Virus record (IMG/VR): IMGVR_UViG_3300045988_119033
DNA: 64,000 nt
Reading direction: 5' to 3' (one strand)
Origin: a virus
Shown: one piece after another, positions 1-64,000 of the stretch
Layout of the letters: each line of letters begins with the position of its first letter
Position numbering within the stretch: position 1 is the stretch's first letter
Made by a program: the position numbers and the translations under genes
The notes under the pieces: generated by a model
Told to the model about the DNA's origin: nothing
The model's input: only the letters and a program-made list of their open reading frames with translations
The model's database searches: none

Positions 1-57
1 CCAGTTCCTTTAATAACTGGTATTGTAGAGGACTATATATATAAAGAATTAGAAGAC

Positions 58-3000
58 ATGGAGCACGTGTCTACCGACTATTTATATACAACCGGAGGTG
101 AGAACCAAAATAAGTATTCTGTTCTATTCAATTATGATACAATGGATTCTTTATCTGAATGGATGGATAAAGCATTTTTTGGTGATAACGCGGGTGATGT
201 ATCCGGCGATGGCGAACGACATCTTTGTTCTGAATTTTATCCGTACTTACAGCCAGGAAGCATATTAAAGACCGTATCTGATGCTATATACGTTCTTGAT
301 ACTATGCCTTGTACATGTGGATGTTATATTGAAAATTATTGTTCGGATCCTACTGTTTCAAGGTCTGATTATAATAACTTTCAAAACAACAATTACATCC
401 TTGGAGGATATATTTTACATATAGATGGGTGGAGTCAAAAGATAAATGGAAAAGGTAATTGGAGGGCTGGTAGATCAACGAGTACGGTAATAAATGATCA
501 ATACCGGTCAAAGAACGGACCGAAATATTGCATTGAACAGTTCTGGCCTGATGCGTCCAACAAGCTCCAGGATATGATATACAAAAATTCGGACACCGGA
601 ATACCTGAAACCGATTGGGAATTTGAGGGATATGCAAATAATGCCACATTCGAAAATCCTACTGGAGATAAACTTAATATAGGATTTGCTTCTGAGTTTG
701 TAGTTCGTAAGTTCGTGAGGAATGTAATGACCAATGCCAGGTTTATTAGAATCAATAGACCGGAGGAATGGGATATAGAAGGATATAAGGAAGAAAATAA
801 GGTCCTTTATCTTGAAGCCCTTGGGAAGATAGATGGTATAATGGATGCTGTGTCTACCAATTACGTTCGTGTTTCTTTTTGGAAGGATATAGAGACATGG
901 AATCCACTTGGCACAATACCGGTAGATTTCGATAGGCCTGAACATGCTTCAGGACATTCGGTTATTATTAATATAGCAAGACCTGCATGGGGAACTATAG
1001 ATGATAAATTCTTTAAAGAAACGATAAAGCAAAATTATTTTTATGTAACAATAGAATCGCCGGTTGTAGCTGTTCCTTGGATAATGACATTCAGGAAAAT
1101 ACAATTCTGTGAATATAAGAATAAGGATACTCCAGACGAGGAGGAGGAACCAAGCAAGAAGCCGTCTCGTGCTATTTTAGGCGTTTCTTTTGTTACAGGT
1201 AAAACTATATATCCGTATATTTTTGGTATAAGAGAAAAGGAGGTAAATAAGATTGATTTGTCTGTGGATTCTATAACACTTAGATCAACTGTCTTATTTG
1301 CATCAAAATGTCAGACATGTGGAGATAGGCCCATCAATTGCAAGCCTCGTCCTTATAAATACGGGGATTTTGCATATTGGGAATCATCTGAGAAATATCC
1401 TGCTAATTTTGAACTTTATGATAGTAGCAGGATGAAAATAGACACAGGCAGATCTTATGATGATCCAAAAAAAACAGAAGCTTATTCTAATATTATGAAT
1501 AAGTTAACAGAATATTATGGTGCTCCTTTGTCAGACAAAAATGGATTATCTTATTTCAAGGGTCATTCTTATGGAGGGATAGATACTTCTACCATATTTT
1601 GTCAACAACCTATACGTCATTACCGGTTCCCAGATAATAAGCATATACCGTTCATGAACAGTGACGAACGTGGATATGACATAGCTTCTGAAATATATCC
1701 GGTAGGTATTATGGTAGATGAGAATACCATACAAGTGTTTTTGGATTTTGCAGTGGATTCTGGTTTGATTACGCAACAACAAAGAGACACGATTGTAGGA
1801 TATGAACTGTATCGTGGAGATAGGAGACTAAATAGGTCGGTTGTGGCTTCAGGATTAGCCTATGATATGCTTAGATACATAGGAGACGATGGTAATGTGA
1901 ATATCTATCCTAATTATCCATATAATGACCTGTCACAAGATCAATATAATTATACGTCTGGCAAAAGAGACGAGTTTATATCTCATCCTTTCGACAAAGG
2001 AGGAAACGTGTGGTATTCATTCTGTTCACCTGATATTTATTTCAACAAGCCAGAACTTCCAAATGAAGTATGTATAGACGGGTTTCAAAGAGGAATGTCT
2101 GTGGGCAGTTTCGTACCTGTAGAAGATCATCCAAAATGGACTATCTTAGGTCCTGCCGCATACACGATGGCTGCGTCGCTTGCCGCAGTTGAATCAAGTG
2201 CCACAATAGCGGCTATGATAGCAGAAGAGCTTCAGATAAGGGCGCAGTCTGGATACATAGGAGGGTCGGCCGGTCTTACCGGAGGAGGATTCCTGACTAA
2301 TTTAAGTGTGGCCATGCTGTTTTCTTCAATGGTGTCAACCATCAGCCAGACTCTTGCTAAAGGCCCGATATTGTACGGTAAATATCGTTATGATTGGCTT
2401 AATACGTTTATAAACAATGGACCAAGACGTAATCATGCATGGTATTATACTTCTGTGGGATTATATAATTCAATGATAGGCATAACAGATCAGGATAAGT
2501 ATGAACGAAATTTTGCCCGTGGTTTATCTTCTGTTAAGTACATTAAGTCTGGCGTATATCCGATGATGGATGCCAGTATGTCTTCTAAATGGGGAACCGG
2601 TAGAAATGATAATGAGGGACGTTTCTTATTCGTTAATAATATAGATCGTGAATCTTCGTTATTTTTATCATTTGGTGATCCAGGTGAAAAAGGAGATGGT
2701 AAATCGAAATATTTATTGGAATATCCGAACTATGTTTACAATTACGACAGTAGCCGCATAGATGATTCGGTTATTGCTGGAAGTGATGTTGTAGCAGGAA
2801 GAACATTCGAGCAATCCAAAACAGTATCGTACATCTGTTCTCCGTATATGAGACTTATGCGATATAGGCCGGATCAATATGGACAGATAGAAGATATAAA
2901 ATGGATTTCCATAGGTGGATGTGGATTTTTCACTAATGAAAAGAAACTGATGTTCGGTGGCGATACGGTAATAACAAGATTCTCATTAAAAAGAAAATTC

Positions 3001-4932
3001 CCTGTTTTTTATAATAGCGCTTTTGGTATTGGAGACATGATACCATTCCCATACATGGATTACAGAAATGTAGGGTATCCAAGATATTTTGTTAATTATG
3101 ATACTGGAGAAGACGCTCTTGAGACAATAGATAACGAACGTTTCAATAGCTGGACATCATCTAATAAAGGAAGATACGCTTTTTATCCAAACAGGAAGAG
3201 CTTATACGAATTAAATGGTGACACATCCGGCAGGTACGTTAATGGAAGATTTTATACATGGTTCTATGGCATTCCTCAGTTCCTTGTAGAGTCTGAAATA
3301 AATTGTAATTTCAGATTAGAGGGCCCTCAGCCTTATGAATTATTCTATCCAAAAGTAGGAGATTTTGTTTGGTGGACACAAGAAAAGAACGTATCTATCC
3401 ATAGGGATAATGATTACAAGATAAGTCCTATCTATTCGTCGAGGATGACACTAACACCAAATGTATTGCCGGCAACGTACGAACGACGTTTTTATGACTG
3501 TGCTTACCAACGTCCTAATGGTGTTATATGGAGTAGGGCTGATGTATCTGAAAACAGTCAAACAGATCCGTGGCTGACGTACAAGCCTATGGACTATCAT
3601 GAGTTCCCAACCAACAACGGGAAGCTTATTCACATGAAGCGTATTGAATCCGATCAGATTCTTGTTAGATTCGAGGATCAGGTTTCGCTCCATAACGCCA
3701 TAGACGTAATCAAGGAGCGTACCTCCCCAGGGCGGGCTGAGATGGGCACCGGCGGTCTGTTCGCGTCCCGGCCTCTGGAGTACAACACGACCGACCTTGG
3801 CTATTCTGGAACCCAGAGTACTGAAATAATTAGTTCAGAATTTGGTCACTTCTGGGTGGATACTAAAAGAGCACAGGTGTTCATGACCGATCCAAATGGA
3901 CGCAATCTTAAGGAACTTAGTGTAGGTATCAGACATTGGCTTAAGCGTCATCTTCCGTTTAAGATCCTTAGATACGGAATAACTAATATCTTAACCGGTA
4001 CAGAGATGACAGAAGAAGATACAGACAATAAATTTATCGGTCTTGGTCTGTCTCTTGGATGGGATAACAGGTATAAGAGGGTACTTATCACGAAAAAAGA
4101 TTATATACCTGTTAAGAACCCGGCATATTATAAATATGATGGTGGAAGGTTCTTGTACAATGAAACAGAGGTGCTGTCAAACGATAAGAAAATATCTTTA
4201 AAAGACGAACAGTATTTCAAGGACGTGTCGTTCACTATCGGATATTCGTGTCTGAAACAAGAATGGATTTCTTATTATTCATTCTGTCCTGACTATTATA
4301 TAGAACAGCAACAATATTTCCAGACAGGAATAAACTTCCCGGCATCGGATGAAGAAGGTGGCTTATGGAGCCATTTGCTGACGAATAAGAGCTTTCAGAC
4401 ATTTTACGGAGCAACATATCCATTTATATTAGAAGTGCCGATAAAAGAGAAATATAACGGTTCTACGCTGGCTTCTGTTGAGTATGAGCTTGATGCGAGG
4501 AAATACGTCGATGATGTGAATTACACTCTTGACAGGAAAGTAGGTTTAGATACGATAACTATCTACAACGACACAAACAACTCAGGCGAAATTCATCTTG
4601 TTCCAGAAAAAAAGAATAATTTAGCGCAGCGTATATCGTATCCGAAGATCGTAGGCGACCATACTGAGATTCTGGATACCGAGGTATATAGAAGACATAA
4701 GTTAAACGACTTCTTTAATAGGGTTGACGATGACCGATCTGAAACACCTATCTGGATCAAGGACGATAACGATATAAATAAGTCGGTTAATCCTGATGCT
4801 CTTAATTTTAGACGGTCATGGCTTGATAGGTTAAGAGGAAGTTGGATGCTGATGAGGATAAAGAAAGTAATTAGCAACCGGAAGATTATATTCCAGTGGT
4901 TGATTTCTGAAGATAAGATTAAGAATAGATGA
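58..4932 (+). CDS. Giant virion-associated protein (1624 aa), possibly a tail fibre/spike-like structural protein; function not recognisable
   Basis: Uninterrupted 4.9 kb ORF in the plus-strand structural block, followed immediately by a Gly-rich fibre-like gene. No motif recognised. Confidence 0.45.
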   Translation: MEHVSTDYLYTTGGENQNKYSVLFNYDTMDSLSEWMDKAFFGDNAGDVSGDGERHLCSEFYPYLQPGSILKTVSDAIYVLDTMPCTCGCYIENYCSDPTVSRSDYNNFQNNNYILGGYILHIDGWSQKINGKGNWRAGRSTSTVINDQYRSKNGPKYCIEQFWPDASNKLQDMIYKNSDTGIPETDWEFEGYANNATFENPTGDKLNIGFASEFVVRKFVRNVMTNARFIRINRPEEWDIEGYKEENKVLYLEALGKIDGIMDAVSTNYVRVSFWKDIETWNPLGTIPVDFDRPEHASGHSVIINIARPAWGTIDDKFFKETIKQNYFYVTIESPVVAVPWIMTFRKIQFCEYKNKDTPDEEEEPSKKPSRAILGVSFVTGKTIYPYIFGIREKEVNKIDLSVDSITLRSTVLFASKCQTCGDRPINCKPRPYKYGDFAYWESSEKYPANFELYDSSRMKIDTGRSYDDPKKTEAYSNIMNKLTEYYGAPLSDKNGLSYFKGHSYGGIDTSTIFCQQPIRHYRFPDNKHIPFMNSDERGYDIASEIYPVGIMVDENTIQVFLDFAVDSGLITQQQRDTIVGYELYRGDRRLNRSVVASGLAYDMLRYIGDDGNVNIYPNYPYNDLSQDQYNYTSGKRDEFISHPFDKGGNVWYSFCSPDIYFNKPELPNEVCIDGFQRGMSVGSFVPVEDHPKWTILGPAAYTMAASLAAVESSATIAAMIAEELQIRAQSGYIGGSAGLTGGGFLTNLSVAMLFSSMVSTISQTLAKGPILYGKYRYDWLNTFINNGPRRNHAWYYTSVGLYNSMIGITDQDKYERNFARGLSSVKYIKSGVYPMMDASMSSKWGTGRNDNEGRFLFVNNIDRESSLFLSFGDPGEKGDGKSKYLLEYPNYVYNYDSSRIDDSVIAGSDVVAGRTFEQSKTVSYICSPYMRLMRYRPDQYGQIEDIKWISIGGCGFFTNEKKLMFGGDTVITRFSLKRKFPVFYNSAFGIGDMIPFPYMDYRNVGYPRYFVNYDTGEDALETIDNERFNSWTSSNKGRYAFYPNRKSLYELNGDTSGRYVNGRFYTWFYGIPQFLVESEINCNFRLEGPQPYELFYPKVGDFVWWTQEKNVSIHRDNDYKISPIYSSRMTLTPNVLPATYERRFYDCAYQRPNGVIWSRADVSENSQTDPWLTYKPMDYHEFPTNNGKLIHMKRIESDQILVRFEDQVSLHNAIDVIKERTSPGRAEMGTGGLFASRPLEYNTTDLGYSGTQSTEIISSEFGHFWVDTKRAQVFMTDPNGRNLKELSVGIRHWLKRHLPFKILRYGITNILTGTEMTEEDTDNKFIGLGLSLGWDNRYKRVLITKKDYIPVKNPAYYKYDGGRFLYNETEVLSNDKKISLKDEQYFKDVSFTIGYSCLKQEWISYYSFCPDYYIEQQQYFQTGINFPASDEEGGLWSHLLTNKSFQTFYGATYPFILEVPIKEKYNGSTLASVEYELDARKYVDDVNYTLDRKVGLDTITIYNDTNNSGEIHLVPEKKNNLAQRISYPKIVGDHTEILDTEVYRRHKLNDFFNRVDDDRSETPIWIKDDNDINKSVNPDALNFRRSWLDRLRGSWMLMRIKKVISNRKIIFQWLISEDKIKNR

Positions 4933-4933
4933 C

Positions 4934-5827
4934 ATGAGAAGAAGGTTTGAGGCATATAAACAACAACCAAAATTGGTGAAATTAATGGGTAATCTAGGGG
5001 TAGATCAGAATTATACGATAGAAAAAGGATATCGTTATTTTGATTTACTTGTAGTTGGAGGTGGCGGCGGAGGTGGCACAAACAGTGGTGGCGGTGGAGC
5101 TTCTGGAACAATAGCATTTGCTCGTAATATAAAAATCTCTTTGCTACCGAAAACTTTGACTTGTAAAATTGCAAAGCCTGTAAATGCACAAACTGATGGG
5201 GATAGTACAACTCTTGAAATAAACGGGGATACGATAATCTGTGCTGGAGGGCAAAGAGGTAATAGTGAGGGAGCAGGAGGGCTTGGTAATGGCTCTAAAA
5301 TACCAGACAGTATATATACCATTCTATCAAAGTTGGTAGAAAACCCATCTTCCGATATCGCGATTTGTAATAATGGTGGAGGCTCTCCTGGTTATTGGAA
5401 TGGTTCTTACGGTTATGCTGGTGGTTCAGGCGCATCTATGTCGGGTAATGGAAATTCATCGTCAGGAATGACCGGTGGAAACAGTGTAAGTAATGCAGAT
5501 GGTATGGGCGGTTATAAAGGTGGAAATAGTCAATCTTATCAAGGTGGTACAGGATATAAATATAACAATGTACTTATTCCTATTGGCCTATTTGGAGGAG
5601 GTGGAACTTCGGGGAAAGGCTCGAACGGATCTGGTTCGGATGGATCTGGAGCAGGTGGTGGGGCGGCAGGTCTTGAATCAGGTGGAAATGGTGGAAATTC
5701 AGGGTCAAGCAATCCTACGAATGGCGGAAATGGTGGCATTGGAGCTGGTGGCGGAGGAGGTGGTGGTCTGTCACGTAAAGGAGGAAAAGGAGGACAGGGT
5801 ATAATTTGTTTATATTATCATAATTGA
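4934..5827 (+). CDS. Glycine-rich collagen-like fibre protein with N-terminal MRRRFE motif
   Basis: Poly-Gly/GGxGG runs throughout. The start codon sits 1 nt after the upstream stop. The N-terminus MRRRFE is shared with the ORF at 42978 and is near-identical to the ORF at 25412. Antisense Pro-rich ORFs here are mirror artefacts. Confidence 0.5.
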   Translation: MRRRFEAYKQQPKLVKLMGNLGVDQNYTIEKGYRYFDLLVVGGGGGGGTNSGGGGASGTIAFARNIKISLLPKTLTCKIAKPVNAQTDGDSTTLEINGDTIICAGGQRGNSEGAGGLGNGSKIPDSIYTILSKLVENPSSDIAICNNGGGSPGYWNGSYGYAGGSGASMSGNGNSSSGMTGGNSVSNADGMGGYKGGNSQSYQGGTGYKYNNVLIPIGLFGGGGTSGKGSNGSGSDGSGAGGGAAGLESGGNGGNSGSSNPTNGGNGGIGAGGGGGGGLSRKGGKGGQGIICLYYHN

Positions 5828-5863
5828 TTTATTTATTCAAATTAATGTATTTTTAAATATTTT

Positions 5864-5896
5864 AATTTGATAATTAGATTTTAGTCTTTATATTTG
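5864..5896 (+). promoter_or_regulatory. Candidate Bacteroidetes-type promoter (-33 TTTG / -7 TATATTTG) driving the tRNA-like array
   Basis: TTTG at 5864-5867 and TATATTTG at 5889-5896, about 21 nt apart. This matches the Bacteroidetes sigma-A consensus TTTG-N19-21-TAnnTTTG. Confidence 0.4.
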
Positions 5897-5927
5897 CATC
5901 GTAATCAAGAGAGATTATGATATAAGA

Positions 5928-6017
5928 CAGTGGTGATGGAAGGTGATACTTCGGTTTGTGTCATAGGTTCGAGTCCTATATTTTTCATGCAAGAAAAATT
6001 AGATCAGTTGGTAGATC
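5928..6017 (+). ncRNA. tRNA-like element with permuted-looking order: T-arm plus 3' acceptor-like strand, then 5' acceptor-like strand plus D-arm
   Basis: T-arm ATAGG-TTCGAGT-CCTAT at 5963-5979, followed by ATTTTTC at 5980-5986. After a 6-nt spacer, GAAAAAT at 5993-5999 is its exact complement, then TA, then D-arm GATC-AGTTGGTA-GATC at 6002-6017. No anticodon arm found. Confidence 0.3.
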
Positions 6018-6099
6018 AAAACTTCCTTTCATATCAAAACACATTCCAGGTTTTCCCTGTTTTAATAAAATATACAGATGGTGAGGAGTTCGGTTACTT

Positions 6100-6172
6100 C
6101 GAAAATTAGCATAGTGGATAATGCGGTATTCTGTAAAAATACTTTTCATTGGTTCGAATCCAATATTTTCAT
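6100..6172 (+). tRNA. tRNA, anticodon GUA (Tyr-type), class I cloverleaf with a C1:A72 mismatch
   Basis: Hand-folded. Acceptor CGAAAAT/ATTTTCA (6 of 7 pairs); D-stem GCAT/ATGC with loop AGTGGATA; anticodon stem GTATT/AATAC with loop CTGTAAA; 5-nt variable loop; T-arm ATTGG-TTCGAAT-CCAAT; discriminator T. Confidence 0.55.
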
Positions 6173-6247
6173 TTTAATCATCCGGCTCCGTTTTTCCTCT
6201 GTTTGAAATATATAAAAACTAATGAGTGGTGATGGGGTTAGTTACTT

Positions 6248-6320
6248 CGAATTTAGCTCAGATGGATAGAGCGATACTCTTTTAAAGTATAGGTCAATGG
6301 TTCAAATCCATTATTTCATT
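6248..6320 (+). ncRNA. tRNA-like element (anticodon-loop UUU, Lys-type) with a degenerate acceptor stem; possible Y-RNA-like module
   Basis: D-arm GCTC-AGATGGATA-GAGC; anticodon stem ATACT/AGTAT with loop CTTTTAA; T-arm AATGG-TTCAAAT-CCATT. The acceptor strands do not pair (at best 4 of 7). A possible closing helix joins AATGAG(T)GG at 6221-6229 with CCCTCATT at 6343-6350. Confidence 0.4.
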
Positions 6321-6378
6321 GTTTACACTAACTTCAGCTTTTCCCTCATTGAGTATTCATTTTGATATATTTTTTTCA

Positions 6379-6409
6379 AGCAGTGGTAGTAATATCACTG
6401 CTTTTTTTG
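6379..6409 (+). terminator. Rho-independent terminator ending the tRNA-like array
   Basis: Stem AGCAGTG/CACTGCT with a 10-nt loop, followed by TTTTTTTGT. Confidence 0.6.
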
Positions 6410-6434
6410 TATAACACTTTAAAGAAAACAACAA

Positions 6435-8069
6435 ATGGGAAAGTTTAACAAAAAGGATGAAGGTGTTAAACCTACGATCGTGAATCACATGGGAGAGAAG
6501 GCGTATAAGCCTAACGCAGAAGAAGAGTTGGTATCTACGGTAATGACTACCATGTTATCTGATTCTTATTATGAGAAAGAAAAAGATAAAGTAGAAAGAA
6601 TTAAGAGCCTTATGGATCAAATAGATCCGTATTTCGCAGCACAAACAGCATTGTATGTCAGGAAAGAAGGAAAGCTTAGGTCAGTAACGCATCTTATGGC
6701 TTCTGTCCTTGCCAGCAAAGCATCGGGTAAGGAATGGGCTTCAAGGTTCTATAACAAGATCGTTATGCGTCCTGATGATATGAGCGAAATCCTTGGCTGT
6801 TATGCGGCTCTTAACGACAAAAATCCAAAGAAGTTAAGAGGAATATCCAGCGCTATTAAGAAAGGATTTAAGACGGCTTTGGAAGGTCTTGATCCGTATC
6901 GGATTGATAAGTATAAGATGGACAGTAGGGTCATTACTATGGTTGACTTAGTAAACTTATTTCACCCTAAAGGCAATCAGGCTAACAAAACGGCTTTCCA
7001 GTACCTTATAGAAGGTAGGTCTTTGTCTGGATTATACGAAAGCAAGATTCTTGAAAAAGAAATGTCTAAAGCCGGACAGGATAAGAAAGATAATAAGGAA
7101 AAGAAAGAAGCTTTAGGTGACGCTATTCGGGACGTGGTTTCTAATGTAAAAGGTATGCCTATTTTTAATATGGTTCGTAACCTTGTAAACATAATCAAAT
7201 ACGCACCTGATCAAATAGATGAAGTTTGTAGGCAGCTTACAATAGAAGAGAAGGTGCTTAATTCGAAGATGCTTCCTTTCCGTTTTGCTTCAGCTTTCAA
7301 AGAGGTTGAAAATATGGGCACTGATGGTTCCGATAACGATATTGTATTTGAGTCGGATAAAAAACGAGCTAAATTAACAGCGCGTAATAAATATAAGATT
7401 TTAGATGCGTTGGAGAAAGCCATAACCATCTCCTGCAAGAACTTGCCGGTATTGGAGGGGCGGTCGGCTATCCTGATTGACCACTCTGGCTCTGTACGTG
7501 GAGATATGGGAGGATCTTCTGAAGTGTCTGCCTTTAGCAAAACAAATACGGCTGTCATTGGTAACTTGTTTGGCTGTATGATTGCTTCTGTGCTTCCTGA
7601 CGTATTTATTGGTATGTTTGGTGACAAACTTATCAATTACGAATATGATAGAAGCAGAGGTGTTTTATGGAACAACAAAAAATCTTTTACTGCCGGAGGA
7701 GAATGCGGTGGTGCTACTGAAAACGGTCTTTTTGCATTCTTGGAAAAGTGCATCAAAGATAAGATAAAAGTAGATAACTTGTACGTTATTTCAGATATGC
7801 AGATAGGAGATGGCGAATCTATTGTATGGGAAAAAAGTTCCAATTATGAATATGGTAAATTCGCTGAACTTTTGAAAAAGTTCAAGAAAGTGAATCCAAA
7901 TTGCAAAATCGTTTCTATTTCTATTCAAGGATATGGAAGTGAGATGTTTTACAGAGGATCTAATATCTTGAACATAGCTGGCTGGTCAGAATCTATCTTC
8001 GATGTTATTAACAGCAAGTTCTGCGGATATAAGAATATGATTGAGGAAATTAAGAAAATAAAAATATAA
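6435..8069 (+). CDS. rsr: Ro60/Rsr orthologue (TROVE domain plus C-terminal vWA domain with a DxSGS MIDAS motif)
   Basis: 544 aa, the size of Ro60. The N-terminal TROVE-like stretch (SDSYYEKEK ... FAAQTALYVRKEG) aligns by eye to Ro60. The C-terminal vWA region carries ILIDHSGSV (DxSGS), AGGECG and LYVISDMQ in the order of the Ro60 vWA domain. Confidence 0.7.
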   Translation: MGKFNKKDEGVKPTIVNHMGEKAYKPNAEEELVSTVMTTMLSDSYYEKEKDKVERIKSLMDQIDPYFAAQTALYVRKEGKLRSVTHLMASVLASKASGKEWASRFYNKIVMRPDDMSEILGCYAALNDKNPKKLRGISSAIKKGFKTALEGLDPYRIDKYKMDSRVITMVDLVNLFHPKGNQANKTAFQYLIEGRSLSGLYESKILEKEMSKAGQDKKDNKEKKEALGDAIRDVVSNVKGMPIFNMVRNLVNIIKYAPDQIDEVCRQLTIEEKVLNSKMLPFRFASAFKEVENMGTDGSDNDIVFESDKKRAKLTARNKYKILDALEKAITISCKNLPVLEGRSAILIDHSGSVRGDMGGSSEVSAFSKTNTAVIGNLFGCMIASVLPDVFIGMFGDKLINYEYDRSRGVLWNNKKSFTAGGECGGATENGLFAFLEKCIKDKIKVDNLYVISDMQIGDGESIVWEKSSNYEYGKFAELLKKFKKVNPNCKIVSISIQGYGSEMFYRGSNILNIAGWSESIFDVINSKFCGYKNMIEEIKKIKI

Positions 8070-8128
8070 TCATTGATTTTGCTTCAAATGTAATTTCCAT
8101 AGTAAAAAAGTTTTAGCTTTAAAGGTAT

Positions 8129-8167
8129 AGCCGAAGAAGTACGTGAGTATATCTTCGGCTTTTTTTA
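8129..8167 (+). terminator. Rho-independent terminator after rsr
   Basis: Stem AGCCGAAGA/TCTTCGGCT with a 14-nt loop, followed by a T7 run. Confidence 0.7.
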
Positions 8168-8169
8168 TT

Positions 8170-8177
8170 TACCTTTG
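8170..8177 (+). promoter_or_regulatory. Bacteroidetes-type -7 box TACCTTTG
   Basis: TAnnTTTG motif 18 nt upstream of the ATG at 8195. Confidence 0.4.
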
Positions 8178-8194
8178 TTAAAAAACAGTTTGTT

Positions 8195-8608
8195 ATGAAA
8201 CAAGTATTATATAAAAATGATATATACCCCTATAATGTAAGGGTATTGCTTGGAGCAGATGAAGAGTATATAGTTAAGACGTTCGCCAACCTGGAAGTAG
8301 AAGATCAGAGCTGGGAGGGGTGGACTGATGATTATGGTGGCAGAACTATTTTCGTAGGAAACCGAACCAATCACAGGAAAGAAATATGTTTCTTATTTCA
8401 TTCGCTGTCTGATATGGATGTTAGAACCATAGGACACGAATGCCTGCACGGTCTTTCTATTTATTGTAAGTATCTTAATATGGATTACGGTTTTGAAGTC
8501 GGAGGAGATGAGCATGCCGCCTGTCTGATGGGATGGTTAGTTGATAAGGTTTGTGGTGCTTACCACAAATTTAAGAAGGAGGAAGAAAAAAATGGCAAAG
8601 AAGACTAA
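8195..8608 (+). CDS. Small HExxH zinc-metallopeptidase-like protein (137 aa)
   Basis: The only recognisable feature is GHECLHG (HExxH). Its own promoter and terminator context lies between rsr and the tail lysin gene. Confidence 0.4.
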   Translation: MKQVLYKNDIYPYNVRVLLGADEEYIVKTFANLEVEDQSWEGWTDDYGGRTIFVGNRTNHRKEICFLFHSLSDMDVRTIGHECLHGLSIYCKYLNMDYGFEVGGDEHAACLMGWLVDKVCGAYHKFKKEEEKNGKED

Positions 8609-10994
8609 AAATTATGTAAGAGACAAACAACCAAAAACATTATGGAGTAAAATTGGTCCGTTTGTAAAACTTAGAGAATATCTGGCATCTAATATAACAC
8701 CTGACGTGTATGCTAATGAAAGAGGATTAAAAACCAAAATAATGGAATTTTTTGGTCAAGATGTTCCGAAAGCCAATGTAGATGATTTTAGTCAGAATCT
8801 TTGGTTTAGATTCTTAAACCAACCAAATAATCTGAAAGAAGAAAATGGGATTGTCAGAATACCAGACAATATCAAATCCATTATATCTGACAGGATAAAT
8901 GGTGGGTGGGAGAAAATGGCTAAAAAATATGGAAGGGAGCTTGATTCCTTAGATAATAAGATAATTGATGGAAAAGTTGCAGGCAAGGACGTATCTGATT
9001 TGGAGGAGTTAAGGGATGTAACAAGTAGGAAACTTGGAATGGTAGAAGAGGGTATAGATCTCTTAAAAAAAGCCAGAACCGGGGAACATCAGGTATTTAA
9101 CGAATATAATTTTATACCGGATGCTTACGGAGATTTAAATGATTTATCAGGCTTATCAAGTTTTACCATGTACCGTGATGATAGAGGTAGGATGGTTGTG
9201 AAAGATAAGTACGATTTTTATAGAAGCGATCAACCTTTTGGTGTTGGGGTTGTTACTAAGACTCTTGATACAATAGGATATCCTTTTGAAATAAGGGATT
9301 ATGTAGAAGATAAAATCCCATACGAAGAGAATGATCCAAACAAGATCCTGTTTAGATCCATTATTGATTCAAAGAATGATTTGGATAAAAGGATGGAGAT
9401 AAGATCCAAAAAACAAGGAGGGGATTCTTCTAAGCCGGAAATAGATTGGGATTTATTCAAATCCAAATATGAAAATATGAAGCGTGTGGGTAAGGGTAAG
9501 CATCGTACTATGGACGTAGAAGGGATGAATATGATCTATGATGCTTTATATGATAAAGGTTTTAATCAACGCCAGATAGAAGCCGTACTTGGAAATATTA
9601 TTGAAGAATCTGGTGGAAACCCCTACGCTGTATCTGAGGATGGAAAATTTAGGGGACTTTTTCAAGAATATTACAAAAGATATCCGCCAAAAGAGTTTGA
9701 AAGAGATAAAGAGAGATTTAAGAGCGATAAGCGTGGATATATCAACTATATGATAGACAGATTTTATGATCATGTTCAAGATGCTGGGAAGTATAGTATA
9801 AAAGATACTAAATACAAAAAAGCTATTCATGCAGTAAACGAATTTATGTCAGAAGATCCAGATACGGATTATTCGTATCCACTTGTATATGCTTTTGAAG
9901 CTCCATCAGATAAAGAAGGAACTTATAAAAACAGAAAGAGCGTATCAAATTTGATAAGTCAATCTTATGTTTTGGATAATGTTGATAAAAATGATAATAC
10001 TATTGTTGATGCTATTCTTGGAATAAAAAATGATCTTGAGCTACAAGACTCTATTTCCACTACAAGAGGTGAAGCCTTTAAAGAAGCCAGGAAAAGAGGT
10101 CTTAAGGAATTTACATGGAATGGAAAGAGATACAATACCAACATCAAGAAGGAAGGTGGCGTAGTTGGCAAGCAGCGTGAAGCATATGAATACTTTACTA
10201 ATAAGCGCGGCATGTCCAAGATACAGGCGCTCGCCATCATAGGTAACCTCATGGCTGAATCTGGCCTTAAAGATGACATATACGGAGACAACAGAACATC
10301 ATACGGCATACAGCAATGGCACAACGAACGCATGGATAAGCTATTCAAGCACGCCAAAAAGAAAGGACATTCTACACCCACATTCAAAGACCAACTTGAG
10401 TTCTTGGCTGACGAATACGAAGGGAAAACCGGATATTCTAATTTCTTATACACAAGAAAAGGAAAAGAAGGACCAGGGTATTACAACTACAGCCGGCAGG
10501 ATTTTATGAACGCCGATAACCTTAAGGATGCTGTAGTAGCTTGGAACCAAGGAGCAGGACGTCCTCATAAGAGTGTTATAAGAAATGATGATCGTTATGA
10601 CTATGCTATGGAAGTTGCTAAAAATCTTGGTTTGGAAATTGAAGAAAATTCCGTATCTTTGTATGGTCAAATGGGATTCGGAGATGATGGAGAAATAGCA
10701 GCATCGGTAACACTTCCAGAGGTAGAAGTGGCAGCCGCCCTCCCTAACCCGGAAGCCCAGTCCCAGGAGAGACAGTCCGAGGAAGAGAGATTCCGTACAT
10801 GGACTGAAACGTATGGTAAAGACATCGTAAATCATTTACTGACGTTAGACGGGAAAAAGGATGGTGATGACAGTGATTACAGCATGATGTATAGACAGCA
10901 TCAAAAAGAAAGCGAAGAGGATAAGAAAATGGCTTTGATTAATGCCGTGCTTCCCAATATACAACTTCGCATTAAAGGCGTCACTGATAATTAG
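8592..10994 (+). CDS. Tail-associated peptidoglycan hydrolase with two phage-tail-lysozyme-like domains
   Basis: Two copies of the GNxxxESG motif: LGNIIEESGGNPY, and IGNLMAESG followed by YGIQQW. The start is revised to the ATG at 8592, which is preceded by the SD-like AAGGAGG at 8576-8582. The track start at 8541 overlaps the previous gene. Confidence 0.6.
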   Translation: MAKKTKNYVRDKQPKTLWSKIGPFVKLREYLASNITPDVYANERGLKTKIMEFFGQDVPKANVDDFSQNLWFRFLNQPNNLKEENGIVRIPDNIKSIISDRINGGWEKMAKKYGRELDSLDNKIIDGKVAGKDVSDLEELRDVTSRKLGMVEEGIDLLKKARTGEHQVFNEYNFIPDAYGDLNDLSGLSSFTMYRDDRGRMVVKDKYDFYRSDQPFGVGVVTKTLDTIGYPFEIRDYVEDKIPYEENDPNKILFRSIIDSKNDLDKRMEIRSKKQGGDSSKPEIDWDLFKSKYENMKRVGKGKHRTMDVEGMNMIYDALYDKGFNQRQIEAVLGNIIEESGGNPYAVSEDGKFRGLFQEYYKRYPPKEFERDKERFKSDKRGYINYMIDRFYDHVQDAGKYSIKDTKYKKAIHAVNEFMSEDPDTDYSYPLVYAFEAPSDKEGTYKNRKSVSNLISQSYVLDNVDKNDNTIVDAILGIKNDLELQDSISTTRGEAFKEARKRGLKEFTWNGKRYNTNIKKEGGVVGKQREAYEYFTNKRGMSKIQALAIIGNLMAESGLKDDIYGDNRTSYGIQQWHNERMDKLFKHAKKKGHSTPTFKDQLEFLADEYEGKTGYSNFLYTRKGKEGPGYYNYSRQDFMNADNLKDAVVAWNQGAGRPHKSVIRNDDRYDYAMEVAKNLGLEIEENSVSLYGQMGFGDDGEIAASVTLPEVEVAAALPNPEAQSQERQSEEERFRTWTETYGKDIVNHLLTLDGKKDGDDSDYSMMYRQHQKESEEDKKMALINAVLPNIQLRIKGVTDN

Positions 10995-11030
10995 AACAAG
11001 ATTGTTTTATTTCTCATATTAATAAAGCGA

Positions 11031-11101
11031 AGCCGGATTTGAGACTCGTTATGCGTATAACGAAGGTTGAAGAACGATATCAAGATAATCCGGCTTTTTT
11101 G
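11031..11101 (+). terminator. Rho-independent terminator with a large structured loop, after the lysin gene
   Basis: AAGCCGGATT at 11031-11040 pairs with AATCCGGCTT at 11088-11097, followed by TTTTT. The loop contains an internal hairpin CGTTAT-GCGT-ATAACG. Confidence 0.55.
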
Positions 11102-11255
11102 TGCGATTTAGTGAAGGATGGAACTATCATCGCCTTGGTTGGACGGAACAGACCTACGTACTTTCACTGTCCTGACGGGCATGGGCGCTCGTCTCGCCTA
11201 CTCCCTGCCTAATTCTCCACTGGCTACCTAATATAACTATTAACGTCACTCCATC

Positions 11256-11280
11256 ACCTATCTCCCTTCAGTCGATAGGT
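11256..11280 (+). repeat. Hairpin 1 of a three-member family with conserved loop TCCCTTCRGTC (C-UUCR-G core) and a variable stem
   Basis: Stem ACCTATC/GATAGGT with loop TCCCTTCAGTC. Confidence 0.5.
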
Positions 11281-11313
11281 TCAGTCGTTTTTAAATATTA
11301 TAAGTTCTTTCGC

Positions 11314-11334
11314 ATCGTTCCCTTCGGTCACGAT
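11314..11334 (+). repeat. Hairpin 2 of the same family
   Basis: Stem ATCGT/ACGAT with loop TCCCTTCGGTC (C-UUCG-G tetraloop core). Confidence 0.5.
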
Positions 11335-11405
11335 ACTCAATCTTTTCACACAATTAGGCAAACAATACAATAGACGGAAAAAGTAATTTGTCAATCCGTT
11401 CACTC

Positions 11406-11430
11406 ACTTAACTCCCTTCGGTCGTTAAGT
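11406..11430 (+). repeat. Hairpin 3 of the same family
   Basis: Stem ACTTAAC/GTTAAGT with loop TCCCTTCGGTC. Confidence 0.5.
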
Positions 11431-11653
11431 TCATTCACTGCAAACAATTATATGAATAAATGGTAAAGTATATAAAATAATATAAATAATATAATGAGTA
11501 AGATCATTGAAAATGGTCTTAATATTAAGGAAAACGGAGACTATTAATAGGCGTAGTTTTAATTCAAGATTTGATGTCCCACCTCTGACGGTCAGTCGGT
11601 TACGTTTCGAGCCGTTCTTTTGTCTCTTATCTAAACCGTCATAAAATAAAAAA

Positions 11654-11688
11654 CCTTGTATCCTATTTCTCTCAAACCGGATACAAGG
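11654..11688 (+). other. 10-bp hairpin CCTTGTATCC/GGATACAAGG (15-nt loop) followed by a T-rich tract; possible terminator at the end of the 660-bp intergenic region
   Basis: Perfect 10-bp inverted repeat. It overlaps the first codons of track ORF 11656, which argues for the downstream ATG as the true start. Confidence 0.4.
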
Positions 11689-11712
11689 CCGTGCATTTTC
11701 TTATTTGAACAT

Positions 11713-12771
11713 ATGATGAAAAATCATATCTTTGCACTAAAGAACATAATTATGGAGACAAAGTTAATCGAAATAATAGATCCTCACAAGTTACACGACG
11801 AACTCTTTAAGAAAGAGCAAGTCTCTCCGATAGAAGTTATTTACAATAGTTTCAGTAATTTAGGGTACAATGTGGTACGCCGCCCAGCTGGTCAATGTTT
11901 AGGAAATTTGAGATATTTTAACCTGTTTTACGATAAGAATACTCATCATTTTTATCAGAAGGATAAGAAGTTGAGATATTGTAGTAATTTTCTGATATCC
12001 GATTATTGGAAAGATAGGGTGAGGTGTTTTATAGTTTGGAATTTTGGTTTTGGGAGATTCTTCCCGTACAATGACTTCATAGAGGCTATGGTCTATGACT
12101 ATCTCCGATATGGGAGGAAGTCAGTTCCTTATCTTAAGAGTGTGCAAGAAGCTGAAGAAAAGTGTGTAAGGTTCTACATTAGATCTCAAATAGATATGCT
12201 TCGTAAGGAAGGATATGCTGCATACCGGGCTAAGTTCAAGGAAGAATGTCCTCAGTATTTTATCGGAGACGATAGGACGGTGTTCAGATGTCTTGACAGC
12301 TCTTTAAAAAGAGAAGAGAAGATTGCCGCATGCGTAGCTCACAAAAGAGCTTTAAAAGAGGTGGTTATAACTTCTTTTATTAACCATCTCAAGAAACATC
12401 CTACCACCTTGTATTCCTGGTTTTCATCAGAGGTAGACAGCGAAGGGAAGAACAGGCTTTGTTTATCTGATAAGGCTGTTTCTTATTTAAACAAAAGATT
12501 GGTTCGCAATGGGTTAAAGGTTCTTTCAGCATCATATCTTTTTAGACTATTTAGGAAAATGGTCAAGAATTTGTTTGGCTCCAATGTTAGGTCGTTCTTG
12601 AATAGCTGTCTGATGTCTGTTTCAACAGAAGAGGTTTTAACCAAATCTATGAAGAAAATAGTTTCCAAGACGGTGCTGTTTTTGTACAAGAGAGTGCTTA
12701 AGAACTATCGTATGGCATGCGGTCTTAAGTACGACCCTGATTCGGGTGGTTTGTCTGCCGTACATGATTGA
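11713..12771 (+). CDS. Hypothetical protein (353 aa from the revised start)
   Basis: Long ORF. The start is moved to the in-frame ATG at 11713 because the annotated start lies inside a stable hairpin. No recognisable domain. Confidence 0.5.
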   Translation: MMKNHIFALKNIIMETKLIEIIDPHKLHDELFKKEQVSPIEVIYNSFSNLGYNVVRRPAGQCLGNLRYFNLFYDKNTHHFYQKDKKLRYCSNFLISDYWKDRVRCFIVWNFGFGRFFPYNDFIEAMVYDYLRYGRKSVPYLKSVQEAEEKCVRFYIRSQIDMLRKEGYAAYRAKFKEECPQYFIGDDRTVFRCLDSSLKREEKIAACVAHKRALKEVVITSFINHLKKHPTTLYSWFSSEVDSEGKNRLCLSDKAVSYLNKRLVRNGLKVLSASYLFRLFRKMVKNLFGSNVRSFLNSCLMSVSTEEVLTKSMKKIVSKTVLFLYKRVLKNYRMACGLKYDPDSGGLSAVHD

Positions 12772-12817
12772 TTTTTAAACGTATCCCATAACGTTGGATT
12801 TTCTCGTTTGTTTCTCT

Positions 12818-12825
12818 TATCTTTG
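12818..12825 (+). promoter_or_regulatory. -7 box TATCTTTG upstream of ORF 12841
   Basis: TAnnTTTG motif 15 nt before the ATG. Confidence 0.35.
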
Positions 12826-12840
12826 TGAAAAAAGATAAGT

Positions 12841-15672
12841 ATGAAATTACGAATCATAAAAAATCGTCCGGTATTCGCTCCTGGTGGTAGTGTTCAGGAT
12901 AAAAAACAGGATATTAATGTATCCTCTACTCAGCCTATTCTTGATTATGGAACACCTGTTAATAAATGGGGTAAATCTGATATTCAGAATATATATATGC
13001 CTTATGATGTGACTTTAGAAGCAGAGGAGGGGGAGATAAATCCATTTAGCAATATGCCTACATCTGATCCATTCTTTGAAAATCATGATGCAGGATATGC
13101 AGGATATCTTGCTGATAATAGGAGCATGGTTAAAAACGTAGAGAAATCAGTTGTTAATAATGCAATGAATGTAGGTGGCTCTGATGCTGATTCTTCTAAA
13201 GAAAAGCGATCACAAGATGGAAATCCTTTGGATCCTATGACTGCTCCTTATTATTCTTCTGATCTTGCTGGTAGGTCCCAGATGTTTGGTGCGAGTTTGG
13301 GAAGAATAAGGGCTGGAAACAAAACCGGTGCTAACATAGCGGAGGCGGCTTTATCCGGTCTTAGTCTTGGGATGGGTCTTACCCGTAATATTATGGGGGC
13401 TTCTTCTGAGGCTTATGCCGCCAGTAGAGACGAACAAGCGGCAAGAGAGAAACTTGCCGAGAATCGCCGTCAGCAGTTTATCCGATGGGAGCGTGAAGGG
13501 GGAGGTATTAATCTTGGAAATGGTCAGAGAATAGATACGTCTGATATGACAGGGGAATATATTTATCCTCTTCCTAAATCTATGGAGGATAATGCCAATG
13601 TTGAGATAGAAAAAGGAGAATATGTTTCGACTCCGGATGATGTTGGCCCTATGGAGGCAAAAGGTAGCAGGCATGAAGACGGCGGCACTCCTGTTGATTT
13701 ACCCGAAGCTCATATTATTTCAGATTACCGTACTATCGATGATGATTTTGCCTCTTACATAAGGGAAAATTATGGCATTAGAGCTACGGAAAAAGATACG
13801 TATGCTACGCTTCTTGATAGGTACAAGAAAAAAATAGGATTGTCTGAAAAGTATGATGATCAGGAACGTGTTTTCAAGAGGTTGGAAAAGAATAAGGATG
13901 TTAAGGATAAAAACACTTCTGAGTTAAATAAGTCCATTCTTTCTAAGTACGTAAATGATAATCAAAAGGAAATAGACGAACTTGAGGCGCAATTCAGGTC
14001 TTTTGCTGACATCGTTTATAACAAGCAAGAGGAATCCAAGCGCCAAGAAAAGATAGATGCTTTCTTTAGAGATGGCGGAAAAGTTGATTTAAATGCTGTG
14101 AGAAAACAAGCTAAGGCTCTTAACGTATCTGAATCTGATGCTAAAAATTGGATATATGATGAGTATGTAAAGAGAGTTAGGAAAATGGCTGAAGGCGGTC
14201 CTACCAAGGAACAGATAGAGTGGGGTAAGAAAGTACAGCAGCTTTTAATGAAGCAGTTTGGACGTACTCTTAATATGTCTATAGTAGATGTTGCGGACAG
14301 AGAGCAGATTCTTAATCCTGATTCTGGTGTAAATTCTAATCAAAATCTGCAACATAGAAGTAGTGCCGGTTATGGTAGGGTAAATAACAAGGCTATTTCT
14401 AATTTGCTTGATATTAACCGTTGGGCTAATAAATACAATACGGATGGTGATTTTAATACAGAAGGATTCCAGACTGGATACAATAGCCAACTAAATAGCC
14501 TATGGGCTTTGGCGGAATCAGGTGCTATAGCCAATGCCGAAAAAGCCAAGAAATTTAGAGACGAATACGGATTTTGGGGAGAAGATGCTGGTAAGTACGA
14601 CCAAGGAAGTAAATCGGCATATAACTCATTTGCCGTAGATGACAAATTTGGACAAACTACGGCAACCAGATCATTTTATGGATTGGATGTAGTTACTCCT
14701 GAACAAAAAAGATTGTTGAACGAAAAAGGAATAAAAAATTATGTTGACTTATTTGGTGATAAATCTGATGCAGCTAAGAAGATTCTGGGTGCCGATTATA
14801 ATAAGTTTGCTGCTTTAAAAGATAGTGGTTTGATGTCGGAAATGGACTTTGTTTTAGAAGCCGTAAACCCAGCATCAAAACCTATAGAAGCTGAACCTGT
14901 AGGAACCGGTTCTAAATCTCCCAACCCAGGTTCTCCGGGCAGGATAGAAGTGAAGGAAGAAAATCCTGTTATTAATACTACTGTAGAAACGGATGTAGAT
15001 GAAGAGGATGATACAAACAGAAGCAAGGGCATGGGCCCTGCTTTATCAGGTCCTATATTCCCTGAGATGTTGAGGATGCTTGATACCGGATTAGAGATAG
15101 AGGGACTGGAAAGGCATCAGGCTCCGAGAATAGACCCGGTTCTGCAATCTGCTGATCAGTATATCAACGAGCTTAACCGTGCGACATCGGCTCAGTTGGA
15201 CGCAATAGGTGACGTGCCCGACTCCCAGCGTTCCGCTATTCTGGCTAATATGAACGCCATAGCTGGAAGCAATATAGCCAAGTACATTAACGAAGTAAAT
15301 TTCAATAACGCAAGGCAAATAAACGAAGCTGATAGATTTAACGAAATGGCTTATGTTCAAACAGATGATAAGAACATAGCGGAAAGGCAACGTTATGAAT
15401 CCGGATTATTGAAGGCTATGGCTATAAGGGATGAAAATCTTGCTCGTTATTATGACAGTATAAACAGCGAGATACAGAATAAGTTTAATGTTAGAACTTC
15501 ATTGAACACCATAGCTTCCATAGCTCCGAATATGAGAATGCTTCCAAGTGGTCAAATTATTTACGTTCAAGGTGATCAGGATGTGATGAATATGGGTGAT
15601 TATTCCACACCTTACTTGAGAAGTTTAAATGAAGAAGATGATGAAACTAAAAGAAGAAGGAGGACCAAATAG
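12841..15672 (+). CDS. Large virion protein (943 aa), function unknown
   Basis: Long ORF in the structural block with Gly/Ala-rich and charged coiled-coil-like segments. Confidence 0.5.
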   Translation: MKLRIIKNRPVFAPGGSVQDKKQDINVSSTQPILDYGTPVNKWGKSDIQNIYMPYDVTLEAEEGEINPFSNMPTSDPFFENHDAGYAGYLADNRSMVKNVEKSVVNNAMNVGGSDADSSKEKRSQDGNPLDPMTAPYYSSDLAGRSQMFGASLGRIRAGNKTGANIAEAALSGLSLGMGLTRNIMGASSEAYAASRDEQAAREKLAENRRQQFIRWEREGGGINLGNGQRIDTSDMTGEYIYPLPKSMEDNANVEIEKGEYVSTPDDVGPMEAKGSRHEDGGTPVDLPEAHIISDYRTIDDDFASYIRENYGIRATEKDTYATLLDRYKKKIGLSEKYDDQERVFKRLEKNKDVKDKNTSELNKSILSKYVNDNQKEIDELEAQFRSFADIVYNKQEESKRQEKIDAFFRDGGKVDLNAVRKQAKALNVSESDAKNWIYDEYVKRVRKMAEGGPTKEQIEWGKKVQQLLMKQFGRTLNMSIVDVADREQILNPDSGVNSNQNLQHRSSAGYGRVNNKAISNLLDINRWANKYNTDGDFNTEGFQTGYNSQLNSLWALAESGAIANAEKAKKFRDEYGFWGEDAGKYDQGSKSAYNSFAVDDKFGQTTATRSFYGLDVVTPEQKRLLNEKGIKNYVDLFGDKSDAAKKILGADYNKFAALKDSGLMSEMDFVLEAVNPASKPIEAEPVGTGSKSPNPGSPGRIEVKEENPVINTTVETDVDEEDDTNRSKGMGPALSGPIFPEMLRMLDTGLEIEGLERHQAPRIDPVLQSADQYINELNRATSAQLDAIGDVPDSQRSAILANMNAIAGSNIAKYINEVNFNNARQINEADRFNEMAYVQTDDKNIAERQRYESGLLKAMAIRDENLARYYDSINSEIQNKFNVRTSLNTIASIAPNMRMLPSGQIIYVQGDQDVMNMGDYSTPYLRSLNEEDDETKRRRRTK

Positions 15673-18600
15673 TGGCTTCACAGTATAGTATTTTAAGGCA
15701 ATATGCCCCGTATGTTAGTCCTTACAACATAGATCTTGTTAAGGACGTTATGATGTACAAACAGCAGAAGGTTGATGCTGCTCGTGAAAAGATCTATACC
15801 CAGGTAGATTATCTTATGGGTCAAGAGATAGATAAGCCTGAAGCCCGCGCTTATATGGAAGATAAGATGTCAGGTGTGATTGCTAACATCAATCAAAAAT
15901 TCAAAGGCGTGGATCTTTCTTCTGATGGTGTTACGAGAGCCATACAAGGAGAGATTAGCTCGGTGTTGGATGATACGGTCATTAACGCGATTGCCGGCAC
16001 AAAAGAAGGCAAGAGAATGCATAAAATTATCTCTGATTTACAAATAAATAATCCAGAACTTTATTCTGCTGCGAATGCTTATGTGGCTTTAAAGCCGTAT
16101 AATGAATGGGTAAATGATGGAAAGGCTGGTTCCCGTCTTGCTCCTCTTCAATATACTCCTTATACTGATTATAATAAGGAATTAAAAGATAGGATAGATT
16201 TTATAAGTAAGCTTCATAAAGGAGCTAAAGTTCAGATTCCTATTCTTGACAAGGATGGTCATCCTACTGGGGCAGTACAAGAAGTAACTAAGGATATGCT
16301 TACTCCTGAACAGATAGCTTCTTTTGCATTGTCAGGGTTATCAGATAAAGCAAGGCAGCAGATGCAGGTGGAGGCTATTTACATGGTAGACTCTAATCCA
16401 TCTTTATATTCGTATAATTCTGTTCTTGGTTTTATGGATAAGCAGATAAGTGATAAGCAGAAGTATGTTGATGCTCTTACCGCCGATCTTTCTGGTTTGG
16501 GTTCTGATCCTGCAAAGAAAGAAATGGTTGAAAATGAAATAAAGAGAGCCAAATCTGAAATAGCTTCCATGAAATCTGAATTTAGTAGAATAGATGAAAG
16601 GACTTATGATCCGTATCTTGGAGCTATGAAGGTTATTGAAAATAATTTTATTAATAATGCTGCTGCTTCATATGCTTATGATAATTCGTCTTTCATAATC
16701 AAAGCCGATGAGCTTTACTGGAAAACCAAAGAATATAATCAGAGGGAAAGATTAGCTAATTTGAATTTCGAAAAATGGAAGATGGAATTTGAATACGAAA
16801 GAAATAAGGATATTGCAGAGTTTGAATATGATAAGAATAAGGATGAAGCCAGATTTGGATTAGACGAAGAACGTCTGAAGATGCAGAATAGGCTTAATGA
16901 AGCCAAAATAGCAAAACTTATGTCTTCTGGTGCAGGAGCGGCAGGCGGCAGAGCTGGAAGCCGAGCCATGCAGGTGGGCGTCGGCATAAATTCTGGTGGA
17001 ACTATTTCAGCTAATCCTATTGAAACGAAAAATATTAGCATATCAGAAGAAACTCATAAGAAGTTTAATAAGGCATACACGGATCTTGTGACATCCGGAA
17101 GTAGATTATCTACGGCGCTTGGCGCTGAAAACATGAAAAATATTCAAGCTGCCATATCAAGAAATATGACGGATGAAACATCAGGATACAAGTATCTTAT
17201 GGATGAAGAAAAACTCCTTAAGTATATAAAGGATAATGGAGGTCTCTCTAATGATATGTTTGATAAGCTACCTATGGCAGAGAGAAAAGCTGCCACAGAC
17301 GCTTATATGCAGCTTAATAGTGCTGTAGACAAGATGGATATAGAGAATGATAGAATTAAGAAGGAGAATAAGATTTATGATAATATTGTATCTGAAATAG
17401 CAAATGCGATCGTGCAGAAGGAAGGAGGTGAACCCGAAGAATATATAGCCTATGCTACGGCGTTATCTCTTAATGATATTTTAAGAAAAAATAGAGGTAC
17501 AGTCGGCGATGTAGAATCTGGAATAAGATATTATGAAAAAGGATTTTCACCTGCTGATGTAGCTACTATAAGAAAGAGGGTGAAAAATGATGGCATTGAT
17601 TTATCTAAAGTATTTGAGAGGGATAGCAAAAGTGGCAGGGATTTCTTAAAAAAATACGATGATGTAAAAAATAGTTTCTCCTCGGATGGTGACGAAAAGG
17701 TGTTTTTTGATGCACTGTATTCTATTAGCGGAATGGAGGGCGTTGGAGATTATGCGGTAAGTGATATTAATATAGCTAATCAAATAACTAAGGTTCAGGA
17801 TGATGGTATAAATGAGATACGTAAAGAATATCTCGAATTGTATTCTCCTAACACAGTAACATATTCAACTAAATTAACCTCTAAGGAGGCTGGTTATAGA
17901 GAGATGGGTGTTCTCAGGGATCTATTTACTAAAAAAATGGCAGAGCATCCTGTTGGTAAATCTAAATCATCATCGGCAACTATTGAATCATTTTCTTTGA
18001 CAGAATCGGGAATAGCCGACAATGGAGAGAAGACTTACAGTTTGGTTGCTAATCATACTGGTGAAAGAGAGGAAATAGATATTGTTGAGGTATCTGAAAC
18101 AGAGTTGATAAATAATGGCATAGATCCTGGTATTAATACTCCTTCCGTCGATATAGGTGGATATGAAAGTGGTATTATAAGACCTACATTTGGAAGTGAT
18201 ACCAATATGTGGTATCCGAAGATGCTTGAAAATTCAGATATATCACCCGCTTATGCTTCTGTATCTTCAATGATGAAAGTGTTATCAGATATGATAAATG
18301 AATCTGGTAATAATTTAGATGATATGCCAGAACAAAAGGTTTGGCTTCTTAATGCAGCTAAAGATATATTGGATAACAGTGGAAAGCTTGGTGTAAAGGT
18401 TGAAGGTTATGATCCTAAGACAAGTTACGGTTATGGATATGAGACAAGGCTTTATCTTATGGAGAATGGTAAACCTGAGTTAATAGATTCGTTTGATACT
18501 CCTAATGTATGGTTTGCGGATAATGTGTCTAAAGAACTTGCTGTTGCGCCTCAGAAAAAAATAGTTGATTTTGTTGTGGCAGCCATAACAGAAGAGATTA

Positions 18601-18698
18601 AGGATATGGTGGCGGCAAAAGAAAGGGGTGATTTACCTACGTCTTTGAATAAAAACGGCAAGTTGATGAAGTTGTTGAATAGTGTAAATAGGGAATAA
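15672..18698 (+). CDS. Large virion protein (1008 aa), function unknown
   Basis: Long ORF. The putative GTG start overlaps the upstream stop by 1 nt; alternative internal ATG starts are possible. Confidence 0.5.
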   Translation: MASQYSILRQYAPYVSPYNIDLVKDVMMYKQQKVDAAREKIYTQVDYLMGQEIDKPEARAYMEDKMSGVIANINQKFKGVDLSSDGVTRAIQGEISSVLDDTVINAIAGTKEGKRMHKIISDLQINNPELYSAANAYVALKPYNEWVNDGKAGSRLAPLQYTPYTDYNKELKDRIDFISKLHKGAKVQIPILDKDGHPTGAVQEVTKDMLTPEQIASFALSGLSDKARQQMQVEAIYMVDSNPSLYSYNSVLGFMDKQISDKQKYVDALTADLSGLGSDPAKKEMVENEIKRAKSEIASMKSEFSRIDERTYDPYLGAMKVIENNFINNAAASYAYDNSSFIIKADELYWKTKEYNQRERLANLNFEKWKMEFEYERNKDIAEFEYDKNKDEARFGLDEERLKMQNRLNEAKIAKLMSSGAGAAGGRAGSRAMQVGVGINSGGTISANPIETKNISISEETHKKFNKAYTDLVTSGSRLSTALGAENMKNIQAAISRNMTDETSGYKYLMDEEKLLKYIKDNGGLSNDMFDKLPMAERKAATDAYMQLNSAVDKMDIENDRIKKENKIYDNIVSEIANAIVQKEGGEPEEYIAYATALSLNDILRKNRGTVGDVESGIRYYEKGFSPADVATIRKRVKNDGIDLSKVFERDSKSGRDFLKKYDDVKNSFSSDGDEKVFFDALYSISGMEGVGDYAVSDINIANQITKVQDDGINEIRKEYLELYSPNTVTYSTKLTSKEAGYREMGVLRDLFTKKMAEHPVGKSKSSSATIESFSLTESGIADNGEKTYSLVANHTGEREEIDIVEVSETELINNGIDPGINTPSVDIGGYESGIIRPTFGSDTNMWYPKMLENSDISPAYASVSSMMKVLSDMINESGNNLDDMPEQKVWLLNAAKDILDNSGKLGVKVEGYDPKTSYGYGYETRLYLMENGKPELIDSFDTPNVWFADNVSKELAVAPQKKIVDFVVAAITEEIKDMVAAKERGDLPTSLNKNGKLMKLLNSVNRE

Positions 18699-18701
18699 TA
18701 T

Positions 18702-21700
18702 ATGGAAAATGAGGAACAGACATTGGTAGAGAAATCAGGTTTCTTACCATCTACTGGATTAAGAGGGTATAATGCCGGAGTTCCTACGCGATATGAAGAA
18801 GAATCTTCTCTTATTGAGGGAGCAAAAAGAGAGATGGAGAGGATGAAAGTAGGATCATACACTCCCCCAGTATCAGCCATAAATCCTGATGATGATTCAG
18901 AAAAAGGATCTGATATTAGCGGAATAGATACTTCTTTTGATGTAGACACATCTTTTTCTGGATTAAAATCGGCTCTGAATGGTGGAGATGACCCAAGAAA
19001 GAAGAAAGAGGAATCTTATAATAAGTTAAATTCCATGATAAAATCTATTCAAGATAAATCAAGGAATACTTATTCTGGTAAACAAACGTCTTATGGTGAG
19101 GTTATAGCTGGTAATCAACAGTCATCTGCTGCTGATTTTGGTGTATTTGGTAAAGGAAGAACTATTAAGTTAGATGAAGCATATGACTTTTTATCCGATG
19201 GAAACATCGGTCTTGCAAAGTTTAAAAGTTATATGCCAGGAAGGGATAATGAAGATTATTACGGAAGAAGGCAAACTACTTGGAATAAGGCTGTTAATGG
19301 CATAGGAAAGCTTGTAACAAAAACAGCATTATATGGTGTATCAGGAGTAGTAGGTATTATCCCGGCTGCGTATAATCTTATAAAGACTGGTACGTTATCT
19401 TCTGCATTTGACAATGATTTTACACGGACCATAAATGATATAGATGAAAGAATAAACCACTCTCTTCCTCATTATTATACAAGAGAAGAGCGTGATATGG
19501 GATTTTTGCAGAGTCTTGGAACTGCAAATTTTATTTTTAATGATGTTATTGGAAATGGTCTATCGTTTACGACAGGAGCTATTCTGTCTGCCTACCTTAC
19601 AGGTGGGATGGGTGTGTCAAGTCTTGGAGCTGTTGGCGCTAAAGTAGGGATGAAAGTGGCCGGCAAGATGGCAGCATCTAAGATTGCAGCAAGTGCTGTA
19701 AAATCCGCTTTTGGAGCGTATAGAGCAGGAGCGATGTACGGCAGAGCTATCGGCAATATGGCCAAGGTAGGAGTAAATACGTTCGTGGGAGCCGGCTGGG
19801 AGTCTGCTGTGGAAGCTCAGTCCTTCATGAAAGACTCTGAAAGTAAATACAAAGAATATTTTAAAAATATGTATGGTCGGAATCCTAATCAGTCCGAGAT
19901 GGCTGAATTTAAGAGTTCTATTTCCGATACAGCAAACAGCATATTTTTAGCCAATATGGGTATAGTTGGATTATCCAATTATCTCCTTCTGGGAAAATAT
20001 CTTGGAGTAGACACTGGTTTTGCTTCTAAATACATACCTGGATTAAAGGGTGTATCAGATACATATAGAGGATCAAAGAGTTTTATAGATCGTTATTTGT
20101 TTGGATTAGGAACTAAGAAGGTAGCGGGTGATGCTGGAAGGTTACAGACATTAAAAGCAAATTTATTCCAGAAATCCTTAGCTACTGTCTGGAATGTGTC
20201 TAAAAGGCCCATATCTGAAGGCGTATGGGAGGAAGGCATGCAAGGTGTTGCTCAGCGCATGGGGGAAGATTTTATTAGATCAAGATATGATAAGACGTAT
20301 CTTGATGCCACATCTTCTATAGTTGATTCTTTTTCTAAGGCTATAGCTGAACAATTTACAACCAAAGAAGGATTGAAAGAGATTGGCATAGGAGCCCTAA
20401 TTGGTGGTTTATTTGGAGCCAGAAATGGTGCTTTTGGTTTATATGAAAGAAGAAATAAAGAGCGTACTATTAATACCGATGTTGAGAAATTTAATAGCAA
20501 TAATGCCTTTACTTCTCAATCCGTAAAAGACTCTATGCGAAATTTAGCCGAATTTAATGCTCAAATGAATGATCCTGAATCAGATTATTATTCTAAATTT
20601 GAATTATCTGATAGAATGGGAATGTTAGAGGATACGGCTAACAATTTCAGGTCAATGGTTAAAAGCCTTGACGAAGGTGAGCTGGCTTCTGAAATGAAAG
20701 TAGATGAAGAAACTGTCAAAAAATATAAGGAAGATATTATAAAAGATTTTGATAAGAAGTTGGCCAATTATAAAAAAGCTTCTTCTTTTGCTGAGGCTAT
20801 TACTGCTGAGACTTCATCTGATCTTTATCGATCTAATGTTGCTAATGCTGTGTTTAAGGGGTTGGATGCAGAGGATATAGCAATGGAAGCATCAAATGAT
20901 ATTGCTGATTATGTAAATGACAATAATTTTTTTGATGATATAAATACGTTTTATTCATTATCAAGTCAAGCTTTTGATACAGCTAATCAGTTAAGGGAAT
21001 TGCGTAATGAGATCAATGATCTGAATGCTGAAATAGAGAGGTTGGCTACAACTCCGAGAAGAGTAGAGGATGGCAATGATACCGAAGCAGAGGCTATAAA
21101 ACAAAAAACTATTAAATACGATAATCTTAATAAGGAATATAGAAGGTTGTCAGAAGAACTTCTTAGTAGTTATAAAGAAGTATTTTATTCTTTTGATCCT
21201 GGAGTATTAGCTCTTGAGTTGTTTAAATCTGAAACGATAACTGCTGAAGATATATTGAAGGCTTATGACTCTGTAGCTTCTTTAAGTACTTATATTGAGA
21301 ATAATAAAGGAAAGAAAGAAGCAGAGGATTTAAGAAATATGGTTGTGAAATATCAGCAAGCCATTACCCAATATAAGGTTTTACGGTCATTTATGAACTC
21401 CATACAGGATAAGAAATTCATGAGACATGATTTTTCTTTATTTTCTAAGTTCTTAAATGATATGGTATCTTCTAATACTGAATCTATAGAAAGTGATCGT
21501 TTTTATCAGACAGAGGGTAATAATGTCAGTTTGGATGAAAAAATAGATGAACTTCTGAATAATGGAGAAATAAATTTAGATGAAGCATTTACCATGAAAG
21601 TATTTGGTCATCTAAACGATGGTATAACTCAGAAGCCGAAAGAGGATATATTGTCTGATTTTGATTATGAGTTGGCAATGAAAGATCTTTTGTCTGCACC

Positions 21701-24700
21701 TATAGAGGTTAGAGAACGTATCGTAGATAAGATATATACAGGTAATCAAGATCTTTTATCTCCAAGGGAGAAGGAGATATATGAAAAGTATAAACAGGAT
21801 ATTGATGATTATATATCATATCTTGGTGATAGTCCGGCTAAGATGATAAAAGATTTATCGGATAAAGTTAAGAGACTTACTGAACCTCGATCTGTGTATG
21901 AGGATAATAAGATCATTATTGATATGGCTAAATCCAATTTAGAACCAGATCAAAGGAAGGAACTTGATGATGCTATTTCTTCGTATGTGGATATAATGAA
22001 CAGACGGGACAAAGGGGAGAAAGTTGATGAAGATAAGCTTGCTGATTCAGTATTTACCATAGAAGATCTTGGTCAGGCTGGAAACATCACGGATCTCCTT
22101 CCTTATATCGAACAAAACAGGATTATTGACAAAGGTCGTATTTCTGAATCTACGTTGAGTAATTTTGGGGAAGATGATGCTAATATAGATTCTCTTGTAA
22201 ATGAGTTAGATGAATCCGATAATACGCTGGGAGCTAACATAGATAGTGCCCAGAATCCAGAGACGTTGATGGTAAGAAGAATATCCAACGATGGCAATGA
22301 AAGGTATGAAATTGCGGGTCTTAGAGCCGATAAATTTATATCTTCAATAAAATCATTGGTTCCTATTCAAATAAGTTCTGAAACGAACGCTAATGGCACT
22401 AAAAGGTATTCTCTTAACATAGGTGGAGAAACGGCTACTATAATTGAACTTCCTTATCATGCGAGATGGTCTATAGACAAAGAATCGGCTCGTGTTCTTA
22501 ACCGTTACACAGATGTGTCTATTCAGGACGTGGGTAATTCCTATTCTTTGGTTTATAAGCGTCTTGATTCAGATGAGTTGGTTCCGTACAGAACAGGTGT
22601 TGGATTCGGGGAGAATGAAGTAGATAAAATAGACCAAGAAGCATTATCTTCTTTGAAAAAAGGAGATAAGGTTAATCTTGAGATAGATGTCAATGATACT
22701 TATAATCAGTCTCTTTTTACCGAATATGATAACGCTGTTCAGTCCGGAGATAGAAATAAAATAGAATCTGCCGAAAATAAGTTGGTATCCAATATGGTTA
22801 TCAAGGTCATGAGTGGAAACAGATTCGTTTCTGTTGTAAAAGCTGACACGGGTGGCATAGATGGTATAAGTAAAATAAGGAGAACGGCCTTTAATAAGTG
22901 GAAGAAGGATGCTGGTCGGTCGGCCACCATCAACGTCGGCACACATGTTGTTGCCCAGACCCTTCCCGGAAGACCGGTGTTTAACATGAGAGTAAATGGA
23001 CAAGGATATGGACAGGTAGAGAATCTTCCTATTACCGAAAAAGGAGCTGAAAAAGTATCTGATGTGGGGTATGTCTTAAACGGCAAAGTCGCGCTTAAGA
23101 ACGGTTCTAAATACACAGGATTCCCATTTGCTTATTCTATATTAAACGATAAGAAAAACAATTACAAAAATGTAAGAGTTCCGGTAGTCGTTATCAAGGG
23201 TAAAAATGGTCTTAATTATCTTTTCCCTGTTAGTCTACGTTCTGTAGAATCAGAGGAAGGAAATAAATGGATGTCTTTTATAGATATGTTGCTTGAATCT
23301 GGTGATTCTGAATTGCTACAGATAGGTCAAGATGACATACAAGATCTCAATGCGTATCTAACCAAGTTAGGCCTTGATCCGGCTTCATATCAGGTATCGT
23401 ATTTGAATCCTGTTTCAGGGCTTAGGAAAGCTCGTGAGGCTATAGAAAAATTATCTACGGTCCCTGATGTTGTTAAGTGGGTAGAAGATGGAAGTAGGAG
23501 TGTGAAAGATATTGTGACGTCTGAAGTAGAATCTGGAATAGATTTCGAAGGTGAGATGTTTGTTGCTCCTAAGATCAGGATTCAGTTTGGTAAATCATCT
23601 TCCAGACCCAAATCACTTATAGAGGATGAACTTCCTTTCTCCGATGAGGGTAAGACCATTACTTCTAAAGAAGACGTGGATGTTTATGAAGAGGAAACGC
23701 CAGAGGAAGAGCCTGTCCAGGCGACTCAGCCGACGCCATCAACTCAGCCGGCTCCTGCGGCACAAGCTGCGCAGTCTTTACCTGGCAAGAAGCGTACCTC
23801 CAGAAAAAACTTCTCTCTTATGTTAAACGAAATAGAATCTCATATAGAAAAAGAAGGATTGCCGCCTTATGCTAATATTTTTGATTTTATAGCAAGGAAG
23901 ATTGTAGGAGGCGATTTGAGGTTTCTTCGTGAGAGAGGTAATCCAAAAAGTCTTAAAGAGGAAATGGGATTAGAACCTAAAGGAACAGTAGGTGATAAAA
24001 TATCCACTCCTTCCAGTAAAGGTGGTAAGACTTTAGAAGAATACGTTTCTTGGCTTCGTTCTCAAACAGATCAGGTAGTAGCGGATTATGTTAGTCCAAG
24101 ATCTGACGAACAAATTATATCAGAGTTGAAAAACTTTTTGAAATATATTAATTTTGTTCCAAGCAAGGCTTTGAATTATTCTCTTAGAGTCAATGGCATG
24201 GATACCCTAAAAGAATATGGCACAAAAGAGGAAGTAGAAAAAATGGAATCTGACATCAATAGTTTGGTTTCTGAAGTTTTGTCTACGGTGGATAACCAAA
24301 CTGTAGAAGATGTTTCTACTGCAATAGAATCAAACAACTTGCCTGCCATATGGGGGCCCGTGGAAAGTCTTGATATGACAAACGAGGAAAAAATAGAGTT
24401 TTTGAATAACGTAGCAGATTTCCTTAGTGGCATTCCAGAGTATGATGCTGTTGTGGAGTCTATAGAGTCAGAATCAGATAATATTTTAAATGATGGGAAA
24501 GAAGGAAGTGCAGAAGGCGGTGCAGTACGCACTGAGGAAGATGGTGATAAAAAGGGAGATGGAGAAGGCAAAGGACAATCCAGAACAAATGTCGAAGTTG
24601 AAGGAAATGTCGAATTACCTGGATCTGAAGAAGGAAGAGTAGATAACTATAGGAAGAACGGAGATAAGTTCTCTGACATTGCTGAAGTTACTTTATGGCT

Positions 24701-25418
24701 ACTTAGAAGGGCTGCCGGCATAACCTCTATCCCGGAAGGAGAAGAGGTTTATGTAGAGGGAGATGAGGTTAATAGTATTATGACCGATATGGAATCAAGG
24801 TATGGTATAGACACCATCAATCACTCGCATACGACTAAGGCTATAAGGGATCTTAACGGCGTATCAGGTTATAAAGTAGAATACGGCTTAACCTTTTTGA
24901 CATACGATCCTTTTATTAGAATATCCAATCTAAGGAAAGGATCTAAGGCTGCGAAAGACGAACCTCGTATATCCGAAGAGTCGCTTACTCACATATCAAG
25001 GGTGACAACCCCTTATTTCCTGTACGGCGGCGATGAAGCATATACATCTGTTCCGGCTAAGGTAGAACCTATACCGGAGAAGATAATGGGTCGTAATGGC
25101 ATTAAATTTGGTATGAGTGTAGTCGAGCTAACCAAATTAGGATACAAAAAAGCTGGTGGAAACTGGATATATAAATTCTATATGAACTCAGGTGTGTATG
25201 ATTTGTATAATATCAGTACCGGTGAAGCGTTTAGGGCAAAACCGGATCTTGGAGTTAAGATAAGTTCCAGCGCATTCATCCGTTCTTTATCTCAATCTGG
25301 TAGAAAAATACAAAATATGATGAGTAACATGAGCCAGGAAGAGATAGATAGAAATAAGAATCTTGTAGAAGGTTCTGATAATTCAGATTCGATAAATGAG
25401 TTAAATAAGGAGTGTTGA
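18702..25418 (+). CDS. Giant virion protein (2238 aa) with glycine-zipper/TM-like segments; tape-measure- or ejection-protein-like
   Basis: 6.7 kb ORF. Residues around 210-350 are rich in small-residue hydrophobic repeats such as GVSGVVGIIPAAY and GAVGAKVGMKVAGKMAASKIAASAV. It has long coiled-coil-like regions and a Pro/Ala/Gln-rich linker near the C-terminus. Confidence 0.5.
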   Translation: MENEEQTLVEKSGFLPSTGLRGYNAGVPTRYEEESSLIEGAKREMERMKVGSYTPPVSAINPDDDSEKGSDISGIDTSFDVDTSFSGLKSALNGGDDPRKKKEESYNKLNSMIKSIQDKSRNTYSGKQTSYGEVIAGNQQSSAADFGVFGKGRTIKLDEAYDFLSDGNIGLAKFKSYMPGRDNEDYYGRRQTTWNKAVNGIGKLVTKTALYGVSGVVGIIPAAYNLIKTGTLSSAFDNDFTRTINDIDERINHSLPHYYTREERDMGFLQSLGTANFIFNDVIGNGLSFTTGAILSAYLTGGMGVSSLGAVGAKVGMKVAGKMAASKIAASAVKSAFGAYRAGAMYGRAIGNMAKVGVNTFVGAGWESAVEAQSFMKDSESKYKEYFKNMYGRNPNQSEMAEFKSSISDTANSIFLANMGIVGLSNYLLLGKYLGVDTGFASKYIPGLKGVSDTYRGSKSFIDRYLFGLGTKKVAGDAGRLQTLKANLFQKSLATVWNVSKRPISEGVWEEGMQGVAQRMGEDFIRSRYDKTYLDATSSIVDSFSKAIAEQFTTKEGLKEIGIGALIGGLFGARNGAFGLYERRNKERTINTDVEKFNSNNAFTSQSVKDSMRNLAEFNAQMNDPESDYYSKFELSDRMGMLEDTANNFRSMVKSLDEGELASEMKVDEETVKKYKEDIIKDFDKKLANYKKASSFAEAITAETSSDLYRSNVANAVFKGLDAEDIAMEASNDIADYVNDNNFFDDINTFYSLSSQAFDTANQLRELRNEINDLNAEIERLATTPRRVEDGNDTEAEAIKQKTIKYDNLNKEYRRLSEELLSSYKEVFYSFDPGVLALELFKSETITAEDILKAYDSVASLSTYIENNKGKKEAEDLRNMVVKYQQAITQYKVLRSFMNSIQDKKFMRHDFSLFSKFLNDMVSSNTESIESDRFYQTEGNNVSLDEKIDELLNNGEINLDEAFTMKVFGHLNDGITQKPKEDILSDFDYELAMKDLLSAPIEVRERIVDKIYTGNQDLLSPREKEIYEKYKQDIDDYISYLGDSPAKMIKDLSDKVKRLTEPRSVYEDNKIIIDMAKSNLEPDQRKELDDAISSYVDIMNRRDKGEKVDEDKLADSVFTIEDLGQAGNITDLLPYIEQNRIIDKGRISESTLSNFGEDDANIDSLVNELDESDNTLGANIDSAQNPETLMVRRISNDGNERYEIAGLRADKFISSIKSLVPIQISSETNANGTKRYSLNIGGETATIIELPYHARWSIDKESARVLNRYTDVSIQDVGNSYSLVYKRLDSDELVPYRTGVGFGENEVDKIDQEALSSLKKGDKVNLEIDVNDTYNQSLFTEYDNAVQSGDRNKIESAENKLVSNMVIKVMSGNRFVSVVKADTGGIDGISKIRRTAFNKWKKDAGRSATINVGTHVVAQTLPGRPVFNMRVNGQGYGQVENLPITEKGAEKVSDVGYVLNGKVALKNGSKYTGFPFAYSILNDKKNNYKNVRVPVVVIKGKNGLNYLFPVSLRSVESEEGNKWMSFIDMLLESGDSELLQIGQDDIQDLNAYLTKLGLDPASYQVSYLNPVSGLRKAREAIEKLSTVPDVVKWVEDGSRSVKDIVTSEVESGIDFEGEMFVAPKIRIQFGKSSSRPKSLIEDELPFSDEGKTITSKEDVDVYEEETPEEEPVQATQPTPSTQPAPAAQAAQSLPGKKRTSRKNFSLMLNEIESHIEKEGLPPYANIFDFIARKIVGGDLRFLRERGNPKSLKEEMGLEPKGTVGDKISTPSSKGGKTLEEYVSWLRSQTDQVVADYVSPRSDEQIISELKNFLKYINFVPSKALNYSLRVNGMDTLKEYGTKEEVEKMESDINSLVSEVLSTVDNQTVEDVSTAIESNNLPAIWGPVESLDMTNEEKIEFLNNVADFLSGIPEYDAVVESIESESDNILNDGKEGSAEGGAVRTEEDGDKKGDGEGKGQSRTNVEVEGNVELPGSEEGRVDNYRKNGDKFSDIAEVTLWLLRRAAGITSIPEGEEVYVEGDEVNSIMTDMESRYGIDTINHSHTTKAIRDLNGVSGYKVEYGLTFLTYDPFIRISNLRKGSKAAKDEPRISEESLTHISRVTTPYFLYGGDEAYTSVPAKVEPIPEKIMGRNGIKFGMSVVELTKLGYKKAGGNWIYKFYMNSGVYDLYNISTGEAFRAKPDLGVKISSSAFIRSLSQSGRKIQNMMSNMSQEEIDRNKNLVEGSDNSDSINELNKEC

Positions 25419-25951
25419 GTATAAGAAGGAGATTTTTTAATGCTGCGGATAATTTTGTGGGAGGATGTTATAATAAGTTATCTAATGAAGATATAAAAAG
25501 GCTTGGAGGAAAAAGACCTTATGTATGTCAGTTTAATAAAATTCATATACATATAGGGCCTGTATTAAAAGATTATGATTCCGAAGAAAGTTATATAATG
25601 TTTAATAGTGATTGGAATCATGGTGGTTATGAATCTAAGGTTTATCATCATAGCAATAATGGCATTTTTATATTAGGTGAAAACAAAATTGGTAATATAG
25701 AAGATCATATACAGGATCTAACATATTGGTACGAATATGATCCAAACATTAATGAAAATTATTGTTATTGTTATTATGAAGCTGATAACAGCGGAAATGC
25801 TATTAAGTTGAGCCGTGAGTTTGGTGATGTTTGCACTGTTTTTAATATTCCCAGTTTGAAAGTTACTACTCTTCGTGATGGCGGTTTGAGTTTCCCAGAG
25901 ATTTATATAGAAGGAGTTTGGGATTCGTTATTGTATAAGTCGGTTTTATAA
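25412..25951 (+). CDS. Hypothetical protein with an RRRFF N-terminal motif (start uncertain: GTG 25412, TTG 25415 or ATA 25421)
   Basis: ORF overlapping the stop of the giant gene. The codon at 25421-25423 is ATA where homologous ORFs 4934 and 42978 have ATG (ATAAGAAGGAGATTTTTT versus ATGAGAAGAAGGTTTGAG). Confidence 0.4.
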   Translation: MLSIRRRFFNAADNFVGGCYNKLSNEDIKRLGGKRPYVCQFNKIHIHIGPVLKDYDSEESYIMFNSDWNHGGYESKVYHHSNNGIFILGENKIGNIEDHIQDLTYWYEYDPNINENYCYCYYEADNSGNAIKLSREFGDVCTVFNIPSLKVTTLRDGGLSFPEIYIEGVWDSLLYKSVL

Positions 25952-25952
25952 T

Positions 25953-25960
25953 TAACTTTG
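25953..25960 (+). promoter_or_regulatory. -7 box TAACTTTG upstream of ORF 25978
   Basis: TAnnTTTG motif 17 nt before the ATG. Confidence 0.35.
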
Positions 25961-25977
25961 CAAAAAAGTTAATTATT

Positions 25978-28236
25978 ATGGGTGTCAAATGTCAGATAGA
26001 AAAAAAGGAAAATGAAATAAAACGGGTTAAGGCTCCTAACGGGGAGCCTTCCGTTCTTTACGAAAGTGCTTTAAAGGTATTAGGAAACAGTGAGCGGGCT
26101 CTTCAGGTATGGGCTAAGGCTTACACTCCTGGTTTTTTGTCGTATTACGGTCATTGGAATAACCCGGCTCCAGGGGAGATGTTTAATACCGATCCCAATG
26201 GCGAACCTCTTTTAGAAGACGTGCTGTCGTATATGAAGCGTCAGACTTATTTTGCTGATCCTTTAACGGCTCAGGACATTAAGGATGTAAGGGATTTCCT
26301 TTTGTCTACTCATTATTTTTTCAATGCGTCTTCATTGTCTAATGCTATCCTCTTCGATTTTTATGTAGATGGCAGTTTGATACTGAATGAGCAGAAATTA
26401 AGGAGATCCGGTTTGTATGATGAAACAGAGATAAGTCGTATCTTATCCGATCCTTCTGTTTTAAATGAGGTTTCGACTTCCATGAGAAAGTTAATAGATT
26501 GTTCTATTAACGAACATGATAGGGAAAAGGATAATTATTTTATGTCTGTTGACTATCAGTATGGTCCTATTGTTTACAAGGAGGGAGTGTTTAACCAATT
26601 TGGTAAAAAAGTGCCATATAATCCTTCTGAGCTTTATTATGCTATGCGTAAAACAGTAGCCGGCATAAAAAACTTTTCTGAATTTTCATCTGCTTTTGAA
26701 TCGTTGAGAAACTCATATCCTGAACTGGTTGAGAAATTCGTTTCTGATAAAGAATTTGCCGAATCTATGTTTGATGAGTTTTCATCTACGAATAAGATTC
26801 CGGTAATAAACATAGAAGGGGATGATATGGTAGAAGGCAAGAGAAGATCTTTGTCTAAGCTACAAGATCTTTCTTATTACAATTCCGGCAAAATAGAGTT
26901 CCTAAGAGCTCGTATATCAGCTTATTTACATAGGGTTAATGCCGACACCGAATCCGATTTAAGAAGCATGATATGGGATATAGAAGAGGCTTGTACGTGG
27001 TTTGGCATAGATATAATAGGGACATCGGAAACTTATGATGGCACAGAAGAATCTTTGAATAAGATAGATAATTTGATGCTGGATCTTGATATTTATGTGG
27101 CCAGGCACAATGATGTAAATTATGCTCCTACGTTGGCATCTTCTATTGATGATGTTCTTGGTGATAGTACAGACTATTATTTTGGATTATTGCCGGAGTA
27201 TATGGATAATTTGAATATCGTTTATTCTGAATCCAATATAGACCCAGTAGAAGCATTTGAGAAACATTCATTGCTTAAGGTAGGAGATAATCTATATCAA
27301 AGGATCAGCAAAGATGATCTTAACGAGATGTATCAAATATCAACAGTATTAGCCAAGCACAACCTAACTCATTTTTCTACTAAAATATATCCTGAATCTT
27401 GTTTTAAGAACGGCGTTTTGGATAAAGAGAAAGTACGGAACGTAGATAATAATACGCTCATGGATTCCATTAAAAAATACGTCAGATCGTTCATGGATTC
27501 TCAAAACACAGAGGACATGATAATGACCAGGATGGCGTTTGGGCACCCGGCGGTACTTGACATTTCTTACGCGGATATGGATCGGGAGTATAGTCGATAC
27601 ATGAACAAAAAACAAGATAGCGAAAACCCATTATCCTTATTCGATTTATACCAATCTTACCTTGACAACAAACTCCATAAAACAAAATTATATGATAATG
27701 CCTATAAGTATCTTGACTTCAAACCTGGTCCATCTTTGGGCCTTATTTCTGATGATCCTGATATTCTGAAATCAATAGAATTATCTTTATCTGGAAAAGA
27801 CAGGTTGATGTTGTTTGATTATAGCATGACCAGCACCGATCCTTCTTTATCAAAATTGTTTTATTTGGATAGGTATGACCCTTCGTATGCCGATAATGAT
27901 TTTGAACATTATTTTTACACCAGGCACCCGTATCTGTTAAAAGAAAAATCGGGTCCTAATATCGTAGAGCAAGATGGTGTTATAACAGCCGAAGGTATTT
28001 ATGATAATTTTATAAGAGTAGGTAATAAGATATGGTCTAAAGTAAGCGAAAGTAGTTCCGGCTCTATCTACCAAAATCTGACAGGAACCGAATCGGAGGT
28101 GAAATACGATTCTACTCAGAAGGTTAAGACGGTAGAAACCGATTACGCTCCATACCAAAACAGATCTGGCCTGACGCAAGATATGATCGTAAGCAAGTCT
28201 GAATTGGATGATCTTAATAAATTGGAATGCAGGTAA
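25978..28236 (+). CDS. Large virion protein (752 aa), function unknown
   Basis: Long ORF followed by a terminator at 28282-28310. Confidence 0.5.
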   Translation: MGVKCQIEKKENEIKRVKAPNGEPSVLYESALKVLGNSERALQVWAKAYTPGFLSYYGHWNNPAPGEMFNTDPNGEPLLEDVLSYMKRQTYFADPLTAQDIKDVRDFLLSTHYFFNASSLSNAILFDFYVDGSLILNEQKLRRSGLYDETEISRILSDPSVLNEVSTSMRKLIDCSINEHDREKDNYFMSVDYQYGPIVYKEGVFNQFGKKVPYNPSELYYAMRKTVAGIKNFSEFSSAFESLRNSYPELVEKFVSDKEFAESMFDEFSSTNKIPVINIEGDDMVEGKRRSLSKLQDLSYYNSGKIEFLRARISAYLHRVNADTESDLRSMIWDIEEACTWFGIDIIGTSETYDGTEESLNKIDNLMLDLDIYVARHNDVNYAPTLASSIDDVLGDSTDYYFGLLPEYMDNLNIVYSESNIDPVEAFEKHSLLKVGDNLYQRISKDDLNEMYQISTVLAKHNLTHFSTKIYPESCFKNGVLDKEKVRNVDNNTLMDSIKKYVRSFMDSQNTEDMIMTRMAFGHPAVLDISYADMDREYSRYMNKKQDSENPLSLFDLYQSYLDNKLHKTKLYDNAYKYLDFKPGPSLGLISDDPDILKSIELSLSGKDRLMLFDYSMTSTDPSLSKLFYLDRYDPSYADNDFEHYFYTRHPYLLKEKSGPNIVEQDGVITAEGIYDNFIRVGNKIWSKVSESSSGSIYQNLTGTESEVKYDSTQKVKTVETDYAPYQNRSGLTQDMIVSKSELDDLNKLECR

Positions 28237-28281
28237 TTTTTGTGTACATATATATAGTTTTTTCATAGTTATAATTTGGGA

Positions 28282-28310
28282 AGTGAGGCTTGTGAAAGTC
28301 TCACTTTTCT
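28282..28310 (+). terminator. Rho-independent terminator
   Basis: Stem AGTGAG/CTCACT with a 12-nt loop, followed by TTTTCT. Confidence 0.55.
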
Positions 28311-28459
28311 CATATATGTACGTATATCAATAACATACAAGAAAAGTTAGATTTTCGTTGTTTATGAATTATTTTTATTAAGTTTGCAATATTAGTTTCA
28401 GGAAGGGATTATAGAAAATAGGGAAGGTAAGAACAGAACGTAACTAATAACGGTAGGAA

Positions 28460-28657
28460 ATGAGAATCAGTACCATCAAACGTAATAACAGCATTCATCT
28501 TATGTATAAAAACATTATGAATGATTTAGGTCAATTAAGAACTGTAGTTTCAAAATCCTATATTTATAATCTGATACGAAATCAAACCGGATTAAGTATC
28601 AGAACTATATCCCATGTCTTGAATCACACGAAAGAACAGGATACAGATTCTTTGTGA
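28460..28657 (+). CDS. Small protein (65 aa) with a LacI-type helix-turn-helix signature
   Basis: TGLSIRTISHVLNH resembles the LacI-family HTH consensus (GVSxxTVSRVLN). It sits alone in a 750-bp otherwise non-coding region that contains palindromes. Confidence 0.35.
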   Translation: MRISTIKRNNSIHLMYKNIMNDLGQLRTVVSKSYIYNLIRNQTGLSIRTISHVLNHTKEQDTDSL

Positions 28658-28740
28658 AAACCATACATTTTCATACATTTGTGTGTTCTTTAGTTTTTAG
28701 ATTTAAGTTTTTCATGGTATTAGTTTAGATTAGTGTAGAT

Positions 28741-28775
28741 CAGGGTTCGCAGTGATGCGGGCCCTGGTTTGTTTT
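28741..28775 (+). terminator. GC-rich hairpin followed by GTTTGTTTT; likely terminator of the small HTH gene
   Basis: CAGGG...CCCTG outer stem with inner CGCA/TGCG pairing, followed by a T-rich run. Confidence 0.45.
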
Positions 28776-28823
28776 ACAGTGCTTTACCCAAAATGGGAAA
28801 GGCAAAAGTTTATGATTATCAGG

Positions 28824-28846
28824 TTTTCCCCTTAAATGGGGGAAAA
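28824..28846. promoter_or_regulatory. Near-perfect 23-bp palindrome TTTTCCCC-TTAAAT-GGGGGAAAA; candidate operator
   Basis: Inverted repeat with an AT-rich centre. A related shorter CCCAAAATGGG lies at about 28786-28796. Confidence 0.4.
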
Positions 28847-28944
28847 TTAATTATTGTGTATTATACTTCCGTTTTTGCTGAAAATACTTCTCTTCTATAG
28901 GAAACAAACACACCTGTATTCCACCCTGCAATCATGATCTTTGT

Positions 28945-28963
28945 TACGTGCTTCATGCACGTA
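28945..28963. promoter_or_regulatory. Perfect palindrome TACGTGC-TTCA-TGCACGTA about 30 nt upstream of the ATG at 28991; candidate operator
   Basis: Perfect 7 to 8-bp inverted repeat with a 4-nt spacer, overlapping the likely promoter region of the island's first gene. Confidence 0.4.
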
Positions 28964-28990
28964 TGTTTAACAATTAAATACTATAAAATT

Positions 28991-29998
28991 ATGGGTGGTG
29001 ATAAAATCGTCCTTTTAGATGGAGCCGGGGCTAACGGTGGTGGTGCAGCCACTAACGGTCTTCTTTCAATGATTCCCGGCATGTTTGCTAATTTGATAGG
29101 TGGTAATAAAATGGATCCGAATCTGGTGGCGGCTTTGATGAACGGTCGTAATAACCAGGACGGTTTCGGTGGGGCTAACGGTTGGTGGCTCTGGATAATT
29201 GTTTTGTTCTGGCTGTGGGGTGGACGCGGCTTCGGTAACGGTTTTGGAAATGGTGGTGATTGTTGCGCCAATGGTTTACCCGCTCAGTTGAATAACGATT
29301 ACGGTCGTGAGCTTCTGATGCAGGCAATTCAAGGTAATCGTAGCGCTATAGATCAGATCGCTTCTGCTTTGAACTGTTCTACTACTCAACTTCAGAACGC
29401 TATCTGCAACGTACAGGGTGCTATTGATAAAGTAGCTGGTCAGGTAGGTATGACTTCTCAGGCTGTTATCAACGCAGTTCAACAACAAGGTTGTGAAATC
29501 GGAAATCAAATCAGCTCTTGCTGCTGCAATCTGAGTTCGTTGATCAATCAAAGCACTTGCCAGACTCAGGGAATGATTACTCAGCAAGGTTTTGATAACC
29601 AGCTTCGCACGTTGGAACAAACCAATATCTTGCAGAACGGTCTCAACCAAGGTCTGGCTAACAATCGTGAGCAAGCTACAAGCCAATTCAATATCTTGTC
29701 TGCGAAACTTGACGCTCAAACCGTTATGATCAACGACAAATTCTGTCAGTTGGAAATGAGGGAGATGCAGAACACTATTGCTCAACTTCGTGAAGAAAAA
29801 GCGGCTTTGACAGCTTCGGCATTATCTCAGCAACAGACCCAGAATATCGTTGGTCAATTACGTCCTTGTCCGGTTCCTGCTTATCCCTCTTGTTCTCCTT
29901 ATCAGTCCTATACTTGGGGACAGGTATTCGGAGGAGGTTGCTGCAATAACGGATGTGGATGTAACAACGGATGTTGCAATAACAACGCTGCTGTCTGA
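28991..29998 (+). CDS. Q/N/G-rich low-complexity protein with a Trp-rich hydrophobic segment and a Cys-rich C-terminus
   Basis: GAGANGGGAATNG; the hydrophobic stretch WWLWIIVLFWLW; long Gln/Asn-rich heptad-like repeats; C-terminal GGGCCNNGCGCNNGCCNNN. The start is revised to the ATG at 28991. Antisense ORFs 29276-29785 and 29775-30431 are judged to be artefacts. Confidence 0.5.
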   Translation: MGGDKIVLLDGAGANGGGAATNGLLSMIPGMFANLIGGNKMDPNLVAALMNGRNNQDGFGGANGWWLWIIVLFWLWGGRGFGNGFGNGGDCCANGLPAQLNNDYGRELLMQAIQGNRSAIDQIASALNCSTTQLQNAICNVQGAIDKVAGQVGMTSQAVINAVQQQGCEIGNQISSCCCNLSSLINQSTCQTQGMITQQGFDNQLRTLEQTNILQNGLNQGLANNREQATSQFNILSAKLDAQTVMINDKFCQLEMREMQNTIAQLREEKAALTASALSQQQTQNIVGQLRPCPVPAYPSCSPYQSYTWGQVFGGGCCNNGCGCNNGCCNNNAAV

Positions 29999-30021
29999 TT
30001 TTATTAAGAGAGGAGGCTAAT

Positions 30022-30435
30022 ATGGCTTGTGTTTCTAAAATAGGATCGTTGTATGAGATGGTTACGAAGAATGTTATTGTCAGTACGACAAATACAATCT
30101 TCGGTATTAACCCACGGGCTTGGATCGCCCTTCCGTGTGAGGGTCTTATCCTTCTTAAGATAAGGCAAGTAGTCCCCACAGCCGGAAGTGCTCTACCGGT
30201 ACAGATTGCGGTCCCGGCAAACAGCACAGTTTCAACAGTAGGAGCCGACACCTGTTGCCCGGTTACGGGAGTGAATGTCGTGAACCCTATTAACGTAGCT
30301 GTCACGGGTGATGCTATGGTAAATGGCACAGAACGCCTTCTGTACTTCAATAAAGTTCGTGGCGTGTTAAGATTAATGGATTGCTGTGTTCCAGTAGCGG
30401 CAGCCCAGGCGTCTGAAACTAAGGTAAGCAAATGA
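30022..30435 (+). CDS. Hypothetical protein (137 aa), Val/Thr/Cys-rich
   Basis: Plus-strand ORF consistent with the flow of neighbouring genes. No domain recognised. Confidence 0.4.
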   Translation: MACVSKIGSLYEMVTKNVIVSTTNTIFGINPRAWIALPCEGLILLKIRQVVPTAGSALPVQIAVPANSTVSTVGADTCCPVTGVNVVNPINVAVTGDAMVNGTERLLYFNKVRGVLRLMDCCVPVAAAQASETKVSK

Positions 30436-30506
30436 TTTTTAGTAGGGTGATAAACCTGGTCATAGGGACTATCACCCTATTTTTCTAACAGATAAATATT
30501 TCGGTC

Positions 30507-30995
30507 ATGTTTTCAGATTTAAAGAAAGGGTTTCAGGTACATACCCTTGATACTAATACAGTACCTAAATACGAATTGGGAAGAGTGGTAGCCGTATCGG
30601 AACCAAGATACCTTCCTCCGCAGCCTGGACAATACCAGACCATGCAGACGCGCGTGGTGGATCTTACAGTGGAGCTTACAGGAGAAACCAAGACCTATAC
30701 AGTTCCCGAATCTCAGAATGTGGCTAAAGCAATGGGAATAACATTGTCTACAAGCATAGATCCTATTATGAATGAATTGAATGCTATAAAAAACACCAGT
30801 CAGGAAATAATAGATAGCGTAGATACTCATCGTGCAAAGATCGAAGCTTGTGAATCCATATTGGAAGAAGTTAACCCAGCATTTAAACAGACAAGAGAGC
30901 AAGATCGTAAAATAGCTGGTATAGAAAATAAGGTCAATGATCTTACTGATTCATTTGAAGATTTAAAGAAGTTGATTGTAGAACGTTTGAAATAA
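30507..30995 (+). CDS. Hypothetical protein (162 aa) with a C-terminal coiled-coil
   Basis: ORF with a beta-rich N-terminal half and a helical charged C-terminus. Confidence 0.45.
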   Translation: MFSDLKKGFQVHTLDTNTVPKYELGRVVAVSEPRYLPPQPGQYQTMQTRVVDLTVELTGETKTYTVPESQNVAKAMGITLSTSIDPIMNELNAIKNTSQEIIDSVDTHRAKIEACESILEEVNPAFKQTREQDRKIAGIENKVNDLTDSFEDLKKLIVERLK

Positions 30996-31002
30996 GTATA
31001 AT

Positions 31003-31374
31003 ATGATAGTATATGATTTAAATTCAGGACAAAGAGAATATCCTGGATATGACGAGATAGAAGATAGACGAGGCAGAGGTCGTAGTCGTCGTTCTGATGG
31101 GACGTACATGGGTTACGGACATGGATTCCTTCCTCCTTATGACCATTATGGTATGCATGAAAAAATGAAAGAGATGGAAGAACGTGAAAACGAGTTGGAA
31201 GAAAGAGAAAGAAGACTCGAAGAACGCGAACGCCGTCATGAAATGGAGGACCGGGAATACCGGAGGATGGGTTACGAATCTTACCCGACCGATTATTATG
31301 GAGACGACAGATACTACGGTGATGGTCCCCAGATGCGTAGAGGTAGGGGAAGAGGTCGTGGTCGTTCTTATTGA
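31003..31374 (+). CDS. RG/RGG-, Tyr- and Glu/Arg-rich low-complexity protein (123 aa)
   Basis: RGRGRSRRS ... ERERRLEERERRHE ... DYYGDDRYYGDG ... RRGRGRGRGRSY. Ends at a TGA that is in frame with ORF 31468. Confidence 0.5.
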   Translation: MIVYDLNSGQREYPGYDEIEDRRGRGRSRRSDGTYMGYGHGFLPPYDHYGMHEKMKEMEERENELEERERRLEERERRHEMEDREYRRMGYESYPTDYYGDDRYYGDGPQMRRGRGRGRGRSY

Positions 31375-31467
31375 GGAGCAGACGCAGAGGATCCAGCTTA
31401 TCAGAAATATGTAGACACTTACGGCTATCATTTCTCTAATGAACTTGCTGACGAAGCGGTTAAGAAA

Positions 31468-31761
31468 ATGGTTAACGTCGATGGATCTAAAAGGATCTGG
31501 AAGCAGTCGGAGATAAAAGATATTTTTGAAAAGTGCGGAGCGAAGAAGCCGGATAAAGCGACATGGGGCGATGTCCAATATGTCTTTGCAATGTACTATT
31601 CGGATGGCTTCCCGAAGATCTTCAAATGTGAGAACGAGCTGGTGAAAGCTACGTTAATGTATTTGAATGATCCGGATGCCCCCGAAGGAGTAGCCTTTAT
31701 AAGATGGCTTGCCGTGCAAGATTACCTCGGCGAAAAAATAAGCTGGAAGGATCTGACCTGA
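31468..31761 (+). CDS. Hypothetical protein (97 aa). Same frame as the RG-rich gene, separated from it by a single TGA and 31 sense codons
   Basis: First ATG at 31468. The in-frame upstream stretch GADAEDPAYQKYVDTYGYHFSNELADEAVKK has no start codon. Confidence 0.4.
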   Translation: MVNVDGSKRIWKQSEIKDIFEKCGAKKPDKATWGDVQYVFAMYYSDGFPKIFKCENELVKATLMYLNDPDAPEGVAFIRWLAVQDYLGEKISWKDLT

Positions 31762-31867
31762 GATCCAGACCCAAGTCCTTCCGGCGGTGCGGGAGCCATA
31801 GTAAAAAATATGATTCCCGCATTCCCGTTTTTCCCGAAAGGGAATAAAAAGAATAAAAAATATGATA

Positions 31868-31909
31868 CCGGTCGGCGGGCAATAGAATACCCGTGGCCGG
31901 TTTGTTTTT
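31868..31909 (+). terminator. GC-rich hairpin followed by a TTTGTTTTT terminator
   Basis: CCGGTCGGCGGG...CCCGTGGCCGG imperfect stem with a T-run. Confidence 0.45.
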
Positions 31910-31921
31910 ATAGCATTTTTT

Positions 31922-32104
31922 TTGGACATGAATACAGCGCATGAATCTAAGTCGAATAAGACTCTTTTGCATATAATAGGAGAACTAATAGGTGTGCCAA
32001 ATACGGTTATAGATACGGCATTGCACGATCTGAAAGACAAAATAGATAAAGATCCTCAATATAAAGACATTAAAAAATGGCTTGAGTCTTTGCCTAAGAT
32101 CTGA
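31922..32104 (+). CDS. Small hypothetical protein (60 aa)
   Basis: ORF bracketed by two terminators. Confidence 0.3.
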   Translation: MDMNTAHESKSNKTLLHIIGELIGVPNTVIDTALHDLKDKIDKDPQYKDIKKWLESLPKI

Positions 32105-32125
32105 CTATGTTTTATGCTTGATACC

Positions 32126-32160
32126 AAACCCGATATACTTTAACGTATCGGGTTTTTATT
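32126..32160 (+). terminator. Rho-independent terminator
   Basis: 10-bp stem AAACCCGATA/TATCGGGTTT, followed by TTTATTTT. Confidence 0.65.
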
Positions 32161-32234
32161 TTAATATACATTGTATTATTTTAAATCAAATTGATTTATA
32201 TATATCTTACTTTTGTTGAAAAAAATAAGATATA

Positions 32235-32461
32235 TGGAAAATAAAGAAGATTACATTGGGTACGAAGATCAAGAGCTGTGTAACCAATATTACAAAGAGG
32301 CGGAGGCCATAAGACAAAAGCAGGACTGGCCTCGGCTTAGGGCTGTCGCTGCTCCGGCAAAGGGAACGCCATCGCCCGGCTGGGGTCAGCTTGGACGTGG
32401 AAACGATGTCCGTGTTAAGTACGTTAGCATCAATTCGGGATTGGGAGGAGACAGGTTATGA
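32235..32461 (+). CDS. Small hypothetical protein (75 aa from the revised start)
   Basis: A -7-like box TACTTTTG at 32203-32210 favours the ATG at 32235 over the one at 32213. The stop overlaps the next start (ATGA). Confidence 0.4.
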
Positions 32462-32676
32462 CAGTAGAAGAATTGGCTAACAAAAGATACGGTGGTGAGT
32501 TTGTTTTCATGTTTGGTCATCTTGAAGGTAGAACAAGATTCGTTTTTGAATGCTTTGATCCCAGGCCTGATCACGAAGGTAAAAATACCTATATGGTTTC
32601 TTATTTTGAGAAGGAACTTCATAGAAGAGATGTGGTAGATGTACCGTATTATATGAATGTTTCAGCGAAATCATGA
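32458..32676 (+). CDS. Small hypothetical protein (72 aa)
   Basis: Translationally coupled (ATGA overlaps at both ends). Confidence 0.45.
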   Translation: MTVEELANKRYGGEFVFMFGHLEGRTRFVFECFDPRPDHEGKNTYMVSYFEKELHRRDVVDVPYYMNVSAKS

Positions 32677-32876
32677 AAACACTACTTTTAAACGTACCTT
32701 CTTTCTCTGGTAAGATAGTTTCTCCTACCTGGATTAAAGCCGTAAGAGATTTCCAATCCAGATCGAAGGCAGAAAGAGACTCGTATTGTTCGATTTATGG
32801 ATGCACAGGAGGGTGTAACTTGTGTGATGATATAAGTAAATATAGGATTTCAGAACAATTAAAATATTATAGATAA
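32673..32876 (+). CDS. Small Cys-containing hypothetical protein (67 aa)
   Basis: Overlapping-stop coupling with its neighbours. Confidence 0.45.
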   Translation: MKTLLLNVPSFSGKIVSPTWIKAVRDFQSRSKAERDSYCSIYGCTGGCNLCDDISKYRISEQLKYYR

Positions 32877-32877
32877 T

Positions 32878-33513
32878 ATGGTTAGAATCGCATATTTCGG
32901 AACCAATGGCTGCCCTGGTCATCACGTTATTCCAATACGAGGTAAATTTACGGAAGAGGATGTTAAGGTAATAGAATCTGTAGATTGTGATGATTTCTAT
33001 AAGGTGTTTGATGTCATGCGTTTTAAGATAGCTGAGTTTAAAGGATGGACGATATTGGGAATCCCGGCAAGCTTAGACGATCATAGACCTGGAAGCAAAA
33101 CCGTTATCTTCATAGAGGGTAAAGCTAACGAAGCTGACTTTATGGAAGTCATACAAGAGTATTCTTTTCTTAAAAATAAGGTAAAGAAACTTGCCGAATT
33201 GTATCATGATGGAGAATGGCTTGCGACTGGTAAATTGAATCAAGATCCGCCTACTAACGAGGAGCGGTTTCAATTTACGTTAGACAAGGATGATATTATT
33301 AACATGATTAGGGGAGTCGATTTAGATCCTTATTCTGATGTGGCGAATGAAATGGAGAAAATTGGATTGGGGAAATCATCTGATTCTTCATATGATGGTC
33401 CCATATGGTCTTGGTTTGCTAACAAAGTAGATCTTTTGCAGAAGAATAATGTATGGGATGTTTTTTCTGCTAAGTTCTTATGGGATTTGTATTGTAGGAT
33501 AAAGAAAGTATAG
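32878..33513 (+). CDS. Hypothetical protein (211 aa)
   Basis: ORF starting 2 nt after the upstream stop. No domain recognised. Confidence 0.5.
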   Translation: MVRIAYFGTNGCPGHHVIPIRGKFTEEDVKVIESVDCDDFYKVFDVMRFKIAEFKGWTILGIPASLDDHRPGSKTVIFIEGKANEADFMEVIQEYSFLKNKVKKLAELYHDGEWLATGKLNQDPPTNEERFQFTLDKDDIINMIRGVDLDPYSDVANEMEKIGLGKSSDSSYDGPIWSWFANKVDLLQKNNVWDVFSAKFLWDLYCRIKKV

Positions 33514-33524
33514 TAACAATTAAT

Positions 33525-34295
33525 TTGAAACAAATTATGGAATTAAAAGATTTTAAAGATGTAGTTAGAGCAATGACAAAAGAAGAGTTCGAATCAGCAA
33601 TCAACGAAGATATTAAATTCGTTGAAAGATTTAAGCATTTTTTTAAACATGATGATGTTGCGAGGATAATAGAACACGTAAAGTCAGTGTTAGAAGCATC
33701 AGTGGACTACTGCTATCCGAATCATCCTGAACCTAAAGCAGAACCTGGAGACATGGGAGAGGTTTCTGATGGATACCATACTTTCAATGAATTGTATCGG
33801 TACCGCATGTTGTATAACGCCGCCTTTTTTAATCTATTAGCCAGAAATGGACAGGTTGAAGTTTGCAAATCAAGAAAGCACAGCGATGGAGAAAAATGTT
33901 TCGGTTCTGATGACTGGTTTATTGTGATGGCGATCCTGCCTACCGGTCAGGTATCTAATCACTATAAAAGCAAATACTGGGATTTGTTTGATGTTCCTGA
34001 AAGAGAAACCGCTTTCGAATACGATGGCCATACACCAAATGAAGCTGCTGATAGGATAGAAAAGTACCTTAAGTTGCCTTGTTACGGTATGACGTTTGAA
34101 AAGGCTTTGGAATCACTCAAATTGGGTCACAAGATAAAGAGAACTGATTGGGGTGGAAAGTATATCCAGATGTTTGTTTCGTATTCTAACATAATTTTAT
34201 TAATGGTAGATACAGATCAAAAGTCGACAACAGAATGGATCCCTTCTTATAACGATATAGTGTCTAACGACTGGATAGTATTACAATTACAATGA
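33525..34295 (+). CDS. Two-domain protein: unknown N-terminal domain plus a C-terminal DUF2829-like domain
   Basis: The C-terminus MTFEKALESLKLGHKIKRTDWGGKYI ... WIPSYNDIVSNDWIVLQ fits the remembered DUF2829 pattern (MxFxEALxxLKxGKKVxRxGWxGK ... W.P...DLL..DW). Confidence 0.5.
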   Translation: MKQIMELKDFKDVVRAMTKEEFESAINEDIKFVERFKHFFKHDDVARIIEHVKSVLEASVDYCYPNHPEPKAEPGDMGEVSDGYHTFNELYRYRMLYNAAFFNLLARNGQVEVCKSRKHSDGEKCFGSDDWFIVMAILPTGQVSNHYKSKYWDLFDVPERETAFEYDGHTPNEAADRIEKYLKLPCYGMTFEKALESLKLGHKIKRTDWGGKYIQMFVSYSNIILLMVDTDQKSTTEWIPSYNDIVSNDWIVLQLQ

Positions 34296-34567
34296 GTTTA
34301 TTTGTATGTTCAAAGTGTGGCTGTATAGATAATACAGCCACATCATGTTACTGGGCTCTTATAAGACCTTGTAAGAATCGTATTTACGATAAGTCGCTAA
34401 AGGGATATGAAGGCAAGCCTCTTTGTTCTGAATGTGCCGCTATTGAATATAGTAAGGGAGACGAAGTGGTGGTAGTTCCTGGAACGTGGCACGGTAAGTT
34501 CAAGAAAGAATGGCCTACTGAAGAAGAAAAGAAGCATATTGGTAAAAATGGTATTTTAAATTATTGA
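34292..34567 (+). CDS. Zinc-ribbon protein (91 aa)
   Basis: CxxC ... C ... C and CxxC spacing. Start overlaps the upstream stop. Confidence 0.45.
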   Translation: MSLFVCSKCGCIDNTATSCYWALIRPCKNRIYDKSLKGYEGKPLCSECAAIEYSKGDEVVVVPGTWHGKFKKEWPTEEEKKHIGKNGILNY

Positions 34568-34570
34568 TTT

Positions 34571-34876
34571 ATGTGTGATAAGGAAATTGTTATATGCGCA
34601 GCTATCTGGGTTCAAGATTACAAGAATAAGCCTCACGGTCCAATAAATATACCATCCGGAACCGTATTTTGTGGATTGAGACATTGTTCTATCATTTCTC
34701 AGTTTGCAGCTTATGGTATTGCCCATAAAAACCGTAGTATTCAAGGATTTTTGACAAGCAAGAACCGGTTTCTAACAAGAGAGGAAGCATCTGAACTTGT
34801 TAGAAACAATAATCAAGAAATGGTAGTAGATAGGAATGCCATTAGAGAACAATTGTATTCGGAAGATTTATATTAA
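34571..34876 (+). CDS. Hypothetical protein (101 aa)
   Basis: ORF in the coupled operon. Confidence 0.45.
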   Translation: MCDKEIVICAAIWVQDYKNKPHGPINIPSGTVFCGLRHCSIISQFAAYGIAHKNRSIQGFLTSKNRFLTREEASELVRNNNQEMVVDRNAIREQLYSEDLY

Positions 34877-34892
34877 CTAAAAACAAAATAAT

Positions 34893-35249
34893 ATGGGATT
34901 TAGAATCAGAAAGTCAATCTTTTATGATATGATGGACGGCAATCAGTTAGAGTACGAATCTGACAACAAGAATTTAGATCATATCACATTTAAAGGTGAT
35001 GGCAAAGAATCTTTTTCATTTAACAGAGTTCTTGTTGAAAATTTAATTGAGACATTTGAGACCATGCAGGATATATACTCCGATAATTATAGGCTTAAGG
35101 TTTATACTGGTAATTGCATAATTCAATTGAACGCAAATCCAAAGGACCCCAGTAAATCCTTTTTTGACGTATATGATAGAGATGAGATGAAATTGATATA
35201 CGGAATAAAGATCAGTATTCTGAAAGAAATGTTTGGCATATGCATATGA
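34893..35249 (+). CDS. Hypothetical protein (118 aa)
   Basis: ORF in the operon. Confidence 0.45.
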   Translation: MGFRIRKSIFYDMMDGNQLEYESDNKNLDHITFKGDGKESFSFNRVLVENLIETFETMQDIYSDNYRLKVYTGNCIIQLNANPKDPSKSFFDVYDRDEMKLIYGIKISILKEMFGICI

Positions 35250-35569
35250 TTACTAAACAAGATATACAAGCAGCAGCATCGTATATTTTCCGAAGCAGTT
35301 TTGTCTCAGAAAACCAGGCAAGGAAAGTAACGATAAGAGCCGGTAATAAAGCTACCAAGAACCTTGTCAAGACCTTCAGAGGAAAGTTGTTCAAGAAGGC
35401 TTTTGGAAGAGCTCGTAGAGGAAAGGATATCAGTTCTTTTGAAAGACAAGAAAAAGAAAGTGGTTTTAATTTCCTTTACAATCTTAATAATGGTCGTATG
35501 CGAAGCGGTCATATTATAATAGACGGAATTGGTCTGTTTAAACAAATAATCTATGAAGTTCAACATTAA
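35240..35569 (+). CDS. Basic hypothetical protein (109 aa)
   Basis: Lys/Arg-rich ORF overlapping its neighbours. Confidence 0.4.
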   Translation: MHMITKQDIQAAASYIFRSSFVSENQARKVTIRAGNKATKNLVKTFRGKLFKKAFGRARRGKDISSFERQEKESGFNFLYNLNNGRMRSGHIIIDGIGLFKQIIYEVQH

Positions 35570-35735
35570 AGGTAAAAAAGCTGATATTCGTTTAGGCAGA
35601 GGTCTGGCGAATCAGATTAAAATAAACAAAACCATCCCAACGTCTCATAAACCAAAAGAAGAACGTAGAATGATGTTTATTTGTGGTGATGATATTGCTT
35701 CTCTTATAAAGCGGTTTGAAAACGAATCAAAGTAA
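35553..35735 (+). CDS. Small basic protein (60 aa)
   Basis: ORF followed by a strong terminator. Confidence 0.3.
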   Translation: MKFNIKGKKADIRLGRGLANQIKINKTIPTSHKPKEERRMMFICGDDIASLIKRFENESK

Positions 35736-35741
35736 AAAAAG

Positions 35742-35771
35742 GTCGGACATGTATCTTGTCCGACTTTTTTT
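35742..35771 (+). terminator. Rho-independent terminator
   Basis: Stem GTCGGACA/TGTCCGAC with loop TGTATCT, followed by a T7 run. Confidence 0.7.
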
Positions 35772-35784
35772 ATATATTTGCGCT

Positions 35785-36108
35785 ATGGCAAGAGGTTATT
35801 ATTGGATACCACAAACAGATGAAACGTTAAATGGCATAAGCTATTACGTGGCTAAGGTAGTAGGAGATATCACATTTGATACCAAACGAAAAAGAATCGT
35901 ATTTCAAGCTGATAGATATTTCCCTGTAGGATCTGTTTTCCATTTTACACACAATTGCTTCAATTATATCATAACTTGCCGACTTCGCAAGCCAGGGCTT
36001 TGGTTTGAAGCCAGGAGAGAAGATTCGGGCCCTATTTGCCCTGAAGATATTGAACGTTTTGAATCGGGAAGGTTTATTCATAGAAATGGGTACAAATACA
36101 ATGCATAA
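35785..36108 (+). CDS. Hypothetical protein (107 aa from the revised start)
   Basis: The track start at 35716 lies upstream of, and would read through, the terminator hairpin; the ATG at 35785 is preferred. Confidence 0.4.
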   Translation: MARGYYWIPQTDETLNGISYYVAKVVGDITFDTKRKRIVFQADRYFPVGSVFHFTHNCFNYIITCRLRKPGLWFEARREDSGPICPEDIERFESGRFIHRNGYKYNA

Positions 36109-36159
36109 GCGTAACTTGACGATTTGCGTCAGATTATAATTTTTTTTCATATTATTTTT

Positions 36160-36198
36160 AAGCCATCAGACTGAGAAGTTAGATGGCTTAATTTTTTA
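36160..36198 (+). terminator. Rho-independent terminator closing the small-gene island
   Basis: Stem AAGCCATC/GATGGCTT with a 14-nt loop, followed by AATTTTTTAT. Confidence 0.6.
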
Positions 36199-36217
36199 TG
36201 ATATGCTTGATTTTTGG

Positions 36218-36225
36218 CTACCTTT
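36218..36225 (+). promoter_or_regulatory. -7 box TACCTTTG upstream of the 2138-aa gene
   Basis: TAnnTTTG motif about 25 nt before the ATG at 36250. The octamer is identical to the one at 8170. Confidence 0.4.
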
Positions 36226-36249
36226 GTCTCATAACAAAAATGTTTTATC

Positions 36250-39200
36250 ATGGTATCAACGTGTATTATTAAAAGAGATAATAAAAAGAAAGTTGTTTCT
36301 GTCTCTACCAGATCAGGGGACAGGTCTATGTTATTCGATAAGATAGCATCTATTCCTCTTATGGAAAATAGGGAACGGGCTACTACTGTTTTTAAAACCG
36401 TATTTTCTAATAAGTTCTTAAAGGCTTTTGGTGACTGGAGAAGGAATGTGCCTATCAACAAACAGGCTTACAATAAGGTAAAATCTAACATCGGCCTTAT
36501 TCCAGAGACCTATAGAGAAAGGGTGCTGGATAAGGCTTCTAAGATGAGTAACCCTATTCTTGTGTCGAAATCAGATGCACCTTATGGGATTCAAGAATCA
36601 GGCTTTGGATTCTATAGCCAAGATCTGGGTGATAATATTATGTTGGTGGATGCTATGGTTCCGTCAAGTATCTCCGTGCCGGAAGAACCAGGAATAGACT
36701 CAGGGCAGTATCTACAAGATGCTATATCTTCGGACTTCACTCCCGTATCTATGGTACAGGATAATGATGTTAATTATATGGTTATAAAAGACGGTCTTAA
36801 GATATTTAGTCCAGAAGAGCTACCAGAAACAGATTCTAATCCTGTGGGTGTAACGTATCAGACTGGAGAACCTCGTTTGTTTTTTATGAATGATCGTAAT
36901 CAATTATTTGAAGATTACGGAGAAGCTCTTCGCTCTGGCGGGAATGATATCAGAATAGGATTCTTATCTGGCACCGTTCAAGAATCTGCCTGGGATGGCG
37001 TGGCAGACATTACTTACAAGGCTGGAAAGTATGTCCTTAACAACCCCAAATCTTTTATACCTGTTATGACCGCCTCTGCTTCCACTTCTTTATCAACAAA
37101 AGGTGGGATAATAAACTACCTTATAAAGAAAGGTCTTTTGTCAGGATCCAAGATATTCGATCCGGAAACAAGAAGCTATTATCTTACAGGAGAAGGACAT
37201 GCAGGACAAATTAGACTTTTCAATTCAGCCTTAGCTTATACCGAACTTCGTAATCATTTCAGTTCTGATGTTTCCATGAATGATCAAGGCATGATAACCA
37301 TAAATTCATTGGATAATAGTAAGGTGACTATGAGACTCGCCACCGGAGGAACAGAAAGAGTTAGCAAGGAGCAGATAAAGAGCGATCTTAAGTCTGGAAG
37401 ATACAATGAATTGGATGCTAAATACGATCACTTTGATGCGCTTGTAGTTTCATTTATATTAGAAGACAATGATCTTTATGCTGATACTAAAGCTAAGATA
37501 GTATCGGATTATAGCCAAGAGGAACGTAATCAACGAAATTCTATTGTTGAGATACTGAAAACGCTGGGCGTTAGTGTCGTTGGCATGACCGATTATATAG
37601 AGAAGTACCAAACTAAATACGGACACGAACCTTCTGCTAAAGCATTGGCGGATATTGCCAATAACGTAATAGCAGTCGGTGAAGATGCTACTTTGTCTGA
37701 CTTAGTAGAAGAAACAGCCCACTTCCTTGTAGAGGCGTACAGAGATCAGAATGCTGTTGAATCTGTTTTGCAAGACGTAGAAGGCACTGAAGAATGGAAT
37801 CAGTATGCAAATCAGTATTATAATACATACGGTAAGGTATATGAAGGAACTGAACTTGACAATGTAGTTAGGAAAGAAATTCTTGGAAAGATCCTTGCCA
37901 GGGAGATGCAGGACAGAACGGCGCCCATAGAGCCCACCTCCTTCCTGGGACGCGTCCGGCAGCTTCTCTCTGGAATCGTAAACTGGCTTAAATCAGCTTT
38001 ATCTACCCAAAGACAAGATTTGAATAACGTTATTAAAAACATTCGTGATCTTGCTATTACCGACATAGATAAAGGATTTGATACTTCTCTTTTAAAGGAT
38101 AATGATTTTACATTATACTCTCTTTCCTCTATGAACAAGAACAAGTTTCTTGAGTCTAAGATCAGGGCATTGAGAAAAACATTGAGAGACTTACGTCAGA
38201 TAAGCTCTGATAGGGCTGTAACTACATCTATGACCCTTGCTCAACTTAAGACCATAGAAGATAAGATAAATAAGGTAGAGACCGAAATAGACAAAAATGA
38301 GATGGCGGCTGCCATGAATAGCATGATCTCCACAGCCGAAGCTCAGGTCAGATACTTAAGCAATGTAGTAAATACTATCCTTCATGGTGATACCAAAGAC
38401 GGTAAACTTCATTTCAATACCAATGATCGAAAGAACGTAGATATTATCAACAATCAGGTTCTTCCGATCATGAACGATCTTCGAGGATATATCCGTAACA
38501 GAAGTACCGAATTTGACGAACGTGAAAAGCAAGATTATACAAATAGGATCAATACCGTCATTGCCGACATCAATGGTATTCAGTCTGATATTAAATCAGT
38601 ACAAGATCTTGATGAAAGTACGTTGCTTGACAAGTTAATGAACGAACTTCATGTGCCGGCAGATAAGGTAAAGAAAGTAAAAGAGTTCTTTGATAAAGTC
38701 CAACACGATGTGTCCTGGATAAGTAGGTGGTTTGGTATATTAGAACATTCTTCCAGCCCGTTTAATAACGCTCTTGGAGCTATGATTGCCAAAGACAATT
38801 ATAATGCGATGGTGAATGCCCAGCCAGCCATATCCGACTTCCTGGCATATGCGAAAAAACATGGTTTCAATAAATCTGAATTTGAAAAACTGCTTCAGAA
38901 AGTAGACGGCAAGACTTCTAATTATCTTCGTAGTGCTCTTGATATGGCTAAATACGATCGTAATAAGAAGCTGGCGCAGATGCGAGCGTTTGCAACTGCC
39001 ATGAACATAGAGATATCAGAAGAAGAAATCAATGATGTGGTTGACAATAACCGTAATTATGTGTTTAAAAGAGAAGTAGTTGACAAGGACGGAAATACGG
39101 TTACTGAGAACGCTAAATTCAAACCTTCTTCTGATAGGGTTAATACCGACATCTTTACCATCGAGCAGGAAAGGATTTATACAGAACAGATGGAGAAGTG

Positions 39201-42200
39201 GGATGCTGAAAATTCAGAACTGGAATTTAGTGAAAGTTATGCCACAAGAATGGAATCCATATACAAAAAGGCTGAAGAAGAATTGGGGTATCCGGTTTCT
39301 CAAACAACTAAAGAATATCTTAATGCTCTTTCCCGGCAAAAACGGATATTGAGGCAACCTTTTATTGATAGCAATGGTAATTTTGATGAAGTTGCTTACT
39401 TCAAGAGCAGTAATTATGAAGAAGAAGGACTGCTTCGTAAACAACGTAAGGAAGCAGCTTCAGAATACATATATGTAGGAACCAGAAGAGTCGATAAAAC
39501 CGGTGATCAACTCAAGATGGCTAAAGAAATACAAGCTATAAATGAAGTATGGAGAAAAGAATCAAATAATGTTACTAATGCCGTATCAGAATCATTTTTG
39601 GAAAGATTGAGAACGATTCAGCGTGAGTCTGGAGGGGAGGCTGCACTGAGAACGCTTATGTTAGGAGGACACCTGGCTTTTAATGATCAGTTTTGGAATG
39701 ATATAGAGTCAGATCAGTCGGCACGCACCGAATCAAACAACAAGGCTTCGTATCTTAAAATGGCGCATGATATCATTAATTCTACGACAAGTGATAGAGA
39801 TGCGACAGACGTAGAAGCTATTGTGAAAGATATAGAAAAAAACAGGGCTATCATCAAGGAAATAATTGGGAATAACCGCGATGTGGCTGATATCGGAGAA
39901 ATCAATGAAGCGACATTTACCTCATCTGAAAGAGATGCTTTTAGGGCTGCATCTGAAGCTATTGAAACCGACTACGCTATTTTAATAGATTATGCTAAGA
40001 TGGTGGGTCTTGAAGATATTGATAAATACCTTACTAAAAGCAGTAAGGCTGAAAACGAAGTCAATCAATCTTATTTAAATGCTCTTGCTGACTCCAAGGA
40101 AGTGGAATGGAAGTTTGTGCAACGTCATACTACGGCAAAGAAAGCAAAAAGGATTCAAGCCTTAAGGGATAAACTATTTAAGGCTGCTGATAACCGATAT
40201 TTGTTTACTGTATCTGAAACCAACTACTTGTCAGAAAAGCTTGGAATAAGCAAAGAATTAGACGGTAGAGATTTTAGGAATGCTGTCAATACTAAGATGG
40301 CCAGCTTGTTTTTAAATAACACAAGAGAATCAGGTATAGAAGAGGCTAATGCTATTGTTAATGAATTTGCCAGAAGTCAAGTCTTTTCATATTACAAACG
40401 CATGGCTCCTACCGGATATGCGGCTATGCTTGGTAAAATAGGTCGAGGTGAGATAGACGTGGCACAGATGGTTAAAGACGTACAGAACGGGACATCCACA
40501 CAAGATTATGGTATGAATATATCGTACCTGTCTTTCGACCCTGCAAGAGCGTGGGTGGCTGAATCTGAAGCTGAAAATAGCGGTCGTAACCCAGATTATG
40601 TAAAAGATCATGGGTATGGTTATCGTATGCCCAAGAAGAGCCTGTATCGTGATGAATCGTATTTCAATGACTTCGGCATTAGATATGATGCTGATGGTAA
40701 TGAGATTGCTACTAAAAACGTAGAGCAATGGAATATGATTCAAAAACTTAAGGAAATAAAAAGACAATCCCTTTCCTTATACAAAGAGCAGAGCCCCAAT
40801 TTGTATGCTATTCCACAGATATCCAAACAAGATATAGAACGTATGGAGGGATTGGGTATCAACTTCAAAAATACGGTTCGTAATTTTGTATCAGATCTCT
40901 GTCTGGACAGAGTAGACGATTCTCTATACGGTAAAACCAGACAAGGGGAAGTATATGATCCAGAAGATAGGATTAGGTCTATACCTAAATACTACATATA
41001 TGAATTAGAGAACCAAGATGACGTATCTCATGATTTTGGTTATTCTTATTCGATGCTTATGATGCAATCATCGTTATACAACGAAAAGCAGAAGTCTATA
41101 GAGCTTGCCCAAGGACTGGAGCAGATGTTACTGAATAAGCAATTTGAAGGCGGTAAGAAAGCTGAGGCAACTCAAGCATACCAGATGTTTAGAGACTTCT
41201 TTAATGACCATTATTATGGCATTAGGATGAACACCAAGAAACTTACGGTTAACATCGGTGGATACACGATAGATCTTACAAGAATTATGATGGCCGTTGA
41301 AAGGTTTATGTCGGTCATGAACTTAGCGCTGTCCCCGTTTGTGGCAGCTACCGGCGCTCTGACAGGTCATATTAACCTCATCATGGAATCTGCCGTAGGA
41401 CAATATATAAGCAAAGATTCCCTTAAATATGCATCGGCTGAGTTTTCACGTCTTGCGCCATCTTGTATAGCAGAAACCGGAGACATAGATAGAAAAAGCA
41501 AATTATATGCCATAGGTGAGAGAATGGGGATATTCAATATCCGAAATCGTATGTATGGTGCCGGATATAATAGGGTGGCCCGGACCTTAATGCGTTCACC
41601 GATGTATGCTTTTATGGAAATCATGAACTACCCTCTTGATCCGCAGGTTATGATCGCTACTATGGATAACGTTCGTTATTACAAAGGTCGGTTCTACACG
41701 TTCCAGGATTTCAAGATGGAAAAAGAACGTGGTAAAGAACAGAGCACCATAAAAAGAGAATGGGATGCATTAAAAGATCGTACTTTATGGAGTATGGCAG
41801 ATGTCGTAGACGGCAAGGTGGTTGTGAAACCAGGATCGGGTGTTACTGTTGAGGAGGTTGAAACTCAGATGGCTATAACCCGAAATCAGGTTCGTAGCCT
41901 GTCTCAGATATGTAACGGATCTTTGAATGAAGAAAACCGGACCGCCGCATCCCGCAACTGGATAGCCAGGTTCATGACTGCCCACCGAGGATGGCTGGTG
42001 CTGGCGGCTCAACGTCTGTGGAAAAGAAGGGGATTCAATTTCCAGACAATGCAAGAAGAGGAAGGGCTGTCAATTACGTTAAAGAATATGATAGCTAAAA
42101 CATTTAGCTTAGCTTCCGAGCCTGGTATGAAAAATATCATAGATGCCTGGAACGAAAATAAAGATAAGATGGGTGAGGTGGAAAAGACTAATCTTAAACG

Positions 42201-42666
42201 CCTCAGTGTTTATGCCGGCACGTTCCTCATCATGCAGGCCGTGTCTATGCTTCTTGCCGGATGGCGTGATGATGATGAAAACGAGGAAAGCTGGCTTACT
42301 CAATTCGGATCTTATGTAGGATTTAGAACCATAAATGAAATAGCTTCACAGATGCCGTTTATTATGGAGCTTAATGTGGTGGATATCATTAATGACCCAT
42401 TTGTCATGGGACGGAAACTGAAGGATCTCACCGATCTCAGGAACTACTCACTTGATAAAGTAACATCTGGTACATATAAAGGTGAGTCTAAGTTATTTAG
42501 ACAACTCGCTAAACAGACGTTTATCAAACAATGGTATAACATTAAGACGCCGGAAGACGTAGCACGTGCCTATAACTGGTGGCAGCAGACGAACAACAAG
42601 TCAATGATGTTTTTCATCGGTGCCACTCCTGATTCAGAAGGAGACGATGATGTGAGCTACAAGTAG
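36250..42666 (+). CDS. Giant virion protein (2138 aa), function unknown
   Basis: 6.4 kb uninterrupted ORF. Largely alpha-helical and charged with no canonical catalytic motif. A clear terminator follows. Confidence 0.55.
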   Translation: MVSTCIIKRDNKKKVVSVSTRSGDRSMLFDKIASIPLMENRERATTVFKTVFSNKFLKAFGDWRRNVPINKQAYNKVKSNIGLIPETYRERVLDKASKMSNPILVSKSDAPYGIQESGFGFYSQDLGDNIMLVDAMVPSSISVPEEPGIDSGQYLQDAISSDFTPVSMVQDNDVNYMVIKDGLKIFSPEELPETDSNPVGVTYQTGEPRLFFMNDRNQLFEDYGEALRSGGNDIRIGFLSGTVQESAWDGVADITYKAGKYVLNNPKSFIPVMTASASTSLSTKGGIINYLIKKGLLSGSKIFDPETRSYYLTGEGHAGQIRLFNSALAYTELRNHFSSDVSMNDQGMITINSLDNSKVTMRLATGGTERVSKEQIKSDLKSGRYNELDAKYDHFDALVVSFILEDNDLYADTKAKIVSDYSQEERNQRNSIVEILKTLGVSVVGMTDYIEKYQTKYGHEPSAKALADIANNVIAVGEDATLSDLVEETAHFLVEAYRDQNAVESVLQDVEGTEEWNQYANQYYNTYGKVYEGTELDNVVRKEILGKILAREMQDRTAPIEPTSFLGRVRQLLSGIVNWLKSALSTQRQDLNNVIKNIRDLAITDIDKGFDTSLLKDNDFTLYSLSSMNKNKFLESKIRALRKTLRDLRQISSDRAVTTSMTLAQLKTIEDKINKVETEIDKNEMAAAMNSMISTAEAQVRYLSNVVNTILHGDTKDGKLHFNTNDRKNVDIINNQVLPIMNDLRGYIRNRSTEFDEREKQDYTNRINTVIADINGIQSDIKSVQDLDESTLLDKLMNELHVPADKVKKVKEFFDKVQHDVSWISRWFGILEHSSSPFNNALGAMIAKDNYNAMVNAQPAISDFLAYAKKHGFNKSEFEKLLQKVDGKTSNYLRSALDMAKYDRNKKLAQMRAFATAMNIEISEEEINDVVDNNRNYVFKREVVDKDGNTVTENAKFKPSSDRVNTDIFTIEQERIYTEQMEKWDAENSELEFSESYATRMESIYKKAEEELGYPVSQTTKEYLNALSRQKRILRQPFIDSNGNFDEVAYFKSSNYEEEGLLRKQRKEAASEYIYVGTRRVDKTGDQLKMAKEIQAINEVWRKESNNVTNAVSESFLERLRTIQRESGGEAALRTLMLGGHLAFNDQFWNDIESDQSARTESNNKASYLKMAHDIINSTTSDRDATDVEAIVKDIEKNRAIIKEIIGNNRDVADIGEINEATFTSSERDAFRAASEAIETDYAILIDYAKMVGLEDIDKYLTKSSKAENEVNQSYLNALADSKEVEWKFVQRHTTAKKAKRIQALRDKLFKAADNRYLFTVSETNYLSEKLGISKELDGRDFRNAVNTKMASLFLNNTRESGIEEANAIVNEFARSQVFSYYKRMAPTGYAAMLGKIGRGEIDVAQMVKDVQNGTSTQDYGMNISYLSFDPARAWVAESEAENSGRNPDYVKDHGYGYRMPKKSLYRDESYFNDFGIRYDADGNEIATKNVEQWNMIQKLKEIKRQSLSLYKEQSPNLYAIPQISKQDIERMEGLGINFKNTVRNFVSDLCLDRVDDSLYGKTRQGEVYDPEDRIRSIPKYYIYELENQDDVSHDFGYSYSMLMMQSSLYNEKQKSIELAQGLEQMLLNKQFEGGKKAEATQAYQMFRDFFNDHYYGIRMNTKKLTVNIGGYTIDLTRIMMAVERFMSVMNLALSPFVAATGALTGHINLIMESAVGQYISKDSLKYASAEFSRLAPSCIAETGDIDRKSKLYAIGERMGIFNIRNRMYGAGYNRVARTLMRSPMYAFMEIMNYPLDPQVMIATMDNVRYYKGRFYTFQDFKMEKERGKEQSTIKREWDALKDRTLWSMADVVDGKVVVKPGSGVTVEEVETQMAITRNQVRSLSQICNGSLNEENRTAASRNWIARFMTAHRGWLVLAAQRLWKRRGFNFQTMQEEEGLSITLKNMIAKTFSLASEPGMKNIIDAWNENKDKMGEVEKTNLKRLSVYAGTFLIMQAVSMLLAGWRDDDENEESWLTQFGSYVGFRTINEIASQMPFIMELNVVDIINDPFVMGRKLKDLTDLRNYSLDKVTSGTYKGESKLFRQLAKQTFIKQWYNIKTPEDVARAYNWWQQTNNKSMMFFIGATPDSEGDDDVSYK

Positions 42667-42804
42667 ACGAAGAATATTGGGCTTATATTACTACAATATG
42701 GCTCTAATATGCTATCTTAGCATTGTCAAAGAGTAGACTATACGTTTTTTTGTTCTTACTTTAAAGGTTATGTAGGTTTAATTTTTTCTGAAATTGTTTT
42801 CTTA

Positions 42805-42847
42805 CCAGTTCTCAGTCAGCGATGATAGAGAACTGGTTTCTTTTGTT
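42805..42847 (+). terminator. Rho-independent terminator after the 2138-aa gene
   Basis: 9-bp stem CCAGTTCTC/GAGAACTGG, followed by TTTCTTTTGTT. Confidence 0.65.
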
Positions 42848-42977
42848 ATGAAAAAAAATGCTATCTTGCAAAAAATAAGGTGATTATATACAACTTTACA
42901 CCATATTTTATAGATACTATACATATAATAAAGACAATAAGTGATTTTGTTGCACCTGATACTTACTTAAAAGGAAT

Positions 42978-43712
42978 ATGAGAAGAAGATTTGAAACATC
43001 ATTAAAAATATATGAATATCAAATAGTTAGCAACTGTATAGGGGGGGGGGTAATCATTGATGATGAAATAGTCGGTACCGTTCCACAAAGTGGTGTATTT
43101 ACCTTTCTTTCTATAAAACAACGTCTGGGTTCTATAAGTATCCAAGGAGGAGTCCCATCTAATACAAAAGAGACTATCAGCGAACAAACAGAATCTACGA
43201 AAGAGCTTGTAGAGAAGGATGACATTAAACTTATTATAGGTAGAGTAGAATCTCCTTCTTTAGGTTTTTTGATACGTCTTTATTTGCCTGACCAGTTTAC
43301 AGTGAGAGAACAAGAAAAGAAATATGTAACATATCGTGAAATACTATATACTGCTCCTGGTAAAAAATACAATGTAAACAATGATAATCCTATTGTAATG
43401 AATTACACCAGTGAGCAACATGAGTACCCAGATACGATAATAGGAGATCCTGTAGATAAGGTCTACGAAACTGGCTCAGATACATCATGGAGTTGCGAAC
43501 TTGTTGAAACTAATATCGAACCAGAGCCTTCTCCTACATCTTTTCAATATTTGACCCTAACATCAATAGTCAGACCTATTATAACCAGGTTGGGTCAAGG
43601 CACTTTATATGCCACCTATTCCGCTCATATAAAACTTGAATTATATTCTAAAACACATGGAAGTATAGGTGAATATGTGGTAACATCGGAGACAGTTACG
43701 TTCGACAATTAA
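42978..43712 (+). CDS. Hypothetical protein (244 aa) with an MRRRFE N-terminus and an in-frame G10 homopolymer
   Basis: The N-terminus is identical to ORF 4934. G10 at 43041-43050 encodes GGG within codons 22-24. Last plus-strand gene before the convergent junction. Confidence 0.5.
   Translation: MRRRFETSLKIYEYQIVSNCIGGGVIIDDEIVGTVPQSGVFTFLSIKQRLGSISIQGGVPSNTKETISEQTESTKELVEKDDIKLIIGRVESPSLGFLIRLYLPDQFTVREQEKKYVTYREILYTAPGKKYNVNNDNPIVMNYTSEQHEYPDTIIGDPVDKVYETGSDTSWSCELVETNIEPEPSPTSFQYLTLTSIVRPIITRLGQGTLYATYSAHIKLELYSKTHGSIGEYVVTSETVTFDN
43041..43050 (+). repeat. Homopolymeric G10 tract inside the coding sequence
   Basis: Ten consecutive G in a roughly 35% GC genome. Confidence 0.8.
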
Positions 43713-43717
43713 AACAA

Positions 43718-43756
43718 TTCTGCATATAGACTCTATACTATCGTCTATATGCAGAA
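43718..43756. terminator. Bidirectional terminator at the junction of the convergent plus and minus modules
   Basis: Perfect 14-bp inverted repeat TTCTGCATATAGAC/GTCTATATGCAGAA with an 11-nt loop. TTGTTTT follows on the minus strand. Confidence 0.65.
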
Positions 43757-43770
43757 TTGCATATAACTTC

Positions 43771-43989
43771 CTAAAGTAATAGCGGATCTATATATGCATT
43801 ACCTCGTAATACGGATAAAGAATCATTTTTGTCTTTAATTATTAATGCTACACCTCTACCTTTAAATATAAATTCTTTTTGTGTATCATTATTTAGAAAT
43901 TGCTTAAATTCTTCTATTTCTTTATCAGAAGGTCTAAACTCTTTTGCAAATACATAAACTTTTTGTTCGAATGTTAACTTTTCGTTCAT
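43771..43989 (-). CDS. Small hypothetical protein (72 aa from the revised start MNEKLTFEQK...)
   Basis: The revised start at 43987-43989 sits directly downstream (minus sense) of a conserved 25-nt element also found before ORF 44494-44649. Confidence 0.4.
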   Translation of the reverse strand: MNEKLTFEQKVYVFAKEFRPSDKEIEEFKQFLNNDTQKEFIFKGRGVALIIKDKNDSLSVLRGNAYIDPLLL

Positions 43990-44020
43990 AACTCTAATTT
44001 TTAAAAGTGAATAATTAATT
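43990..44020 (-). promoter_or_regulatory. Conserved upstream element (plus-strand sequence TAAT TTTTAAAAGTGAATAATTAATT), copy 1
   Basis: Identical over about 24 nt to 44650-44680. It ends 6 to 7 nt before the ATG of a small minus-strand gene. Confidence 0.45.
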
Positions 44021-44311
44021 AAGGTTGCCAAAAGAAAGGAAAATAAGTTCTTTAATACAAGCTTTTGGTATGGTCATTATACCAGAAGCTTGTTCTAATG
44101 TATTGGAATTACCAACAGCATAATGACCAGCTACAGATATAGATCTTTCATTTTCATGTACAACAATACCATAGCTCTCTATTTCTGATATATCTGTTTC
44201 GTAATCCTCCAGATCTACCCATGTTCTTTCTGATAGGTTGGAATCTATCCACTTAACTAATACCCGCTTGTTTAAAAGCGATTCTTTTCTTTTATTTCTA
44301 CTCTTTTTCAT
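44015..44311 (-). CDS. Hypothetical protein (98 aa)
   Basis: ORF. Its stop lies inside conserved element copy 1. Confidence 0.4.
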   Translation of the reverse strand: MKKSRNKRKESLLNKRVLVKWIDSNLSERTWVDLEDYETDISEIESYGIVVHENERSISVAGHYAVGNSNTLEQASGIMTIPKACIKELIFLSFGNLN

Positions 44312-44344
44312 AACTTGTTATATTGATTTTTTAGTAAACGAAAA

Positions 44345-44374
44345 GAGATTGTGCCAGCATTTTGACACAATCTC
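44345..44374 (-). terminator. Hairpin GAGATTGTG/CACAATCTC, followed on the minus strand by a T-rich run
   Basis: 9-bp stem with a 12-nt loop. TTTTCGTTT follows in the minus sense. Confidence 0.45.
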
Positions 44375-44493
44375 AATTATATGAGAATAATACTAAGAAA
44401 AGGTGTAAAGTGGTATATAATTACCATTTAGAATAAATGAGATTTTAAACATCCCTAACGCTTATCCTTCTCAAAACATTTCATTGGATATCG

Positions 44494-44649
44494 CTATGAT
44501 GTTGCTTTCTTTGCGATTAGATCATTGATAGAATCAAGCAGTTTTCGGTCGTGAGGAGAATCGTAATTTTTAAGTTTTTCCTTACAAATTTCTCTCATTT
44601 TGATAAGACGATTCAATTCTTGTTGTCCATTTTCTTTTGATGTTTTCAT
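44494..44649 (-). CDS. Small hypothetical protein (51 aa), not in the supplied ORF track
   Basis: Manual translation of the minus strand: MKTSKENGQQELNRLIKMREICKEKLKNYDSPHDRKLLDSINDLIAKKATS. Preceded by conserved element copy 2. Confidence 0.35.
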   Translation of the reverse strand: MKTSKENGQQELNRLIKMREICKEKLKNYDSPHDRKLLDSINDLIAKKATS

Positions 44650-44680
44650 AATTGTAACTTTTAAAAGTGAATAATTAATT
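44650..44680 (-). promoter_or_regulatory. Conserved upstream element, copy 2
   Basis: AATTGTAACTTTTAAAAGTGAATAATTAATT, to be compared with copy 1. Confidence 0.45.
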
Positions 44681-44683
44681 GAT

Positions 44684-45163
44684 TTATAAAAAATGTACCC
44701 TATCCGTAAAAACTAAACCAACGCCATTCATAATATATCCTACTACAGGAGCTTTGTCAAATTCCTCCTTCGTAGCCCAAGTAGCATTATCAGGCATCAG
44801 ATCCTTAAATGCATCCGAAACATCACCCTGACACCAGCAATTGTTTGATGCAACAATACCCTTCCCTTCGATATTGACATACATTTTTCTTCCACCGCAT
44901 CCAAGGCTATTCCATCCTCTTGGTACGTTTTCTACCATAGGCTTAAGCACCCAGCTTTCACCGTCTATCCTAATCCATCCAGGATCGTCTTTGTGCTTGT
45001 CGTACATATTTTGCCAAAAAGAGCATTCGTAGCACCATCCCTTGTCTTCCATGATAGTTCTTATCTCACACCTTTCAAATCCATCTGCATCCATCGTGTG
45101 CGGAGAATGAGGCTGGTGAGGGGTGCCACATTTTGGGCATACGAGTTTTAAATTCTTTTCCAT
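44684..45163 (-). CDS. Cys/Trp-rich hypothetical protein (159 aa)
   Basis: ORF with multiple CxxC pairs (CPKCG, CYEC, CWCQ). Confidence 0.45.
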   Translation of the reverse strand: MEKNLKLVCPKCGTPHQPHSPHTMDADGFERCEIRTIMEDKGWCYECSFWQNMYDKHKDDPGWIRIDGESWVLKPMVENVPRGWNSLGCGGRKMYVNIEGKGIVASNNCWCQGDVSDAFKDLMPDNATWATKEEFDKAPVVGYIMNGVGLVFTDRVHFL

Positions 45164-45175
45164 ATTATTTCACTT

Positions 45176-46520
45176 TTACGATCTTTAACAAATCCCCTGC
45201 TTTTAAGCAGGGGATCAATGATTCTTTTATTCATATATGTATTTTTAAATAATTGATTCTGATATATGCCAAAAAGTTATTATTATATTTGTATCATAAA
45301 TGTGGTTAAAAATGATTTCATACAAATATAACATATATTATTCAAAGAAAACGAAGTATCTTGTCAAGATACTTCGCGAATGCTGTTTTGTATGGAATCA
45401 TGCTTTAGCTCTACAACGTAGGTATTACAAACTGTTTGGGAAATATATCTCAGTTGGCAAGATGCAAAAACATTTCTCTAAAAGAATTAAGAGAAATCTT
45501 CTTCATTCCCAAACAACACAAGAAATTATTCAAAGGTTAGATTCAGCATACAATCGCTTCTTCAAGAAGTTGGCTAAACGACCTCCTAAGTTTAAATCAC
45601 CGGAGAAATTCAATTCTTTTGTATTCAAACAAGGAGGGTTTACCCTGAATGGAAATTGTCTAACAATTAACAAAGGAAAGAAACATTTTAAGTTTTCATA
45701 CAGTAGACCTTATGAAGGTAATGTTAAACAAATTAGAATAGTTAGAGAAACCTGTTCCCGTTTTAGTTTGATTATAGTTACAGACCATAATCCTGTAAAC
45801 TCTTATAGAAAGACACATGATGGTGCATCTATCGGATTGGATTTTGGTCTGAAAACTTATCTAACTAAAAGTGATGGTAGCAAAATCGATTCTCCATTAT
45901 TCCTCAAACAATATCAAAACAAGATTAGAAAACTAAACAAACGGTTTTCTAATGCAAAGAAAGGATCCAATAATAAAAGAAGGAGACTGTTTGAACTACA
46001 ACAAGCGTATCGTAAAATAAACAATCTTCGATCAGACTTTCAATGGAAATTAGCTCATGATTTGTGTAAACAATATGATTATATTTTTATTGAAGATCTA
46101 AACATTGAAGGAATGAAACGTTTGTGGGGAAAGAAAGTTTCTGATCTCAGTCATTCTTCTTTTATTGACAAACTTACATATATTGCTTCAAAGTATGGAG
46201 TGATAGTACATAAGATTGACAAATGGTATCCTTCTTCCAAAACTTGTGAATGTGGCTGCATTAATAAAGGACTGTCGTTACGCGACCGCACGTGGGTATG
46301 CCCGTCGTGCGGCGCGGTCAACGACCGTGATGTTCTTGCATCCCGTAATATACTTCGGAAGGGCATTTCCGAATTGGAGAGTAAGAGTAATTCCAACGAT
46401 AGTAATGTCGGGGTTTCTTGCGTTTGTATCCAAGAATCCCATTTGCTTTAGCGATGGGAGTATGTCAAGATCTTAATAGAATCTCCGATATTGTATTCCC
46501 CTTGGTATCCAACGAATTTT
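45176..46520 (+). mobile_element. Putative IS200/IS605-family element carrying tnpB only (IS1341-like); boundaries approximate
   Basis: TTAC at 45176-45179 followed 12 nt later by the subterminal hairpin ATCCCCTGC-TTTTAA-GCAGGGGAT (45192-45215). The 3' 100 nt of tnpB is GC-rich and hairpin-forming. No tnpA in the window. Confidence 0.45.
45300..46451 (+). CDS. tnpB: TnpB (IS200/IS605 OrfB-family RNA-guided endonuclease)
   Basis: The N-terminus YKYNIYYSKKTKYLVKILRECCFVWNHALALQRRYYKLFGKYIS matches the TnpB consensus. The C-terminus has a RuvC-like IFIEDLNIEG and a CxxC...CxxC zinc finger, CECGCINKG...WVCPSCGAVNDRDVLASRNI. Confidence 0.85.
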   Translation: MWLKMISYKYNIYYSKKTKYLVKILRECCFVWNHALALQRRYYKLFGKYISVGKMQKHFSKRIKRNLLHSQTTQEIIQRLDSAYNRFFKKLAKRPPKFKSPEKFNSFVFKQGGFTLNGNCLTINKGKKHFKFSYSRPYEGNVKQIRIVRETCSRFSLIIVTDHNPVNSYRKTHDGASIGLDFGLKTYLTKSDGSKIDSPLFLKQYQNKIRKLNKRFSNAKKGSNNKRRRLFELQQAYRKINNLRSDFQWKLAHDLCKQYDYIFIEDLNIEGMKRLWGKKVSDLSHSSFIDKLTYIASKYGVIVHKIDKWYPSSKTCECGCINKGLSLRDRTWVCPSCGAVNDRDVLASRNILRKGISELESKSNSNDSNVGVSCVCIQESHLL

Positions 46521-46687
46521 ATAAATCTATTACTGTTAAATATTGAAAATCTTCCGTCTTCACCATAATACATTATACATCCACCATCTAAAGGACGTAG
46601 ATCATATATAACCCATCCGTCATTAACCCGAATATCATGCGAACATGATGATAACACAAGTGCCATCAATAAAACAAAATACCTCAT
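46448..46687 (-). CDS. Small lipoprotein (79 aa; signal peptide with lipobox LSSC)
   Basis: MRYFVLLMALVLSSCSHD. Convergent with tnpB, overlapping its stop by 4 nt. Confidence 0.5.
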   Translation of the reverse strand: MRYFVLLMALVLSSCSHDIRVNDGWVIYDLRPLDGGCIMYYGEDGRFSIFNSNRFIKFVGYQGEYNIGDSIKILTYSHR

Positions 46688-46694
46688 ATTATTT

Positions 46695-46886
46695 TCAGCA
46701 TAAAAATTTGTAACCTGGTTTTACGGCCTCTGCTTCTTCTCTCGTATCAAACATTAAGGTAGTGACAGCTCCTATGCCTTCACAAACGTAAGATACTTTC
46801 ACCCACCACCTAAAAATCCCAGAGCCGTAATCATCATAGTACGGCTCAGAAAGAACCTCTTCTACGTACCCATCTAAGTAATTCAT
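46695..46886 (-). CDS. Small hypothetical protein (63 aa)
   Basis: ORF in the minus operon. Confidence 0.35.
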   Translation of the reverse strand: MNYLDGYVEEVLSEPYYDDYGSGIFRWWVKVSYVCEGIGAVTTLMFDTREEAEAVKPGYKFLC

Positions 46887-47599
46887 GATCGTTCCTCCTT
46901 GTTTTTAGGTTCTGCCTCTTCGAGTATGCTGATCACCTTGTCAACAATATCCGAATCAGACATTTTCTCAATAAAAACATCCATTGCCTTAGTTATGTCA
47001 TTGGCTTCTTTTTCTTCAAGAGCTATTTCTCCACCGGTAATAGCATCAGATAATAATGTAGATAAGTGTCTTATCTTATCAATGCTCATAAACGTAAATG
47101 GATTACCACCCAAGCCTCCACCCATTTCTTTCATGATCTGATATCCACCTGAGATAAGTCTGCCTGATGTCGTGGCCAAGGAGGATACGATTAGGGACAG
47201 TACCGCCGCTTCCGTCCGCTCCTCGGACACACCCCTCGACCACACGGCTGCCCTTATAGCGCCGGCCAGATCGTCTATGTATGGCATGAGGCAATCTTCC
47301 ATCGCTTGTGTTATATCAGCTATAACCTCACTACGCTCTTTATTTATGTAGTAGATAGAAGCATTGTACCTCTTTATCTCTTTGTCCATATCATTTAAAA
47401 GACGCTTGATATTGTGCTTATACATAGGACTGGTTTTAATTACTTCCTTTAGCTTAAGAATGTAATTATAAGCCTGGTCGTTTACGAACAACGTCATGGT
47501 CTCAACCGTTGAATGAAGTGTGTTAAGACTGTTAAGAATCTTATCGAAATTGTTTATCAAATAAGCTCTTCTGGCTTTTGCTGCGTAGTTAATCATCAC
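46883..47599 (-). CDS. Hypothetical protein (238 aa)
   Basis: ORF; no domain recognised. Confidence 0.5.
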   Translation of the reverse strand: MMINYAAKARRAYLINNFDKILNSLNTLHSTVETMTLFVNDQAYNYILKLKEVIKTSPMYKHNIKRLLNDMDKEIKRYNASIYYINKERSEVIADITQAMEDCLMPYIDDLAGAIRAAVWSRGVSEERTEAAVLSLIVSSLATTSGRLISGGYQIMKEMGGGLGGNPFTFMSIDKIRHLSTLLSDAITGGEIALEEKEANDITKAMDVFIEKMSDSDIVDKVISILEEAEPKNKEERS

Positions 47600-47873
47600 A
47601 TTCGAATTTTAGATTTTCAAGTTCATTCAATTGTTTCTTAGTCAATTCGATCAGGTACGTTCTCCGTTCCTCTGCATGTTTTAAAGCTTCTTCTTTGCTC
47701 TCAAAAGCATCCCTTCCTATTTCATAAGGAGTGATCCTATCAGGAATGTCGGCTAACAAAAGACCACCATACTCTTCTATTTTAGCTTTTACTTTTCTTA
47801 TTATACCGTCTCTCATGCACGCATCTGTAATCCATATAAACCTATCACATTCTTCTAATTCCCTTTCGTACAA
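47589..47873 (-). CDS. Hypothetical protein (94 aa)
   Basis: ORF. Confidence 0.4.
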   Translation of the reverse strand: MYERELEECDRFIWITDACMRDGIIRKVKAKIEEYGGLLLADIPDRITPYEIGRDAFESKEEALKHAEERRTYLIELTKKQLNELENLKFECDD

Positions 47874-47927
47874 TTCATACCATTCTGGTTTAGGAAATCT
47901 TAATGTAAATCTAATCTCGGTATCTTT

Positions 47928-48119
47928 TTATAAGACATTAATATCATACGCCTCCGGCCACAGCTCTTTTATACTGTTCTCGTCTTCAGCATATGCTACC
48001 AATACAAATGAATTACTGGATTCTGCACTACACCAATATGGATATTTTATAGGCCATTTGACTGGACGGTAATCATTGTTACAGTCATCCTTTCTAATGT
48101 AAAATCTTGCTTTAATCAT
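47928..48119 (-). CDS. Small hypothetical protein (63 aa)
   Basis: ORF. Confidence 0.3.
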   Translation of the reverse strand: MIKARFYIRKDDCNNDYRPVKWPIKYPYWCSAESSNSFVLVAYAEDENSIKELWPEAYDINVL

Positions 48120-48120
48120 G

Positions 48121-48429
48121 TTATTCTACTTTTTTGATTTCGCTTAAATCGTCTTCATGCACCAAATAAGATCCTCTTCCCGGTCTTCCTTCTTTATTAA
48201 CTTCCTGGATTGTAAATATAACTGTTCCAGGACTCATGATTTGCACGCTCTTAAAAAAACCAACAAGAGGCTCTTTCGAACGTTTGTAAAAAACGCTCAC
48301 TTTATCTCCCTTCTTTAACCCATAAACAGAATCGAAATACTCTTTTTTGATTCTATCAATATTGTCTTTATGATTTCTTATAGCACGAAGCTCTTTTTCC
48401 CATAAATAATTTAGCTGTTCTTTTGTCAT
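48121..48429 (-). CDS. Hypothetical protein (102 aa)
   Basis: ORF coupled to its downstream neighbour. Confidence 0.4.
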   Translation of the reverse strand: MTKEQLNYLWEKELRAIRNHKDNIDRIKKEYFDSVYGLKKGDKVSVFYKRSKEPLVGFFKSVQIMSPGTVIFTIQEVNKEGRPGRGSYLVHEDDLSEIKKVE

Positions 48430-48992
48430 TTCTTTTCCTCCTTACTTAAAGGCATTAACCCTTTTCCGTGCTTGTCATACCACAGCATAGCTATACAGTT
48501 CCATGCACATTGTGCAAGATGAAAACATCCTGTATCGGAATCCACTCTTTCCCCTTTCATGTATTCCATTAGGTGTCTAAACATTGCAGCTCGATACCGT
48601 TCAAATCCGTCGTCAAGATTCTGCCAATTATTAGACCCATATTTCTTGGCTCCGGCATGATAGACTCTTACAATGTCTTCAATCTCTTCCATCGGAAGCA
48701 AATCCCATCGTAGTTTGTCGTCAATGATGTCATTTTTCACTGATTTTATTGAAGTACTTTTTTCTGGATCTCCTATACGAATAAGTTCCATAATGTCTGT
48801 TTCTATAATAATTGCGTCTCCATTGTAATAAACTTCAGCAAACTTGTCATTTTCTTTTATGTTTGTTGCTGAAGTCACTAAAGATCCTTTGTATATTATA
48901 GTGTTTTTATTTATCTTATCATCTTTCAGTGTTTGAAAAATAGATCCTTTTGGATAAAGGATGTTTTTAGTATTATTGTCCATTTTTTCCAT
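48426..48992 (-). CDS. Protein resembling the N-terminal domain of phage dATP/dGTP diphosphohydrolases (tentative)
   Basis: VYHAGAKKYGSNNW ... HLAQCAWNCIAMLWY is reminiscent of the GAxKY...NW signature. Memory-based, not verified. Confidence 0.3.
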   Translation of the reverse strand: MEKMDNNTKNILYPKGSIFQTLKDDKINKNTIIYKGSLVTSATNIKENDKFAEVYYNGDAIIIETDIMELIRIGDPEKSTSIKSVKNDIIDDKLRWDLLPMEEIEDIVRVYHAGAKKYGSNNWQNLDDGFERYRAAMFRHLMEYMKGERVDSDTGCFHLAQCAWNCIAMLWYDKHGKGLMPLSKEEKK

Positions 48993-49036
48993 CGTTTTAT
49001 CGTTGTTTTAATCAATTAGTATAATGATATAGTCCA

Positions 49037-49384
49037 TTATTTTTCTTCTTCGCCTATAAAGCGATCAAATTCTTCTCCGCTCATAACAATGCGGTTAATG
49101 ATAATTATGCCGTTATCGCTATAATCACCACTTTTAACTCCCATATCATCAAGCTCCTTCTTTAATTCTTCAAATGTGGGACCTGTCTTGCTTTTAAAAA
49201 ATAAAGTAGCATGTACAACCTTTCCGTTGTTTAGTTTTACTCTCACGGTATAGACATATCCTTTTTCCTCTTCATCCTTTTTGTTGACACCATCAAGGAT
49301 GCTATTTATCATGTTCTTATCCTCACGTGATAGGTTAGATATGGCTATTCTGCCCTTTAACCTAAATATTTCGTTTTCGTTCAT
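49037..49384 (-). CDS. Hypothetical protein (115 aa)
   Basis: ORF. Confidence 0.4.
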   Translation of the reverse strand: MNENEIFRLKGRIAISNLSREDKNMINSILDGVNKKDEEEKGYVYTVRVKLNNGKVVHATLFFKSKTGPTFEELKKELDDMGVKSGDYSDNGIIIINRIVMSGEEFDRFIGEEEK

Positions 49385-49668
49385 AACCTTCCATTTTTGT
49401 TGTTTTCAAAATATTGTCTTACGACTTCTATAGCCTTATCATCATCAAAAGCCTCTTCAAACTCCGTATAGAACCTATCTCGTTCCATGCAGAACGTGTT
49501 CTTCCCTTCTGGTATAGGACGGAATACAACCACCCTCTCTTTGTCGTGATTGGTTCCTATTATGTTATTATCTAAGATAATAGAATACCTTCTTGAACTC
49601 TTGTTGATAACAACATCATGTTGAAGACCATACAATTTAAGTATTTCCCTTAATTCATTTGTTTCCAT
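49381..49668 (-). CDS. Hypothetical protein (95 aa)
   Basis: ORF. Confidence 0.4.
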   Translation of the reverse strand: METNELREILKLYGLQHDVVINKSSRRYSIILDNNIIGTNHDKERVVVFRPIPEGKNTFCMERDRFYTEFEEAFDDDKAIEVVRQYFENNKNGRL

Positions 49669-50025
49669 TTATATTATTCCTTCCAAATTTACTTTAATAG
49701 AACCATTTATAGTTTTAATGCTCCCATCTATGGTTGAAATCACATCATCTAAATCATTTATAATACCTTCCATGTCATCAACCACCTCCTCCATATAAGT
49801 TACAGCCTGATCTGATTCCCAATATCTTTCTGAGTCTTGTAACGATTCAGGTATATTATCTCTCGCCTCAGTCTCTTCGTCTAAAATCATATCAACATCA
49901 TCTTTGGCTGAATTTATGTTGTGCTTCAACTCTGACAACTTTGATTTGATGTATTCAAAATCCGTTTTATACTTATCTACGTTTTTAATAACACCCAATA
50001 TTTTTTTTCTTCTCTTGTCGTTCAT
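49669..50025 (-). CDS. Hypothetical protein (118 aa)
   Basis: ORF. Confidence 0.4.
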   Translation of the reverse strand: MNDKRRKKILGVIKNVDKYKTDFEYIKSKLSELKHNINSAKDDVDMILDEETEARDNIPESLQDSERYWESDQAVTYMEEVVDDMEGIINDLDDVISTIDGSIKTINGSIKVNLEGII

Positions 50026-51443
50026 GCCTTTATTCTATTATAATATTCGATAATCTTTTCTTTTCTATCTCCTGGTTTTACTGCCATATTCTCAGCCAAG
50101 AACCTAAAATACGACACCGGTATGTCCTTGAATCTAATCCCTTCATATTTACCAAACCACATTATTATACTGTCAAGATCGTCTTCTCTCCTACCATCTC
50201 CATTCACAGATTTAAGCGAGGCTGCCCGGCGAAGGATCTCGTCTTTGGTAATAATATCACCCATCCTTATATTGGACAGAAGTTGATCTCCGGCAAACAT
50301 ACACCAGCCCTTAGAAGGGAATTGTTCGATTGTCAAGTCTTCTATCCGACCGAAACGCCTCATGTTGTCGCAGCAATCAACTATCAGCGCCTCTTTCTTG
50401 TCAGGATGGATGCGGACGGCGCGGCCTAATATTTGGTAATATGTTGAATATGAGAATGTTGGGCGACCAAACATCACGCAATCAAGTTCAGGGAAATCAA
50501 ATCCGGTAGCAAGCGTTGAATAATTAAAAACCACCTTCAACTTACCTTCTTTGAAATCTGATATGATTTGCTCTCTTTTCTTTTTGGTTGTTAGCGATGT
50601 TACGACACCGGTTATGGCTCCCATCCTGGCATTCATGAACTCTGATATTCTATTACATGATTCGATAGAATCCATACAAACCAAAATGGCCTTACGTTCG
50701 TTCATAAGTTGAAGAAGGCGCTTGTAGATAGAGTTGTTTAAGCCGTTTCGTACAATACTTTCTTTAATAGATTCATTGGTATATTCGGCTCCGGTACTGT
50801 TTAACATCAGCGCCGATTCATCAAACGACCATCGTTCGTACTTAAGTGGACACCAAAAACCTTGAGAAGTTAGCTCTTGTATTTGAGTCACATGAACTAT
50901 TTTCTTGAAGAAGTTATGTTCGTCTTTCGTCAGCATATTAAGTTTGCTGTAGTTTCCTTCCAGCATGGAACTATAGGTTCGGAGGCGGCAGGGAGTGGCG
51001 GTGAAGCCCAGCACCTTCGCCTCTGGGAACCTGTTCATAAACTCCATAAATTCAGAACCTTCTTCAGGAGAATACCCGCTATGCACCTCATCTATCAATA
51101 ATGTGTCTATCCCTATATCTTTCAACCTTGCTACGTCTTTCTTTATGCTTTTAAGTGTAGCATAAGTCATAGCCGATAACTCTTTTTTTTTACATGAAGC
51201 AGAATATATGGTAGGTTTAGAACCGAATGATACAGCCTTCGCATAATTCTGCTCCAGAATCTCTTTAGATGGCTGTAATACAAGGATAGGTCTTTTTAAT
51301 TCATGAGCTATCTTGCTAATTATCAAAGACTTCCCCGCTGCACACGGCAAGACTTCTATGCCAGGCTTCTTGGATCTTCCTGTAAGGAACTTAAGCCCGG
51401 CATCTACTGCCTCTTTTTGGTAAGGTCTAAGTTCAAAGCCCAT
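50022..51443 (-). CDS. Superfamily-2 DEAD/DEAH-type helicase (ResIII-like)
   Basis: Walker A PCAAGKS, motif II LLIDEVH, motif III GFTATP, motif VI QILGRAVR. Confidence 0.8.
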   Translation of the reverse strand: MGFELRPYQKEAVDAGLKFLTGRSKKPGIEVLPCAAGKSLIISKIAHELKRPILVLQPSKEILEQNYAKAVSFGSKPTIYSASCKKKELSAMTYATLKSIKKDVARLKDIGIDTLLIDEVHSGYSPEEGSEFMEFMNRFPEAKVLGFTATPCRLRTYSSMLEGNYSKLNMLTKDEHNFFKKIVHVTQIQELTSQGFWCPLKYERWSFDESALMLNSTGAEYTNESIKESIVRNGLNNSIYKRLLQLMNERKAILVCMDSIESCNRISEFMNARMGAITGVVTSLTTKKKREQIISDFKEGKLKVVFNYSTLATGFDFPELDCVMFGRPTFSYSTYYQILGRAVRIHPDKKEALIVDCCDNMRRFGRIEDLTIEQFPSKGWCMFAGDQLLSNIRMGDIITKDEILRRAASLKSVNGDGRREDDLDSIIMWFGKYEGIRFKDIPVSYFRFLAENMAVKPGDRKEKIIEYYNRIKA

Positions 51444-51819
51444 CGCAATCTATTTTACTGTTTTTTGAAAGTTCTATTATCGCCTCTTTCAACATCTCCC
51501 TTGCTTTATCTTCGTTATCTTCAAACAGGCATACACTGCATGTGGCACCTTTGGAAGGGTAGTCTCTGTAAGCTTCTGCTCTTTCTGCTACGTACTCACA
51601 ACAGTAGTCGTGACTCATGTTTTTTGCTATACTTATAAAATGATCTTCTCCTTCCATCAACACACAGTATTCAGCATCGTTTTCGCATATAATAACGCCT
51701 TTGTATTTTTTTATGGATAGCACTTTATTTCCAAAAAGTCCAATATAGACCCATATATCTTTCCCTGCATTTTTGTAAAAATTATCCATCTCTTCTTTGA
51801 TTGTAACTTTCTTTTCCAT
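51433..51819 (-). CDS. Hypothetical protein (128 aa), Cys-containing
   Basis: ORF. Confidence 0.4.
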   Translation of the reverse strand: MEKKVTIKEEMDNFYKNAGKDIWVYIGLFGNKVLSIKKYKGVIICENDAEYCVLMEGEDHFISIAKNMSHDYCCEYVAERAEAYRDYPSKGATCSVCLFEDNEDKAREMLKEAIIELSKNSKIDCDGL

Positions 51820-51825
51820 AACCCC

Positions 51826-52140
51826 TTATTTTATATCAGTAATTAAAACATATCTTTCGACAATATCTTCAAGCTCCATAGAACATAACAAACTTGGGCT
51901 TTTTCCGTACTCGTACAGAGCGTACCCTTCCTTTATATCTAATATCTTGATTATATGCTTGCCTCTTTCAAATGGATCCATGAAGTAGCCTTTGTATTCG
52001 TATCTTTGACCTACTTTTATTTTGTCGGTTTTCTTCTTCATCTTATACCGATCTATCACTATGCTTATTTTTATAAGAATCGTTACAAACAGGTATAATA
52101 ATAAAAAGACCGCTGCTCCTGTTATCAATGCTTCTTTCAT
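51826..52140 (-). CDS. Small membrane protein (104 aa; N-terminal TM helix)
   Basis: AVFLLLYLFVTILIKISIVI. Confidence 0.4.
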   Translation of the reverse strand: MKEALITGAAVFLLLYLFVTILIKISIVIDRYKMKKKTDKIKVGQRYEYKGYFMDPFERGKHIIKILDIKEGYALYEYGKSPSLLCSMELEDIVERYVLITDIK

Positions 52141-52306
52141 TGTATTTATTTTAAATAGTTAAACCAAATAGCCTCAAGTTTCTCCTGGAACTCAAACGCC
52201 TTTTTAAAATTTCCGCACCGTACCGCCACGTTCCTCATCTCTTCAAGATATATAACTTCCGGATCTTGCCGGTATTTTGTTCTTAACTTTTGAACGTCCT
52301 CGTATT

Positions 52307-53326
52307 TCATCGTTTTATCTTTTTAGACGGATCCCAATCTGAAGAGAAAGGGCATTCGTTTTTGTTATGTAATCCAAAGTCACAATAATAACACAGTGCC
52401 GACGGGCAGGGCAGCTTGTTTTGCGAAACATGCTGGCTTAGGGTGGCACGCCGCTTGCTATATCTGGCCCCTTCTGCTCCCTGGATGTATGCTTGAAATG
52501 CTTTTACACTATTATCTTCAAAATCATACATTTTAGATAAAGTGTCATTTAGCATCTCTATAGATTTTGTTTTACGTTCCTCATCTACCTTAACCTTTTG
52601 GTACTGCCTGGTTCTGGTAAAGAAATAGATGTTCATATCTGGTAGAACCCCACCATATCTTCTATAGATGTAAAACGAATATATAGGATGCTGTAAATTT
52701 GTTTCCAGCTTCTTAGAATCAAAAACCTTATTTCCCGATTTCCAATCTATGACATAATGATGGATCACTCCTTTGCTTTTTATAGCCAGATGAAGGTCTA
52801 CCGACCCCACTATATACACATGAGTATGAACGGTCCCATTTATATCAACTGGCTTAGGAAGACGGTACGGCAGCACAAAATCTTCTTCGACTCCAACTAT
52901 AGCGCCGTGTCTGATAAGTTTCTCGCAGGGATTAAGATCACTATCAGCTATCATAAACCTATTGCCGTCTTTTTTGAACAGATCCACAATCCAAGCAAGA
53001 AGCTCTCCAGATTGCTTCATGGCTATCATCATATTTTCCGGTGATTGCCAAGGTATGTCTTCTTGGTAAGCATAGTAACTTATAGCTTCCCCCAGGTCTT
53101 TGCCAGAAGGCTGTCTTCCGTTCTTGAAGAAGTATTCCAGTGTCTTATGAATAACCGTACCATAAGACGTAGCTTCTTGTTTTTCCGTAGACCTTTTGCC
53201 CTCCACGTAAGTTTTATACCATTTCATTGGACAAGTAAGAAACGTATCTATCTGGGAATAAGATATGGCAAGACGTTTCACACCATTAAACTCCTTATAT
53301 AGCAAATGCGTTTCCGGGACCATCAT
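52307..53326 (-). CDS. Cas4/RecB-like PD-(D/E)xK nuclease with a C-terminal Cys cluster
   Basis: The N-terminus YSQIDTFLTCPMKWY is typical of the PDDEXK_1 family. The C-terminus has CPSALCYYC...ECPF. Confidence 0.55.
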   Translation of the reverse strand: MMVPETHLLYKEFNGVKRLAISYSQIDTFLTCPMKWYKTYVEGKRSTEKQEATSYGTVIHKTLEYFFKNGRQPSGKDLGEAISYYAYQEDIPWQSPENMMIAMKQSGELLAWIVDLFKKDGNRFMIADSDLNPCEKLIRHGAIVGVEEDFVLPYRLPKPVDINGTVHTHVYIVGSVDLHLAIKSKGVIHHYVIDWKSGNKVFDSKKLETNLQHPIYSFYIYRRYGGVLPDMNIYFFTRTRQYQKVKVDEERKTKSIEMLNDTLSKMYDFEDNSVKAFQAYIQGAEGARYSKRRATLSQHVSQNKLPCPSALCYYCDFGLHNKNECPFSSDWDPSKKIKR

Positions 53327-53682
53327 AAGTCATTGTCTTTAAATCCTTCCGGGTAATATACGACATACTTCTTACCGTCTTCTGGTGTCATGGCAAACTG
53401 CATGTAGTTATTACGATTACGATGCTTGCCATCCAATCCTCGTTTCCAATACAGGATACCGTCTATATCCACATAAGATCGGCCGCGGTCGGCTCTAACC
53501 ACGTCCGTGTGTAGCAGATACCCGTCGGAAGACACAATCCACACTTTATCCCCTTTGCTTAAATAAGATATTCTTTTTCTTACAACAACCCTTTTCTTAT
53601 TATCCAATACAAATTCCTCGTCAGTCATACTCTTCATCCTCCTCTTCTTCTGTTTCAAAATCAATTCCATAATACTGATCAT
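53323..53682 (-). CDS. Hypothetical protein (119 aa)
   Basis: ORF. Confidence 0.4.
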   Translation of the reverse strand: MISIMELILKQKKRRMKSMTDEEFVLDNKKRVVVRKRISYLSKGDKVWIVSSDGYLLHTDVVRADRGRSYVDIDGILYWKRGLDGKHRNRNNYMQFAMTPEDGKKYVVYYPEGFKDNDL

Positions 53683-53835
53683 AATGCTTGGTCAGTTCTT
53701 CTGGTTCTAAATCTTGTCCAAAATCCATGTTAAAAATATCGTAATTAGTAAAGCACTGTTCCTGCCGGCAGGAAATCTATGAATGCTGCTTTTATTTCTT
53801 CAATTAGGCCCAAGTGTAACCTTGGGCCATTGTAT

Positions 53836-55536
53836 TTATTTTTTGTCATCTCCTTTTAGCTTCTTTAAAGTATCTGCAATCGGAAGCTGATCAATGACTC
53901 CCAATGCCGGAGCGACGGTCTTAACAACATTGTTAAGGAAATTACCGGTACTGTTCTGACCGCCGTCAAATACCGTGATATTTCCGAGGTTAATGTGCTC
54001 AAATGCCTTAACCTGTTCTCCAGCAATTTCTTTCCACTGATTAACCATCTTGTACTGGATGGCTATCTGAGGATTGGATTCTGCTGCTTCCACCATAGCC
54101 TTAAATCCCTCTGCTTCTGCCATCAACGACTTTTTCTTACCTTCGGCTTCTGCTTCCAACTTCATCTTAATAGCCTTTGCTTCGGCTTCTGCTTTTGCCA
54201 AATTGGCTGCTGCTTCAGCGGCAGCCCGGCGTTTAATCTTTTCTGCTTCAGCATCAGCTTGCAAAATAGCTTCTTGCTTCTGGGTTTCAGCCGGCACAAT
54301 CTTTTCAGCTCGAAGCGCAGCTTGAACTTTCTCAGCCTTAGCCTCTTCCACTTCTTTATCAGCAAGCTCTTTTGCCGTTTTTACAGCCGCTTCCGACTTA
54401 ACCCTCTCTTCTCCAGCCTTCTTTTCTGATTGAGCTTTGATAACCTGTAATTCTGATTCTGATATAGCAACCTCTTTCTGGGCATTGTTATAACCCACAG
54501 ATGCGTTTTTCTCAGCTTCAGCTTTCTTGATCTGAGCTTCGGAATCTTGGATTGCTATAGCTGCTTGTTTATCAGCCTCAGCCTTATTCTTTCCGACTTC
54601 TTCCATTCTTTCAGCCTCAGCTTTGTTTACCTCAAGTTCTGCCTTAGATCTTGCAATCGCCGATTCTTTGTCAGCCAAAGTCTTTGCAATAACCGCAGCC
54701 CTATCTCTATCGGCTTGAGCTACACCGATCTGTTTTTCTTTATCGGTTAAAGCCAAAGCTACTTCTTTTTCTTTCTTTGTTTCAGCTACTACCGTTTCCT
54801 TTTCTTTTTCAGTATAGGCAATTTGAATCTCTTGCTCTTTTTGGGTATTAGCTACAGCCGTTTCTTTTTCCTTTTGCTGTACAGCAATCTTAATAGCACC
54901 CAGCTTTTCCTGTTCTTCGATATTAGCCTGTGCTTCGTTCAGGGCCTTACTTTCAGCTTCTTTGCCAAGATTCATGATATAGCCGGCTTCGTCTCTGATG
55001 TCACTGATGTTGATATTTAGGAGGTAAAGGCCTAACTTATTAAGTTCGTTATCAATGTTTTTTCTTGCCTTATCCAAAAACTCATCCCTGTCAGAATTAA
55101 GTTTTTCAATCGTCATTTCAGCAATGATCAAACGCATTTGGCCATAAACGATATCCGTAATAAGATTTTCAGTAGATTCAGTATCCATCCCCAAAAGCCT
55201 TTCTGCTGCATTCTGCATAATTTCAGGATTTGTGCTGATTGCTACTGTAATAGTAGTAGGTACATCCACTCTGATATTTTGAGACGACAAAGCACCGGTG
55301 AGCCTACAATCTATTTGCATAGGCTCCATAGACAAAATATCATAGCTTTGAATAATAGGCAAGACGAATGCCGCTCCACCATGATATAATTTCGCCGATT
55401 TCTTTTCCCCACCTGTCTTACCATAAACGACCAAGACTTGATTAGGCTTACATCTACGATACCTTGATAAGACTCCGATGATTGTCAAAATAATCACTAC
55501 AGCTAAAATAGCTGACACGTACATGATTGTTGTCAT
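53836..55536 (-). CDS. floT: Flotillin (FloT/YuaG-like SPFH/band-7 protein with EA-repeat coiled coil)
   Basis: N-terminal TM helix, then an SPFH core (KPNQVLVVYGKTGG, GGAAFVLPIIQSYDILS, ISDIRDEAGYIMNLGKEAESKA) that aligns closely with B. subtilis FloT. Long Glu/Ala/Lys-rich repeats follow. Confidence 0.8.
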   Translation of the reverse strand: MTTIMYVSAILAVVIILTIIGVLSRYRRCKPNQVLVVYGKTGGEKKSAKLYHGGAAFVLPIIQSYDILSMEPMQIDCRLTGALSSQNIRVDVPTTITVAISTNPEIMQNAAERLLGMDTESTENLITDIVYGQMRLIIAEMTIEKLNSDRDEFLDKARKNIDNELNKLGLYLLNINISDIRDEAGYIMNLGKEAESKALNEAQANIEEQEKLGAIKIAVQQKEKETAVANTQKEQEIQIAYTEKEKETVVAETKKEKEVALALTDKEKQIGVAQADRDRAAVIAKTLADKESAIARSKAELEVNKAEAERMEEVGKNKAEADKQAAIAIQDSEAQIKKAEAEKNASVGYNNAQKEVAISESELQVIKAQSEKKAGEERVKSEAAVKTAKELADKEVEEAKAEKVQAALRAEKIVPAETQKQEAILQADAEAEKIKRRAAAEAAANLAKAEAEAKAIKMKLEAEAEGKKKSLMAEAEGFKAMVEAAESNPQIAIQYKMVNQWKEIAGEQVKAFEHINLGNITVFDGGQNSTGNFLNNVVKTVAPALGVIDQLPIADTLKKLKGDDKK

Positions 55537-55567
55537 AACTTTTAAAATTTAATTGTTGATAAAAAAA

Positions 55568-56062
55568 TTAGATACTTAATTCTCCTTCTTCGTATTTTAT
55601 ATTCACCTTGTCACCGTTTTTGTAATTTTTTCCAGACAAGCACCTCACTCTCATCTGTTCCTGTCTTCCATTTTTAGAAATATTTACCATATAATGATTC
55701 TTACCTGATCTAAATACTATCTCCACCTCTCTGCCATTTAAATCTTCCGGACATTCGTACACCATTTCTTGTTTTAACTTAAGAAGTAACTTATATACGT
55801 AAAACAAAACGATAAAGAAAAATGACCCTATTACGACCCCTACTAAATGGGAACCCGAAAAGTATGTGGTCCAGCTATATCCAAGAATAAAATGTGTTAT
55901 GCCCTTGAATGATATGATGTCCGACAAAGACATGCTTAAATCAGAAGCGCTGTTAATGTCAATATCCGTATCCAGATCAGATCCTAATATCGATAACAAA
56001 AACTGTATAACAAAAGCAAATGACGCTATTAAAGCCATGCATAAAATTATATCACTTCCCAT
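55568..56062 (-). CDS. NfeD-family membrane protein (flotillin partner; TM helices plus C-terminal OB-fold)
   Basis: Three hydrophobic helices followed by the beta-rich GREVEIVF...GDKVNIKYEEGELSI. Sits immediately upstream of the flotillin gene, as in the floT-nfeD and yqiK-yqiJ operons. Confidence 0.6.
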   Translation of the reverse strand: MGSDIILCMALIASFAFVIQFLLSILGSDLDTDIDINSASDLSMSLSDIISFKGITHFILGYSWTTYFSGSHLVGVVIGSFFFIVLFYVYKLLLKLKQEMVYECPEDLNGREVEIVFRSGKNHYMVNISKNGRQEQMRVRCLSGKNYKNGDKVNIKYEEGELSI

Positions 56063-56303
56063 ATCCTTCTGTTATTATTTTGTAAACAAGATCAGTCATT
56101 TCTTTGATGGATTCTGTATAATAATCAATAATAACAATATTGAATTTTTGTTCCACCATCACATCAAGCTCAACTTTATCAATAGAATCTAATCCAAGTT
56201 CTTCAAACGACACATCTTCTTCATGAATCATATCCATTTCCGAATGAAGAAACTGAGTAATAATCATATCCTCTATGATCTTTCTGATTTCTACTTTTTC
56301 CAT
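56052..56303 (-). CDS. acpP: Acyl carrier protein
   Basis: 83 aa. SFEELGLDSIDKVEL aligns with the ACP phosphopantetheine-attachment motif (DSL) and helix II. Confidence 0.7.
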   Translation of the reverse strand: MEKVEIRKIIEDMIITQFLHSEMDMIHEEDVSFEELGLDSIDKVELDVMVEQKFNIVIIDYYTESIKEMTDLVYKIITEGYGK

Positions 56304-57004
56304 TGCTTTCTAATTTTATTAAATAAATACGTTTTTATGTTTTTCAACCTCTCTTTGTCTGTTTCCGAACTTCCGGTAAACAAATAATCCGGATTTCCTT
56401 TAGCCGGCGGCGTAGGCAATTTAGATACGGCAAACAACCAATCCATTTCCTTATTCTTCTTAGACTCCAAATAAGGCTCGGTAGCGATCTTAAATTTTTC
56501 AGCTATTAAGTCAAAGAGCTTTGAGTTTTTAAGGTTCATATGGACTGAAAAAGCCTGAGAAGGCGGTTTCCATATGAAGTTACATAAGCTCATTGTGTAA
56601 TCTCCTGACTCTGCTATATAAGATTCTGTTACCTGAAGTATGACCTCTTTCTTAAATGAGGTGTTACCCATAAACCAACACAATCTGGATTCCGCTTCTT
56701 TTCTGCTGACACCTATGTCTTTTGAATATGATTCGTACATTCCTATCATAATCTTCAACGTTTCCAGAACCTCGTCCGTCATTTCCGGTGTCTCTATATA
56801 ATTCACAAAAGACGTTCCTTTGTTGGTTAATCTCATCACGCCTGATTTTAATTTCTCAACCAGGCCAAGCTCTATATACCTCCCAGCATCTTCTTCCGGC
56901 ATGGCTTCGATCATAACCGAATCCTTCTGTCTTATGGCAAGAAGATTAGCGAGATCATTAGGAGTCATGTCTGATGCTGCAAGTTGTCTGAAATTGATGT
57001 ACAT
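56291..57004 (-). CDS. Hypothetical protein (237 aa) in the same operon as the ACP
   Basis: ORF overlapping the ACP start. Confidence 0.45.
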   Translation of the reverse strand: MYINFRQLAASDMTPNDLANLLAIRQKDSVMIEAMPEEDAGRYIELGLVEKLKSGVMRLTNKGTSFVNYIETPEMTDEVLETLKIMIGMYESYSKDIGVSRKEAESRLCWFMGNTSFKKEVILQVTESYIAESGDYTMSLCNFIWKPPSQAFSVHMNLKNSKLFDLIAEKFKIATEPYLESKKNKEMDWLFAVSKLPTPPAKGNPDYLFTGSSETDKERLKNIKTYLFNKIRKQWKK

Positions 57005-57006
57005 GC

Positions 57007-57213
57007 CTAATCAGCTTTAATAAAAATAACATCCTTGTTATCCTCCCTCTCCGCGTGATTACACGGACCTGCAACCACACCCACTGCCCCGCATGTAAAG
57101 TAATTAAATATACATCCTTCACATCCTGCATCTGGTGCCGTAGGTTCTACGCATTTTAATCTCACAAGTCCGGCATCAAACACTTCTCCTATTTTAAATT
57201 CCTTCTTTTCCAT
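57007..57213 (-). CDS. Small Cys-rich protein (68 aa)
   Basis: Five Cys: CVEP...CEGC...C...C. Confidence 0.4.
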   Translation of the reverse strand: MEKKEFKIGEVFDAGLVRLKCVEPTAPDAGCEGCIFNYFTCGAVGVVAGPCNHAEREDNKDVIFIKAD

Positions 57214-57228
57214 ATTTCCTCCTTGTTT

Positions 57229-57831
57229 TTAACTGTTGTATCCTTCTTTGATAATCGAATTTCTACCGGTAGATACCGACTGTCGAAGATCGTCATGTAC
57301 AGAATCTACCGTAGAATACTTGTTTCTGGTTGTAAAAATCACTTCCAGCATCTCCTTGTAATCACCTAAAGCCACTTCGTATCTTGGATCCACTTTGGCT
57401 TTTCTTTCAGCCTCGGCATTACTTTTAGCCAGCTCTCGGTCGAGAAGATCTTCTTTGATTCGGTCAGCAATCATATCAAGCTCTTTTTTGATTACTTCGC
57501 CGGCTGCCCGAAGTTGACCTTCTACGTCACCAAGCTGATCTTGGACGGTTCCTATTTCTTTCTTTAAACGATCGTATTCGTTAATCATACCCATATCACC
57601 TGCATAGCCGGAAAAGTCCTTGATTATTCTGGTTCCTTCTTTAAGGAGCTCAATAACTCGTCTTTTGCGTTCTCTGCTTATTAAAGACGGAAGACGATAA
57701 TTCATATCCGCCACCGCCTTGTCGTGTATGGAGTTGATTAAAAACATCTCTCTTTCATCCCCTGCGAACTCAGTAAGAACCAAAAGGAACTTACTTATCA
57801 GGTATTCGTTTTCTTCTACGGTAAGTCTCAT
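57229..57831 (-). CDS. Hypothetical coiled-coil protein (200 aa)
   Basis: ORF. Confidence 0.45.
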   Translation of the reverse strand: MRLTVEENEYLISKFLLVLTEFAGDEREMFLINSIHDKAVADMNYRLPSLISRERKRRVIELLKEGTRIIKDFSGYAGDMGMINEYDRLKKEIGTVQDQLGDVEGQLRAAGEVIKKELDMIADRIKEDLLDRELAKSNAEAERKAKVDPRYEVALGDYKEMLEVIFTTRNKYSTVDSVHDDLRQSVSTGRNSIIKEGYNS

Positions 57832-57844
57832 ACGTTTCTTTTTT

Positions 57845-58978
57845 TTAATATACTGACTGTTCTTCCTTTACCTCTTGTTCTTGATCTTGATTGTTCGTAA
57901 CGTCTTCCACAGTATAGAGCTTGGGCGGCGTCGGCGGCTGGTTGGGGTTCACGAACTTCGTCCCTCCCTCCCCGTACATCCATCCATGCCCCGGCAGGAT
58001 CTCTGGGTGGATTGTATTAGTAAGCTCTTCCATACTAACTTGCCTTACCTTCAGTATATGATGAAACACCAGTCCGGCTGTCCTGAATGATGTTTTGTTT
58101 TCAGTTTTAAACCGGTCAAGAGTCTGATACCAATCTTTCCCAAATATCATATACTTATCCAGTCCGTATCTGCGAGGATTATGCAAGCCTATCATTAACG
58201 TACATAACTGACCCAGCGTATCAGATTGGTAAAAATCAGAAAGACGCGGAGGCTGCTCTTGAGGGCTTTTTATCCTTCCTTCTATCTCTCTGTTGAATTG
58301 GGATATGATGAGGAAAAATATGTTTTTATATACTAATTTAGCCTCGTTCATAACCGCCACCAAATCATCTATAGCCGACTTAGGATCCAATCCCATTCTT
58401 TTTATCAAAGCAATATGATCGACTTTAAATATTATAAGACGTTTGTCTTTATGCTTAGTAGCTATATGATATACAGCCGCCTCAAACTCTTTTACCGTAC
58501 ACGGAGCGTCGATGTATATTATATTATTTCTGATTTCACCTTGAAGGATTTCAAACATCCTCATCTCTTCTACTGTATTAGAATCTTGCCTTCTTAATAT
58601 TTCAGGAGCCCGCTTTTTCATATCCTGACTCATTCTGCGAAGAAGAAGATCTTGAGGATTCATTTCGAACTCGCAATTGACAAGAAAATAATCTTCTGCT
58701 TGCGGGTTGATCATCGGATTCATCACATTTTCCAATATCTTTTGGGCCACATACGATTTACCTACAGATGGCCGGGCTCCTATGGCAATAGCGTGCTGAG
58801 GAAAAATACCTCCAAGCAAAGCCTCATCAATATAATCGTATCCGGTTTTAGCGGGGATAAGCTCTCCCCGCCTGTATTTCAAAATATTCTCATACGCCTC
58901 TTCCATAACCTGTTTAGAGGTCTTGAATATCCTTCTTATGTCTATCCTATTTGCTATCTCCTCGTGCATTTTTGTCAC
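57845..58978 (-). CDS. DnaB-like helicase, C-terminal (RecA-fold) domain
   Basis: Walker A GARPSVGKS and overall DnaB_C-like layout. At 377 aa it is too short to include the N-terminal DnaB domain. Confidence 0.6.
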   Translation of the reverse strand: MTKMHEEIANRIDIRRIFKTSKQVMEEAYENILKYRRGELIPAKTGYDYIDEALLGGIFPQHAIAIGARPSVGKSYVAQKILENVMNPMINPQAEDYFLVNCEFEMNPQDLLLRRMSQDMKKRAPEILRRQDSNTVEEMRMFEILQGEIRNNIIYIDAPCTVKEFEAAVYHIATKHKDKRLIIFKVDHIALIKRMGLDPKSAIDDLVAVMNEAKLVYKNIFFLIISQFNREIEGRIKSPQEQPPRLSDFYQSDTLGQLCTLMIGLHNPRRYGLDKYMIFGKDWYQTLDRFKTENKTSFRTAGLVFHHILKVRQVSMEELTNTIHPEILPGHGWMYGEGGTKFVNPNQPPTPPKLYTVEDVTNNQDQEQEVKEEQSVY

Positions 58979-59225
58979 CTTTTGTATCCGATTTGGATCC
59001 CCTATTAGCTTTTACTGATTTATACCTAAGACCGTTCTTGGTATGAGAACAATCCTTGCCTTTCCTCCAGCCCTTACCCTTCTTCTTGTCCGTTTCGTAG
59101 TTTTTACGACCAAGCTCCCGGCGTTTGGCTTTCTGTTCCGGTCTGGCATTTATCTCCTTGTCCTTTTTAGCCTTTTTCTTCCTGGCTTCGGGGTGAGTCC
59201 TGTAGTACTCTGTTGATCTGCCCAT
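58947..59225 (-). CDS. Highly basic small protein (92 aa)
   Basis: Lys/Arg-rich ORF. Confidence 0.35.
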   Translation of the reverse strand: MGRSTEYYRTHPEARKKKAKKDKEINARPEQKAKRRELGRKNYETDKKKGKGWRKGKDCSHTKNGLRYKSVKANRGSKSDTKGDKNARGDSK

Positions 59226-59277
59226 GTGCTTATATTTTTTTTGATTAATAATAGCACAAAGATAGGCAATTCGCGCC

Positions 59278-59844
59278 CTATTTCAACCTGCCGTAGCTCA
59301 TATCAGGATCACACCAGACATACCCGTCTTTCTCATCATGAAGATACTCAGGACATCCTCTACATGCGCTACTTCCTGACACTATTTGATTGTTTTTATT
59401 AGGGCACTTATCTCCGGGTTTATGCCATTCTATTCTCGAACCTGATCGTTCTTTGTTTACATGACAGAACTGAAAGACTTTTCCCATCGTCTTCTCGCCA
59501 AACATACCTATATGTGTGTACTCTTCCGGTATAGCGAGAAATTCAGATAAATCTTTATACATCCTTTCCCGTTCCTCCGGCGTAGACCATAGTCTGTCAA
59601 GTTCGGCATGGACTCTTATCTTAAGAGGCCTCAGTGATGGCCCCGCAAGCCGGCCTTTAGCTTTTCCCTTATTCGGCCCTGATTCATGAACACCGACATA
59701 AGCATTGCATGGTTTGCACATCATAACCATCCCTAAGCCTTTTCTGTTATATATTTTATCGGCATTGACCAGCTCAGTTTCTTTTCCGCAATAAGGACAA
59801 ATTTCGCCTCTTAAAACCCGTTGTTGGCGCTCATTAAGTTCCAT
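59278..59844 (-). CDS. Zinc-finger protein (188 aa)
   Basis: CPYCG ... CKPC and further Cys/His clusters. Confidence 0.45.
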   Translation of the reverse strand: MELNERQQRVLRGEICPYCGKETELVNADKIYNRKGLGMVMMCKPCNAYVGVHESGPNKGKAKGRLAGPSLRPLKIRVHAELDRLWSTPEERERMYKDLSEFLAIPEEYTHIGMFGEKTMGKVFQFCHVNKERSGSRIEWHKPGDKCPNKNNQIVSGSSACRGCPEYLHDEKDGYVWCDPDMSYGRLK

Positions 59845-60086
59845 ACCCTATTCTTTTGTTTTTCTTTAAACTTTTCATACAAACTGCTTTCAGTTTCCAT
59901 TTCTGAGATCTCTACCTCTACGTCCTCTCTTTTGAAAATTACTTTCTTGGCTGTCGGATACGCACATTTAGAGATACGAATAGCGTTACGAATAGCGTAA
60001 ACAAAATACGTTTCTGGTGACGATTCGATCACCACTACCTCATTTAAAGTGTTTTTGTAATTTTCCATATCATCTACTTGCTTCAA
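59811..60086 (-). CDS. Hypothetical protein (91 aa)
   Basis: ORF. Confidence 0.35.
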   Translation of the reverse strand: MKQVDDMENYKNTLNEVVVIESSPETYFVYAIRNAIRISKCAYPTAKKVIFKREDVEVEISEMETESSLYEKFKEKQKNRVWNLMSANNGF

Positions 60087-60420
60087 TTATATAACCCGGA
60101 TGATCTTCGCACGCCTCTTTATATTCGATAAGAAACTTAAGAAATGAATCATAAGACCCCCATCCATTTTCCGGCTCGTATTTCAAAAGACTTTTTCTCT
60201 TGGAGATCATAATACATATACCTTTTGTAAGTACATTCTTCATCTCATTGGTATATATTTCTCTATACAATTCTTCTGGTCTCCAAACATAATCGTACAG
60301 CGTTTCTTTATTTTCTGATACGAATATTCTTTGTGCCATCTTGTTCATGTTATGGGTGATGTTTGCAACCCATTCACGATCTTCTTCCTTCTTGTTCTTA
60401 ATATAAACATCCAGGCTCAT
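60070..60420 (-). CDS. Hypothetical protein (116 aa)
   Basis: ORF. Confidence 0.4.
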   Translation of the reverse strand: MSLDVYIKNKKEEDREWVANITHNMNKMAQRIFVSENKETLYDYVWRPEELYREIYTNEMKNVLTKGICIMISKRKSLLKYEPENGWGSYDSFLKFLIEYKEACEDHPGYIIEASR

Positions 60421-61411
60421 GATATTTTTCTTTTATTTTGTTGCTAATTATCAAATCTGCCACATCATCTCCGTCTCCTACATTTTCAACATTTTGAAGA
60501 TAGTCCGATACTTTTATCCTTGACTTCATCATCATCCCATCTATCTTTTTACTCCATGTCTCAAATGCTTGTCCTTTGTCCGGAAAAGCTACGGTCTTTC
60601 TATCTTTTAAAACATCTATCACTTCCGGCCTTAGATTCTGCAACCCACCGGTAGCTACAAATAACTCATCCGGTTTATTCACAGCGCATATAATAGCCGT
60701 CTTTTCTGATTCCACCAGATTAACCACCTTATCCGGATACTGGCTTAGAAGATGTTCTCCAAACAGGCATTGTCTAAACAAGAAGTCTCTTGCATGCAAC
60801 GAGTGATAAAACATAACATGAGGCCGCTCATTGTCACCGTCTTTTTCCTTCACTCTTTTTACATCAATCTCATTCCCCTGGCTGTCGGTCTTTATGTAAA
60901 AATCCATAATCTTGCCGGTTCTACATACAAAGTCCTTATCTATCTGCCAGAATATACAACACCCCTTCCATCCCCATAAGTCCATTGTTCCAACATGATA
61001 CCTTCTAAATACGTCAGATACCCTTTCTTTTCCCCATAGAGACGATAAAAATCTAAATACGGTGTTTCTATCGTCTGGAACTACAGTCCTCTCAAACTCG
61101 CTAAAAGGTATGTAATTTACAACGTCAGGATTTACAGGAGGACGATAAGCTCTTATGCACTTATTTCCCGAAATCCAAAGATCTTTGTCACCTACATCCT
61201 TGCCGGTAGGTCGTTTATCATAACCGCAAGTTCGTTCATGATCGCATCTTCCAAACTCATTGCCAACGACCTGACCGGTCGCCACATCAATATAAGGGGT
61301 AAGGCACCGGCTTTTCCCGCAAGCCGGGCAGGTTAGCTTCAGTCGGCTCCTGCCAGGCCTGCGGTCAAGTTGAAACCGAGGTACGTTTTCGTATTTTCTA
61401 AAATCAAGCAT
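60398..61411 (-). CDS. Putative DNA primase (N-terminal zinc ribbon plus TOPRIM-like domain)
   Basis: CPACGK...CDHERTC zinc-binding motif. VESEKTAIICAVNKPDELFVATGG...FPDKGQAFE resembles the TOPRIM Glu and Asp motifs. Confidence 0.45.
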   Translation of the reverse strand: MLDFRKYENVPRFQLDRRPGRSRLKLTCPACGKSRCLTPYIDVATGQVVGNEFGRCDHERTCGYDKRPTGKDVGDKDLWISGNKCIRAYRPPVNPDVVNYIPFSEFERTVVPDDRNTVFRFLSSLWGKERVSDVFRRYHVGTMDLWGWKGCCIFWQIDKDFVCRTGKIMDFYIKTDSQGNEIDVKRVKEKDGDNERPHVMFYHSLHARDFLFRQCLFGEHLLSQYPDKVVNLVESEKTAIICAVNKPDELFVATGGLQNLRPEVIDVLKDRKTVAFPDKGQAFETWSKKIDGMMMKSRIKVSDYLQNVENVGDGDDVADLIISNKIKEKYHEPGCLY

Positions 61412-61754
61412 TTTTAATTCCTCTCATTGCTTCTATGATTCTATCTGCTATAGTTATAGACCATGACACCACATCCGGTACATATACTCCGCAATCTATT
61501 TCACCTTTTCTATTTTGTGCTTTAATAAACTCAATAGAATAAGCCTTAACAAGATCGAATCTACGTTGCTCCCAGTCTACATCTTTGTTTTCATCATCCA
61601 CAGGAAGGGTATCGAGATAAAAATTTAAACTCTCACTTATCACACTCCCATTATTACCATAGAACTGTATTCTGTCATGGTCGCTTCTTGTAGTTGAGCT
61701 ACTAAAGGTGATTACGTCTATTATCTCTCCTGTTTTTCTAATTTTTCTCTTCAT
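61404..61754 (-). CDS. Hypothetical protein (116 aa)
   Basis: ORF. Confidence 0.4.
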   Translation of the reverse strand: MKRKIRKTGEIIDVITFSSSTTRSDHDRIQFYGNNGSVISESLNFYLDTLPVDDENKDVDWEQRRFDLVKAYSIEFIKAQNRKGEIDCGVYVPDVVSWSITIADRIIEAMRGIKNA

Positions 61755-61984
61755 ACTCTTCTTGTATTTCTGACCAGTATAGGCATTATTGTTTCAACGG
61801 TCTTGCCATATTTCTTATGAGATGCAAGTACGCATATTGCATATTTATCTCCTATTCTCAAATCTTTCGATAATCTTAATCTCGAACCCCTTTCGATATT
61901 AATAAAATAATCACCAAAAGGATTGATATGTATCGGTTTTACGATTTCCACATAATCTCCTTTAGGAATAACAATATCGCTCAT
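61751..61984 (-). CDS. Hypothetical protein (77 aa)
   Basis: ORF. Confidence 0.35.
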   Translation of the reverse strand: MSDIVIPKGDYVEIVKPIHINPFGDYFINIERGSRLRLSKDLRIGDKYAICVLASHKKYGKTVETIMPILVRNTRRV

Positions 61985-63309
61985 ATTACGAATCTTTTAG
62001 ACATTTCCTCTGCAATATCATATACAACAATATGATCCTCTTCATTGTACGGCTTATTGATATTCAACACTCCTTTTCTCACTTTGAACTTCTTATCTTT
62101 TCTAAGGTGATTCAACATACCTTGTTGGAACACACAGTCCGCCTTTTCAAGTGCCACACTGTCTTCTGTCCATTCTTTCAGCGTATATCCTTTACTGCTC
62201 GTGCTTTTTGGAGAAAAGTTCATAATACGTGCATCAATGCCATACCATGCTTTAACCATTCTTCTTTCAGCTTCCAATTGGAATGCATATGATTCCCATA
62301 TTCCTCCCGATTTAAAGTCAAGAATGACCACTTCTTCTTTTTCCACTTCTCTTACTTCCTTCTTCGGATCACCTTTTTTGAACTGTCCGGTAGCCCTTTG
62401 ATATACGGCTCCAAAATAACCTTCTTCTTTGTATTTGAATGTCATTTTAACCATCGCATCAATAGGTGTTGCTACAAGGTAATCCTCTAAAGAAAGGATT
62501 CTTTCTATCATCATCGGTTTCACCTTGTAATCAGAACAGAATTTGGCAAACTTCATGACCCTGACAATCATATCGTCAAGATCATCTATGCTATTAAAGA
62601 ACCGATCAAGATTTTTCTTAGATATCTTCAGCTTGCCTTCTTGCACTGTCTTAACTACAAAGCTTCGATTTAAGACCATATCTCTACCTGTTAGGTACAA
62701 TCCGTATAAGTAGTGCATGATCGTTCCCTTATCGGCTTCATACTGCGCTACCTCTTCTGGATTGCGACCAAGCATCTTCATCTCTTGTTTCCATTCCTGA
62801 AGTGCCGTCTTATCATCTACATACCCATCTTTGATTAAAGTTGTTACCGAAGCATATATCTTAGCCGTCCCATCATCCATCTTTCTTACATAAAAACGAT
62901 TATCGTCTAATGTCAATCTTACGAATTTGGGTGTCTCAATCTTCTTCAACTCATCACAGATATAAAACGGCTCTAACGTTTCCTGGTTTTCTGTAAACGG
63001 ATTCGAGTCTTCTTCTCCAGGGTTAGGAGCGGCTTCCTCCGCCGGAGCTTCCGGTTCCTCCTTCTGGGCCTGCTCTGGCTCAGAAGCCGGCTCTTCAACT
63101 ACTGGAACCTGTCCGCCTCTTTCTGCTATGTCTCTGTTCTTTATTAAAGACATAGCTTCCTTTTTTAATTGCTCCGGTGTTTGATTAGGATCTGATACTG
63201 ACATCACAACATCGTTCATTCTAAACAACGTATTTCCTTCTCCTTCCACCATAGGTACAAACCCTAAATCTATTAATATTTTAATCTTTTCTTCTATCAT
63301 ATCTATCAA
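61981..63309 (-). CDS. Possible PD-(D/E)xK-type nuclease with an acidic/Pro-rich N-terminal linker (tentative)
   Basis: GTIMHYLYG (G..hH), IDAMVKM and VVILDFKSG (hhDhK) followed by YAFQ, reminiscent of RecB-family motifs. Confidence 0.3.
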   Translation of the reverse strand: MIDMIEEKIKILIDLGFVPMVEGEGNTLFRMNDVVMSVSDPNQTPEQLKKEAMSLIKNRDIAERGGQVPVVEEPASEPEQAQKEEPEAPAEEAAPNPGEEDSNPFTENQETLEPFYICDELKKIETPKFVRLTLDDNRFYVRKMDDGTAKIYASVTTLIKDGYVDDKTALQEWKQEMKMLGRNPEEVAQYEADKGTIMHYLYGLYLTGRDMVLNRSFVVKTVQEGKLKISKKNLDRFFNSIDDLDDMIVRVMKFAKFCSDYKVKPMMIERILSLEDYLVATPIDAMVKMTFKYKEEGYFGAVYQRATGQFKKGDPKKEVREVEKEEVVILDFKSGGIWESYAFQLEAERRMVKAWYGIDARIMNFSPKSTSSKGYTLKEWTEDSVALEKADCVFQQGMLNHLRKDKKFKVRKGVLNINKPYNEEDHIVVYDIAEEMSKRFVI

Positions 63310-63799
63310 TTATTTCAATAATCAACCTACCTCTTTCCTTGATCATTCCTCTGCTTTCCATATCCAGTACCTTCTTTACCGCATACTTCCACACAAAAGG
63401 AAATTCTGTTTCAAGTTTATCAAATTCCATCCGGTCAAGATACATGTCGAATACCGTATGCTCCGATTCATGAAGGAAAACTATATTATCCCTGCAAGTA
63501 GCAACCGACTTATATATCCTTTTCGGAAGTATGTGACAGACGTTACATACTGTAGGAAAATGAATAGCTTTACCAGTCATAGACATTCGAATAGTATTCA
63601 ACTCCTCCAACATAAGACGAAAAAACCCGGATAAATCCGGGTTCTCTAACTTTTTCTTCTTGCTGCTGTTTTTAATGGATGTAATTCTGTCTTTTTTCTT
63701 CGGAGTCAACTCTTTGCTCCTGCAAGCCTGGCATAAGCCATGACTTCTTATCATCACTTTTCGTCCACATCTTTTGCAGACGTACAATTTCTTTTCCAC
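63281..63799 (-). CDS. Zinc-ribbon protein (172 aa)
   Basis: CKRCG...CQAC at the N-terminus; CNVCH and HESEH motifs. Confidence 0.4.
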   Translation of the reverse strand: MEKKLYVCKRCGRKVMIRSHGLCQACRSKELTPKKKDRITSIKNSSKKKKLENPDLSGFFRLMLEELNTIRMSMTGKAIHFPTVCNVCHILPKRIYKSVATCRDNIVFLHESEHTVFDMYLDRMEFDKLETEFPFVWKYAVKKVLDMESRGMIKERGRLIIEIIDRYDRRKD

Positions 63800-63984
63800 T
63801 TTTTATACTTCAATACAAGTGATATAATCGAAAAGGATACTGCCGTTAAAGATAACGTATATGGTACGTTCATTAACCATCTTGGCACTTCTTCTGTCTT
63901 GATCACTATCAGCAAAGTAGCACCTGCTACTACCAATAATACAATTGCCATCGCAAGTGCTACACGGGAAACAACATCACTCAT
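63754..63984 (-). CDS. Small membrane protein (76 aa, two TM helices)
   Basis: Hydrophobic helices ALAMAIVLLVVAGATLLIVI and LSLTAVSFSIISLVL. Confidence 0.35.
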   Translation of the reverse strand: MSDVVSRVALAMAIVLLVVAGATLLIVIKTEEVPRWLMNVPYTLSLTAVSFSIISLVLKYKKWKRNCTSAKDVDEK

Positions 63985-64000
63985 CAGTTTTCTTTTCTCC

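What the first reader, a model, noticed from the sequence alone, without database searches (positions are those of the whole stretch)
5860..8069. Phage-encoded Ro60/Rsr orthologue immediately downstream of an array of tRNA-like RNAs (candidate Y-RNA locus)
ORF 6435-8069 has the size and domain order of Ro60 (TROVE then vWA, with a DHSGS MIDAS motif). The 600 bp upstream (5864-6412) has its own Bacteroidetes-type promoter and a rho-independent terminator. It contains one canonical tRNA and at least two tRNA-like elements with T-arms of the GGTTCGA(A/G)TCC type. In bacteria, Rsr genes are typically flanked by Y RNAs that carry a tRNA-like module. An intact Ro60-plus-Y-RNA unit inside the structural region of a Bacteroidetes-type phage would be an unusual RNA-surveillance or RNA-decoy module.
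Basis: partly seen in the sequence, partly recalled or inferred. Interest (0 to 1): 0.8.

Follow-up and report, generated by a model that had tools for sequence, protein, structure and literature searches.

The report
Phage Ro60 with three Y RNAs
A common human-gut crAss-like phage carries a self-contained cassette encoding a Ro60 RNA-binding ring protein plus three Y RNAs; two of them, annotated publicly as ordinary tRNAs, are whole tRNA cloverleaves mounted on a Ro60-binding stem, and their anticodons change between near-identical phages.

Summary
ORF 6435-8069 is a full-length Ro60 (TROVE plus vWA/MIDAS), by Pfam, PHROG, PDB sequence search and fold search.

The 5866-6409 region is one promoter-to-terminator unit. 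It holds three tandem RNAs: U1 5924-6063, U2 6074-6202, U3 6220-6351. All three share a YrlA-type Ro60-binding scaffold: a helix with a bulged U, GGUGA, a covarying second helix, then UUACUUCGA, with a 3' UUUUCC strand. The scaffold travels with TROVE genes down to 23-35% identity, including crAss001.

U1 is a diverged YrlA. U2 and U3 are annotated tRNA-Tyr and tRNA-Lys in phage csAssE-Sib. They are complete cloverleaves whose acceptor end continues into the scaffold.

- Their acceptor stems are conserved in a defective form.
- The U2 tRNA module is missing in some relatives while the scaffold stays.
- Anticodons switch on otherwise conserved bodies in three lineages.

Phage Ro60 with Y RNAs is a known kind. 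The three-unit array in crAss-like phages, the cloverleaf architecture and the anticodon switching are new. What the particle does is inferred, not shown.

The parts
5866..5896 (+). Bacteroidetes-type promoter: TTTG (5866-5869) and TAtaTTTG (5889-5896), 19 nt apart
   Evidence: Sequence. The equivalent TAnnTTTG box precedes the Y RNA in L085, L086, L096 and L094. A sigma-70-style scan also flags 5867-5894. Promoter function is inferred.
5898..5921 (+). Leader hairpin (AUCGUAAUC AAGAGA GAUUAUGAU) before the first unit
   Evidence: Folds at -8.3 kcal/mol, z = -4.5. The core GUAAUCAAGAGAGAUUAU is conserved in L085, whose Ro60 is 73% identical. Role unknown.
5924..6063 (+). Y RNA unit U1, YrlA-type. 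Helix 1 is 5924-5930 with 6057-6063, with bulged U 5931 and GG/CC. GGUGA starts at 5932. Helix 2 is 5937-5945 with 6040-6048. AUACUUCGG is 5946-5954. T arm 5962-5980, closed acceptor-like hairpin 5981-5998, D arm 6001-6017.
   Evidence: Rfam YrlA 30 bits, E=8e-4, below the gathering score of 69. The MFE fold recovers helix 1, T, AS and D hairpins. Helix 2 is a perfect 9 bp in most relatives. Coordinates.
6074..6202 (+). Y RNA unit U2: the scaffold continues from the acceptor end of a complete cloverleaf. tRNA-like part 6100-6172; anticodon arm 6126-6142, loop CUGUAAA.
   Evidence: ARAGORN tRNA-Tyr(GTA), Rfam tRNA 56.9 bits. In 32 distinct relatives 95.8% of cells are paired. D, anticodon and T stems show changes on both sides. 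Pair 1:72 is never formed, 0 of 32. The anticodon arm has 14 of 17 variable columns against 23 of 113 elsewhere. The tRNA module is absent in L089, L092 and L011 while the scaffold is kept.
6220..6351 (+). Y RNA unit U3: same architecture. tRNA-like part 6247-6320; anticodon arm 6274-6290, loop CUUUUAA.
   Evidence: ARAGORN tRNA-Lys(TTT), Rfam tRNA 54.7 bits. In 24 sequences 90.7% of cells are paired and 11 pairs change on both sides. The acceptor is only 56% paired; 3 of 7 positions are essentially never paired (0, 0 and 1 of 24 sequences). L085 carries GUG in this unit. Variants UUC and GUU exist.
6378..6409 (+). Intrinsic terminator ending the Y-RNA array, 26 nt before the Ro60 start codon
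   Evidence: -14.8 kcal/mol, z = -6.4. No TAnnTTTG box lies between it and the ATG. Ro60 expression by read-through is inferred.
6435..8069 (+). Ro60/Rsr orthologue, 544 aa: TROVE HEAT-repeat ring plus vWA domain, with MIDAS DHSGS at 7479-7493
   Evidence: Pfam TROVE E=2.6e-14. PHROG 850 'RNA-binding protein', E=6e-30, full length. PDB phmmer hits phiLo Ro60 9l5y at E=4e-16. AF2 model pLDDT 74. The 13 best Foldseek PDB hits are all Ro60/TROVE chains at E 8e-12 to 1e-7, aligned over 480-580 columns.
8130..8166 (+). Intrinsic terminator closing the cassette. The next gene has its own TAccTTTG box at 8170-8177.
   Evidence: -19.5 kcal/mol, z = -5.4.

Best explanation
The region 5866-8166 is an autonomous accessory cassette of an epsilon crAss-like phage. 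It makes a Ro60 ribonucleoprotein.

Transcription and processing (inferred). One Bacteroidetes-type promoter drives a roughly 500-nt transcript: a leader hairpin, then three Y RNAs separated by A/U-rich spacers, then a terminator. Ro60 is translated from read-through transcripts. Host nucleases presumably cut the three units apart.

What each unit carries (shown by comparison). Every unit has the same Ro60-docking scaffold. Helix 1 has a bulged U followed by GG:CC. A 5' UGA faces a 3' RYUUUU. Helix 2 is conserved in pairing, not in sequence. Then comes UUACUUCGA. This is the YrlA/M. smegmatis-type Ro-binding module.

How the units differ. In U1 the scaffold takes the place of the anticodon arm, so the acceptor/T elbow points away from Ro60, as in YrlA. 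In U2 and U3 the scaffold continues from the acceptor stem, so the anticodon arm and elbow are what the particle displays.

Most likely mechanism (inferred from D. radiodurans, Salmonella and phage phiLo). Ro60 binds the scaffold. The tRNA-shaped module acts as the adaptor that docks the particle onto host tRNA-recognising proteins or an exoribonuclease such as PNPase. The phage thereby redirects host RNA decay or tRNA-centred processes. The three modules give three specificities. For U2 and U3 the anticodon loop is the specificity determinant.
For: Protein. It is Ro60 by four independent tests.

Scaffold.
- It is present in all three units, and three units are present in 77 of 101 loci in which the scan found units.
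- In 27 TROVE-adjacent units from distant phages, helix 2 has 24 different octamers differing at 5.3 of 8 positions. It still pairs at 7.07 of 8, against 5.01 +/- 0.19 for shuffled partners, 0 of 2000.
- MFE folds recover it independently.

Association with TROVE. In an IMG/VR motif scan, 52 of 61 loci with the full scaffold carry a TROVE gene, against 1 of 58 without it. These include TROVE genes of only 23-35% identity.

Motifs. They match the published YrlA features: GNCGAAN0-1G (GGCGAAG in L135c; GGUGAUG as in M. smegmatis YrlA) and YUAY.

U1. It gets the best Rfam match to YrlA. Relatives score 31 and 38 bits.

U2 and U3 are not plain tRNAs.
- The phage's four other tRNAs are tightly packed, with no scaffold around them. 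Three have fully Watson-Crick 7-bp acceptor stems and the fourth has one G.U pair.
- U2 and U3 have A/U-only, mismatched acceptor stems that are conserved as such.
- The same CGAAAAU/AUUUUCA helix with a C.A top pair recurs beside a 30%-identical TROVE gene.
- U2's 'Tyr' module lacks the long variable arm. About half of the loci have G instead of U33.
- The tRNA module can be deleted with the scaffold kept.

Precedent. Ro60-Y RNA-PNPase complexes are described in D. radiodurans and for phage phiLo.
Against: - No expression, processing or binding data exist for this phage. The ends of the mature RNAs are guesses.
- Rfam YrlA scores are far below the gathering score (30 against 69).
- Helix 1 was used as a search criterion, so its pairing is partly by construction. 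Helix 2 was not.
- U2 and U3 score as good tRNAs (55-57 bits). U3's CUUUUAA loop is conserved in over 50 loci. Some relatives have near-perfect acceptor stems (L101, 6 of 7). M. smegmatis YrlA is known to be cut by RNase P and to receive CCA. Release of working tRNAs is therefore not excluded.
- The effector (PNPase or other) is borrowed from other systems.
- My scaffold scan found a unit in only one of the 13 genome-derived loci. Some 56%-identical Ro60 genes have a different upstream RNA.
Confidence: 0.72

Rival explanations
1. U2 and U3 are precursors of working phage tRNAs. The paired leader and trailer (the scaffold) are a Ro60-bound processing or storage form. RNase P and 3' trimming release tRNAs that supplement host tRNAs or replace those destroyed by host defences. 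Anticodon switching retargets the replacement to whichever tRNA the local host defence cuts.
For: - Rfam tRNA scores of 55-57 bits, with all L-shape elements present: U8, A14, G18G19, TΨC loop.
- U3's anticodon loop is conserved.
- L101 has a 6-of-7 acceptor stem with A73.
- Phage tRNA-Tyr and tRNA-Lys are known to rescue phages from tRNA-cutting defences (PMC11555353, PMC10264068).
- For many synthetases the anticodon is the main identity element (my own knowledge), so a switch could re-assign identity.
Against: - Pair 1:72 never forms in U2. Three of seven acceptor pairs are essentially never formed in U3.
- Chen et al. name a 7-bp acceptor stem as a major RNase P determinant.
- The 'Tyr' and 'Ser' versions lack the long variable arm that bacterial TyrRS and SerRS need (my own knowledge).
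- G33 replaces the universal U33 in about half of U2 copies.
- The tRNA part of U2 is dispensable.
- The discriminator is U, not A, in both.
- The phage's other tRNAs need no scaffold.
Confidence: 0.2
2. The upstream region is simply a small tRNA gene cluster (Tyr, Lys and a pseudo-tRNA) that happens to sit next to a Ro60 gene, as annotated in GenBank. The flanking similarity is a by-product of tandem duplication.
For: The GenBank record OR575929 annotates tRNA-Tyr and tRNA-Lys here. ARAGORN and Rfam call them tRNAs.
Against: - The flanks are conserved and covary across phages whose Ro60 proteins are only 23-56% identical. They occur with non-tRNA or permuted inner modules.
- The scaffold co-occurs with TROVE genes.
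- U1 has the permuted YrlA order T arm, hairpin, D arm, which no tRNA gene has.
Confidence: 0.03
3. The cassette is an anti-defence decoy. The Ro60-stabilised anticodon stem-loops of U2 and U3 soak up, or report on, host anticodon nucleases and other anticodon-reading defence proteins.
For: - Changes concentrate in the anticodon arm on otherwise conserved bodies in three lineages.
- Hughes et al. proposed that the YrlA tRNA-like domain could competitively inhibit an anticodon nuclease.
- Tyr(GUA) and Lys(UUU) are targets of retron-Eco7 and of PrrC-type nucleases.
- csAssE-Sib also encodes a polynucleotide kinase/3'-phosphatase.
Against: - The anticodons seen across relatives cover many amino acids: Ile, Arg, Pro, Ser, Thr, Gln, His, Glu. 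No specific defence is implicated.
- No host or defence system is known for this phage.
- The three lineages amount to few independent events.
- Relaxed constraint on a loop could contribute to U2's variability.
Confidence: 0.18

Closest known systems
YrlA Y RNAs with Rsr (Salmonella, M. smegmatis, mycobacteriophages; Rfam RF02553; Chen et al. 2014, PMC4201824)
   Same: - Encoded beside the Ro60 gene.
- A 5' GNCGAA-type motif (GGUGAUG, as in M. smegmatis), then YUAY.
- A tRNA-like domain with T arm, closed acceptor-like hairpin and D arm (U1).
- Often more than one Y RNA per locus.
   Different: - Rfam score is only 30 bits against a gathering score of 69.
- There is an extra outer helix with an invariant bulged U.
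- Three units sit in one transcript.
- U2 and U3 have the opposite attachment, scaffold on the acceptor end, and keep a full anticodon arm, which YrlA lacks.
Deinococcus radiodurans Yrn1 with Rsr and PNPase (RYPER)
   Same: The Y stem continues from the acceptor side. The stem-loop between the D-like and T arms sits where an anticodon arm would. The tether-to-exoribonuclease mechanism is the model used here.
   Different: Yrn1 has only a partial D arm, a 6-nt 'anticodon' loop and no variable arm. U2 and U3 are complete cloverleaves that tRNA finders accept. PNPase binding is untested here.
Thermus phage phiLo Ro60 with Yrl1 and Yrl2 (PMC12135203; PDB 9KOP, 9L5Y)
   Same: A phage-encoded Ro60 with Y-like RNAs found just upstream through a CGAA motif. 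It is the closest solved structure to this protein.
   Different: About 20% sequence identity. It has two RNAs, and in the passages I read tRNA is mentioned only twice and no cloverleaf is described for them. The host and phage family are different.
crAss001 gp96 TROVE protein (Kehishuvirus primarius)
   Same: A Crassvirales TROVE protein, 24% identical. Its unannotated downstream gap holds about five units with the same scaffold.
   Different: - gp96 is an early gene at the genome end, not in the structural block.
- Its RNAs lie downstream of the gene.
- Two of them use a third topology: open 7-bp acceptor stem, with a scaffold hairpin in place of the anticodon arm.
- No Y RNA has been reported for it in the papers I could search.
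Phage tRNAs that evade tRNA-targeting defences (PMC10264068, PMC11555353)
   Same: Phage-encoded Tyr- and Lys-type tRNA bodies with altered anticodon loops.
   Different: Those are free, functional tRNAs in tRNA arrays. These are embedded in a Ro60-binding scaffold and have defective acceptor stems.

Membership tests
Ro60 / Rsr (TROVE) proteins | TROVE domain (HEAT-repeat ring) | tested here: met
   Pfam PF05731, E=2.6e-14, 53.7 bits against a cut-off of 23. PHROG 850 over the full length. phmmer to phiLo Ro60, E=4e-16.
Ro60 / Rsr (TROVE) proteins | C-terminal vWA domain with a MIDAS motif (DxSxS...T...D) | tested here: met
   DHSGS at residues 349-353. D349, S351, S353, T428 and D454 are invariant in 23 homologues. 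The model has a beta-alpha-beta pattern over 344-496. Weaker Foldseek hits to vWF A1 and integrin I domains. Pfam itself reports no vWA hit.
Ro60 / Rsr (TROVE) proteins | Overall Ro60 fold over the whole chain | tested here: met
   The 13 best Foldseek PDB hits are all Ro60/TROVE chains, E 8e-12 to 1e-7, aligned over 480-580 columns. The model is of moderate quality: pLDDT 74, TM 0.45-0.54.
Ro60 / Rsr (TROVE) proteins | Binds Y RNA or misfolded RNA | not testable with these tools
   Needs EMSA or RIP.
YrlA-type Y RNA | Encoded next to the Ro60 gene, same strand | tested here: met
   U1-U3 end 84-372 nt before the ATG. The same arrangement occurs in relatives.
YrlA-type Y RNA | GNCGAAN0-1G-type motif near the 5' end, then YUAY | tested here: met
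   GGUGAUG or GGUGAGG in U1-U3 (U in place of C, as in the M. smegmatis YrlA primer sequence GCGCTTGGTGATGTGAG). The exact GGCGAAG occurs in L135c. AUAC or UUAC follows helix 2.
YrlA-type Y RNA | tRNA-like domain in the order T arm, closed acceptor-like hairpin, D arm | tested here: met
   Met for U1. Not met for U2 and U3, which have the normal tRNA order with an anticodon arm.
YrlA-type Y RNA | Reaches the Rfam RF02553 gathering score | tested here: not met
   30.0 bits against 69 for U1. 31 and 38 bits in relatives. I therefore file it as a diverged relative or new variant, not as an RF02553 member.
YrlA-type Y RNA | Bound by Rsr; carries Ψ55 and dihydrouridine | not testable with these tools
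   Experimental.
Canonical bacterial or phage tRNA (for U2, U3) | Cloverleaf reaching the Rfam tRNA gathering score | tested here: met
   56.9 and 54.7 bits against 29.
Canonical bacterial or phage tRNA (for U2, U3) | 7-bp acceptor stem | tested here: not met
   U2: pair 1:72 is C.A in 32 of 32 sequences. U3: pairs 1:72, 2:71 and 6:67 are unpaired in 23-24 of 24. Of the phage's four other tRNAs, three have fully Watson-Crick 7-bp stems and one has a single G.U pair.
Canonical bacterial or phage tRNA (for U2, U3) | Anticodon and U33 held constant among close relatives | tested here: not met
   U2 shows GUA, GCA and GUU, with G33 in about half of the loci. Related units switch GAU, UCU and UUU, or GUG and GCU, on the same body. 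U3's UUU is mostly conserved.
Canonical bacterial or phage tRNA (for U2, U3) | Class II long variable arm for bacterial tRNA-Tyr | tested here: not met
   U2 is 73 nt with a short variable loop. That bacterial tRNA-Tyr requires the long arm is from my own knowledge.
Canonical bacterial or phage tRNA (for U2, U3) | Processed, CCA-ended, aminoacylated | not testable with these tools
   No CCA is encoded. Needs tRNA-seq or acid gels.

The most novel reading that the evidence does not exclude
The cloverleaf-bearing units (U2, U3 and their relatives) are Ro60-mounted 'anticodon displays'. A conserved tRNA-shaped body is held by its acceptor end on Ro60. Its anticodon triplet is swapped under diversifying selection to match whichever host tRNA, or tRNA-reading defence protein, the phage must counter. 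Candidate defence proteins include anticodon nucleases such as PrrC, PARIS, retron-Eco7 or Schlafen-type enzymes. The display would act as a decoy, as a bait that hands the bound factor or RNA to an exonuclease, or as a nuclease-proof replacement. If so, this is a programmable anti-defence ribonucleoprotein in one of the most abundant human-gut phage groups.
Probability: 0.2. Interest if true: 0.9.

Novelty: new variant of a known kind. Interest (0 to 1): 0.72.

Why it matters
- Function of bacterial and phage Y RNAs. Ro60 and Y RNAs are conserved from bacteria to humans, yet what the tRNA-like part of bacterial Y RNAs is for remains open. Here the same Ro60-docking scaffold is joined to a tRNA shape in opposite orientations within one transcript. 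In relatives it occurs in a third orientation, or with no tRNA shape at all. That is a natural domain-swap series, and it makes the question testable.
- Anticodon switching. Changes concentrate in the anticodon arm on otherwise conserved bodies. This points to the anticodon loop as the working end of these RNAs. It links Ro60 particles to the current picture of tRNA-centred phage-host conflict.
- Annotation. tRNA finders label these RNAs as tRNA-Tyr, Lys, Gln, Arg and so on in crAss-like phage genomes. That inflates tRNA counts and codon-usage arguments.
- An available model. crAss001 is cultured and appears to carry a similar array, so experiments are feasible now.
- Possible link to autoimmunity. 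This Ro60 is very common in human-gut metagenomes: its protein clusters hold thousands of member sequences. Commensal Ro60 orthologues have been proposed as triggers of anti-Ro autoimmunity. That last point is from my own knowledge and was not checked here.

Tried and rejected
- NCBIfam gave no hit for the protein.
- Rfam at relaxed E-value gave only below-threshold YrlA matches. Its other weak hits (greA leader, Transposase-1 and others, all inside the ORF) are chance.
- Single-sequence folding z-scores of the units are unremarkable (-0.1 to -1.3). Thermodynamics alone does not support the structures; the comparative evidence does.
- My first reading of U1 ended it at 6035 and paired GGAAGG with CUUCC at 6021. 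Relatives show the true partner is 6040-6048 and the unit ends at 6063.
- I suspected a frameshift in the muzzle gene at 4932. This was wrong. Homology to relatives ends there, and ORF 4934-5827 is an extra gene in a variable slot.
- The 5' motif alone is not diagnostic. About half of the IMG/VR pattern matches had neither a full scaffold nor a TROVE gene, and are chance.
- MAFFT could not align units across families. Helix 2 and loop lengths vary. I therefore counted helix 2 with a per-sequence register and a partner-shuffle control, rather than with the count of structure pairs.
- A scan of one genome per species found only 13 relatives, mostly on small MAG contigs. My scaffold scan hit only one of them.
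- I built no covariance model. The inner modules differ too much in length and topology for a single model.
- The idea that the anticodons are restricted to known nuclease targets (Lys, Tyr) was not borne out. Relatives carry many different anticodons.


Full report
**What the window is.** Window 5860-8069 is 96.3% identical over its full length to phage csAssE-Sib (OR575929, 151 kb, human gut). That phage is called crAssE-Sib in its paper, which describes it as an epsilon crAss-like phage. The record annotates a 'Ro sixty-related protein' preceded by tRNA-Tyr and tRNA-Lys. These lie between the muzzle-protein gene and a tail-lysozyme gene. The paper counts six tRNAs. My term search of it found no mention of Ro60, TROVE, Rsr or ribonucleoprotein. 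More than 220 IMG/VR contigs encode the same protein at 96-99% identity. The 90%-identity protein clusters hold thousands of member sequences.

**The protein.** ORF 6435-8069 (544 aa) is a Ro60 on every test.
- Pfam TROVE, E=2.6e-14.
- PHROG 850 'RNA-binding protein' over its full length, E=6e-30.
- The Ro60 of Thermus phage phiLo in the PDB, E=4e-16.
- An AlphaFold2 model (pLDDT 74) whose 13 best Foldseek PDB matches are all Ro60/TROVE chains: phiLo, D. radiodurans Rsr, Xenopus and human Ro60. They align over 480-580 columns at E 8e-12 to 1e-7.

The MIDAS residues are invariant in 23 homologues: DHSGS at 349-353, plus T428 and D454. NCBIfam has no model for it. The protein half of the finding is settled.

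**The transcription unit.**
- A Bacteroidetes-type promoter lies at 5866-5896: TTTG, 19 nt, TAtaTTTG.
- A conserved leader hairpin follows at 5898-5921.
- A strong terminator lies at 6378-6409, 26 nt before the ATG.
- A second strong terminator lies at 8130-8166.
- The next gene then has its own TAccTTTG box.

I found no promoter box between the first terminator and the ATG. Ro60 is therefore probably made from read-through transcripts; this is inference. The cassette is thus self-contained. The space between the muzzle gene and the cassette varies from about 120 to 1400 nt among relatives. In this window it holds an extra glycine-rich ORF, 4934-5827, that csAssE-Sib lacks.

**Three RNAs, one scaffold.** ARAGORN and Rfam see two tRNAs (6100-6172 GTA; 6247-6320 TTT). 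Rfam also sees a below-threshold YrlA match at 5936-6035. Reading the flanks shows that all three sit in the same frame.

| Element | Sequence or form |
|---|---|
| Helix 1 | 5-7 bp, 5' strand |
| Bulge | invariant U |
| Next pairs | GG paired to CC (AG:CU in some relatives) |
| Internal loop | 5' UGA facing 3' RYUUUU |
| Helix 2 | 8-10 bp |
| After helix 2 | (U/A)UACUUCGA |

The units are U1 5924-6063, U2 6074-6202 and U3 6220-6351. A scan for this frame finds only these three sites in the whole 64 kb, on either strand. Simulated sequence gives 0.33 per 64 kb. Of the 101 loci in which the scan found units, 77 have all three.

**The scaffold is a real, selected structure tied to Ro60.** I used helix 1 as a search criterion, so I do not count it as evidence. 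Helix 2 was not used.
- In 27 units that lie next to TROVE genes in distant phages, helix 2 has 24 different octamers differing at 5.3 of 8 positions. It pairs at 7.07 of 8 on average. Partners shuffled among units give 5.01 +/- 0.19, and none of 2000 shuffles reach the observed value.
- MFE folding recovers helix 1 with its bulge, and helix 2, in almost every unit without constraints.
- An IMG/VR scan for the 5' motif returned 119 loci. Of these, 61 have the complete scaffold and 52 of those carry a TROVE gene. Only 1 of the 58 without the scaffold does.
- The TROVE proteins involved are as little as 23-35% identical to this one. L135 has three tandem units, L201 one, and L184 and L220 have units downstream.
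- Single units sit directly between promoter and Ro60 in L086, L096, L102-L106 and L108. These include 350-430-kb phage contigs.

**Relation to published Y RNAs.** Chen et al. 2014 define YrlA by four features: a GNCGAAN0-1G motif near the 5' end, a YUAY that opens the variable region, a tRNA-like domain in the order T arm, closed acceptor-like hairpin, D arm, and adjacency to rsr.
- Here the motif reads GGUGAUG or GGUGAGG. The same UUGGUGAUGUGAG is the 5' end of M. smegmatis YrlA in that paper's primer.
- L135c has the textbook GGCGAAG.
- UUAC or AUAC is the YUAY.
- U1 has exactly the YrlA order: T arm 5962-5980, hairpin 5981-5998, D arm 6001-6017.

U1 is therefore a diverged YrlA. Its Rfam score (30 bits; 31 and 38 in relatives) is far below the gathering score of 69. 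I call it a relative, not a member of RF02553.

**U2 and U3 are something else.** In these units the scaffold continues from the acceptor stem of a complete cloverleaf with D, anticodon and T arms.

On 32 distinct U2 sequences, 95.8% of cells pair. The D, anticodon and T stems show changes on both sides: CG to UA in 12, UA to CG in 7, and others. Every control is lower. On 24 U3 sequences, 90.7% pair and 11 pairs change on both sides. The L-shaped tRNA fold is therefore under selection.

They do not, however, behave like the phage's real tRNAs.
- The four other tRNAs of csAssE-Sib (Met, Gln, Arg, Cys) are tightly packed, with no scaffold around them. Three have fully Watson-Crick 7-bp acceptor stems and tRNA-Gln has one G.U pair.
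- U2 has C.A at 1:72 in 32 of 32 sequences. U3 lacks three of seven acceptor pairs in essentially all sequences.
- This is conservation, not decay. The identical helix CGAAAAU/AUUUUCA with the C.A top pair recurs in L254 and L263, beside a TROVE gene only 30% identical.
- U2's 'Tyr' module lacks the long variable arm.
- In L085 only its anticodon hairpin remains. In L089, L092 and L011 the whole tRNA part is gone while the scaffold stays.

**Anticodon switching.** This came up during the work and was not in the original finding.
- Epsilon U2. Among phages whose Ro60 is 96-99% identical, the U2 anticodon arm has 14 of 17 variable columns, against 23 of 113 in the rest of the unit (Fisher p=1e-6). 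The loops read AGGUAAA, GGUACA, CUGUAAA, CUGUAAU, CUGCAAA/U and CUGUUAA. Half of the loci therefore lack the universal U33, and the triplet can be GUA, GCA or GUU.
- cr111-like crAss phages. L255 and L284 differ at about 19% of flanking positions. From 34 nt before to 260 nt after the UUACUUCGA motif they differ at only two positions, both in the anticodon (GAU against UCU). L265 carries UUU on the same body.
- L254 and L263. The body is conserved. The changes are the anticodon (GUG to GCU), nucleotide 37 and one compensated stem pair. The 'Ser' version has no long variable arm.
- Across TROVE-linked units of this architecture I saw Tyr, Lys, His, Arg, Ile, Gln, Pro, Ser, Thr and Glu anticodons.
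- U3 of the epsilon group is the conservative case: CUUUUAA in over 50 loci, with rare UUC and GUU variants, and GUG in the 73% relative.

The sample amounts to three lineages and few independent events. I treat diversifying selection as a strong lead, not a result.

**A modular family.** The same scaffold occurs in four forms.
- With no tRNA part: L102-L108, and three crAss001 units.
- With the YrlA arrangement: U1, L086, L096, L135, L201, L184.
- With the acceptor-attached cloverleaf: U2, U3, L101, L105, L251-L266, and the annotated 'tRNA-Gln' of cr111_1.
- In crAss001, with a third topology. The RNA ends lie at a 7-bp acceptor stem, and the scaffold is a closed hairpin replacing the anticodon arm.

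These crAss001 RNAs fill an unannotated gap of about 900 nt downstream of the TROVE gene gp96. That gene is known only as an early gene and 'possible ribonucleoprotein component'. My literature searches found no paper linking Y RNAs to crAss-like phages.

**Mechanism.**

*Shown by comparison.* The cassette encodes a Ro60 protein and three RNAs that carry a conserved, covarying, Ro60-linked scaffold with tRNA-shaped modules.

*Inferred from D. radiodurans, Salmonella and phage phiLo.* Ro60 binds the scaffold, and the distal module tethers the particle to other proteins such as PNPase.

*Inferred from geometry.* U1 leaves the acceptor/T elbow free. U2 and U3 leave the anticodon arm free. The three RNAs should therefore address different partners, and for U2 and U3 the anticodon loop is the likely specificity determinant.

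Two more specific readings remain open.
- Working tRNAs. [quoted passage not shown] Phage tRNA-Tyr and tRNA-Lys that rescue phages from tRNA-cutting defences.
- Decoys or baits for anticodon-reading proteins. Hughes et al. suggested competitive inhibition of an anticodon nuclease for YrlA.

The defective acceptor stems, the missing class II arms, G33 and the dispensability of the U2 module argue against ordinary decoding. They do not exclude it for every unit.

**Verdict.** Phage Ro60 with Y RNAs is a known kind, so the bare claim is not novel. Four things are new: the triple array in an abundant gut phage group, a Y-RNA architecture that carries a complete anticodon arm and is annotated as tRNA in public records, the family-wide modularity, and the concentration of change in the anticodon arm. 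I rate it a new variant of a known kind, interest 0.72.

Noticed in passing
L083 4420-5330 (gap downstream of the TROVE gene gp96 of Bacteroides phage crAss001, NC_049977; reverse strand of the record): An unannotated gap of about 900 nt downstream of the TROVE gene gp96 holds about five Y-scaffold units. Two are simple. Two are tRNA-like, with an open 7-bp acceptor stem and the scaffold as a closed hairpin in place of the anticodon arm; one of these is the Rfam 'tRNA with a 70-nt insert' hit at 4693-4836. One more simple unit lies at 5089-5233, followed by a terminator. I found no report of this.
   Followed up: partly
L082 1917-1992 (cr111_1, NC_055880) and L101 841-972, L105 164-288: The annotated tRNA-Gln of cr111_1, and Arg/Lys-type cloverleaves in related crAss phages, sit inside the same Ro60 scaffold, 0.5-1.3 kb upstream of the Ro60 gene. 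tRNA counts in Crassvirales genomes probably include Y RNAs.
   Followed up: partly
L255, L284, L265 (cr111-like contigs); L254, L263: Near-identical scaffolded tRNA-like bodies differ essentially only in the anticodon: GAU, UCU and UUU in one group, GUG and GCU in the other. Their flanks are about 81-92% identical in the cr111-like group.
   Followed up: partly
L084 about 4790-4900 and L097 (upstream of Ro60 genes 56% identical to this one): Where the Y RNA would be, there is a different structured-looking RNA: AGAAAGAUAACCUCGUCUAAGGGUAAGUGCAGG...GUGCAACGCCACCCUAAUUAGUCUUUCU. It has no Rfam hit and no scaffold motif.
   Followed up: no
window 4934-5827: A 297-aa ORF with a glycine-rich C-terminal half and a weak PHROG 863 'tail fibre assembly' hit is absent from csAssE-Sib. 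Homology to relatives stops at 4930, the end of the muzzle gene. The spacer before the Y array varies from 120 to 1400 nt among relatives, so this is a variable insertion slot.
   Followed up: partly
L231 3537-4409 and 2615-3571 (csAssE-Sib, outside the window): The phage also encodes a polynucleotide kinase/3'-phosphatase and an NrnA-type phosphodiesterase. These are RNA end-healing and oligoribonuclease activities, which would fit a tRNA damage and repair theme.
   Followed up: no
L232-L244 (genome-contig scan): Only 13 relatives of this Ro60 clade turned up among one genome for each of 185,579 species. Most are on small MAG contigs. Exceptions are a 560-kb Lachnospiraceae A4 scaffold and a 118-kb Prevotella scaffold; the Prevotella one has a scaffold unit. 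The clade looks essentially phage-borne.
   Followed up: partly
L135 1491-1937: A distant phage, with a TROVE protein 24% identical, also has three tandem Y RNAs upstream of its Ro60. All three are YrlA-type, so arrays of three have arisen more than once or are old.
   Followed up: no
window 5898-5921: A leader hairpin between promoter and U1 is conserved in the 73% relative L085. Its role (5' stabiliser, processing site) is unknown.
   Followed up: no

What the first reader, a model, noticed from the sequence alone, without database searches (positions are those of the whole stretch)
10995..11712. 660-bp non-coding region carrying three covarying hairpins with an invariant UCCCUUCGGUC loop; candidate structured sRNA(s)
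Between the lysin terminator (11031-11101) and the next gene lie three hairpins at 11256-11280, 11314-11334 and 11406-11430. Their stems differ completely: ACCTATC/GATAGGT, ATCGT/ACGAT and ACTTAAC/GTTAAGT. Their 11-nt loops are identical except one base (TCCCTTCRGTC, containing a C-UUCG-G tetraloop). Conserved loops with covarying stems indicate selection on RNA or ssDNA structure, not on a duplex protein site. The region ends with a 10-bp hairpin at 11654-11688 and also contains the perfect palindrome CTGACGGTCAG at 11585-11595.
Basis: seen in the sequence. Interest (0 to 1): 0.6.

Follow-up and report, generated by a model that had tools for sequence, protein, structure and literature searches.

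The report
Bottom-strand hairpin array in crAss-like phage
The three hairpins are real and under selection, but they fold on the opposite strand from the one proposed, inside a conserved 650-base non-coding module of unknown function that travels with one uncharacterised gene in Epsilon crAss-like gut phages.

Summary
In detail: all coordinates and sequences are right. A structure-aware scan finds exactly three such hairpins in the 64-kb window (0.03 expected). It also finds only three in the complete 151-kb genome of the closest relative, crAssE-Sib. Every non-Watson-Crick stem position is C.A on the + strand and G.U on the - strand. The "11-nt loop" is a continued helix on the - strand: tandem G.A pairs, two C-G pairs and a GNA triloop. 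A distant lineage has a GNRA tetraloop instead. The C(UUCG)G reading is refuted by natural variants. The hairpins lie in a module conserved in five lineages, always directly upstream of a family of basic proteins (339 aa here) with no known domain. The cassette occurs once or twice per genome. The 10-bp end hairpin is a - strand, GNRA-capped intrinsic terminator. It is fed by a conserved - strand host-type promoter that faces the gene's own promoter, which implies an antisense sRNA of about 110 nt. Best reading (about 0.4): a - strand non-coding RNA unit whose hairpins bind a protein. Main rival (about 0.27): template-strand DNA mini-hairpins that act as N4-like promoter or priming signals. 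Nothing matches in Rfam or in the paper describing this phage.

The parts
8541..10994 (+). Tail lysozyme gene; left neighbour of the module in lineages W, B and D.
   Evidence: Pfam Phage_lysozyme2, E = 6e-31. Annotated as tail lysozyme in OR575929. Same synteny in L121 and L168.
11030..11102 (+). Lysin terminator: 10-bp arms AAGCCGGATT/AATCCGGCTT around a 47-nt insert, then a T6 run. It closes the module on the left.
   Evidence: repeat I8. Present in B. Not conserved in C or D.
11167..11227 (-). Conserved block A, G-rich on the - strand. The + strand reads CTGTCCTG..CTCGCCTAC..CCTGCC..CCACTGGCTAC.
   Evidence: Conserved in W, B and C, and recognisable in D. The + strand purine fraction here is 0.34-0.36.
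11254..11282 (-). Hairpin 1. The - strand reads GA ACCTATC GA CT GAA GG GA GATAGGT GA: basal G.A pairs, 7-bp stem, tandem G.A, a U.G and a C-G pair, and a GAA triloop.
11310..11338 (-). Hairpin 2. The - strand reads GA GTATCGT GA CC GAA GG GA ACGATGC GA: a 7-bp stem with one U.G pair.
   Evidence: The stem covaries across lineages: W ATCGT, B ATATC, C ATATCG.
11404..11432 (-). Hairpin 3. The - strand reads GA ACTTAAC GA CC GAA GG GA GTTAAGT GA.
   Evidence: Three independent natural variants all give G.U on the - strand.
11440..11535 (.). AT-rich stretch (GC 0.16-0.30) with ATGAATAA-type repeats; A-rich on the + strand.
   Evidence: Low diversity among 69 close relatives.
11563..11595 (.). Conserved block TTCAAGAT..GTCCCACC followed by the palindrome CTGA-N3-TCAG. 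The arms are conserved and the centre varies.
   Evidence: It lacks covariation, so it looks like a duplex site. It is not conserved in D.
11641..11688 (-). Intrinsic terminator on the - strand: a 10-bp stem, an inner UUU/AAA helix, a GNRA-type cap (GAGAG here; GCGA, GAGA or GUGA elsewhere), then U6AUUUUAU (11653 down to 11641).
   Evidence: The stem covaries in five lineages while the 'loop' is conserved. Non-Watson-Crick positions are C.A on the + strand, 14 against 1.
11727..11734 (+). Bacteroidota-type -7 promoter box TATCTTTG for the 339-aa gene.
   Evidence: A perfect TAnnTTTG is present in all lineages examined.
11759..11766 (-). Facing - strand -7 box. The + strand reads CAAAGTTA, which is TAACTTTG on the - strand.
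   Evidence: Perfect in W, crAssE-Sib, C, D and E; one mismatch in B and C2. Its position relative to the ATG varies, but it always lies 65-77 nt from the terminator.
11645..11754 (-). Inferred antisense sRNA of about 110 nt, running from the - strand promoter to the terminator. The ends are inferred, not mapped.
11752..12771 (+). Gene for a basic 339-aa protein of unknown function; the constant partner of the module.

Best explanation
The region is the non-coding half of a two-part cassette: a module of about 650 nt plus the gene for a 339-aa basic protein. Its functional strand is the bottom (-) strand.

Shown: the three hairpins and the end hairpin are selected as - strand single-strand structures. 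Each array hairpin is a continuous irregular helix: G.A/A.G, 7 bp, G.A/A.G, C-G, C-G, then a GNA triloop. The end hairpin is a GNRA-capped stem followed by a U tract.

Inferred: a host-type promoter on the - strand, face to face with the gene's own promoter, fires leftward. The end hairpin terminates most transcripts, giving an antisense sRNA of about 110 nt that can interfere with expression of the 339-aa gene. RNA that reads through the terminator carries the U-rich spacer, the three hairpins and the G-rich block. In that RNA the near-identical caps act as repeated docking sites for one protein, most simply the cassette's own protein. In the most distant lineage both caps have changed together to another stable cap, which fits recognition by a co-evolving partner.
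For: - Strand: 13 unique hairpin variants give 107 Watson-Crick, 8 G.U and 2 mismatched pairs on the - strand, against 107, 0 and 10 on the + strand.
- Pairing: the - strand model pairs 98.1% of cells, 6 of 9 pairs covary, and 0 of 500 shuffles reach the score.
- Energy: RNA folding gives -10.9, -11.8 and -10.8 kcal/mol on the - strand versus -7.3, -5.0 and -6.8 on the + strand.
- Cap pairs: positions 3 and 9 change C-G to G-C in type C hairpin 1, and the A/G loop variant is a U.G wobble on the - strand.
- Lineage D (42% protein identity) has GA-C-GUGA-G-GA caps in both of its units.
- The seemingly poor stems ACCTCAC/GATTCGGT become helices with tandem G.A pairs on the - strand, and in W those positions are Watson-Crick pairs.
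- End hairpin: the stem covaries in five lineages, it has a GNRA cap and a U tract on the - strand, and C.A versus G.U on the + strand is 14:1.
- A facing TAnnTTTG box lies 65-77 nt upstream of the terminator in five lineages, whatever its position relative to the ATG.
- The module always precedes the gene, including at a second genomic site and as a presence/absence cassette.
- The array and the AT-rich part vary less than the flanking coding sequence in 69 relatives.
- phi14:2, another crAss-like phage, makes abundant long non-coding RNAs from long intergenic regions (bioRxiv 10.1101/2020.03.07.982082).
Against: - No expression data exist for this region.
- The array lies downstream of an apparently good terminator, and no second - strand host-type promoter precedes it. 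Its transcription therefore needs read-through or an unknown promoter.
- In W the module is bracketed by two terminators that point inward, which fits an insulated DNA element equally well.
- A GNA triloop closed by C-G is the hallmark of DNA mini-hairpins (PMC13037366).
- No - strand terminator is conserved at the left end in C or D.
- Binding by the 339-aa protein is pure inference. Its model is poor (pLDDT 58) and the fold hits are weak.
- The cap is a generic stable cap found in many unrelated repeats, so its conservation need not mean specific recognition.
Confidence: 0.4

Rival explanations
1. Template-strand DNA mini-hairpins act as initiation signals. The - strand hairpins extrude or persist in single-stranded DNA, and the phage's virion RNA polymerase or a primase starts an RNA chain just to their right. 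That chain runs into the AT-rich stretch and the 339-aa gene. This is the logic of N4 vRNAP promoters, of RSF1010 ssiA and the G4 origin, or of the T7 primary origin (tandem phage promoters plus an AT-rich region).
For: - The caps CCGAAGG, CCGGAGG, CCGTAGG and GCGAAGC, and CGTGAG in lineage D, fit the DNA mini-hairpin rule GCGNAGC/GCGNNAGC. CCGAAGG is the heptamer in ssiA. N4 promoters use GCGGAGC with GGA or GAA loops on 5-7-bp stems, in a set of three (PMC13037366; PMC4496689).
- The structured strand is the template strand for the downstream gene.
- A conserved TCAnTCAC motif sits at a fixed distance to the right of each stem.
- An AT-rich stretch is adjacent.
- The array is unique in the genome.
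- No host promoter can transcribe the array, and in W inward-pointing terminators insulate it.
- The crAss virion RNAP works on denatured DNA, and its promoters are unknown.
Against: - Fixed G.T mismatches and units with two tandem G.A pairs plus a bulge would extrude poorly from duplex DNA. DNA folding parameters give them about 0 kcal/mol.
- The locus lies mid-genome, inside the late and structural gene block, not near a terminus or the early genes.
- No GC-skew switch occurs here, and the replication genes are more than 35 kb away.
- phi14:2 early transcripts share no motif, and its early region has no such hairpins.
- The gene already has a host-type promoter.
- The phage's RNAP is unrelated to that of N4 (PMC11054128).
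Confidence: 0.27
2. A duplex-DNA control region or origin bound by the cassette's protein. The repeated units act as iteron-like sites, the AT-rich stretch as an unwinding element, and the cassette as a self-contained replication or partition module.
For: - The layout is repeated units, then an AT-rich stretch, then the gene for a basic protein with weak winged-helix and ORC/Cdc6-like fold hits.
- The palindrome CTGA-N3-TCAG has conserved arms.
- The cassette is duplicated and shows presence/absence.
- There is a DnaA-box-like TTATCCACT in type C.
Against: - The stem arms differ completely between units yet stay complementary, and mismatches are strand-asymmetric. Duplex recognition cannot explain either point.
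- The DnaA-like box is not conserved in W, B or D.
- GC skew gives no support.
- The fold evidence is weak.
Confidence: 0.13
3. One reading: + strand RNA hairpins with an 11-nt UCCCUUCGGUC loop containing a C(UUCG)G tetraloop, made as sRNAs or as a leader of the downstream gene.
For: - The orientation matches all neighbouring genes.
- The loop variants UACG and UCCG still fit the UNCG family.
- The + strand hairpins also beat shuffles for hairpins 1 and 3.
Against: - All 10 non-Watson-Crick stem cells are mismatches on the + strand, and none is a G.U pair.
- TCGCTTCGCTC destroys the tetraloop's closing pair, UUCA in hairpin 1 removes its essential G, and lineage D has UCAC.
- Folding energies are lower on the - strand.
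- No + strand promoter lies between the lysin terminator and 11727.
Confidence: 0.07

Closest known systems
Bacteriophage N4 virion-RNAP hairpin promoters (P1-P3)
   Same: Three tandem hairpins on the template strand. They have 5-7-bp stems with variable but complementary bases, and a GNA triloop closed by C-G with a sheared G:A pair. The phage ejects its own RNAP, which is active on single-stranded DNA (PMC4496689, PMC13037366).
   Different: The polymerase is unrelated: here it is a two-barrel enzyme like phi14:2 gp66 (PMC11054128). The locus is mid-genome rather than at the leading end. Extra tandem G.A pairs, G.T wobbles and bulged units are present. Initiation has not been shown.
Single-strand initiation signals (RSF1010 ssiA, phage G4 origin hairpin I)
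   Same: A hairpin capped by the same CCGAAGG mini-hairpin, with function tied to one strand (PMC13037366).
   Different: There is no cognate RepB'-type primase, no opposite-strand partner and no skew or origin evidence. There are three copies on one strand.
Cis-antisense sRNAs from face-to-face promoters with an intrinsic terminator (plasmid countertranscripts; the P2/186-type convergent promoter switch; from general knowledge)
   Same: A facing promoter overlaps the 5' end of a regulatory gene, and a short transcript ends at a stable capped hairpin with a U tract.
   Different: The overlap with the mRNA is only about 10 nt. The sRNA is mostly antisense to promoter DNA. No target or phenotype is known.
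Long non-coding early RNAs of the crAss-like phage phi14:2
   Same: Long intergenic regions flank a small gene in a crAss-like phage and are transcribed abundantly, with unknown function.
   Different: Those RNAs run in the gene direction. No sequence or hairpin similarity was found.
Multi-hairpin protein-sponge RNAs (the CsrB/RsmZ type)
   Same: Repeated hairpins present one conserved purine-rich apical motif on variable stems.
   Different: This is a resemblance of logic only. One unit lacks GGA, and as far as I know Bacteroidota have no CsrA. No binding partner has been identified.

Membership tests
Any Rfam family | A covariance-model match | tested here: not met
   No credible match in 10500-12300 at E <= 10: 9 sub-threshold chance-level hits, all far below gathering score. 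Only two tRNAs in the whole window at gathering score.
   Type C hairpin 1 TCGCTTCGCTC gives C.C. W hairpin 1 has UUCA. Lineage D has UCAC.
N4-type vRNAP hairpin promoter | A template-strand hairpin with a 5-7-bp stem whose bases may vary if pairing is kept | tested here: met
   7-bp stems on the strand that templates the downstream gene; 6 of 9 pairs covary.
N4-type vRNAP hairpin promoter | A 3-nt GNA loop closed by C-G (a mini-hairpin) | tested here: met
   GAA, GGA or GTA closed by CC/GG or GC/GC; the rule comes from PMC13037366.
N4-type vRNAP hairpin promoter | A T7-like giant vRNAP encoded by the phage | not tested
   PMC11054128 reports a phi14:2 gp66-like RNAP by HHpred. My phmmer searches of the two largest ORFs against PDB found nothing.
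N4-type vRNAP hairpin promoter | Located upstream of early genes at the genome end that enters first | tested here: not met
   The locus is at 77.7-78.4 kb of 151.3 kb, with the start set by PhageTerm, inside the structural gene block.
N4-type vRNAP hairpin promoter | Transcription starts about 11 nt from the loop centre and is rifampicin-resistant | not testable with these tools
   This needs 5'-end mapping or in vitro transcription.
ssi / primase-dependent origin | A strand-specific hairpin with a mini-hairpin cap | tested here: met
   CCGAAGG, as in ssiA.
ssi / primase-dependent origin | An origin context: skew switch, replication genes nearby, a partner signal on the other strand | tested here: not met
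   Skew switches at 44-46 kb, not at 11 kb. Replication genes start at about 47 kb on the other strand. All units lie on one strand.
Iteron-type origin | Identical direct repeats bound as duplex DNA, plus an AT-rich element and DnaA boxes | tested here: inconclusive
   The AT-rich stretch is present. The repeats share only the cap and short flanks. The DnaA-like box occurs only in type C.
Intrinsic (rho-independent) terminator, for the end hairpin on the - strand | A stable stem followed directly by a U tract, downstream of a promoter on the same strand | tested here: met
   A 9-10-bp covarying stem with a GNRA cap. U6-7 in W, B, C and E, weaker in D. A TAnnTTTG box lies 65-77 nt upstream.
Bacterial Y RNA (partner of the Ro60-like protein at 6435-8069) | A Y RNA/YrlA-like fold and linkage to the rsr gene | tested here: not met
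   No Rfam match. The module occurs without a TROVE gene nearby in L121, L123-127 and L168.
Protein-coding gene | A conserved reading frame | tested here: not met
   Only ORFs of 30-57 aa are present. 1-nt indels separate the window from crAssE-Sib and from lineage B.

The most novel reading that the evidence does not exclude
The array is a set of single-stranded-DNA hairpin promoters or priming sites, built on GNA mini-hairpins, for the ejected two-barrel virion RNA polymerase of an Epsilon crAss-like phage. It would be a convergent re-invention of the N4 strategy by an unrelated enzyme, possibly aided by the adjacent 339-aa protein as a specificity factor. It would also give the first promoter for a crAss-family virion RNAP.
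Probability: 0.2. Interest if true: 0.85.

Novelty: new variant of a known kind. Interest (0 to 1): 0.6.

Why it matters
Epsilon crAss-like phages are abundant in the human gut. The neighbouring protein's cluster alone holds 5,145 sequences. How crAss-like virion polymerases find their start sites, and what their long non-coding regions do, are open questions.

This module is one of the best-constrained non-coding elements in the genome. It has a precise, testable structure on a defined strand, a linked orphan protein, and a likely antisense RNA switch. It gives concrete oligonucleotides and coordinates for experiments. These experiments could reveal either a new phage ribonucleoprotein or an N4-like hairpin promoter system in an unrelated polymerase family.

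The case also shows that "conserved loop plus covarying stem" can mislead about both the strand and the loop.

Tried and rejected
- **Y RNA for the nearby Ro60-like gene:** no Rfam match and no linkage in other lineages.
- **Coding potential:** rejected because of frameshifting indels.
- **Hammerhead or other ribozyme cores, by eye:** CUGANGA and GAAA are not in register, and Rfam found nothing.
- **HUH Rep/relaxase reading of the 339-aa protein:** the 'HAH' is VAH in the window, only one His is invariant, and the motif lies in a predicted helix.
- **Origin of replication by GC skew:** no support.
- **DnaA box:** not conserved.
- **Similarity to the phi14:2 non-coding regions:** none.
- **More distant modules:** searches of IMG/VR and JGI metagenomes with P0017 and P0018 found nothing. 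Only L168 and L169 were reached, through exact-protein look-ups.
- **A second - strand host promoter ahead of the array:** none found.
- **Sigma-70-type scan:** it gave - strand hits at 11476-11447 and 11394-11367, but the region is AT-rich and the host is Bacteroidota.
- **CsrA-sponge and anti-Shine-Dalgarno ideas:** dropped, because one unit lacks GGA and the host biology does not fit.
- **Long-range helices proposed by RNAalifold:** they showed no compensatory change.

Full report
**Identity of the window.** The window is 92.6% identical over this locus to phage crAssE-Sib (OR575929, 151,256 bp, human gut), an Epsilon crAss-like phage. The gene order is as follows:
- muzzle protein;
- tRNA-Tyr and tRNA-Lys (6100-6320);
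- a Ro60/TROVE protein (6435-8069);
- a small ORF;
- the tail lysozyme (8541-10994);
- the gap under study;
- a 339-aa ORF (11752-12771);
- large virion proteins.

The paper describing crAssE-Sib (PMC11054128) does not mention this region.

**Observation.** The gap is 757 bp (10995-11751) and non-coding. Only 30-57-aa ORFs occur, and single-base indels separate the window from crAssE-Sib and from lineage B. A scan for the complete capped hairpin finds three in the window against 0.03 in shuffles. It finds the same three and no others in the entire crAssE-Sib genome.

**The element is a conserved module tied to one gene.** Homologues of the 339-aa protein lead to four further lineages, set out below with the window's own.

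| Lineage | Protein identity to the window | Locus | Context |
|---|---|---|---|
| W | the window itself (close relatives about 96%) | window, about 100 IMG/VR contigs | after the lysozyme gene |
| B | 82% | L121 | same lysozyme context |
| C | about 62% | L123-L127 | inserted between a DUF6808 gene and tail-fibre genes |
| D | 42% | L168 | same lysozyme context |
| E | about 20-28% | L169 | different context |

In all of them a long non-coding stretch directly precedes the gene. In W, B, C and D this stretch contains the same ordered blocks:
1. a block that is G-rich on the - strand;
2. two or three hairpin units;
3. an AT-rich stretch with ATGAATAA-type repeats;
4. TTGTCCCACC followed by CTGA-N3-TCAG;
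5. an A run followed by a hairpin;
6. a TAnnTTTG promoter box.

Many genomes carry both a W or B copy and a C copy. crAssE-Sib lacks the C copy and has only 84 bp at that site. The roughly 1.8-kb cassette is therefore duplicated and polymorphic. Among 69 distinct close relatives, the array, the AT-rich part and the end hairpin vary less than the flanking coding sequence.

**Strand and structure of the array.** Across 138 modules, every stem position that is not Watson-Crick is C.A on the + strand, which is G.U on the - strand. In 13 unique variants the - strand has 107 Watson-Crick, 8 G.U and 2 mismatched pairs. The + strand has 107, 0 and 10.

Read on the - strand, each unit is GA | 7 bp | GA | CC | GNA | GG | GA | 7 bp | GA. 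Several observations support this model:
- The two inner C-G pairs are supported by a C-G to G-C double change in type C hairpin 1 (GAGCGAAGCGA).
- The A/G "loop" polymorphism is a U.G wobble at one of these pairs.
- Only the middle base of the triloop varies (A, G or U).
- Lineage D replaces the cap in both of its units with GA-C-GUGA-G-GA, which has a GNRA tetraloop.
- The apparently poor stems ACCTCAC/GATTCGGT of B, C and D become ACC-GA-A(U)C...G-U-GA-GGU on the - strand. In W hairpin 1 the G.A positions are ordinary Watson-Crick pairs.
- Hairpin 2 covaries between lineages (ATCGT, ATATC, ATATCG), and one further pair beyond the basal G.A covaries U-A to C-G.

The named structure pairs 98.1% of cells. 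Six of nine pairs change on both sides, and no shuffle or slid register comes close. RNA folding energies favour the - strand by 3.6-6.8 kcal/mol. DNA parameters favour it only slightly and do not fold the irregular units. The C(UUCG)G reading fails on three natural variants.

**The cap is generic.** Scans for two nearby copies of the 11-mer also hit unrelated repeats in giant-virus MAGs, bacteria and archaea, including arrays with a 63-nt period that look like CRISPR arrays. In 45% of the bacterial and archaeal loci from the genome-contig scan, the 11-mer is flanked by at least 3 complementary bases, against roughly 5% expected (my estimate). The motif is therefore a widely reused stable hairpin cap. 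This weakens any argument from sequence identity with a particular known element.

**The end hairpin and a facing promoter.** The stem of the 10-bp hairpin differs in all five lineages but stays paired, while its "loop" is conserved. On the - strand that loop is a UUU/AAA helix capped by GCGA, GAGA or GUGA (GAGAG in W). Its non-Watson-Crick positions are again C.A on the + strand, 14 against 1. The A run that precedes it is a U tract following it on the - strand. It is therefore a - strand intrinsic terminator.

Some 65-77 nt to its right lies a TAnnTTTG box on the - strand. The box is perfect in W, crAssE-Sib, C, D and E, and one base off in B and C2. It faces the gene's own box, and its position relative to the start codon varies, so coding constraint does not explain it. 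This implies an antisense RNA of about 110 nt, roughly 11754 to 11645. No other host-type promoter occurs in the module on either strand.

**Function.** Three readings remain.
- *(a) A - strand non-coding RNA.* The hairpins are repeated protein-docking sites, reached by read-through of the terminator. I favour this reading at about 0.4. All four structures are selected on the strand that demonstrably carries an RNA-level signal. G.U pairs, tandem G.A pairs, a bulge and GNRA caps are typical of RNA. The caps changed in concert in lineage D.
- *(b) Template-strand DNA mini-hairpins* acting as promoter or priming signals (about 0.27). The caps obey the GCGNAGC/GCGNNAGC rule, CCGAAGG occurs in RSF1010 ssiA, and N4 uses three such promoters. 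The strand is the template for the downstream gene, an AT-rich stretch follows, and in W host transcription is shut out from both sides. crAss virion RNAP works on single-stranded DNA and has no known promoter. Against this reading are the mid-genome location, the imperfect and irregular stems, the lack of any skew signal, and the absence of such hairpins in phi14:2.
- *(c) Duplex binding sites or an origin* (about 0.13). This cannot explain the complementary but unconserved arms.

The original + strand model is unlikely (about 0.07).

**Verdict.** This is a real, strongly constrained and undescribed non-coding module. Function remains open between an RNA and a single-stranded-DNA initiation signal. 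One strand-specific transcript map would decide between them.

Noticed in passing
window 6435-8069 (with tRNAs at 6100-6172 and 6247-6320): The phage encodes a Ro60/TROVE-domain protein (Pfam E = 2.6e-14; PHROG 'RNA-binding protein') just downstream of tRNA-Tyr and tRNA-Lys. No Y RNA was detected by Rfam. The gaps at 5827-6100 and 8069-8195 were not examined for a partner RNA.
   Followed up: partly
L010, L049, L050, L069, L089 (IMG/VR GVMAG-S-1101165-105): A giant-virus MAG carries dozens of copies of ctacGAGC[TCCCTTCGGTC]GCTCtccgcaatataaaa. This is the same cap on a 4-bp stem, on both strands, possibly a transcription-end or mobile repeat.
   Followed up: no
L187, L209, L212, L235, L199 and others from genome contigs: Unrelated bacterial and archaeal repeats use the same 11-mer as a hairpin cap, for example ATTCC[..]GGAATgacaac with a strict 63-nt period, which looks like a CRISPR array. 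There are also 9-11-bp stems in Methanothrix and Haloarcula. The motif appears to be a generic, very stable cap.
   Followed up: partly
L071:5516-5741, L090, L158: The number of hairpin units varies among close relatives. Hairpin 1 is duplicated in L071 (four units) and hairpin 3 in L090. L158 has a partial internal duplication of type C hairpin 2.
   Followed up: no
window 11030-11102: The lysin terminator is unusual. Its 10-bp stem encloses a 47-nt insert that has its own small hairpin (CGTTAT/ATAACG). Lineage B has an equivalent, while C and D do not.
   Followed up: no
L293 41184-41720 versus L124 5240-7130: The second (type C) cassette sits exactly between the stop codon of a DUF6808 gene and the promoter of a tail-fibre-cluster gene. 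It is absent from crAssE-Sib. No terminal repeats or target duplication were seen.
   Followed up: partly
L168:7650-7659 and 7570-7579 (- strand): The lineage D cap ACGUGAGGA is, from memory, 8 of 9 identical to the sarcin-ricin loop core ACGAGAGGA of 23S rRNA. This is a recalled resemblance only and was not tested.
   Followed up: no
L001 1-739; L123 30-1169; L169 3094-4786: TnpB (OrfB_IS605) genes lie within a few kb of the cassette in several lineages, and in L169 a resolvase gene accompanies one. No link to cassette mobility was established.
   Followed up: no
window 44000-47000: Gene orientation and GC skew both switch here. The cumulative skew maximum lies at about 44 kb, at the convergent junction between the long structural block and the replication block.
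   Followed up: no

Follow-up and report, generated by a model that had tools for sequence, protein, structure and literature searches.

A run of small genes in an epsilon crAss-like gut phage probably combines a conserved late cassette with a variable accessory operon encoding a likely Tad2-type sponge

Introduction

Tad2 proteins (DUF2829, PF11195), among them SPO1 gp34.65, MoTad2 and HgmTad2 (= AcrIIA7), are sponges of about 90 amino acids that have been assayed as short stand-alone proteins. Variable anti-defence hot spots of phages, such as the SPbeta-like anti-Gabija locus (10.1101/2023.05.01.538930), hold a fixed position between conserved genes, differ in gene content among near-identical genomes and carry a known anti-defence family. 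In PhicrAss001, the small non-virion gene product Gp48 (PF21825, crAss001_48) is encoded among the giant cargo genes gp47 and gp49 (RNA polymerase/cargo), and Bacteroidales phages and crassviruses possess lysis cassettes with holin and endolysin genes.

Herein, we compare these systems with a locus in 64,000 nucleotides of viral DNA (IMG/VR record IMGVR_UViG_3300045988_119033; the window). The window shares 90.9% identity with phage csAssE-Sib, described as the epsilon crAss-like 'Epsilonunovirus' (PMC11054128), and comes from a human-gut epsilon crAss-like phage. The initial annotation correctly recognised a run of small plus-strand genes between giant virion genes (17–18 tightly packed genes) and proposed it as one candidate anti-defence or host-takeover island. 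We consider it probable that this 7-kb stretch is instead a composite of a late cassette (g1–g5), an accessory operon (g7–g16) with the likely sponge g11, and a single-gene unit (g17).

Layout of the small-gene run

25978–28236, left flanking giant, 752-aa gene
28460–28657, plus strand, g0, 65-aa basic helix-turn-helix-like protein, pI 10.1
28736–28771, hairpin, −24.7 kcal/mol, z −7.4
28822–28848, hairpin, −14.7 kcal/mol, z −2.7
32126–32155, terminator hairpin after g6, −14.1 kcal/mol, z −4.8
35735–35771, likely bidirectional terminator with a 15-bp stem, −19.9 kcal/mol, z −7.0
36158–36191, terminator 3' of g17, −17.1 kcal/mol, z −5.5
36250–42666, right flanking giant, 2138-aa gene

Seventeen plus-strand ORFs of 60–335 aa span 28991–36108 and are preceded by g0. 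Both flanking giants match virion structural families (PHROGs), and the run thus lies between virion or cargo giants, as Gp48 does in PhicrAss001, where however a single 63-aa gene at a strand switch takes the place of the 7-kb run seen here. The four-base ATGA overlaps first described for the run as such were found at g7/g8, g8/g9 and g11/g12, whereas at the remaining junctions the genes overlap by as much as 20 bases or lie up to 16 bases apart. Internal and 3'-edge terminators had also been proposed, and the region indeed contains 12 terminator-like sites versus 5.0 ± 2.4 in shuffled sequences. Comparison of folded energies with 200 shuffles per site revealed four hairpins that beat 200/200 shuffles (28736–28771, 32126–32155, 35735–35771 and 36158–36191); the fold at 30462–30480 was not significant versus shuffles. 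The hairpin at 35735–35771, which lies between an A-run and a U-run, is likely a bidirectional terminator that closes the accessory operon.

The two hairpins at the 5' edge, previously taken for palindromic operators, instead bracket an insertion site (~28776–28867) that holds a 1.1-kb Bro-N/KilAC antirepressor in about 25 relative loci and a 0.9-kb AntA/T5orf172 cassette in about 12; they look like terminators or cassette borders.

Variable part and putative accessory operon

31922–32104, plus strand, g6, 60-aa ORF, followed by the terminator hairpin 32126–32155
32208–32215, plus strand, Bacteroidetes −7 promoter motif TACTTTTG, start of the putative accessory operon
32213 (TTG; ATG at 32231) to 32461, plus strand, g7, 82 aa from the TTG
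32458–32676, plus strand, g8, 72 aa, ATGA overlap with g7, 68/81 relatives
32673–32876, plus strand, g9, 67 aa, one Cys cluster, variable cassette, 34/81 relatives
32878–33513, plus strand, g10, 211 aa, lineage-specific ORFan, variable cassette, 38/81 relatives
33525–34295, plus strand, g11, 256 aa, N-terminal helices, WDGH (78–180) and Tad2-like DUF2829 (189–252)
34292–34567, plus strand, g12, 91 aa, zinc-ribbon-like, two CxxC pairs (residues 6 and 45), phrog_11861 (E 1.4e-14)
34571–34876, plus strand, g13, 101 aa, phrog_839
34893–35735, plus strand, g14 (118 aa), g15 (109 aa, basic) and g16 (60 aa, basic), overlapping variable ORFs
35773–35780, plus strand, −7 motif of the g17 unit
probably ATG 35785 to 36108, plus strand, g17, ~107 aa, 76/81 relatives

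Gene presence was counted among 81 close relatives and gene-content patterns among 74 complete near-identical loci, which displayed 40 such patterns and region lengths from 2183 to 9218 bp. Nearly all of these 74 loci have g0–g8 and g17, and coverage falls to 0.5–0.85 at 32.5–35.75 kb only. This stretch is a mosaic, each gene from g9 to g16 being dispensable in one relative or another. Recurrent gene-sized deletions affect g9 (26 loci), g10 (16 loci; also missing from csAssE-Sib) and g16 (about 20 loci, with g14–g16 deleted in 4), and many junctions are unique. Homologue searches yielded many chimeric ORFs, including numerous fusions with g11 among the g10 homologues, which are restricted to this lineage. 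The expected hypervariability among relatives was therefore found for g9–g16 and not for 28991–32200 (g1–g6), which is near-universal. Many loci of the 80-locus sample come from one metagenome project, and the population sample covers 21 kb, within which the excess variation is demonstrated; a comparison with csAssE-Sib alone places indels across the entire 64 kb, about 9 in total, 2 of which fall in the small-gene region.

g7–g16 (about 32.2–35.75 kb) probably make up a single accessory operon, delimited upstream by a terminator and a host-type promoter motif and downstream by a strong, likely bidirectional terminator. Its g9–g16 part is a dispensable, recombination-prone cargo bay in which genes go missing, are exchanged or become fused between near-identical genomes. 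g17, with its −7 motif upstream and terminator downstream, is a conserved single-gene unit.

In the variable part, relatives harbour IscB (RRXRR+HNH) preceded by a full-length HEARO omega RNA, as well as three TnpB families, and such RNA-guided nuclease elements accumulate both here and elsewhere in the genome. The IscB element always ends just upstream of g13, and g12 is missing wherever it is present. A 1.35-kb insert at ~31980–32060 in about 15 relatives matches TnpB ORFs (cluster 43/39) in size and place. IscB/omega-RNA and TnpB elements land in or beside the accessory operon. They resemble OMEGA elements of the IS200/IS605 type, although none lies inside the small-gene region of this window, no TnpA was seen, and of the two junctions of the relatives' IscB element one is fixed while the other slides.

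Regarding the individual products, the basic small proteins noted earlier are g15 and g16, while the "several zinc ribbons" were overstated, as two CxxC pairs occur in g12 only and g9 has one Cys cluster. No match to PDB sequences was obtained for g13, nor any family match for g14–g16 and g17 in PHROGs and other family searches. Only one of the ten operon genes, g11, has any anti-defence link; the other nine received no functional assignment from Pfam, NCBIfam, PADLOC or PDB, and among them only g12 and g13 match PHROGs, again without functional assignment.

The previously noted DUF2829-like fusion is g11, whose domain is now named Tad2-like, an assignment confirmed by four methods including HMM, PDB sequence search and fold. 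Its C-terminal 68 residues match the Tad2 sponges and keep the N-terminal helix motif together with the W-P-S-x-x-D...DW motif at the C-terminus, with the SPO1 Tad2 contact residues W25, W73, D79 and S76 corresponding to W209, W238, D244 and S241. In contrast to the stand-alone sponges, g11, known here from sequence and fold comparison, is a three-part fusion with extra N-terminal helices and the WDGH domain in front of a Tad2 module that is shorter in its middle loops and carries Gly for N26 and Asn for T78. The crAss001_48 domain of PhicrAss001 Gp48 sits between WDGH and Tad2-like in g11 relatives but is absent from g11 itself, the most divergent gene of the region. With the solved Tad2 proteins as analogues, g11 is most likely a sponge that would bind and sequester a nucleotide immune signal (Thoeris, CBASS or Pycsar type), and such sequestration would blunt abortive-infection defence.

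A variable accessory operon with one Tad2-like gene is an ordinary kind of phage locus. It shares with the anti-defence hot spots a fixed position, differing gene content among near-identical genomes and a known anti-defence family, and differs in having a single recognisable anti-defence gene, in lying inside the late/virion arm behind a host-type promoter motif, and in its heavy colonisation by IscB and TnpB. The proposed anti-defence island is supported for the 3' half, which is mosaic and holds the Tad2-like gene, and not for the 5' half with its conserved late cassette.

Alternatively, the variable 3' part could be a deletion-tolerant junkyard of ORFans and selfish elements, with an incidental Tad2-like domain and no collective counter-defence. 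That nine of ten operon genes lack an assignment, that many junctions fall inside genes and produce chimeras, and that selfish RNA-guided nucleases pile up here would all fit this explanation. We nevertheless regard it as possible but doubtful: g9, g10 and g16 are recurrently present or absent as gene-sized units with ORFs intact at 80–95% identity, which speaks for maintenance of the genes wherever they occur, and 2371 g11 homologues share the WDGH plus Tad2 architecture with dozens of invariant residues.

Counter-defence genes are often early. The promoter motif of the accessory operon is of the same type as that of the late virion genes, an observation that counts against a counter-defence reading.

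Conserved cassette g1–g5

28991–29998, plus strand, g1, 335 aa, first cassette gene, phrog_16490 (E 6e-44)
30022–30435, plus strand, g2, 137 aa, beta-sandwich with invariant Cys-Cys pairs, second in the cassette
30507–30995, plus strand, g3, 162 aa, third cassette gene, phrog_28898 (E 5e-19)
31003–31374, plus strand, g4, 123-aa low-complexity protein rich in Arg/Gly and Glu, fourth cassette position (by composition)
31468–31761, plus strand, g5, 97-aa DUF7841 protein, fifth cassette gene, Pfam PF25223 (E 1.5e-9)

Across the 81 close relatives, g1–g5 (28991–31761) retain 93–99% amino-acid identity, and g1–g6 are present in about 95–100% of relatives, with conservation exceeding that of the neighbouring virion genes. 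In almost all loci g1, g3 and g5 are ≥ 95% identical, versus 60–70% in 22 loci for the flanking 752-aa protein.

The cassette combines a Cys-rich coiled-coil protein that carries a Trp-rich hydrophobic segment (g1), a beta-sandwich protein (g2), a coiled-coil protein (g3), an acidic/RG-rich protein (g4) and a DUF7841 protein (g5). g1, the Q/N-rich Trp/Cys protein of the initial annotation (22% Gln+Asn, 18 Cys), is built from a Gly-rich N-terminus, the Trp-rich hydrophobic segment WWLWIIVLFWLW, a Cys-rich coiled coil and a Cys/Gly-rich tail; the hydrophobic segment scores 1.18 on the Kyte-Doolittle scale, below the classical transmembrane threshold. It has 571 relatives in IMG/VR and 1003 clusters (50% identity, E ≤ 1e-3). 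Its homologues are found among the Steigviridae and Suoliviridae, in Bacteroides phage C3_41T2LP and in genomes of Bacteroidales. g3 consists of an N-terminal domain and, behind it, a C-terminal coiled coil, with Pfam matches of coiled-coil type only. g4 is the RG-rich protein already noted; proteins of like composition occupy its position in loci L105, L097 and L090, with no significant alignment to g4. DUF7841 recurs at the fifth position in L105 (E 2.6e-33) and weakly in L090.

The cassette or just its g1–g3 core recurs across other crassvirus families, in a cultured Bacteroides phage and in Bacteroidales prophages. Homologues of g1–g3 are syntenic in cr116_1, cr1_1, cr10_1, cr52_1, cr109_1 and C3_41T2LP, all of which carry annotated holin, LysB-like or transpeptidase/peptidase genes within ~3 kb. 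The g1–g5 cassette also occurs in two bacterial genomes, Alistipes putredinis DSM 17216 and Parabacteroides segnis BX2, whose loci start with a holin (PF05105), a 134–135-aa ORF (Peptidase_M15_3 in L097, no Pfam match in L105), a TM/lipoprotein and a small HTH, and continue with g1, g2, g3, an acidic protein and DUF7841. A distant epsilon-like contig keeps g1–g5 without g6–g17. The homologues in cr52_1 and cr109_1 contain in-frame TAG where others have Gln, and TAG-type recoding has been tied to late structural and lysis genes (PMC10136315).

Because g1–g5 do not lie beside a recognisable lysis gene in this phage, the link to lysis rests on other genomes; the likely endolysin of csAssE-Sib is ~34 kb from the cassette. 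The arrangement resembles the lysis cassettes of Bacteroidales phages and crassviruses in that g1–g3 or g1–g5 lie among holin and endolysin genes, or immediately behind them, in eight other genomes, and g1, in which a coiled coil containing Cys comes after the hydrophobic segment, bears a loose likeness to an i-spanin. It differs in that this window has no holin or endolysin next to the cassette, that g1 has a 65-residue Gly-rich part ahead of the hydrophobic segment, and that g2 and g3 have neither signal peptides nor lipoboxes; moreover, in the two bacterial loci a separate transmembrane/lipoprotein candidate is already present ahead of the cassette, after the endolysin-position gene. Given its synteny with late lysis or structural genes, the kind of finding that the initial annotation itself had named as speaking against its proposal, we infer that g1–g5 is a conserved late cassette, with expression timing deduced from this context, and does not serve the counter-defence function first suggested for 28991–32200. 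Its products may form a late-expressed envelope- or virion-associated complex acting around lysis or particle release.

That g1–g5, and perhaps more of the small genes, encode virion components (head or tail fibres, decoration proteins or ejected cargo) seems unlikely to us, although their position between virion or cargo giants, their strong conservation and the late-type recoding in some relatives would agree with it. Deposited records label some g1 homologues 'spike protein' or 'outer capsid protein/viral fiber', and for g1 and g2 the earlier claim that structural signatures are absent is open to doubt; however, these labels probably reflect coiled-coil similarity, PHROGs gave no structural category, and in both bacterial genomes the cassette follows holin-endolysin and not head or tail genes. 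g9–g16 are not essential particle parts, since each is deleted in many otherwise intact genomes.

A late cassette next to a separate accessory operon thus remains the preferred reading, and one anti-defence or host-takeover island spanning 28991–36108 is highly improbable: these mostly unannotated genes are short and densely packed, include a Tad2-like gene and adjoin the second indel site with its antirepressor or T5orf172 cassettes, but the near-universality of g1–g6, the synteny of g1–g3/g1–g5 in eight other genomes, and the internal terminators and promoter motif that split the stretch into separate units all speak against it. Host takeover is unsupported. The promoter-like motifs in the region share their host type with the motifs that precede the flanking virion genes.

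Upstream of the cassette, g0 is present in 80/81 relatives; its csAssE-Sib homologue is annotated 'lactose operon repressor', and its single Pfam match is a weak one to Trp_repressor (E 0.09).

Organization of the small-gene run

Between the genes for a 752-aa and a 2138-aa protein, 18 plus-strand ORFs (g0-g17) were found at 28.4-36.2 kb of the window, and the larger flanking genes were assigned to virion structural families (PHROGs). Four-base ATGA overlaps join g7/g8, g8/g9 and g11/g12, while the remaining neighbours overlap by up to 20 bases or are separated by up to 16 bases. Given that terminator-like sites were about twice as frequent as in shuffled sequences (12 vs 5.0 expected) and that four folded hairpins (28736-28771, 32126-32155, 35735-35771 and 36158-36191) outperformed all 200 shuffles, we conclude that the run of small genes proposed in the initial annotation is real. 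Phage csAssE-Sib (OR575929), which has been described as an epsilon crAss-like 'Epsilonunovirus' with a genome of ~151 kb, obtained from human stool (PMC11054128), shares 90.9% identity with the window segment, and comparison with this phage alone revealed indels across the entire 64 kb. The counterparts of the giant genes in PhicrAss001 code for cargo and RNA-polymerase-associated proteins of the virion (PMC10172136). The sole gene among those giants is Gp48 (63 aa).

A scan for sigma-70 promoters revealed no enrichment (30 vs 26.4 expected), and the Bacteroidetes motif TAnnTTTG was used as a substitute. This motif was likewise not enriched overall (55 vs 66); it was enriched close to gene starts, six of its 27 plus-strand copies being located 3-45 nt 5' of them, vs 0.83 expected, a test that is partly circular because two of the start codons had been picked with the motif in view. 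As far as expression timing is concerned, the analysis covered promoter-like motifs, and TAnnTTTG sits 5-24 nt ahead of g7 and g17 as well as of the flanking virion genes. Elevated GC3 relative to neighbouring genes (0.27-0.37) was observed in the following genes:

28991-30435 (+), g1 and g2, GC3 0.42 and 0.43
31468-31761 (+), g5, GC3 0.54
32213-32461 (+), g7, GC3 0.47

The raised G+C content at 29-32 kb had been considered as a sign of recent horizontal acquisition, an explanation that was dropped as GC3 is increased in these four genes only, and that is also disfavoured by the age of the g1-g5 cassette, which is ancient in the lineage.

Variability among related phages

Searches in IMG/VR yielded 571 relatives of g1, of which the best 80 loci (g1 at least 98.5% identical) were retrieved with 10-kb flanks, giving a population sample that covers ~21 kb and derives heavily from one metagenome project. 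Among the 74 loci spanning the region, 40 presence/absence patterns of g0-g17 were distinguished, and the next giant gene was reached 2183 to 9218 bp after the start of g1, vs 7259 bp in the window. Genes g0-g8 and g17 were nearly always present in the 81 loci, and each of g9-g16 was detected in 34-64 of them. The fraction of aligned loci amounted to 0.95-1.0 at 26-32.5 kb and 0.5-0.85 at 32.5-35.75 kb, returning to 1.0 at 35.75 kb. Gene-sized losses recurred for g9 (26 loci), g10 (16), g16 (~20) and g14-g16 (4), accompanied by numerous unique junctions inside genes. Fixed flanks enclosing differing content, as expected of a hypervariable locus, were thus found at 32.5-35.75 kb and not at 28991-32200, where coverage remained at 0.95-1.0. 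The initial annotation had regarded 28991-36108 as a single candidate anti-defence or host-takeover island, to be checked for hypervariability among relatives; this interpretation is partly supported, for 32.5-35.75 kb only. The freely exchangeable cargo is thereby narrowed to 3.3 kb of phage genome, a natural place to search for counter-defence genes against Bacteroidales immunity.

A second indel site was identified at 28776-28867 between two hairpins, where relatives hold a Bro-N/KilAC antirepressor or an AntA/T5orf172 gene. A search for a boundary repeat that is common to the variable cassettes and able to drive exchange retrieved none. Homologue searches with g10 and g2 returned many chimeric ORFs (g10-Tad2, g2-DUF7841 and g2-TnpB fragments), a pattern that fits frequent deletion and fusion.

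In relatives, the variable part also carries three TnpB families and IscB (RRXRR+HNH) with a full HEARO omega RNA directly upstream. The IscB-omega-RNA element was present in 17 of the 81 loci at a position equivalent to ~32460-34570 of the window (e.g. 14776-16285 in locus L030 and 14142-14352 in locus L079). Its right end is constant and located just upstream of g13 (window 34570); at least eight left junctions were observed, with differing sequence at the omega-RNA guide position, and every left junction was paired with a different leftward deletion of g8-g12. The IscB junctions form a one-sided deletion series. The window itself encodes a TnpB (OrfB_IS605 + Cas12f1-like TNB; 45300-46451, plus strand) within a 1.27-kb segment that is missing from csAssE-Sib.

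The accessory operon and its WDGH-Tad2 fusion

On its left side, the block g7-g16 is bordered by the terminator at 32126-32155, followed by a Bacteroidetes -7 motif (32208-32215) and g7, and on its right side by a likely bidirectional terminator with a 15-bp stem (35735-35771) 3' of g16; g17 possesses its own -7 motif (35773) and its own terminator. Genes g7-g16 constitute an accessory operon, and the locus as a whole is a phage accessory hot spot with a Tad2-family gene, adjoining an uncharacterised but conserved, probably late cassette. One gene of the variable locus, g11, belongs to a known anti-defence family. The other operon genes received no functional assignment from Pfam, PHROGs, NCBIfam, PADLOC or PDB: NCBIfam returned nothing useful for any of the 18 proteins, PADLOC no defence-system matches for g7-g17, and PDB sequence searches with g10 and g13 were empty. 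Homologues of g10 were retrieved from this lineage only, which precluded a deep alignment.

The 256-aa product of g11 (33525-34295) combines a WDGH domain (Pfam E 2.3e-36) with a C-terminal Tad2-like domain matching PF11195 at residues 189-252 (45.3 bits, cut-off 25; E 1.2e-11). PDB sequence searches led to AcrIIA7/HgmTad2, SPO1 Tad2 and MoTad2 (8kbi, 2.3e-6; 8sme, 2.3e-5), and the N-terminal helix followed by an antiparallel sheet that characterizes the Tad2 fold was recovered. Comparison with the ligand-contact residues of SPO1 Tad2 (W25, N26, W73 and D79 as well as S76, T78 and H71) revealed that W25, W73, D79 and S76 are kept in g11 as W209, W238, D244 and S241, whereas N26 is replaced by Gly, T78 by Asn and H71 by Thr; all of 36 homologues retain W209, W238 and D244. 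Members of the Tad2 family sequester Thoeris, CBASS or Pycsar signals, and their ligand specificity differs. Numerous His, Asp and Cys positions of the WDGH domain are invariant, and a search for a solved structural relative of this domain was negative. Most of the 120 homologues listed among 2371 share the WDGH+Tad2 architecture, and some carry crAss001_48 between both domains or Bro-N in front. The former arrangement (crAss001_48, PF21825) was observed in g11 relatives P0188, P0187 and P0193; the namesake of the domain, Gp48 of PhicrAss001 (locus L089, 15220-15411), is the lone small gene between giants gp47 and gp49. The most divergent gene of the island is g11, whose identity stays at or below 90% in all relatives. 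It may represent a 'bind and process' counter-defence protein, in which the WDGH domain would enzymatically process the signal bound by the Tad2 domain, and the WDGH-Tad2 fusion can be named as a concrete counter-defence candidate. Literature searches on csAssE-Sib, WDGH, the cultured phage C3_41T2LP and DUF7841/DUF6808 yielded no results.

The conserved cassette g1-g5

In nearly all relatives, g1, g3 and g5 retain an identity of 95% or more, while the adjacent 752-aa protein shows 60-70% identity in 22 loci. In L090, a distant epsilon-like contig with a g2 of 64% identity, the block g1-g2-g3 is kept, followed by genes for a 94-aa and a DUF7841 protein; none of g6-g17 is present and the neighbourhood differs. 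The g1 family comprises 1003 clusters at 50% identity (E <= 1e-3), with homologues in Steigviridae (cr116_1), Suoliviridae (cr1_1, cr10_1, cr52_1 and cr109_1) and the cultured Bacteroides phage C3_41T2LP. Homologues of g3 follow in the same order in every tested record and those of g2 in all except cr116_1, and in all records from cr116_1 to C3_41T2LP a holin/pholin, LysB/FtsL-like or transpeptidase/metallopeptidase gene is annotated within ~3 kb. Two in-frame TAG codons, both at positions that align with Gln, were found in each of the g1 homologues of cr52_1 (locus L086, 4276-5199) and cr109_1 (locus L087, 4276-5259), consistent with putative TAG-to-Gln recoding in these Suoliviridae; in crass-like phages, such recoding has been tied to late structural and lysis genes (review, PMC10136315).

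The order tail gene, holin (PF05105), 134-135-aa ORF, transmembrane/lipoprotein ORF, small DnaA_C-like HTH and cassette (g1, g2, g3, acidic small protein, DUF7841) was found in Alistipes putredinis DSM 17216 and Parabacteroides segnis BX2. The 134-135-aa ORF matches Peptidase_M15_3 in P. segnis only, the A. putredinis ORF being without Pfam match. As it lies on a 1.2-Mb scaffold, the A. putredinis locus is probably a prophage; that of P. segnis is located on a 147-kb contig. Both are cultured Bacteroidales isolates that bear g1-g5 right behind a holin-led lysis cassette, which in P. segnis includes an M15 endolysin, and both offer possible experimental systems for the cassette. No similarity was detected between g0 and the small HTH proteins preceding the cassette in these two genomes, and g4 resembles its positional counterparts in composition only.

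At the protein level, g1 begins with a Gly-rich N-terminal part, continues with a conserved hydrophobic run rich in Trp and then a helical, Cys-rich region bearing an invariant INDKFCQLEMREMQN motif, and ends in a Cys/Gly tail; a PDB sequence search with g1 was empty. A spanin-like lysis protein would be expected to combine a periplasmic coiled coil with a lipobox or N-terminal transmembrane anchor. Signal sequences are absent from g2 and g3, and for g2 both a shallow alignment and a weak fold match were obtained. Since the hydrophobic run of g1 (12 residues, ~68-80) reaches a maximal Kyte-Doolittle score of 1.18, under the classical transmembrane value, we commit only to g1-g5 forming a late, envelope- or virion-associated complex, tied to lysis or release. 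Adjacency of the cassette to holin and endolysin genes is present in eight other genomes and absent in the window and L090, and we regard the question of whether it is lysis-linked as evenly poised. The alternative of a purely structural cassette appears rather unlikely.

In a broader reading, g1-g5 may constitute a late machine that is widely conserved among Bacteroidales phages and has escaped recognition; it would be linked to the lysis cassette, for example as a complex for release or for disruption of the outer envelope that is distinct from classical spanins. That at least one of the two proposals, this late machine or the bind-and-process role of g11, is true seems doubtful to us. A five-gene cassette that accompanies lysis genes in crassvirus families as well as in Bacteroidales genomes is flagged here and could be studied in C3_41T2LP; these results leave current concepts unchanged and refine how an already known phage group is annotated.

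Further observations in the window

Upstream of the small-gene run, the 752-aa protein (25978-28236) occurs in two allele classes of 60-70% and at least 90% identity, and the preceding 179-aa ORF (25412-25951) is missing or divergent in ~24 of the 81 loci, with unrelated sequence in its place in csAssE-Sib. Directly 3' of the muzzle-protein gene, a 297-aa ORF with a glycine-rich domain (PF21722; 4934-5827, plus strand) sits in an 878-bp segment that is not present in csAssE-Sib. Two tRNA genes (6100-6172 and 6247-6320) precede a gene for a Ro60-related RNA-binding protein (6435-8069, phrog_850), which is annotated as 'Ro sixty-related' in csAssE-Sib and is unusual inside a virion gene arm.
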